Source of the DNA: Jimgerdemannia flammicorona
Taxonomy: Eukaryota
NCBI GenBank assembly: GCA_003990765.1
Contig: RBNJ01000332.1
Coordinates: forward strand, 1-32,834
DNA length: 32,834 nt
Reading direction: 5' to 3'
The notes below the pieces were generated by a model. It was not told where the DNA came from, did not search any database, and saw nothing but the letters and a program-made list of their open reading frames with translations. Within the stretch, counting starts at the first letter, position 1. Each line of letters opens with the position of its first letter. Shown here in pieces: positions 1-32,834 of the stretch. Position numbers and translations under genes: made by a program.

Positions 1-102
1 AAAAAAAAAAAATATGTATATCAATGAGTAGCTCCTTTTTCGCCTTCCCCAACCACAAACAAGCAGGATATCATTACATCGCACCCTATACATAACGGAC
101 AT

Positions 103-3100
103 CTAGAACATCCCCGGCCCTCCCACCGCTGCTCTCCCCACACTATACCCCGGTTGTGTGGACCCCGCACTATCCCTCGCGCTCTCCCCGTCAAAATCGT
201 CCTCGTCGCCGCTGGATCCTGTCTCAGGTGTCGCATGTAACCTCAGTTGACGCGTATCCCCGTCCTCATCCCTCTTCAGTCCCATCTTATACTGCGACAC
301 GACCCCGACATGCCCGGCGGCCTGCGCCCTCCGCTGCATGTGTGTCTCGTCGCTTATGACGGGCGTGACAGGCGGGGTGGCGTGACGGGCCAGGAGGTTG
401 GTGACCGACGTAGCGGCGTGCGGGTGGGCCGAGTCCGGCGATGGTGCCTCGAGACCGATACCGGCGTGCGCTCCCGGGGCAGACGAGGTGGAGCCGCCAT
501 AGAGGCCGTGGCTCTGCTGGCCATGGGGTACTGGTGTAGATGAGAAGGCGATGGTACCGAGCGGGTTCAGCGTGAATCTGACGTTCGGATCCGGGGATGG
601 GAGCGAGGGTTGACGAAGAGTGGAGGGGGTGGTTGCAACGGTGGTGGTGATGATGGTGGGGAGTTCGGTGGGGCTCGAATTGAGATCATCGTCCATACCG
701 TAACGCTTCTCCTCCTCGATGTCTTCGCCGGCGAACGAGCGTGTTGCAATCTTGTGTTCCTGCCTTGGGGAGCCGTCGTCCTGGAACCGTGACTGGCGCT
801 GCTGCCACCGCTCCTCACCCATGGCAATGGTTTTGGAGCGGCGGTTCACCATTTGGTGGGACGTAGGGCTGTCTCGGCCCTTGTAGGGGTTGGGACTCGT
901 GTGCATGTCACGACTGAACCGCCTGATGTTGCCGAAGGGAGCCGGGAAGGGCTCGCCCGGGCCGGAGTCGATGGTACAGGCGGGTGGATGCTCGCCCGAG
1001 GGAGAGGCGTCCAACATGGACATACGCGAGTCCATTACGGCCATGCCTTCTTCCACCTTGGAAGTCTGGAGAAGGAGAATCCCTGAGCAAATAACGAGAA
1101 AGCCGGCGACTATAGTCACAATGTCCGTAACAGATGCATTGAAGCCTTGGAAGAGGACGGCGGACGAGACGATGGTGAAAGATGTGAAGATGACGTAGTA
1201 GATTGGAGTGACTAGCGAGGTGTTGAAGAGGTTGAGGGCCTTGTTGAGATAGTTGATCTCCGTGAGCAGGGTGACGACGACGAAGGCCAGGAGGACATAC
1301 AGAAACGGTTGGTCGAATTGGTTTTTGACCGCGGCGGAGTAAACGATGGCCGTGCCCAAGCCTTGAGTGCACACGACGGATAGCGAACCAATGAGTGAGC
1401 ACACCGTAATGTAAACCAACATGCTCTTCTTGCCGTAGCGCGGACCCATGTAAAATATTAGGACGAGCGAAATGACGATGGCCAAACTCATGTAGACCAA
1501 GAATCCTGCACACAAAAATCAAAGATATCAAAAGGCCGGTGTGTCAGTGAGCGATGAATACATCCAATCGTCTTCACTCCTCTGATTGGTCCGCCTCTTT
1601 CTTCCTCGGACTTCTTTCTCTTCACTGGCCATCCCGACCACCCCAACTCAACTCACCAGGTGCTGTCGCCAATGTCTGAAAATGGTTGATGCCCGCCTCG
1701 GCCGCCTTGTTCTCCGGCGCGTGCAGCACAATAATCGTAGCACCAATGATGCATTGCGCGCAACCAACCTTGCCCTGAAAGTTCAACCGTTCCTTGAGGA
1801 AGAAGGAAGAGAGGACGGCGCTGCGTGATGGAATTGATGGGTTGAAAGCGTTAATCAAGTACCGATGTATGTTTGCGCCCGGTTCCCCTCCGCCGCATCC
1901 CCATCTCGCATCCCGTGGACCTCCTTTCTCCTCACCCACTATCATCAACAGCGCCTTTTCTTTTCCCACACACACTCACCTCAACACGACACTCAACGCC
2001 CCCAGCGGCGTGACCAAGATGGCCTGGGTGAAAGCGTACGCGACGAAATTGCAGAGCTCGCCGATGATCACTGCAGGAAGCCGACAAAGCGCACGTTAAG
2101 GGAGGGGAGGAATATGGAAACCCGATCCAAATTGAAACGCTAGTGGGATCGGAAGCCACGGAACGATTGAACTCACTCAGGATCATGCCGGTCCACCACA
2201 TGCTGGATTTTAGGTAGTCATGGTGTTCGCCAGCGACACCGCCTGTGAATGGACGGATCGCGGAGGAGAAAAGGACGGGATGAATGATGAATATTATTGA
2301 AATCAAGGACACAAACATCAGGATGCCTCTTTCTGCGTCTGTGCCCACCCTCCAATATATGCGCGCAAGCAATTGTGTTCGTTTGAACCTCAGGCACGTC
2401 ACCCTGACATGCCACGCAACGCACATATAGCCAGAACGTCTTCACCTCATCATTCCCAATGTGATCAAACAACGCTGCAAGGCGAACCGAACGCGTACGC
2501 ACCCAGTTTGTTTGTAGAATCTAGCAGACCCTTTTTCTTGAAGACGAAACTCGAGCCAATGAAGACGCCTGTGGATAGGTATGTGATGCGGAGGGCGGGG
2601 GAGAGCGAGCTAGACTGTTAGTTGGTTAGTCTGGCAAATTCGGCACACTGGTAGGATCCTTTTCTTTTCTATTCCATTATCCTGGTGTATGGTCATTCGA
2701 TGTACCGTGCTTGGCGTTCATTGACACTCAGTCACGGTTATATTGGGTTTGCCCACAGCAAATGCTACGAAGCGATATTTGGATCTTTTTCTGTCTCTTT
2801 TAGGGAGTCGGGGGGGGGGGTTGGTGGTGTTGGTGGTGTGGTGGTATATATGACGTTACAGGTGCCGTGCTCTTTCATGTGCAATTGGCTTGCTTTTTCG
2901 ACATGGCTCAGTAATTCCGGCTCAGCAATTCCGGTATCGTCCTATTCGTCTGTGAGCGTGCTACTCAACGTTGGAAAGATGGACGACAACCTACCGCTTG
3001 CAATCGCCAGCGATATACCGATGAACTTGTAGAGAGTTTGTGTGCTCTCGGTAGACATGCCGGACATGTTGGTCGAGGCGGTCAGGTTGAAAGTGGAAGA

Positions 3101-3112
3101 GTTTGAGCTCAT
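103..3112 (-). CDS. NIPA-family magnesium transporter, ~635 aa, 6 exons: 3112-2995, 2568-2503, 2242-2177, 2070-1980, 1820-1657, 1505-103
   Basis: GT-AG splicing gives MSSNSSTFNLTAS...YKFIGISLAIASGVFIGSSFVFKKKGLL...[57 protein letters not shown]...YLNKALNLFNTSLVTPIYYVIFT, which are NIPA-family motifs. Exons total 1908 nt. The C-terminal tail is long and low-complexity. Confidence 0.93.
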
Positions 3113-4720
3113 TGAATGGCGGTGGGTATTCGGGTCGTGTTCCTTTTTCGGTGTTGCTGGCAGGATTCACGGAGGGGCGTGAACCTAACTGGTTGTGGGT
3201 AAGAAAGGCTGAACAGCAAGAGCAGGTTCGGGTCGTTGTTATTATTATATGAGGCTGGTCTGTCGGTTTCCCAGAGAGGGTGAGGCTGAGAAGGGAAGGG
3301 GCAGGAAGCTAAATTGGGCAGGCTAGCCACCAACTCAGGGACCTGCCTCTCCGACATGCCATCAATATTGTCATAGAATAGCTCACCTGCTGGATGATAC
3401 GCCGCAGGAAGTACTTGTCACTTCGTTGCAGGGGCGACCGCTATTGACACAGATAGCAACAGGCAGAACAGGCAGGAAGATAATTTTGTCGCGAGTATAT
3501 TTAGCTCACACCCACTTATGGCGATGCGCTTGTGACAGCGGATGAAGGGGTATGCCTTCTGCCCGGTGGAGCGGACGGCGCAGGACGCAGTAATAGAGTA
3601 CAAAGAATCCACCTTTGTCAACGGCGTTTCTAACCTGAAACGAAAGCAGCCCCCCTCCAGAAGACCGAATATCCAGCTTGTCAGTTCGAATGCCAAGGAA
3701 GGCGTACGTTGGAGGGTTTGTTTCGGAAGCGAACCTAAAGAGCGGTTTTCCTCGTCGACAATGCGTTTTGTGTCCCGTGCTCGTTATAATCTGCTGAACT
3801 GGCTCCAATATTCTGCGCGTGCAACCAGTCAACCTTTTCCGGCGAGGGGATTCTTCCAATTGCGCAATAGCCTCGGAAAACCACTTTTGGTACACAAGTG
3901 GTTGGAACCCGTAATATGGGGCTTGGTTTTGCTAAGGCGTGCACACTTTTGGCGTGTCGTGGATCATGCGAGCAGACGATGGCGGCATGGTTCGCGCATG
4001 GTACGTCGATAGAGGGACTTTATTTTTTTATTTTGGGCGTACAAGTGTCGTAAAACTGAAGAAACAGCATCATCCTCTATCTCACATAAGCAAAATCAGT
4101 TGACACCACGCGCCAAAATCCATAACTCACAATACTTGCCCTGTACTTGGTTTCGATCAGAAAGTTCTTCTGTGCTCGTCGGTTTTCCGGAAATCTTTAC
4201 AGCAACAGGTCGTGATGAAATAACATAATTATCTATAATTGCATGGGGGCCGGAAATGACGTTTCTATTCCCGACACGACCATTGCAGAGCGGACATACT
4301 GGTAGCTCTGGTTGATGTAACGCTTTTCGATCCGATTATCAGTCAGTGTTTACAGTAGAACAACTCTACCAGAGCCCTCTTGCTCTTAGAATCATACCCA
4401 GAAGGTAAGCAACACCTATACTATTTTTCGCCTAGCGTCAACATTTATAACATTTATCTAAAAATCTAATTATAAGTAGCTAAATAAGATTAGGATGCAC
4501 ATGCCAAAGATAATACCAACGGAACCCGCCCGACACATCCGGGACTGAACTTTCACAGCTCAGATATGACCGTAATCGGCAGTGCAATGGACATGTTTGT
4601 ATGCAACAAAAAAAACCATCTGAGGTAGCCTCTTTTGGCACTTATACCTTTTAGCGCGCACACAAACAACCTCGCAAACAACTTCTTTGACGCACGCTGA
4701 CAGCTTCACTAGACGTACCA

Positions 4721-5432
4721 ATGTCCAATATTATTCTCATCTGCCGGATCTCCGGCAAAATCTGTTCACTTGAGGTCGCGATTCTCCCAACGAAGACAGT
4801 TACAGAGCTCACGGAACTAATCATGGACATGAAGAAGAACGAATTTGCTCACCTCGATCCCGATCAGCTTGCACTCTGGAAGGTTAACCTCCGCGATGGC
4901 GATCAGGCTGCGTTCGAGGACCTCGTTTTGGATAAGGGCATAGAGATGATGGAAAATTAGCAGGTATTTCCCTGAACAGCCCCCTGATGAGCATATTCAC
5001 GTAATTATTGAACCACTACATGCTGATTATCACAGCGGAAGACAGAGGAGTTGTTCGCGGATCCAGGCGAGAATGACGTTGGCGGGTGAACCTTTGAGCA
5101 ATCCTGATGTTGACGTGGACACACATCCTTGCGCCCTTGCGCTTCATTTAAAACACATGATACCCGAATTCCCAACAGATATTTTTCTATGCATCGCCCG
5201 CTTCTCTGACGCGAACCTCAAGCGCACCCTCCGCCGGGTCTGCAGTACCTTCTGTGATCTCCTCGACGACCCTCTTCATCACGACCTGTTAACCGATGGA
5301 CGCCTGCCGTGCAAACATGGCTGCAGACAAGGGTTGACTGTTAGCTGTGGTGGCAGTCTGGAACCCTTCTCCGATGCGGATGCGATGGCAGACCGAGCCC
5401 GCAAAGAGGTAGGCAAGATACTCCGCGACTAG
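4721..5432 (+). pseudogene. Frameshifted Crinkler (CRN)-like N-terminal ubiquitin-like domain followed in frame by an F-box-like motif
   Basis: ORF 4721-4960 contains LDPDQLALWKVNL (CRN LxLWKV-type motif). A shifted frame from 4950 reads WKISRYFPEQPPDEHIHVIIEP (CRN HVLV-type end motif) and stays open into ORF 5073-5432, which contains IPEFPTDIFLCIARFSDANLKRTLRRVCSTFCDLLD (F-box-like). Confidence 0.72.
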
Positions 5433-7861
5433 TGCGGCGCCAGTGTCCATGACATACGTATGCCAACCGCACCATCACCAACGCAGCATAGCAGCCGATA
5501 AAAGCGCACCGGCCATATCGGACAGAGGATTTATCTTTTATTAGATTCAAGTCTCTGCTTAAGTGTCATGGTTCAACATCTTAAACGACATCTTATTTAC
5601 AAGTGGTAGTAATGCTAACAATGTATGTGCACATTATAGAACAGCATTCCCGAATTTTTGGGTTGCCATTCCTTCCGAGTCATACTACTAACAAATACAA
5701 TTGCTTTATCTTATTTTTCAACCAGGCCTGTATGAGAATAGTGCTTCTACTCGCGAGAGGAGAGACGCAATAGACCCTCAGTACCAACTTCCAAATCATA
5801 ATACCTCCCCTTGATTTTGCATCACAATAAAAGCTATAGCACCTGGGCATGATGTATCTGACATGGAACGCCGCGATAATAATGCACGGCCACAAGCCCA
5901 TCTTTCACCATCGTCAACTTCGACCATCCTTGCCACCGTTTCATTGCCTCCATCGGATACCTCTCCCACGTGGGAACCTTGATACTCCTTTCCACGTCTC
6001 CATTGACAAAACGGAAAGGCCTCCTCCGGCGAGTCGAAGGGCCCGCGCAGCCGGTAGGGCTCGTGGAGATTTTCCATATTTTTCAGGGAAAAACTTGCCT
6101 GGCTTCATTTAATTCTCCACTCTCGGATTTTTGATGGTATCGAATAAGTCTAGGCAATCACGGCGAATTCAGTTGCGAGCTAAAAAGAAGGCCTGCAAAA
6201 TTAAAAAGCAACTAATAATAAATAAATAAATAAACTCTGAATAAGTCATTTTTCTTTGTCACATGAACGCGAAGGTTTACAGGGGGTCCACTTGAAAACA
6301 GCCGGTTCCTTGCCCGCTTTCAGCGGCATAGAGCTGAACGCTTTCGCGGTTTCGTTGTGGTCGGTCGGTTTAGTCGTGCGTTCGGAGTACAAGAGCACAA
6401 AACGAAACTACCGATTTTCTATAAGATACTACAATCGCGAAAGATGCTTACTTGTTAGGTGCTGAAGGTCCTGCCGCTCGGATAGAGTTCAGCATTAAAC
6501 ATTGACTGTAGTCGCTAACCTATTTTGATTACATACATCTCTCCCTCGGAATAAATCACGGGAAAAAATAGAACTATATGATATATCCGTGCATTGACAT
6601 AAAAGGGTAAAGAGAAAGGCAAAATGATTCAGACACTCCAATCGGATAATCTATCGTTATGGAAACAGTATGCTTTCAAGGCAATCTCATACAAAATGTA
6701 TGTAATTGGAGGCGAAATAGTTCACTTGCATGGGATGAACGCCCCCGGTTGACCACTGAGTATTTGTTTGTTTAGATGTTTACAGCCGAGATGCAGATGC
6801 AGATGAAAAGGCGCTTTACATAATCGAAGCACGTGACAAACGTGACAAACATAAAATATCGATTGCTGATCTAGCATGAAACTGATGTTCGTTGCTATGA
6901 TGCATCCGTGGAGCAGACTGCGATGATCTATATTCAAAAACTACCCTCGCAATGTTAGGCGGACCTTGTAAAAACACAACGACGATCTCAGCAACACGCT
7001 TACGGAGCCCATGTAGTACGATGCTTAGGTACACTCTAATTACAATAGGATTATGGAAAGCATGGTACATACAGGGTTCTACCGTGGGCTCACTCTTTTG
7101 CAAGACATGTCTGGATGTTGCCACGTGGCGTGGCGACGAATGTGTGCAAAAGATACGACATTAGACATTGTAATAACTGTGGTTGTGGCTGACATATCCA
7201 GCTAGTGCACGAAACAGAAAGAGGAACTAGAAAGTCGAGCGTATTTGCATACCTATACCATTACCAATATTCGACATCGATTACCATACACAACATCGTA
7301 GCTACTGGTTAATATTAGCGCTTAATTGAAGCTCACACTTATCACCGAGACGTCGGCACGGGAATTTGAAAAAAGCGATCACGATGCTCCACAGGATTCT
7401 GAGCATAAACGCGCGTGATCTTTCGTATTCCTTGAGGCCTTGAGGGTAATGCGGCCTAATAAACTTGTTTCCATCACAGAAGGTTTTTCGAAGCACTGCG
7501 GATAATAAAAAACGAAGAACACAAAATATTTTTGATTTGATCCAGGCATCAGCCTCCAAGTAGTTATTTATTAGTAAACATGCCACCTACTCCGAGTGAC
7601 TTTGCCCGAGACACGGAGCTCAGAACTGAAGTTTTCCAAATCAGGTTTCGTCGTCATTGCCAGGCTCAAAGGTGTACCCCGTCGTCCAGACCATTAAGGC
7701 AATCTATCCAGAAAGGAAGCTGGGGATTCACCGGTGCCGACCTTGATTTCTGTGGCAGCCCCTTGTCGTTTTCCCTTTCCGCGCAGTCATCCGATAGCAT
7801 GGGCGACTCTGGACATCCCGCAGCCTCGGATCAATTAATGTGTGACGTTCTACCTTGTCAA

Positions 7862-7868
7862 TATAAAA
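7862..7868 (+). promoter_or_regulatory. Putative TATA box of the MFS gene
   Basis: TATAAAA lies about 90 nt upstream of the ATG at 7955, which has an A-rich context (CAAAATG). Confidence 0.45.
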
Positions 7869-7954
7869 GACCGAGAACATCCTCGTATTTCGTTACCTGG
7901 CACTTCTATACAAATTATTCCTAGATCACCGATATCAAACATCCCCAAAACAAA

Positions 7955-10472
7955 ATGCCGATAAACACCTCCAAAGGCAGCGAGGAAACGTTAAGGGATT
8001 CGACTGAGGTCGCCAAACCCAGCTTTGTTACCGAAAAGGAAGGCCCTGTTCAGGTCTCTCTCGAAAAGCTACAAATTGCTACCACCGCGATTTCGGCGGA
8101 GCGGACATTCCTGCAAGGCAGAGAATTGGCATTCGTGTTTATAGGGTAAGCTTAATAATGAAAGTCACCTCTCAGTATCTCCCGACCACATTGCTGATGC
8201 TTATTTTGCATCGTGTAGGCTCGCACTTTCTCTGTTTCTATCGGCGTTGGACTCGACAATAGGTAAGGAGGACTTTCGGAGAAAAAAAAAAAACAAAATC
8301 TTGCTTATTCAGCAATTAAATCCATACTTTCTGCAATCAAAGTCGCTACCGCGTTGCCCAAAATCGCCTCCGAATTCAATGGGTTGGACAGATCTAGTTG
8401 GGTTGTCACTTCTTACATCTTGACATATAATGTGAGTGTGCACCTTAAAGTTTTTGGATCGGCTCCAACACCCCGGACAAATACTAATCCCTTGCTGGCA
8501 AATTATATAATTATAATTGTAGGGTAATTATTCGGTAGATCCGTCGTCACTCTAGCACCCGCGATTTCCTGGGTTATGTCAACTGACGACTTCCCAATCC
8601 GTGTCCACAGCATTCCAACCTCTGTACAGCAAATTTTCGGACATCTTCGGTCGCAAGCCAACCCTCATGATCGGCATTGTCATTTTCTTGGTCGGAAGTG
8701 CCCTGTGTGGCGCTGCCACCAGCATGAACATGTTGTTCGGGTTCAGGGCCCTCCAAGGTCTTGGTGGTGCCGGTATGCATATCATTTGCCATGATTACGT
8801 TGCATTTCGTCGCTCCCAAGACTCTTGTTGATACTCAATTCTGATTTCTGCCAGGGGTTTTTTCGCTCGTCATGATTGTTATGTCGGAGATTGTTCCTCT
8901 TGAGAAACGTGGCAAATATAGCGGCATCATTAATGCTGTTTTTGTACTTTCCAGTGTATTCGGACCTCTCCTAGGAGTAAGTATGATGATCTAGCTCTAT
9001 CACACGCATCGTGGTATTTGATTCCACCAACCTCATAAATTTTCACCGTATCAATAGGGTGCCATCGCCGACCACGCCAACTGGCGTTGGATCTTTTACA
9101 TCAAGTAAGTGTCTCCTCAAATGGTGGATAGATACGTCAACGTTCGTCAACGTTGTGATCTACAGAGTCAGTGACCTAACCGATTTCCTCAAAACAGCCT
9201 TCCCATAGGTATCTGTGCCATGGCCACGATTTGGTATTATCTCAGATTCCCGAACCCCACCGGTTCGCTTCGCGAAAAGCTTCGGAGAGTCGACTTCCTG
9301 GGCACTTTTTTCATTGTTACCGCTACCACTGCGCTCTTGTTCGCTCTCGAATCCAGCAGCAGCCAATACCCCTGGAGCAGTACGCCCATCCTCTCGTGCC
9401 TTGCCCTCGGGGTATTCCTCTGCGGTTGCTTCATCCTTGTCGAGTGGAAAGTGGCCGCTGAGCCATTGATTCCACTTCGCTTGTTCAAGAATCGAACCAT
9501 TACTGCCGTATACATCAGTAACTGGATGTTTGGCACCGCTTTCTTTGGCATAATCATAAATCTACCATCCTTCTTTCAGGTATGTTCAACTTTTATCTCT
9601 ATCGGGATGAACTTTATTTCCCAAAATGCAACACTGACGACTATACGCATTAACAGATCGTACAAGGTTCCTCGGCCACCGCCTCCGGTCTCAAGTTGCT
9701 CCCTATACAACTCTCCATCGCCATCACCTCCGCCTTTTCCGGGTACCTCATTTCCCGCTTCGGCAGATACCTTTACCTCTACATCATCGGCACAACACTG
9801 ATGACCATTGGTATGGTTCTGATCAGCTTCTTCAGTGAGACCCTCTCTGATGGATCCCAGTATGGCTTTATGGTCATCACGGGGGTCGGTCTGGGTTTAA
9901 TCCTCTCCTCATCCATCATCGCCGTGCAGTCTGCCAGCGAAGTTCGCGACCTCGCCGTCGTTACCGGAACGGCCAATTTCATGCGTATTCTTGGCGGCGC
10001 CATCGGTGTCGCCATCTGCTCCTCCGCGCTACAGAGCCGCCTCGACACCATACTTCCGGCCATCCTCTCGCCGGACCTCGTCGGGCCCGCCAAGCAGTCC
10101 GCCACATTCATTCACAATAGCCTTCCTGCCAGTCTGCAGGCCGCCGTCATCCACGCGTATGTTGAGGGTTTCCAGCTCATGTACCACGTCTTGGTCGCGT
10201 TCACGGCAACCTCGCTCATCGCATCACTCTTCGTGAAGCATCATCCGTTGAAAAAGGCGCGGAGGAATCTGGCTCCCGATCCAACGCCGGTGCACCAGGA
10301 GATTTTGAAGGATGTGGAGAAGCAGGCGCCATTAGAAGACGAGAATGAGGTGGCTGGTGAACCGTCTCTTGTCTTGTCCAAGGTACCGACTAGTGATGCC
10401 ATCGGTCTCGGCACTATGGCGATGCAAACCGCTGTTGTGGGGAGTCCGGTTGTGTATGATACCAAAGAATAG
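7955..10472 (+). CDS. MFS drug:H+ antiporter (DHA2/14-TMS type), ~617 aa; exons 7955-8145, 8219-8262, 8343-8431, 8523 (1 nt), 8611-8772, 8855-8976, 9058-9104, 9198-9579, 9657-10472
   Basis: The spliced product has LALSLFLSALDSTIVATALPKIA, WVVTSYILTYNAFQPLYSKFSDIFGRK, FRALQGLGGAG, IVPLEKRGKY, FGPLLGGAI, WRWIFYINLPIG and EPLIPLRLFKNR, all typical DHA2 motifs. Exons total 1854 nt. Confidence 0.93.
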
Positions 10473-10862
10473 AAATTATAGACGCCCCACATGCTGGATT
10501 TAACATATTTAATGATCCCGTTTTGGTATATTGTTTGCCTATTACCTTTGTATATACATTGTTTACTAACATAATGTTCATTAACAAATTACTGTATCGA
10601 TCGTATTTCTATTTTGAATATTAAATAGGTTGTGTGTATATACTGGTTTAAAATAAAAATAAAAAATACGTCGAAAGTGAGGTTGTGGAAAATATATGTC
10701 AACAAAGACGTACATAAAACGTCATTGACGCCGCGGTGGGGTCATATCTGCACGCATGCCAGTCACGCTCCCTACCCACACACTCACTCAGGACAAACCC
10801 ACACTCTTTACAACCATCCTCCAGCCCCCTTTTCAACAACACAACCTCCCTCTACCAACACA

Positions 10863-13259
10863 ATGACCACCACACTCAAGAAACTACATTCCAAACACGA
10901 GGAGGAAGGTGCTATGTATACCGCCCTCCGCCACCTCGCAAAGTTCGCCGCCTGGGTTTATTTCCGTCAGATCAAGATCATCACCCACGAAGATGTGCCA
11001 AAGGCAGGCCCTGTGCTAATGTATGTACTTGTGGCTTCTTCTTTGGTGTAGTACGGTTTCGAGTGGCGCGATCTATGAACCTTCATCTCGGGATGTATCC
11101 AAAGTTCGTCTTGCGCCGCAAGGCTTCAATTGGCCCAATTGATTAGTAGTTCTAAAACAATACGCAATTATCTTCTCTCGAATCTCTACGTTCTGATACA
11201 TCCGCTATTTTCATCAGTGCTGGGTAAGTGTAGGTCAATTGGTTTGTGAAGGGAAGGATACTTATGCGTTGGAATCACAAGCTCTCCTTTTGATCGCCTG
11301 TATTCGAACTTTTATTTATACATTTTTTGCTCTACCTTCACCCACAGCACCCACGCCAACATGGTTCTCGATCCGGCCATGATCATCGTGTCCGCACCCT
11401 ACGACCGCCCCGCCCACTTCTGGGCTATGTCCAAGTTCTTCGCCAATCCCGTCGTGGGCTACATCTTCACCTCGGCCGGTGTCGTTCCCGTGGATGTGAA
11501 GAACCATCAAAACGATAAGCTGTTTGAGAGCACGTTCAAGACGCTGGAAAAGGGCGAGATCGTGGCTCTGTTCCCCGAAGGTACAGTGTGTGGTTCCTGG
11601 AGGGGGGGGGGTGGGGATAAGTCAAAGGATTTGATGTTTCAATCTTTCAACAAATTCTCACCCAACGTCGCTCGCTCGAAATCAATTCTCGCTCTATCCA
11701 CCTCCCATCATTCTCAGGTACGTCGTATACAGCCCCTCACATCCTCCCGATGAAGGATGGCCTCTCTTGGGCGGCCTTCGAGTACGCCAAGAAGCAGTCC
11801 GAGGGCAACATCCTCGAGGGTCCCGGGCGCGAGCCAATCGCCATCATTCCCGTGGGAATTGTTTACACCAATAAGAATAAGTGGCGAAATGAGGTGATTG
11901 TGGAGTGCGTATCTTGGGGAGAATTTTTTTGTGGGAGGAGGGAATGAGCTGGGATTTCATTTGTTGCCGAGAGAGTGCCTACGGCGCGGGGGGTGTGCCC
12001 ATATTACCCTCCATTACCCTAAACAACTTCTCCGACGCTCTATTGAAATAGATACGCGAAACCCATCCACATCGACTCCGTCATGCTCTCCGGCTTCATT
12101 GAAGATCCTAAGTCTGCGGTGAAGCGGCTGACAGCGCGGATCGTCGAGGAGTGTACGAGGATGACCATCAATGCGCCCGATTGGTCGGTTAGGAAGCGGA
12201 GAATGGGCATGCTTTATGAGCTTGTGAGCGCGCTCGTAGCCGATTTTGCTGGTTTGGTTTGGCTAAGTTTCGACTTTGTCTTTTTTTTTTTTTTTTAGGG
12301 ATACCGCACATGCTGCGAACACAGCACGGAGGATCTTGGTTGGAGATCGTAACGGTGTTAGATTGGAGGATTATGTAAAGGTGTCGCAAAGGTGGGTGTC
12401 CATCTTTTTTGTTTACATCGATAGGGACAATGTAAATGTTTGCCCATCTTTGAACAATCGAGTTATGGTCCAATTCTGGCATTGTGATTTCGATGATATA
12501 TCCAAAGGAATCTTATATCTGATATGTCTTGTCTCACACTTCTCAACCACCTTTTTTTTTTGTTTCAGCTTCACCAACATCTTCCATCCCACCAACGTCA
12601 CTAACAACCCCGCTCTCTCCACCCTCAAGTTCCGTCTCCGCACCTTAAATTCAACCCTCCATTTCCTCCAGCTTTCCAACGGCGATATCGCCCTCTACCA
12701 AAGCAACGGCCTCTCCCTCTCCACCGCCTGCCTCCTCCTCGCTACCACGACCCTCCGGCTCCTCCTCGAGCTCCCTCTCTTCCTCCCTGGCATCCTCTTC
12801 CACTCCCCCATGTACGTCCTCGGCAAGCTCGCCGAGACCAAGGAGCGCTACCAGGAGTCCGTCGCCCAGGACAAGGTTTTCATCGGCATCGCCCTCTTCC
12901 CGATCCTGTACGGCACCCTGTGGCTCTATACCTGGCGCCTGACCGGCTTCAGTCTCCTCGGCTTCATCCTCGCCACCGCACTCGTTCCCACTTTCGCCCT
13001 CTACCACATGACACTGCTTGACGAGCGCTACCAGAGCCTCAAAGATGTCGTCGCAGCGTGGCGCATGTTTGTTGCCGTGTCAGGCGGGGCGGAGCAGAGG
13101 AGGGAAGTCGAGGAGGTGGTCGAGCTGCGCAAATGGTGCGCTGAGGAGGTAAAGAAGGTGTTGTGGGAGGAGGCTAGGAACGGGAACAAGGACGCTGAGT
13201 ACCTCGTCGAATATGCCGCGCCGCTGTTTAGGGGCTTCCAAGAGCAAGAAAAGCAGTGA
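10863..13259 (+). CDS. Glycerol-3-phosphate/DHAP O-acyltransferase (fungal GPT2/SCT1-like), ~499 aa; exons 10863-11020, 11218-11223, 11348-11580, 11718-11904, 12052-12183, 12299-12391, 12569-13259
   Basis: Acyltransferase motifs THANMVLDP (Hx5D as in SCT1/GPT2), GVVPVD, LFPEGTSY, IIPVGIVY and TINAPDW are present, followed by C-terminal transmembrane segments. Exons total 1500 nt. Confidence 0.88.
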
Positions 13260-13507
13260 TTTTTTAATCTTTTTGATTTTCTGTTTTTGAGGGACTTAGA
13301 TCTCTGTGATTCTCAGTTCCTTCCCATCACCATCATTGTCGCATTTCCATCCTTGTTCAAGGAGCGTGTGCGTACATTCCATGTAATTATACCTCACACA
13401 TTTATGTCAGATCTCTTGAATATATGGATGATATTACGACTGGTTTTCCTCATAAGCCACAAGAGAATAAAGTGTGCCGTCCTCAAAGGTCGCTTCCAAG
13501 TCACAGA

Positions 13508-15166
13508 ATGCGACCGTCCCGTTTACCCATCACTTTCCGCCTTCTTGTCCGCCGCTTCTCTGCCGTCACAAGCCCGCCCCCCAGCCACTACGATGTAATT
13601 GTCATCGGGGGTGGCCACGCCGGCTCCGAAGCCTGCGCCGCCGCCGCGCGAACTGGCGCGCACACCCTTCTCGTCACCCAGAATCTGGATACCGTAGGCG
13701 AAATGTCGTGCAACCCGTCGTTTGGCGGGGTGGGGAAAGGTGTGCTCGTCAGGGAGGTGGACGCGTTGGATGGCGTGTGTGGGAAGGTATCGGGTAGGTT
13801 GGGGTAAAGGAGTACGTCATGTTGTGCGGCGAGAGGCGATTATGGCGTGAGGGCCATTTGGGACTGTTGGTCGTGTGTTCCTCACACTTTTCTTACTTTT
13901 TCTGCAAAGACCTCGCTGGTATCCAGTTTAAGGTCCTTAACCGTTCCCGCGGCCCGGCAGTCTACGTATGTATCATACAACCTAACTCTCAAACTTTCTA
14001 CCTATTCTCTGGCCACTTGCACCTCGATCTCTCACACCATTTCCATTCCACAAATAATCAGGGCCCTAGAGCCCAGATTGATCGTAAACTCTACAAGCAC
14101 CACATGCAAGAAGCTTTGCGATCGTACCCGAACCTGACGCTACGGGGGGCGAGTGTCGCCGATCTGGTGATCGCGCCTTGGGACGAGGCCGGCGTTGGGG
14201 AAGGAGGAACCATGATGAAGACGGGGACATATGGGAGAGTCAGGGGAGTGAAACTGGGTGAGTTTTAGGGAAGGACTGTTTGGAAATTGAGGGCGAGGTA
14301 TTTCGCAACCGGGGAGAACGATGAATTTGTGTCATAGATCCCATCCCCGATCTTTACCTTTCCCAATATTTGTATACTCTATTAGATTCCGGCGAGACAG
14401 TCCTCGCTCCAAACGTCGTCATCACCACCGGCACATTTTTGCAAGGCGAAATTCACATCGGTAACATTTCACCTGATTTGGGGCCAAGGCTGGAGAATTT
14501 TTTTGTTTATGCCGCATGATCAAATACAACGTGTATCCTATCTTCAGGCCAGAAATGCTATCCGGCTGGTCGTATGGGAGAGAACCCTTCCATCGGCCTC
14601 TCAAAATCGCTACAGTTGGCTGGGTTCCGGCTCGCGAGGTTGAAGACGGGTAAGAAGTGTGTGTGAGATAATTTCGAGGGTGTTGTGGGTTGGTCTCCTA
14701 CGGGGCGAGGGCAGCGCGCTGGCAGGAACACGATGAATAGTCTTACGCTCCCCTTCCGTCTTCACATCGCACATATAACGAACAGGCACGCCCGCGCGCT
14801 TAGATGGACATACAATCAACTATGAAGGACTTATACAGCAACACGGCGAGCTGCCCGCATCGCCGTTCTCGTTTTTGCATGATAGTGTGCCTTTCGAGGT
14901 ACGACTGACATGATGATGGCTTGTGTTGGTAATTTTGTGTAGAACAATTCAAATCTTTTTTCACGGACTCCGTCGCCAATTCCCAATCCAACAGTCCCAG
15001 CAGATCGTCTGCCACCAGACCCGCACGACTCCGCAGACACACCAAATCATTACGGATAATCTGCACCAGAGCATACACATCCGGGAGACGGTCAAGGGAC
15101 CGAGGTGAGAGCATGTATGATTTCGCTCATTAGTGATGGGCTGTTGTAGTCGACCATGTGCTTACG

Positions 15167-15200
<34 letters not shown>

Positions 15201-17189
15201 CTCTATTAAACTTGATATGTTATAGGTACTGTCCGTCGCTTGAGGCCAAGATCATACGGTTCAGGGAGAAGCAAGGACACGTTGTATGGCTAGAACCGGA
15301 AGGTATCTAGTAGTTATTGTTCCTGCGTTTCGAGAACAACAGGTCTGTTTATATATTTTGGCAATGGTAACCATAATGCCCTTCCTCGCCCAGGTCTTGA
15401 CAGCCATGTGATATACCCCAACGGTATCTCCAACAGCATGCCCGAGGACATCCAGATCAAGCTACTACGCTCGATACCGGGCCTGGAGAATGTGGAGATG
15501 ACACGCCCAGGTTCGTTTGTCGGATTGGTTGAATTGTGTAGAAATATATTGTTCCTCTCGCTGACCCAAACCACACATTTCCTCCCTTAAAAGCCTACGG
15601 GGTCGAATATGATTACGTCGACCCTCGCGAGCTCCGCCACACTCTCGAAACCAAACGTATCCGCGGCCTCTTTCTCGCGGGGCAGATCAACGGTACGACG
15701 GGATACGAGGAGGCAGCTGCGCAAGTACAATATGATTCCATTTCTTGTGGCCTTCCCGTCTTATCTGCCCTGGTCTCCTTCGTACCTCGATTTGATCAAT
15801 CCCGTCTGGTCTGTGTGCATCATAACCAACAGGGTATCGTTGCCGGTATCAACGCCGCCCTCTCGGCGCGCCATCTACCACCATTCATACTCGATCGCGC
15901 GGATGCTTACATCGGTGTGCTGATCGACGACCTGATCACCAAGGGCGTCGAGGAGCCGTACAGGATATTCACATCTAGGTCGGAGTACAGGTTGTTGTTG
16001 AGGGCGGATAATGCGGATGTGAGGTTGACGCGTAAGGGTAGGTACTTGTCTTGTGTGTGTGTGTGTGTGTGTGGTTGTGATATTCACATCGTTTATGGGA
16101 TGCTATCTTGGATGGCAAAATGACTTTGATTGTTGCGTTTTACGTCTGGGAATCTGAAACCATTACGTCGTATACAGGCTTCGAGGCAGGCTGTGTGAGC
16201 CCACATCGGTACCGGCATTTCCAGCAGATGGAATCACAGCTGCTCCGTGCACTGGATACGCTCGAGTCGGTGTGCATGTCCCCTGACAAATGGTCGAGAC
16301 ACGGGTTCACCATAAACGATGACGGCATCATACGGAGGTGAGCCTGCTTCTCTGGGAGCTGATTGAGAGAGTGCAGAAAACGCAGATTAAGATAGTAACG
16401 CTGATATATATGCTTCATGCATTTCGATATCGAAAAGCGGTATGGACATGCTACGGTTGCCAAACGTCAAGGTCGAGGATTTCTTAGAGGTGGCGCCAGA
16501 ACTCCGGTGCTTTGAAAAGACAGTGCAGGACCGGGTCATGATTGAAGGTCAGTGGATTTGATGAAATGGAGGTAATAGCGTTGGTTGCTTTTCTTTGATC
16601 GATCCATGACAAAGTATTTATTTGTGCGATTTCCAAATCTGGAAATAGGCCTTTACAAACCTTACCTGCTGAGACAAGAAGTCGAGGCAGAGTCACTCAG
16701 GAGGAATGAGAATATTTTGCTGAGTGATGATATCGATTACGACAGGTTGCATGTGTTGCTTGTTTTGCTTCCGTAGTTTTGTATAGATGACGTAGAATGC
16801 CATCTACGATAGTACTAACGCTACTCGGTTTTCAACGCGTACAATCAGTATCCACAACCTATCTAGTGAAGTCAGGCAGAAACTCAATTTGATTCGACCT
16901 GCCACCCTTGTATGGCCGGTTTGATTTTGACTTCGTCCTTTTTTACTATTATAATTAGATTTATCATTTGCATTTGGTTCCGTTTATTTATTGGGAGGAG
17001 GGAGAGGGAAGTTATTTTGTGATTATGTATATTGTGTCGCCGCTAACGGAATCAATGTTTTCTATTAAATTTCTCCAGGGAGCGGCTAAACGTATCGAGG
17101 GGATGACTCCTGCTGGTGTTCTCGTTTTGCTTAGATACGCGAAGCACAAGGGAGAGAAGTATGGGGACGAGGAGGGACTGTTCGTATGA
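13508..17189 (+). CDS. MTO1: Mitochondrial tRNA U34 modification enzyme MTO1 (GidA/MnmG family), ~668 aa, 16 exons: 13508-13793, 13910-13965, 14062-14257, 14386-14460, 14548-14649, 14786-14898, 14995-15104, 15226-15302, 15394-15510, 15594-15724, 15833-16037, 16178-16337, 16438-16547, 16649-16745, 16849-16909, 17079-17189
   Basis: Motifs include [78 protein letters not shown] and [22 protein letters not shown]. The N-terminus [18 protein letters not shown] is Arg-rich and presequence-like. Exons total 2007 nt. Confidence 0.96.
15169..15200 (+). repeat. Intronic poly-T tract (~32 nt)
   Basis: Read directly, in MTO1 intron 7. Confidence 0.9.
16052..16073 (+). repeat. (TG)n microsatellite
   Basis: About 11 TG units in MTO1 intron 11. 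Confidence 0.9.
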
Positions 17190-17611
17190 CGGGTTGTGAA
17201 TAAAATTCTATGATGGTTTGGGCTGGATATAAATGGGCTCTATTCTCGTGAATTACGTTTACATCAATTCCAGATATGCATCACGGGCAGAGATAAACCG
17301 ATTTTCTGACCAAATTGTCGAATATCAAAAACTTGCTATACATGTTATAAAGGGTGGAGACGTCCCTGTAGAGAGAATTGTCAATTATGTATCCTTCTTG
17401 GATCACCATCTTCAAGGGGAGTCTCATCACCCCTAAACGCACGAGATACATATTACCAAGGCGAGCAAGGTGAACGAAGTGTTTGCGAAGAGGAGAATTT
17501 TATTTTATTTTATTTACTATAAATGTCATCAAGTAACATTACGTCGGCTCATGAACATCGAGGTGGGGAAGACATGAAAAAAGGGGGTTAAATTAAAGGA
17601 AGAGAAATAAT

Positions 17612-17755
17612 TTACAAAGTTTTAATAGGTAAAGAAAGCTTGGACTCCCCCCGAACGGCTGTAGACTTTCCGGATCTTACATTGGTCCTCCTGAAACGAA
17701 AGTATAAGTAACAGATGAATTGGAATGCTCTGGAATAACGATCGATGTCGCCAGT

Positions 17756-17794
<39 letters not shown>

Positions 17795-19856
17795 CTTACG
17801 TAGCCTTTGCTGTTCCGAGAACGGGCCGCTTATCTTCCTTTGGAATGGCACGAGAGACTAGGGCACTTGATGGTGCATTAGGTGTTATCACCTTGGTTTG
17901 ATCAGAAGTGACTTTAGGGACATTCGATTTTGCTGATAAAGATCGGGAACGGGGAGGGCCATTGACGGAAACCTTTATTGGGGCACGCTTATTAGATGAC
18001 GGTTGTGTGCCATTTTCCTGGGAAGATCGGGCGGGCATGCCGCCGGAAGAATGATCCTAGTGAAATTCAAGAAAAGATAGTAAGCATTTGATATACATTT
18101 TGGTTCTTGTGAATATGTCGTAAGTCGGTGAACGTACCTGAACTAGTTCTTCGCGGAGTCCCCTTTCCTCGGCACTCTTGGATATACGCTTCTATCATGA
18201 AATAAAGAATAAAGGTTAGGAATGTTCTGTGATTGAGAACAAGTTGTTGGCAAGAGTGCTGACAGACTACACACCTCAGTTTGAACCTTCTCGAGACGGC
18301 GTTCTAATTCAAGTCGCGCCTCAGCTTCCTTTTCTGCTTTCTGCTGAAGGACTTTGACTTGGTCTTGTAGAATCTGCTTGGTCACTTCAGCCAAACGCTC
18401 GGTTTCGTCAAGCCTCTCTTCGAGCTCGGATTGAAGATCCAGAGACTGATGCTCTAGAGCGTCTTTCAGTGAGAGAATCTGTTTGATAGCGAACACGAGG
18501 ATCAGCCAATGATGTTCAGTGTGTGCGAACATCTGAACTTTGAGCAAAGGTTAAAATAAGCCAAATGTGTACCTCGGTCCGAGCCTCCTCTAATTGAGTC
18601 TCCAAGGATTTTCGCAGGCGAGATTCTTTCTGAACCTGTTCATCGAGGTTTTTGCGTTGCTCAATCTGTTTGGTTGACCATCAAAGTGGAAAAAGGCTAT
18701 CAGCAATGAAAAGCACGAAAATGATTGGGAGCTAAAAAGGATGCAGAGGGCACCTACCTCGGTCTCTGCCGTTTCTAGTTTCTTCTTGTAGAGGACAATT
18801 TCTTTCTGCATAAAATCAGCCTGTCCTTGTAGTAACCGTACCTTTCAAATGACAATAAATTTGTGCGTCAGTAGGAACGAAATTTTCGGGCGAGCTGCAA
18901 GGAGTAAACAAAGTTCCAGGAATACTCGCCTCGTCAACAACCTCTTCAAAGCGGGCTTCCATCGCCTCACGCGATTTTGTCTCTTGATTCATCCGCCACT
19001 CGAGCTGCAGCATCCGGTCATTGTTAGTTTCTGGGGCACACTCCAAAAGACGGCGCTGGGCACGCCTTCTCAGGAGACGGAAAATGATTGCTGGGACCAA
19101 GAAATTTCTTGTTTTGAAGCCACGCCTGGATAAATATGAAGAGGGTCAGCCAAATAGCAAATTTTGTTCTCAACGAGGCAACTGGCACAACAACACGTCA
19201 GGGTCAAGTAAATATATAGTCCAAACGAAGGCTAGCTTACCATGCTGCTTGGATTCTGGAAGCCGCGACATGGTGTATCCAAAAAGTGTCAACCTTCTTG
19301 CGGATGATATAACGGAGTGCACACGCCTGAACGTTTACAATGAAGACGATGGCTGGGTCTAATATGCGGGTTACATAGTTTGGAAGAAGAAGAGATACTG
19401 GTGTTTATACGAGTTTGAGGTGGGAGATATATATACAAGGAACTTACGTGTGTTGTCAAATTCGGTTGGATCAAACTCCGTGCGACCAACCAGGGCACAC
19501 TCTGCTCGGAACCGGTCGACGGTCATGTATCGAGCCGAATAGTCTATAGGTTCGGGCGATACGGGCTCCTCCTTGAGCATAAGCTCGCGTATCCAAGGGT
19601 TGGTGCGTACTAGATAACCTCTGGCTATTGCCTGGAATTTTGTCATCCTGTTGCCGACTTCATCTAGACGCCATCGAGGGAGGCCGCCTAACACGTTTGA
19701 CGGATTGTGGCGGTTCCAGAGCCTGAGGAGATCGACATGGATCTTGAATGGGAGATGGCTCTCCTCAGCGTCGTCCGTGGACGCGACTTCGGTGTCCTGG
19801 AGCGGGATTACGCGTGCTGTGGTGGGTACGTGAAGTGTGCGTGTTCGTCGGTCCAT
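17612..19856 (-). CDS. Uncharacterised IQ-motif and coiled-coil protein, ~497 aa, 9 exons: 19856-19448, 19358-19241, 19125-18930, 18841-18758, 18665-18573, 18478-18275, 18191-18138, 18056-17800, 17690-17612
   Basis: The exons join in frame (1494 nt). IQ-like motifs are FQAIARGYLVR, VQACALRYIIR and IQAAWRGFKTR, the last formed across a splice junction. These are followed by E/K/Q/L-rich heptads and a basic S/P-rich tail. The model requires one GC-AG intron. Confidence 0.78.
17757..17792 (+). repeat. (AAT)n microsatellite
   Basis: About 12 units in the last intron of the IQ gene. Confidence 0.9.
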
Positions 19857-22523
19857 AGTTCGTGGTTGTGGAATCAATCGTTGGGTACTTTGCTGAGCAA
19901 AGAAGGGAAACCGTGGATTTAATTGCCGAATCCAGATGTTTTGGCCTTCAATTCAATTTTATAATGGCATCATTCCGGCGACGATATGGCTGCATGTGGA
20001 TGATCGTCAGTCCTATGCCGAGTTCTTGTTTGTGGGTAGTAGGTAATCGCCATGTGATTCTTTACCTGGGCCCCCGATTGTATACAAACTAGATGCTTCC
20101 TAACTCCAAACAGCTACCCCACAGTTCCACGCCAAACCATAGCTAGCACAGCGATCCTTTGATGTCACTTTCTAAACTGGTTCATGTCGTACTATTGGCA
20201 GCGAATGGTCGGGCGCATCCGCCGATTGGCTGTGAGATCGCCTTCTCGACTTCAAATCGGATGCCGAGCCGAGGTCAACCTTACGGAAGGAGTGGACCCA
20301 CTTAACCCCACGCTGTTTCCCACAAGAAAAATACTATACATACTTGGGAGGAAAGGCTCGAACCCTCGCCAAGATCCGTTTGTGGAGACCTCTGGTCCAC
20401 ACCTCGCACGGTGTCGCTTACTGAGGCGAGCACATTTAATTTCATTTCCTTTCCAGGTTGTCCGGCGAAGGAAAAAAACAAAACAAAGTTTAGGGTCCCA
20501 ATTCCGAATGTTTCGGTTCCATCTTGCTGCGCCATGATCCAATGCGACCATGTGGAACCTGGGCACGAGCCACAAGGGTCCTCAACGTCATTCGCCCCAA
20601 ATTCTGGTCTTGTGACAGGACCCGCATCCGGCGTCGACGTTGTCTACCGAGATTAACCCCACTCTTGCTTGCTTGTTCATTGCTACAACTCACCAATTGG
20701 AAACTCCGCTGAGCCCGGCGAGCCGATACACCATACACATTCCACTACTGAATTCATGGAGCACACATCACGGCCTCCCTGGTCTCGTTCACTCGAACGT
20801 CCTCGCGTCACCCTCATCACAACCGTCGCATTTCTACCTGTCCGTCGAGTTCGAATCCAGTCATGTATGCGAACGCCGATGCATGTCGGGATGAGTTCCT
20901 CGCAGCATGCCGTTGACGGGCGAGATGGCGTCACGCCCGTTTCACCTGCTCGTCTCACCTACTTATCCCGCACGTTCAGTCAGCGTCGTCCTCTCGACCG
21001 CCACCGAAGACCGTACAGGAGTACGTGGAGGCTCTACTGACGGAGAGAGGGATAAAAGTAGGGATAAAAGTCAGGGTGCGTCGTTATAGGCGGTTTTAGG
21101 ATTGCTTGGCGGGCAGATGATGGCCAATTCTTTGGATTTCATGGCTCATGGATTGTTTTGCAGTCCCTGATCAAGTACCCCACACGCGATCGAGCTGGTC
21201 ATCAATATTGCTGACTGGAATGATCCACCATTGGACGTGCAGGTTTGTGTCGGTGAGATAAGCGTTCGCTGTGTTGCAATCACGTGTCTGTACAGACAAC
21301 TTTTGTGGAACGGTGATGCTTGCGAGCGCGTTCTACAAACGCGTCGACGGAAAGGAAATAAAGGAGGCGTATGATAACCTGGTCAAGCAGGCGGCGGCGA
21401 GGAATGACATTGTAAGTTGGTCGTCATAGTAGTGGGTTGTCTTGTTGGGTTATAATGTTGCGCTATTTGCATTGCTATCTCTTGGTTTATAAGCATTTGT
21501 TGCGTGTTGATCCACAAACGCGGGAGTGTAGTATCATGTATCGAGGAGACTATCGTTCGTGGAGGGTAAGCTGAATTTCCGGGCCTCGATATCTTCATTA
21601 CCGTCATCTATTTTTTGCGGCCTACCCCTCACCCACCCTACTTCACCCCACCAGGGCACCCAATACACCATCAAGACGTATCCGACCTCGGACGTGATCA
21701 AAGGCCAATACTCGCGTCATGGCCTCATTAATCAGGGCTTCTACTCGAGCCCTTCTAAATCTCCGAACCAACGAAGTCATCGATATCTGCTCGTGAGTCA
21801 TCGACGAGCCGCACATGGGCGGCTATCATATGTGTATTAGGATCAAGACACCACGTGGGAAATGGCACTTGGTCGGACAGCACAGGCCGCAAGATGCGAT
21901 GAAGATCAAACTGAGTAAGTTTATGGTAGGTGAAAATTGATTGAGAGTGGAAGTGGAAGAGAGAAGGGGGGAGGGGGGGTTGCTGGATGAACTCAGCAGT
22001 GTTATGTCTTTCTTGTTGTTTTTCTCGAGGTTATGTGTATTCTTTTCCCATTGATCATGCTTGATTTGCTTTCATCGATGCCGACAGTGCCCAGATGTGT
22101 CCGTCTGCGCCTTCGAAATCACCGTAAGTGCACACATTGTCGCATGAAAAAAAAAAAAACCCCCCCCCATGGCTGAAAGACCTCGAGGGGACTGTGGCTA
22201 AGGCACCGGCTGAGGCGGTGGTATAGTTGGAGAAGGAAAGGGAAGCGGCAAGACCTCCGCTGTCAAGCACGATGGAAAGGGCTGTCCCACAGAATATCAA
22301 CGTCCGCTACCACTCACTCGCCGGCATCCCGACGCTGTCCCCGGGAGCTTTAAATCATCGGATGGACGGAGAACAACATTGTCATGGGCGAGATTGAGTA
22401 GATGGCTGTAAAAATAGAGTGAATTTTATTATTTGAAATTTATCTGCACCTCTAGTTGGCTATTGGAGTATGTGTCTGTACATGAACTATCTATCACACC
22501 CTCATCGATGGTGTGTCAAACCC

Positions 22524-23626
22524 TTAATGATCCTTCTCACCCTTCCCCCAAGTCACCTTATTTGACTTAACGTCAAACCATTTCGTTCCCCTCATCAGTG
22601 CCACCCAAGCCATCCATGCGACGCTCACTACGAAAATTCCCTCGACAACCCTCAACACATCCCGCATTCCCCGCACATCCACCCCTGCTTTGAATAACGA
22701 TCCGCTGCCCGCGAACAGCGCCTCGATCCCGCCAATTATAATCAGCTCCCTTAGCATCTCGCGCCACGGCACGTTTACGTGCTGATCGAATAGCCACCCG
22801 AAGCACGTCAGGCTCCAGAAGATGAGTACGCACATGGAGTTAACGGCCACCGGCTCCATCAGTTTGTCCCCGAGCAGTACTATGGCCGTGGCACCGAGAA
22901 GGATGACGAAGTGAACGAACACGTACGGGTTCACCCAGCCGGGGACAATATGGTCATACTTGGCTGACGGAAGCTCCTTGGGGATCACCGGGATCTCGGA
23001 CAGCAGTCCCGTGCGAGGAGTATCATCGTGCCAACCAGGGCCGTAGAAGATTACCTTGAACTTGTTGACTAGACCGCGAGTGGACCATGCGGTACGGAGG
23101 ATATGGAGGAGGTGATGTGTTTGGATTGTAATGGGGTCGAATGTGTTGATCAGGTGGGTGAGGCCAAAGGCAACGTGCTCTTGGTCCTCGGGGTGAAGAG
23201 TATTAGGAGGAAGTTTTTCGAGGGCAAAGGTACCTAGAGGTTTATGAATGTGTGAATGTCAAATTTTGCCGGCATGGAAATGAAGCGTACAGTAAGCTTT
23301 GGGTTGAGGCTTACCGAACATAATGTCCCAGATTATAAGTGTTTCAGAGTAGTTCTTGTCAATACAATAGGGATTACGACCGTGATGGACACGATGGGCC
23401 GATGGAGTGTTGATAATGTATTCGAAGAAGCCGAGATTACTGATTACTTCAGTGTGAATCCTGCATTGAGTATCATTCGATGCTGTTAATATCCACCACG
23501 TTGTGCTACCATTATCAGTTAGAGGGAAGCACATTACCATATTGAAACAGAGTGTTGAACTGGCTATGGGCGACAAACATTGGCGGTGGTAGGACAAGGG
23601 TAAAATATCCAGGACGTATATACCTG
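22524..23626 (-). pseudogene. AGMO: Alkylglycerol monooxygenase (AGMO/TMEM195, fatty-acid hydroxylase superfamily), 5'-truncated with frameshifts; exon remnants ~23626-23538, 23460-23315, 23233-22524
   Basis: Translation gives QVYTSWIFY..LVLPPPMFVAHSQFNTLFQY(W)IHTEVISNLGFFEYIINTPSAHRVHHGRNPYCIDKNY..LIIWDIMFGTF...FGLTH.INTFDP...IFYGPGW, matching AGMO. There is a frameshift after WIFY and one base missing at the Y/W splice junction. The N-terminal His boxes are absent. Confidence 0.85.
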
Positions 23627-24796
23627 ATCTATTAGATCATTTCCAGTCCAATAACCTTTCTTAGCTTTTCCAATTTCAAGTAGACAACAAGCTTCTCTTG
23701 AAGGCTTTGGACTCTTCATATCTTTATATTGTTTTTCAGATATAGCCAGTCTTCCAATAGTATCCAGTAGAAAATCACTAACCATTATACTAGCACCTCT
23801 ACTTTTTTTTCTTAGAGGAAATTGTCCTTTTAGTCTCCATCTAAAGTTTAGATCATCATTAGTATTAAAAGTAGTCTCATCATGTGTCACTAGAATATGT
23901 TGTTGTCCAAGAGAAATATTATGTTGCAATGGTTGAAAGTCTTTATCATATTGAACCATAAATGGTTTCCAGTCAGTCATCTGCTTTAAAAATTATTCAT
24001 GAGATACTTTAACATCATCTCTTTCATGACCATCAACATAGAGTCCTTTTCTATATCTACTGTAAGTATAACCCATCTTTAGCATCCATCTTCTTGCTGT
24101 ATCTTCATGAATTTTTATAGATTCTGCTAATATTGAAAAAATCTCTTCTAAATGTTCTTTAAGAGATCTTGGAATAGTAGTAAACTTATTATTTTCTAAA
24201 TAAGTTTTAACTGCAAGTTTTATATTTTTATCTTCAAGAAGGTTTTTCTTCTTAGTATATCTTCCTTGCTGAGAAATAGGAAGAGTTCTATTGTTTATCC
24301 AATCTTATATCCATATTCTTAAAAGCTTTGCATAATATGAGCCTTTGTCAATACTTTCTGCAATTAGTTAACTAGCTTGAGAAGTACTTCTATTATTATT
24401 TCTAAATATCATATATTGTGATATATGATGATATTTTAGAATATAACTTAGAGGCAGATTCTCTAAACTTTTTAAGTAAACTTTAAGTGTAGTAATGTGA
24501 GATTTCCAACTATTATCAGCTTTTTTGTCTTTATCTTTATCTTTATATTTCTTATCATCTTCTTCTCTCTCATTATCATCATCTTCTCTCTCATTATCTT
24601 CTTCTTTATAATCTTTTTCATCTTCATCTTTGTCTTCTCTATTATCTATATATTATAATTATAATTATAATTAATATATATTATTAATATTATTAATATG
24701 TATATAATAATATTTATCTATAATATCTTCCTCAAGTTTACTTTTTTGATATCTTAGAACTTGTAAGTGCTGGTTTTGTTTAGGTAGTTTTGGCAT
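23627..24796 (-). mobile_element. Decayed DDE transposase (IS630/Tc1/mariner-like fungal type), C-terminally truncated
   Basis: Reading from the ATG at 24796 through several in-frame TAA/TGA stops gives LPISQQGR, EDTARRWMLKMGY (HTH-like), LYVDGHERDDV, LVTHDETTFNTNDD, KSRGASIMVSDFL and GYWTGNDLIDQ. The region is AT-rich and CpG-poor. Confidence 0.8.
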
Positions 24797-24849
24797 TTTG
24801 TTATAACTAAAATATAAATTTAATAATTTAGAGAGATGTAAAAGAAAGT

Positions 24850-25036
24850 CAGAATATGATAGGACATAATAGATGAAACAGGACAGAGATATGACAGAGA
24901 CAGAATAGGATAGATGAGATAGAATGGAATAAGACAGAATAGATAAGACAGGATAAGATAGATGAAATAATAGATAAGACAGAACAGAATGGACAGAATA
25001 GGATAGATGAGATAGGATAAGATAGATGAGATAGAA
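24850..25036 (+). repeat. Degenerate purine-rich pentamer array (GATAG/GACAG/AATAG)
   Basis: For example GGACAGAATAGGATAGATGAGATAGGATAAGATAGATGAGATAG, lying upstream of the transposase ATG. Confidence 0.75.
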
Positions 25037-25187
25037 TATATAAATATTTCTCTATTTATTTCTTAGAAAAAAAAAAAAATGCATATTACATACTTTGGTT
25101 CTGTAAGATATCAAGAAGTTTGTTGACAATTTTGACAGATAAATGATCTTATAGCTGAGTTAGAAATAAAATGTAGATGTCATGGAC

Positions 25188-25494
25188 CTGTACTATTTGG
25201 GCACTATTTGGAGATCATGCACCCAAATAGTATTTGGCCTTAAATCAATTACTAAATTGTTCCCCTTTATCAAATTCCCCTTCAAGCCAGCCAGTTTCAC
25301 GATTTGGCCTTAAATTGATAGAGAACTTGGTAAAGGAGAACTCGGCAATATCAGTGAAAGAGAACTCTATAAGATCAGTAAACCTTCATGAAGCTTTACC
25401 ATTTGGGTGCAACATTTGGGAATTATGCACCCAAACAGTGTCTGGCTTTAAATCGATTACCAAAATTATTCTCCTTAGCCAAATTCCCCTTCAA
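25188..25494 (+). repeat. ~205-bp repeat unit, ~1.5 tandem copies
   Basis: The block CATTTGGG..ATCATGCACCCAAATAGTATTTGGCCTTAAATC..AAATTCCCCTTCAA recurs at ~25188 and ~25393, and again at 31302-31800. Confidence 0.8.
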
Positions 25495-26433
25495 CAGTAC
25501 TCCAGTAAAGTCAAGTCAAAACTGGAGACTGGTTCCCATGCTTTGATCAAATCATTTGAGCTTCATTTGAATCCCATAGATCTTCCCTTTGGAACAGAGC
25601 TTTCCAGGATCTTTGAAATCATTCTCACCAAGTTTAACGAGATTATAACCCCTCCTCGTGGAGATATATACTAAAATATCAAGGAGATACCTCAAAATAT
25701 ACTACTGTGGGAAACTAGCCCATATTTTGAGAACCACCAAGGATCCCCAAGAACAAACGCCTCCCAAAATTCGCCAGAGACCTCAGCTACAATCTATCCG
25801 AAGCTAAAGACCATTCCCTAATTCATTGACAAGTTATTCAAGTTCTTCCAAAACCCTGATCAAAACTTCAAGTCTAAATATCTCTATAACCAAGAGATAT
25901 TTCAAGAAACAGAAATAAGGATAATTTTCTAGTAATTTGAGGCTATCTCCATGCCAAGTTTCAAGAAGATAGCTCTATTTCTTAGAAATTTCATGCTGCC
26001 TCTTTCTATAATAAGGAAATCAGTCAATATAGAGAAATCCGAATTTGGTTTGTCACCAAATCAAGCCATCCAAGCCTATCTGGATCAGTTAAGGCTGTAA
26101 TCTAGTCTTACAGATCTTGGACTCAATATTTCAATAAATAAAAATCTGTAAAATAATCAAATATAATAAACTATATCTAAAATAAATAAAGATATAATTA
26201 TTAAAAAATAAAAAAAAAATAAAAATTGGTTCTCTCTAAGATTCAAACTGGATCTTAAACCTAGGATAGCCAGAGCCTCATGACCCTTACTCAATAGCCT
26301 AACAGATAGACTGGGGAACTATTTTAATTATTTTCTGTCCAATTTTGATTATAACTATTTGAAATTATTAGAAATGACATCATTTATCAATATGGAGCAG
26401 TTATTACAGAAGACTTGCATTCTCTTATACTCA

Positions 26434-29400
26434 ACTTTCTTTAGCATTGCCAGAGTAAGTAGAGAGAGCTTCAGTTTTTAGAGTAGTCTAGAGAAGGGAG
26501 GTTAGTGTGATTATCAATTTTTTGTCACTGGGAGAAGAGAGGTTGGTACATTTATTGATTTTCATCACTAGATTGACTCTTACTCATATTCTCATATTCC
26601 TTTAGACTTCCTCTAGTATTGCCAGAGTAAGTAGAGAGAGCTTTAGTTTTGGAGTAGTCTGGAGAAGGGAGGTTGGCACAGTTATCAATTTTTGTTACTA
26701 GAGAAAGGAGGTTGGCATGGTTATCGATTTTTGTCACTAGAGAAGAGAGGTTGGTGCAATTATTAATTTTTGTCACTAGAGAAGAGAGGTTGGTACAGTT
26801 ATCAATTTTTGTCACTGGATTGACTCTCACTCACATTCTTATATTCCTTTAGACTTCCTTTAGTATTACCAGAGTGAGTAGAGAGAGCTTTAGTTTTGGA
26901 GTAGTCTGGAGAAGGAAGGTTGGTGTGGTTATTGATTTTTGTCACTGGAGAAGGGAGGTAAAGGAATATAAGAATGTGAGTAAGAATTAATCCAGTGATA
27001 AAAATCGATAACTGCACCAACCTCTCTTCTCCAGTAACAAAAAATCGATAACTACACCAACCTTTCTTCTCCAGACTACTCTAAAACTGAAGCTCTCTCT
27101 ACTCACTCTGGCAATACTAGAGGAAGTCTAAAGGAATATGAGAATATAAGTGAGAGTTAATCCAGTGACAAAAAAATTGATAACTACATCAACCTTCCTT
27201 CTCCAGTGACAAAAAATCAATAACTGTGCCAACCTCCCTTCTCCAGTGACAAAAAATTGATAACTGTGCCAATCTCTCTTCTCCAGTGACAAAAATCGAT
27301 AATCATACTAACCTCCCTTCTCCAGTGATAAAAATCAATAACTGTGCCAATCTCCCTTCTCCAGACTACTCCAAAACTGAAGCTCTCTCTACTTATTCTG
27401 GCAATACTAGAGGAAGTCTAAAGGAATATGAGAATGTGAGTGAGAGTCAATCCAGTAATGAAAATCGATAACTGTACCAACCTCTCTTTTCCAGTGACAA
27501 AAAATCAATAACTATGCCAACCTCTCTTCTCCAGACTACTCTAAAACTGAAGCTCTCTCTACTCACTCTGGCAATACTAGAGGAAGTCTAAAAGAATATG
27601 AGAATGCAAGTGAGAGTTAATCCAGTGATGAAAATCGATAACTGTACTAACCTCTCTTCTCCAGTGACAAAAAAATTGATAACTGCACCAACCTCTCTTC
27701 TCCAGTGACAAAAAATTGATAACTATACCAATCTCTCTTCTCCAGTAACAAAAAATTGATAACTGCACCAACCTCTCTTCTCTAGTGATAAAAATTGATA
27801 ACCATGCTAACCTCCCTTCTTCAGTAACAAAAATCGATAACTGCACCAACCTCTCTTCTCCAGACTACTCCAAAACTGAAGCTCTCTCTACTTACTCTGG
27901 CAATACTAGAGAAAGTCTAAAGGAATATAAGAATGTGAGTGAGAGTCAATCCAGTGATGAAAATCGATAACTGTGTCAACCTCTCTTCTCTAGTGACAAA
28001 AAATCGATAACCACACCAACCTCTCTTCTACAGACTACTCCAAAACTGAAGCTCTCTCTACTCACTCTAGTAATACTAGAGAAAGTCTAAAGGAATATGA
28101 GAATACAAGTGAGAGTTAATCCAGTGATGAAAATCAATAACCACACTAACCTCTCTTCTCCAGTGACAAAAAAATCAATAACCATGCCAACCTCCCTTCT
28201 CTAGTGACAAAAATCAATAACTGTGCCAACCTCCCTTCTCCAGTAACAAAAATCAATAACTGTACCAACCTCCCTTCTCCAGACTACTCCAAAACTGAAG
28301 CTCTTTCTTCTCACTCTAGCAATACTAGAGGAAGTCTAAAGGAATATGAGAATGTGAGTGAGAGTCAATCCAGTGATGAAAATTGATAACCATACCAACC
28401 TCTCTTCTCTAGTGACAAAAAATCAATAACCATACCAATCTCCCTTCTTCAGTGATAAAAATCGATAACTACACTAACCTCTCTTCTCCAGACTACTCCA
28501 AAACTGAAGCTCTCTCTACTCACTCTGGCAATACTAGAGAAAGTCTAAAGGAATATAAGAATGTGAGTAAGAGTCAATCCAATGATGAAAATCAATAACC
28601 ATGCCAACCTCTCTTCTCTAGTGACAAAAAATCAATAACTATGCCAACCTCTCTTCTTCAGACTACTCCAAAACTGAAGCTCTCTCTACTTACTCTGGCA
28701 ATACTAGAGGAAGTCTAAAGAAATATAAGAATGCGAGTGAGAGTTAATCCAGTAACAAAAATTGATAACTATACTAACCTCTCTTCTCCAGTGACAAAAA
28801 AAATCAATAACCACACCAACCTCCTCCCTTCTCCAGTGACAAAAAATCAATAACCATGCCAACCTCCCTTCTCCAGTGACAAAAAATTGATAATTGCACC
28901 AACCTCTCTTCTCTAGTAACAAAAATTGATAACCATATCAATCTCCCTTCTCCAGTGATAAAAATCAATAACTGCACTAACCTTCTCTCTTCTCTAGACT
29001 ACTCCAAAAACTGAAGCTCTCTCTACTTACTCTGGCAATACTAGAGGAAGTCTAAAGGAATATGAGAATGTGAGTGAGAGTCAATCTAGTGGAAAATCGA
29101 TAACCATGCCAACCTCTCTTCTCTAGACTACTCCAAAACCTGAAGCTCTCTCTACTTACTCTGGCAATGCTAGAGGAAGTCTAAAGGAATATAAGAATAT
29201 AAGTGAGAGTCAATCCAGTGATGAAAATCGATAATCACACCAACCTCTCTTCTCCAGTGATAAAAAATTGATAACTGTGCCAACCTCTCTTCTTTAGTGA
29301 CAAAAAATTGATAACTATGCCAACTTCTCTTCTCCAGTGACAAAAAATCAATAACTGTGCCAACCTCCCTTCTCTAGTAACAAAAATCAATAACTGTATC

Positions 29401-30460
29401 AACCTCTCTTCTCTAGTGATAAAAATTGATAACTGTGCCAACCTTTCTTCTCCAGTGACAAAAATCGATAACCATACCAACCTCTCTTCTCTAGTGACAA
29501 AAATTGATAACTGTGCCAACCTCTCTTCTCCAGAGACAAAAATTGATAACTGCACTAACCTCTCTTCTCTAGACTACTCCAAAACTAAAGCTCTCTCTAC
29601 TCACTCTGGCAATACTAGAGGAAGTCTAAAGGAATATGAGAATGTGAGTGAGAGTCAATCTAGTGATGAAAATCGATAACTGTGCCAACCTCTCTTCTCT
29701 AGTAACAAAAAATTGATAACTATACCAACCTCTCTTCTCCAGACTACTCCAAAACTGAAGCTCTCTCTACTCACTCTGGTAATACTAGAGAAAGTCTAAA
29801 GGAATATGAGAATGTGAGTGAGAGTTAATCCAGTGACAAAAATTGATAACTGCACCAATCTCCTCCCTTCTCCAGTGACAAAAAATTGATAACTACATCA
29901 ACCTCTCTTCTCTAGTGACAAAAAATCGATAACTGTACCAACCTCCTTTCTCTAGTGATAAAAATTGATAACCATGCCAATCTCTCTTCTCTAGTAATAA
30001 AAATCGATAACCACACCAACCTCCTCCCTTCTCTAGACTACTCCAAAAACTGAAGCTCTCTCTACTTACTCTGGCAATGCTAGAGAAAGTCTAAAGGAAT
30101 ATGAGAATGTAAGTGAGAGTCAATCCAGTAACAAAAATCGATAACCATGCCAATCTAGACTACTCTAAAACCTGAAGCTCTTTATACTTACTCTGGCAAT
30201 GCTAGAGGAAGTCTAAAGGAATATTAGAATGTGAGTGAAAGTCAATTCAGTGACAAAAATTGATAACCACACTAACCTCCCTTGTTTAGTGATGAAAATC
30301 GATAACTCTGCTAACCTCTCTTCAGTGATGAAAATTGATAACCATGCCAACCTCTCTTCTCCAGACTGCTCCAAAAACTGAAGCTCTCTATTTACTCTGG
30401 CAATGCTAGAGGAAGTCTAAAGGAATATATGTAATAAGAGAATATAAGTGAGAGTCAACC
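26434..30460. repeat. Complex satellite made of a 39-bp A unit and a 91-bp B unit; minus arm ~26434-26958, plus arm ~26959-30460
   Basis: A is approximately GTGACAAAAATCGATAACTGTGCCAACCTCTCTTCTCCA. B is approximately GACTACTCCAAAACTGAAGCTCTCTCTACTCACTCTGGCAATACTAGAGGAAGTCTAAAGGAATATGAGAATGTGAGTGAGAGTCAATCCA. By hand count the plus arm has ~15 B and ~53 A units. Confidence 0.95.
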
Positions 30461-30612
30461 TCAGATGGCTCTGGAAATGATACCTATGATATGATAAGCC
30501 CCTATCTGTAATATGATGAAGCCTCCACCTGTGATATAACAAAGCCCCCCCCATAACAAAGACTGCACTCTGCTCTTCTGTTATTCCCCTATTATATATA
30601 TATATCTTTACA

Positions 30613-31083
30613 ATGAGAAAGTGGATTCATTCTGCTAAACCAATCCAATGTAAAAAGAAGAAGGAGAGATATCATACTACCAGAATGGTTAAAAAGGAAG
30701 AAGATATCAATAGTTTGAAAGAAGATATTATCCTTTACCAGTTAGTTCTAAAAAAAGCTTGCCAAAATGGTGCAAAAGAAGATAACCAGACCATCAAGGC
30801 TTGTACAGAGTCAATCAAAAAACTATAAGAGAAACTACATATACTTTTGCCTGAAGATAATCAATCTGCTCCTGGTTCACCTTCATCTATTGCAACTGTT
30901 GCAACTGAAATAGTCATAGATTTTGCACCTCTATCTCCAGATAGAACATTTTCTTACAGATTGAAGTATGAGAAAAAGGAGCATTATCTAAGAGATATTC
31001 TACAATATGTTATAGATGCTTGGTTAGCTGATCTTCCTCTACCTCAATAGCTCTTAGCTAGTTTACAATATAGACAAAAGTGA
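30613..31083 (+). pseudogene. Stop-interrupted ORF (~156 codons) of unknown function within the repeat block
   Basis: ORFs 30613-30828 and 30847-31050 share one frame. They are separated by TAA (30826-30828) and followed by TAG (31048-31050), both one C-to-T change from Gln codons. The final TGA is at 31081-31083 and a (TA)n tract lies just upstream of the ATG. Confidence 0.55.
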
Positions 31084-31115
31084 TTTATATAGCCTAAGAT
31101 CTATAAGACTGAATT

Positions 31116-31313
31116 GTGGCCTTAAATCAAAGGCCAGTAACAGAGGCCAGTCACTCTAATAGTGGCCTTAAATCAGAGGCTAGTAGCAGAGGCCAGTCAC
31201 TCTAATGGCAGCCTTAAATCAGAGGCCAGTAGCAGAGACTAGTCACTTTAATGGTGGCCTTAAATCAGAGATCAGTAGCAGAGACCAGTCACTCTAATAA
31301 CAGCCTTAAATTG
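31116..31313 (+). repeat. 46-bp minisatellite, ~4.3 copies
   Basis: GTGGCCTTAAATCAGAGGCCAGTAGCAGAGGCCAGTCACTCTAATR starts at 31116, 31162, 31208 and 31254, with a partial copy at 31300. Confidence 0.92.
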
Positions 31314-31800
31314 ATTACATATCAAAATTGTTCCCTTTTGCTGAAATCCCCTTCAAGCTAGCCAGTTTCACAATTTTGATCTAAAATTGATAGAGAATGA
31401 TAAAGAGGAACTTGGCAAGAACAGTGAAAGAGAACTCTGCAAGATCAGTGAAGCTGCACCATTTAGGTATATCATTTAGGGATCATGTGCCCAAATAGTA
31501 TTTGATCTTAAATCAAACTTAGTGAAGGAGATTTAAGGCCAAAATTGTGAAACTGGCTGACTTGAAGGAGATTTCAGCAAAGGAGAACAATTTGGTAATA
31601 GATTTAAGGCCAAATACCATTTGGGTATATAATCTCCAAATGGTGCATCTAAATGATACAGCTTTACTAATCTTGCAGAGTTCTCTTTCATTGTTCTTAT
31701 CAAGTTCCCCTTCACTAAGTTCTTTATTGATTTAAGGCCAAAATTATGAAACTAGCTGGCTTGAAGGAGAATTTGACAAAGAAGAATAATTTTGGTAAAT
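31302..31800. repeat. ~205-bp unit in direct (31302-31530) then inverted (31530-31800) orientation
   Basis: CCCCTTCAAGCTAGCCAGTTTCACAATTTTG on the + strand is mirrored by CAAAATTGTGAAACTGGCTGACTTGAAGG and CAAAATTATGAAACTAGCTGGCTTGAAGG. Confidence 0.82.
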
Positions 31801-31803
31801 GAT

Positions 31804-31990
31804 TAGTGCTCCGAACGAATGGAGTTGATCCGGATGAGATTCGATTCAGATTCGTCATGTGATGGATTCGAATTAACTCGGATTGGTCTCATGATCTGAT
31901 CTGGATTGATCTGGATTGATCCGGATTGACCCATCCAGATTGACCCATCTGGATTGACCCATCTGGATTGATCCATTCAGATTGAAATCT
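31804..31990 (+). mobile_element. Putative DNA-transposon terminus with subterminal GATC(C/T)GGATT / GACCCATCTGGATT repeats
   Basis: There is an abrupt switch at TAGTGCTCCGAACG followed by dense short repeats, an architecture reminiscent of hAT ends. The partner end is not in the window. Confidence 0.4.
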
Positions 31991-32186
31991 TTGGTGACGT
32001 CACCCTTTCTTTTGTTCATTTCGCTCTTGTTTTTTTTTTCTGCTGCACTTTGGTGATATCACCCTTTCCTTTGTTCCCTTCTTTTCTTTGTTCTTTTTCT
32101 TTGTTCTTTCCTGCCACATCACGAGCAAACAAAACAGCAGCCCTAAATTCGTATGTTGGTCCAGTCTACTCATTTTTCACCCTGCA

Positions 32187-32704
32187 ATGATCATCAAAAG
32201 AGGGAGTATTCGAGGTGGAAACGCATTCTCTGCTGACAATGTTAGATTCTTTCTCATATGGACAGCACACAAGCTGCTCATCGAGAGCCAAAGGGGTGAC
32301 GGCAGTGGCAGTGGCGGTGGTGATGGCGATGGCGATGGCGGGAATGAGGGAGAATTCCGGCAACAACTCATGGTGGCCCTTCGGACCTCAGAATTCACAG
32401 ACCTCACAGCTACATATGTACGCGGCAGCCTTTTTGGAGCAGCCGATAGTAGATGTAGGTTGCTCACTCGGCCACCACTTGTTTACTTGTATTTATTTAT
32501 TTAAACTTCCCCAGCATGACCCAATTCACCTCATGCTTTTCTCAGGGTCCACAGCTCTACGGCGAGATCTGCTGACTTTATTCGCAACATCTGGTCAAGA
32601 TGAAGAAAGGCTGGCAGACGTTGCAGGGCATGCCTTTGGTGGCTGAGCTGTTGAGTCAATGCATCACGTGGCAGAGGTCTCAAAAGGAACAGAAGCAAGC
32701 CTTC
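32187..32704 (+). pseudogene. Spliced ORF of unknown function with a premature TGA, continuing beyond the window; exons 32187-32417, 32546-32704
   Basis: A GTACGC...CTCAG intron joins MIIKRGS...TDLTATY to GPQLYGEIC*LYSQHLVKMKKGWQ...KQAF in frame, with TGA at 32573-32575. The next intron starts GTAAGC and the window ends in an acceptor-like TTTATTTAATTTCA. Confidence 0.5.
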
Positions 32705-32718
32705 GTAAGCAATTCTTG

Positions 32719-32776
32719 TGCAACTCGTGCAACTCGTCGGCGTGCAACTCGTCGGCATGCAACTCGTCGGCATGCA
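32719..32776 (+). repeat. 15-bp tandem repeat TGCAACTCGTCGGCR (~3 copies plus a partial)
   Basis: Read directly, inside the predicted intron. Confidence 0.85.
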
Positions 32777-32834
32777 GCTCACTCACTCGCGCTCTTTTTC
32801 TGAAATACCCATCTCTGTGTTTTATTTAATTTCA

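Follow-up and report, generated by a model that had tools for sequence, protein, structure and literature searches.

A very probable one-nucleotide exon between two introns of a fungal major facilitator superfamily transporter gene

The window, the whole stretch of 32,834 nucleotides analysed here, carries on its forward strand a transporter gene whose joined exons, nine in number with a single nucleotide (G8523) counted among them, translate to an open frame of 617 codons (Table 1). In a Pfam scan of single exons, exon 4 matched MFS_1 with 42 bits (cut-off 33.4), while exon 7 matched TRI12 with 22.6 bits, slightly below the curated cut-off of 23.2, and the last exon matched MFS_1 with 32.5 bits, slightly below the cut-off of 33.4. 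These last two scores are marginally sub-threshold because the exons were scanned singly, and homologues bear both PF06609 and PF07690. The profile matches, together with a motif region near ...GRK, predict a major facilitator superfamily protein, probably a DHA2/TRI12-like drug:H+ antiporter. Outside the stretch between exons 3 and 4, the gene has six RNA-supported introns, all with GT..AG borders and 73-93 nt long.

Table 1. Exons and introns of the transporter gene (positions are those of the window).
Feature	Position	Strand	Length, signals or phase	Basis
Exon 1, from ATG	7955..8145	+		RNA joint 8144/8145 to 8218/8219; ORF opens at ATG 7955
Intron 1	8146..8218	+	73 nt, GTAAGC..GTGTAG	RNA joints X1 and X2
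Exon 2	8219..8262	+		X1 contig coverage
Intron 2	8263..8342	+	80 nt, GTAAGG..TCAAAG	RNA joints X1 and X2
Exon 3	8343..8431	+	Phase-0 end after ...SYILTYN	Sequence, RNA, reading frame
Putative intron A (upstream half)	8432..8522	+	91 nt, GTGAGT / CTAAT 8484 / TTGTAG	Sole GT/GC-AG route to the observed mRNA
Proposed one-nucleotide exon, G	8523..8523	+	First base of Ala codon GCA	One extra G in mRNA; AG/GT flanks
Putative intron B (downstream half)	8524..8610	+	87 nt, GTAATT / CTGAC 8583 / CCACAG	Signals and route enumeration
Exon 4, encodes FQPLYSKFSDIFGRK...	8611..8772	+	Phase-1 start (CA of GCA)	X1 and X2 after the joint; Pfam MFS_1 E = 7.4e-11
Intron 5	8773..8854	+	82 nt, GT..AG	X1 RNA joint
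Exon 5	8855..8976	+		X1 contig
Intron 6	8977..9057	+	81 nt, GT..AG	X1 RNA joint
Exon 6	9058..9104	+		X1 contig
Intron 7	9105..9197	+	93 nt, GT..AG	X1 RNA joint
Exon 7	9198..9579	+		X1 contig; Pfam TRI12 E = 4.4e-5
Intron 8	9580..9656	+	77 nt, GT..AG	RNA joints X1, X2 and X4
Last exon, through stop codon	9657..10472	+		X1 contig; Pfam MFS_1 E = 5.7e-8; ORF end 10472

The first-pass annotation of this DNA had divided the 179 nt between exons 3 and 4 into two back-to-back introns flanking one exonic base (91 + 1 + 87 nt), and this arithmetic is right. Exon 3 ends with ...TAT AAT at 8431 and is followed by a donor, GTGAGT (8432-8437), a branch-like CTAAT (8484-8488) and an acceptor, TTGTAG (8517-8522). 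G8523 and a second donor, GTAATT (8524-8529), come next, and the whole central site thus reads TTGTAG/G/GTAATT (8517-8529). Downstream lie CTGAC (8583-8587) and a CACAG that ends at 8610, and exon 4 opens with CATTCC at 8611. The positions that had been given for the donor, the branch-like motifs, the AG-G-GT site and the acceptor were all borne out in the sequence, as was the clash of phases: joining 8431 straight to 8611 shifts the frame and runs into a stop after 22 codons. Both halves, which had been called normal-sized, indeed compare well with the 73-93 nt of the six RNA-supported introns.

A donor, a single CTRAY motif and a YAG acceptor (TAG in intron A, CAG in intron B) are present in each half, and the A of the CTRAY motif lies 35 nt from the 3' end of intron A and 24 nt from that of intron B. 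Two details count against a one-base exon. First, GTAATT, the weakest of the signals, has T at +5, whereas donor A and the six verified donors have G there. Second, the branch motif of intron A lies 35 nt from its acceptor, compared with 10-21 nt in the four verified introns that bear a CTRAY motif. An AG/T/GT arrangement at 8435 falls within the donor of intron A. A tandem duplication as the origin of the two halves was considered and rejected, since 127 of 500 shuffles scored at least as high as the observed likeness between them. The neighbouring NIPA gene has a 151-nt GT..AG intron predicted from homology without an RNA check; because longer introns therefore probably exist in this genome, the doubled length of the stretch is only mild evidence for a pair of introns.

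Contigs, spliced or transcript, from four RNA runs (X1-X4) match the locus. Two of these, X3 and X4, are root metatranscriptomes that cover downstream exons only, and the junction itself is covered by X1 and X2, which come from separate samples and studies. In X1, a contig of 1880 nt at depth 12.3 passes from 8431 directly to 8610, so that 178 nt are missing and the cut can be moved by 1; in the X2 contig (depth 2.23), 8430 is followed by a single C and then by 8610. That C is a synonymous T8431C variant, the sole natural variant seen near the junction, and it is followed by the identical extra G; X2 therefore stems from another molecule and another strain than X1. In both contigs the mature mRNA holds exactly one G between 8431 and 8611, contiguous with neither exon, so that the cDNA junction predicted in the first-pass annotation (exon 3, G, exon 4) is matched exactly by RNA from two samples. 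The mRNA sequence taken by itself fits retention of the G at 8432, 8523 or 8610 equally. Use of a GTGTGC donor at 8436, which would give N-V-T-F, is rejected, since the contigs hold one extra base and not four, and an acceptor at 8555, which would keep the frame with an insert of 18 residues, is absent from the RNA contigs. None of the contigs shows the direct 8431-to-8611 join, and among the contigs of the four runs none spans 8432-8609 as a partly spliced RNA or a lariat would, rare forms being of a kind that drops out of contigs.

The protein encoded with the extra G is collinear with its family. The DHA2 spacing that had been expected around the junction is gap-free in 44/44 homologues and in 37/40 of a second set, and all 37 homologues more distant than the clade-mates are collinear there. 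In a quick tree, the window protein groups with one model from Endogone sp. and two from Jimgerdemannia flammicorona in a clade with SH-aLRT 100, and the public gene models of all three clade-mates fail exactly after YILTYN. One of them lacks the next 8 residues as a deletion, and the other two read through for 62 or 66 codons before entering exon 4 in the wrong frame, a pattern which implies an intervening stretch whose length, like that in the window, leaves a remainder of 2 when divided by 3. The 60th read-through codon (Ser) aligns with the window's AG/C. Intervening lengths inferred from the protein are 179 nt for one Jimgerdemannia model (P0195) and 191 nt for the other (P0046); at this protein level, the read-through is compatible with an AGGGT at nt 90 or at 133/134 (145/146 in P0046), the window G being nt 92 of its own intervening stretch. 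P0195 and P0046 represent one species and are not independent, and the orthologue comparison as a whole is made at the level of protein. The clade-mate models bear further errors, with introns retained elsewhere, and P0045 is a 78%-identical fragment of the last exon only.

These comparisons bear on the possibility that the assembly has lost a base. One more G, at AATG/GTGAGT or at CACAG/GCATTC, would leave a single GT-AG intron of ~179 nt, and the internal AG/G/GT would then be coincidental. Either candidate place would amount to a GG collapsed into one G, all four runs at the locus are spliced or transcript contigs, and the homology-predicted 151-nt intron nearby makes longer introns plausible. 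Against these points, the exonic pieces of X1 (about 1.7 kb over 8218-10500, and a 239-nt piece) match the assembly without a gap or a differing letter. The models of the three closest relatives, which come from separate assemblies, fail at this exact junction, and the Jimgerdemannia read-through has the equal 2-mod-3 offset; the same slip in separate genomes is very improbable. Coincidence is also a poor account of the internal site. Of the shuffled sequences, 6.2% contain a bare AGGGT with a half of 45 nt or more on each side. Dinucleotide shuffling yielded a site matching the observed one in completeness 16 times in 20,000, and 13 of 9270 overlapping 179-nt windows of natural sequence contained one (~0.1%), figures that are somewhat optimistic in that the completeness criteria were set after the site had been seen. 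We consider an assembly error very unlikely.

A second possibility is that one non-canonical intron of 178 nt is removed, either GT..CA (8432-8609, keeping G8610) or TG..AG (8433-8610, keeping G8432). Enumeration of the single excisions that yield the observed mRNA returned only GT..CA or TG..AG ends; these two excisions do give the mRNA, the aligner reported the joint in this form, and the intermediates of a two-step reaction are not seen among the contigs. To our knowledge, however, neither GT..CA nor TG..AG is an accepted class of spliceosomal border, and GT..AG borders are found at each of the gene's six other joints. A single excision would also leave unexplained the complete second set of signals at the centre (16/20000 shuffles) and the doubled length, and the mRNA can be reached with GT/GC-AG borders. 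When GT/GC..AG excisions, each 30 nt or longer, were tried as ordered pairs, only 8432-8522 with 8524-8610 gave the mRNA, whichever of the two came first, and G8523 is the only G with AG upstream, GT downstream and workable introns on both sides. Nested routes of the stwintron type are rejected by the same enumeration, in which none with GT/GC-AG borders gives the mRNA. As this pair around G8523 is the sole GT/GC-AG route, two separate excisions are indicated, in agreement with the earlier claim that two splicing reactions are needed, and a single non-canonical intron appears highly improbable.

That the G was added by editing, polymerase slippage or a contig-assembly artefact to a frame-shifting 8431-to-8611 splice can practically be set aside: the RNA evidence does consist of contigs rather than raw reads, but the same single G appears in X1 and in X2, which differ in sample and study and of which one has a linked variant, it restores a frame collinear with 44/44 homologues, and we know of no G-insertion mechanism for fungal nuclear mRNA, which also counts against it.

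We therefore regard it as very probable that G8523 is a real one-nucleotide exon between introns 8432-8522 and 8524-8610. In the mechanism that we propose, the 179 bases between exons 3 and 4 would be two ordinary U2-type GT-AG introns of 91 and 87 nt, and G8523 would be a constitutive exon that, joined to CA, completes an alanine codon and so links a phase-0 donor to a phase-1 acceptor. Each short intron may be recognised separately, by intron definition. The AG that closes intron A (8521-8522) would lie within the stretch of donor B that pairs with U1; with this overlap the two sites would not be occupied together, and the excisions would presumably follow one after the other. If intron A were removed first, ...AATG/GTAATT would become the donor for intron B, and if intron B were removed first, TTGTAG/GCATTC would become the acceptor for intron A. 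Splicing donor A straight to acceptor B would lose the G and bring a stop 22 codons on, and on the basis of this frame shift the skipped form might serve as a regulated shut-off of the transporter.

It is possible, and we suggest it only tentatively, that the one-base exon is old and has been selectively kept across a clade of Endogonales-type (Mucoromycota) transporter genes, predating the split of Endogone, Jimgerdemannia and the window organism. If so, the twin introns would have kept almost the same total length (179 nt in the window, against an inferred 179 and 191 nt in Jimgerdemannia), early-diverging fungi would have their first example of a one-nucleotide exon, and obligatory two-step, recursive-like splicing around one base could last over long evolutionary time. 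A metagenome scan with the open reading frame that crosses from intron B to exon 4 returned no DNA of the window species among the best 13 of 27 loci. Twelve of these 13 look bacterial, because they have a G+C of 62-71% and no stop upstream of the match, and locus L012 is a distant fungal paralogue with a single 62-nt intron five codons downstream. A search for ORF-type fragments of relatives spanning exon 3 and intron A gave no match.

A single base is the smallest exon that the spliceosome could define, and two equal, normal-sized introns offer a clean substrate for understanding the successive use of an acceptor and a donor separated by one base. The case also has a practical side. Gene predictors are unable to model a one-base exon, and the three closest public models are wrong exactly there; since these models are damaged at the junction, transporter catalogues of these root-associated fungi hold damaged entries. 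A usable search signature would be adjoining exons of incompatible phase around an intron of double length.

Several known forms of splicing resemble this arrangement. In recursive splicing at zero-nucleotide exons, the ratchet points of Drosophila and vertebrates, an intron is removed in successive steps. Such splicing has also been described in a fungus, for BOT1 of Cryptococcus neoformans (bioRxiv 10.1101/224170). Recursive splicing shares with the window an acceptor and a donor adjacent within one apparent intron, the first step creating or exposing the second site. Unlike the AG/GT of recursive splicing, from which nothing stays in the mRNA, the AG/G/GT of the window would leave one base that is essential for the frame. 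A zero-nucleotide ratchet point is accordingly rejected here, the G being retained and the AG at 8521-8522 preceding GG and not GT.

Stwintrons are spliceosomal twin introns of filamentous fungi in which one intron lies inside another and splits its donor, branch or acceptor element (PMC9024468, PMC12403724). The first-pass annotation had likened the present arrangement to them. The stepwise splicing stands as a point in common, two consecutive reactions taking place in one intervening stretch, but the likeness is a loose one, as introns A and B are un-nested, neither breaks into the other's splice signals, and all their signals are intact in the primary transcript. Micro-exon terms have no match in the accessible text of one of these papers (PMC9024468).

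In the literature searched, nuclear one-nucleotide exons were found only in Arabidopsis APC11, Fusarium CYP621A and 13 Coprinopsis genes. To these the window adds, with transcripts from two samples, another gene family and probably another fungal phylum. Three features expected of such an exon are present: an extra base in the mRNA, AG and GT flanks, and complete, viable introns on both sides. The single-nucleotide exon of Arabidopsis thaliana APC11 was proven by base substitution and cDNA (Guo and Liu, 2015, PMC4674806). It is a real precedent, as the first-pass annotation had it, but no longer an up-to-date one, given Fusarium CYP621A (PMC12940212) and the 13 Coprinopsis genes (PMC12230235). 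The APC11 exon is likewise a constitutive, frame-essential base between two GT-AG introns that annotation had missed. It differs in being a plant exon whose base is A, located 333 nt inside a 422-nt intron of the annotation, with flanking introns of unequal length, and in having been proven by substitution, whereas the window exon is proposed from sequence and RNA contigs. A long-read annotation of Coprinopsis cinerea lists 13 one-nucleotide exons, each in a different gene, and omission of its micro-exons leads to premature stops (PMC12230235). That organism is a basidiomycete and the list is genome-wide, with neither a single case nor a transporter described in the main-text passages available (PMC12230235).

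A close parallel comes from the cytochrome P450 gene CYP621A of Fusarium, in which AG/G/GT one-nucleotide exons occur in 20 orthologues with read support (Nelson and Syed, 2026, PMC12940212). The Fusarium gene comes from the Ascomycota, whereas the window encodes an MFS transporter whose nearest homologues, judged by their names, point to Endogonales and Mucoromycota. In CYP621A the G takes the middle position of a Gly codon, and here it would take the first position of an Ala codon; conservation is documented in the DNA of 20 orthologues in the former case, compared with hints at the protein level in the latter. As in CYP621A, the window presents a nuclear fungal gene with the pentamer AG/G/GT, a G in a conserved motif that mends a phase clash, an apparent intron about twice the usual length, a junction confirmed by transcripts, and automatic models of the orthologues that are wrong at that very place.

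Every sequence element that the first-pass annotation had placed between exons 3 and 4 of the MFS transporter gene is present in the window, and the phase clash between these exons is real: joining 8431 straight to 8611 leads to a stop after 22 codons. The Ala-Phe-Gln-Pro reading of exon 4 requires one base ahead of CA, and the interval of 179 nt divides into 91 + 1 + 87 nt. With joints taken from RNA, the nine exons form an open frame of 617 codons, and single exons match the Pfam families MFS_1 and Sugar_tr, with TRI12 slightly under the cut-off.

Features at the exon 3 to exon 4 junction of the MFS gene and in neighbouring genes of the window
Feature	Position	Strand	Basis or remark
Exon 3 end, ...TAT AAT	8431	+	ends phase 0
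Intron A donor GTGAGT	8432-8437	+	read from sequence
Intron A branch-like motif CTAAT	8484-8488	+	read from sequence
Intron A acceptor TTGTAG	8517-8522	+	read from sequence
Single G between introns A and B	8523	+	read from sequence
Intron B donor GTAATT	8524-8529	+	read from sequence
Intron B branch-like motif CTGAC	8583-8587	+	read from sequence
Intron B acceptor CACAG	ends 8610	+	read from sequence
Exon 4 start CATTCC	8611	+	read from sequence
NIPA-type magnesium transporter gene	100-2450	-	Pfam PF05653, E = 2.8e-41 and 2.3e-13, two ORFs
NIPA gene intron, phase-1 GT..AG, 151 nt	1656 down to 1506	-	predicted by homology
Acyltransferase	ORF 11250-11750	+	PF01553
GidA/MTO1-type protein, split over at least 3 ORFs	13310-16120	+	Pfam
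Fatty acid hydroxylase with alkylglycerol monooxygenase C-terminal domain	22527-23636	-	Pfam

Four sequencing runs (X1-X4) were compared with the gene over 7900-10500. X1 and X2 share an organism label and come from different samples and studies; contigs of the root metatranscriptomes X3 and X4 contain downstream exons of the gene only. The records of X1 and X2 leave the molecule type unstated; their contigs skip seven stretches of the gene, of which six have GT..AG ends, and therefore represent spliced transcripts. A 1880-nt contig of X1 (depth 12.3) joins 8431 to 8610, a joint that the aligner reports as 178 nt skipped, with GT..CA ends and a cut that can shift by one place. A 211-nt contig of X2 (depth 2.23) joins 8430 to 8610 with one C in between, which corresponds to a synonymous T8431C variant and then the extra G that X1 also carries. 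The predicted cDNA junction, exon 3 plus one G plus exon 4, is thus present in both runs. These transcripts exclude the competing GTGTGC donor at 8436 named in the first-pass annotation, which would add four bases where the contigs add one G, and their junction excludes an in-frame acceptor at 8555, whose use would insert 18 residues. Among the contigs of the four runs, which leave 8432-8609 uncovered and can miss rare forms, there was no partly spliced form. X1 is identical to the window; single-base differences occur at T8431C (X2), C9856G (X4), A10116G (X2 and X3) and G10272A (X3), so public data must cover two or more strains or alleles of the organism. A run of about 12 A lies at 8284-8296 in MFS intron 2, outside RNA contig coverage.

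With the extra G, the junction spacing aligns without gaps in all 44 homologues of the first search, as had been proposed. In a search of 1.84 billion representatives, the protein P0045 reached 78% identity as a fragment spanning the last exon only, and the closest full-length relatives are 47-48% identical across the model as a whole and 42-44% identical across the last exon; they come from Endogone sp. FLAS-F59071 (P0047) and Jimgerdemannia flammicorona (P0195 and P0046), with Mucorales next. Alignments are collinear at the junction in 37 of 40 homologues, the exceptions being these three proteins. P0047 lacks eight residues after YILTYN, the outcome that would be expected of a predictor limited to a phase-0 donor and the next in-frame AG. 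P0195 and P0046, which are not independent of each other, read on through 62 and 66 codons and then through exon 4 in the wrong frame, so their interval must be 2 mod 3, like that of the window; their TVLQQNF... matches the window's read-through frame ...TSVQQIF.... Since the 60th codon of P0195 (Ser) aligns with AG/C of the window, its interval should equal the 179 nt found there. At the protein level, with codons inferred, back-translation permits AGGGT at nt 90 (Arg-Val-Pro) or, within Glu-Gly-Leu, at nt 133/134 (P0195) or 145/146 (P0046); in the window, the G occupies nt 92 of the interval.

A maximum-likelihood tree, built by a quick search on 28 rows and possibly affected by mis-modelled segments of P0047, P0195 and P0046, unites these proteins with the window protein in a clade (SH-aLRT 100), whose sister is a Mucorales clade with collinear models. 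Going by the source names of these relatives, the window would most likely derive from an Endogonales-like fungus within the Mucoromycota. Judged from these sequences, the phase clash seems common to the whole clade, which argues against a slip peculiar to the window; an assembly indel is a very unlikely source of the clash. The three models carry further in-frame insertions at sites of the window's introns, including 24 residues at the FFQ/IVQ junction (intron 8) in P0047 and an insertion following ...GAAG (intron 5) in P0195, and these insertions look like introns retained in annotation. A more distant homologue, P0124, lacks 15 residues over the same motif (W-V to G-K-F-S-D), which may be due to a further small exon overlooked in a different lineage, or just to a bad model. 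A metagenome scan returned 27 loci; among the best 13 of these, 12 look bacterial and one, contig L012, is a distant fungal paralogue. At L012:430-520 (G+C 0.50), a single phase-0 intron of this transporter paralogue, 62 nt long with GT..AG ends, separates ...AQPL from YGKLSDIFGRK and lies five codons further downstream than the junction in the window. A search of ORF-type fragments of relatives gave no match.

From the mRNA alone, G8432, G8523 and G8610 are indistinguishable as the retained base. Every excision converting pre-mRNA 8343-8772 into the observed mRNA was enumerated. Either of two single excisions, 8432-8609 (GT..CA) or 8433-8610 (TG..AG), reproduces the mRNA, but both have non-canonical ends and a route bordered by GT/GC-AG, with two introns of normal size, exists to the same product; we regard a single non-canonical intron as highly improbable. 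When ordered pairs of GT/GC..AG excisions, each no shorter than 30 nt, were considered exhaustively, 8432-8522 with 8524-8610 was the only pair to give this product, whichever is removed first, and there is no nested, stwintron-like route. Other explanations of the extra G have a very low probability. G8523 is very probably a one-nucleotide exon flanked by a 91-nt and an 87-nt intron, and the core interpretation of the first-pass annotation is supported.

Introns A and B each have their own donor and YAG acceptor, and each half contains exactly one CTRAY motif, its A lying 35 nt (intron A) or 24 nt (intron B) from the 3' end. Six further introns of the gene have RNA support, with lengths of 73, 80, 82, 81, 93 and 77 nt; a single CTRAY occurs in four of these, at 10-21 nt from the acceptor, and the remaining two lack the motif. 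When 8438-8604 was shuffled with dinucleotides preserved, 1243 of 20000 sequences contained a bare AGGGT that left two halves no shorter than 45 nt. When an acceptor of the form YAG, a donor agreeing with GT[AG][AT]GT at 5 or more of its 6 positions and a CTRAY 10-45 nt upstream were also required, 16 of the 20000 shuffles qualified, as did 13 of 9270 natural 179-nt windows (overlapping, both strands) of the 32.8 kb; the true chance is somewhat higher because the criteria were written after the site was seen. Against the site, the intron B donor carries T at +5, a position occupied by G in all seven of the remaining donors, and the intron A branch motif lies farther from its acceptor than in other introns. 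The doubled length by itself proves little, since the homology-predicted NIPA intron is longer than every RNA-supported intron of the MFS gene. Introns A and B lack similarity to one another (127 of 500 shuffles score equally high) and show no sign of duplication.

Short fungal introns are presumably recognised across the intron, in which case the exon need carry no signal itself. The intron A acceptor AG (8521-8522) would lie within the bases that the intron B donor offers to U1, so the two sites would not be engaged together and the excisions would be sequential. If A were removed first, the new junction ...AATG/GTAATT would serve as donor for B, as in recursive splicing except that one base stays in the transcript; TTGTAG/GCATTC would be an ordinary acceptor if B were removed first. 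Nelson and Syed (PMC12940212) argue that G is favoured as the final exon base ahead of a donor and is also common as the opening exon base following an acceptor, and G at 8523 would suit both roles alike. That skipping this G acts as an off-switch is a guess.

Other genes of the window, at 10900-16150 (+) and 22500-24000 (-), were assigned by Pfam on single ORFs. An A+T-rich block at 24001-32000 has a G+C of 0.26-0.38, against about 0.45-0.53 elsewhere, and GC skew is strongly negative at ~27-30 kb. Pfam found no match on ORFs of the block, whose sequence may represent a repeat or a degenerate transposon.

The MFS junction adds a clean, transcript-supported case to the known, rare class of one-nucleotide exons, extends this class to a further gene family and probably to a further fungal lineage, and offers a reason why three public gene models are damaged. 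The open-access literature searched for one-nucleotide exons makes no mention of such an exon in an MFS transporter or in Mucoromycota. The nuclear cases it yielded are Arabidopsis APC11, with exon base A and substitution proof (PMC4674806); Fusarium CYP621A, with AG/G/GT, 20 orthologues and read support, which its authors count as the second case known and the first from a fungus (PMC12940212); and Coprinopsis cinerea, whose long-read annotation contains 13 exons of 1 nt (PMC12230235). There are also reports of mitochondrial one-base exons in placozoans and Ophiostoma, and of recursive splicing with a zero-nucleotide exon in Cryptococcus BOT1 (bioRxiv 10.1101/224170). In a stwintron, by definition, an internal intron splits a signal of the external one (PMC9024468, PMC12403724), whereas introns A and B of the MFS junction do not have this arrangement.
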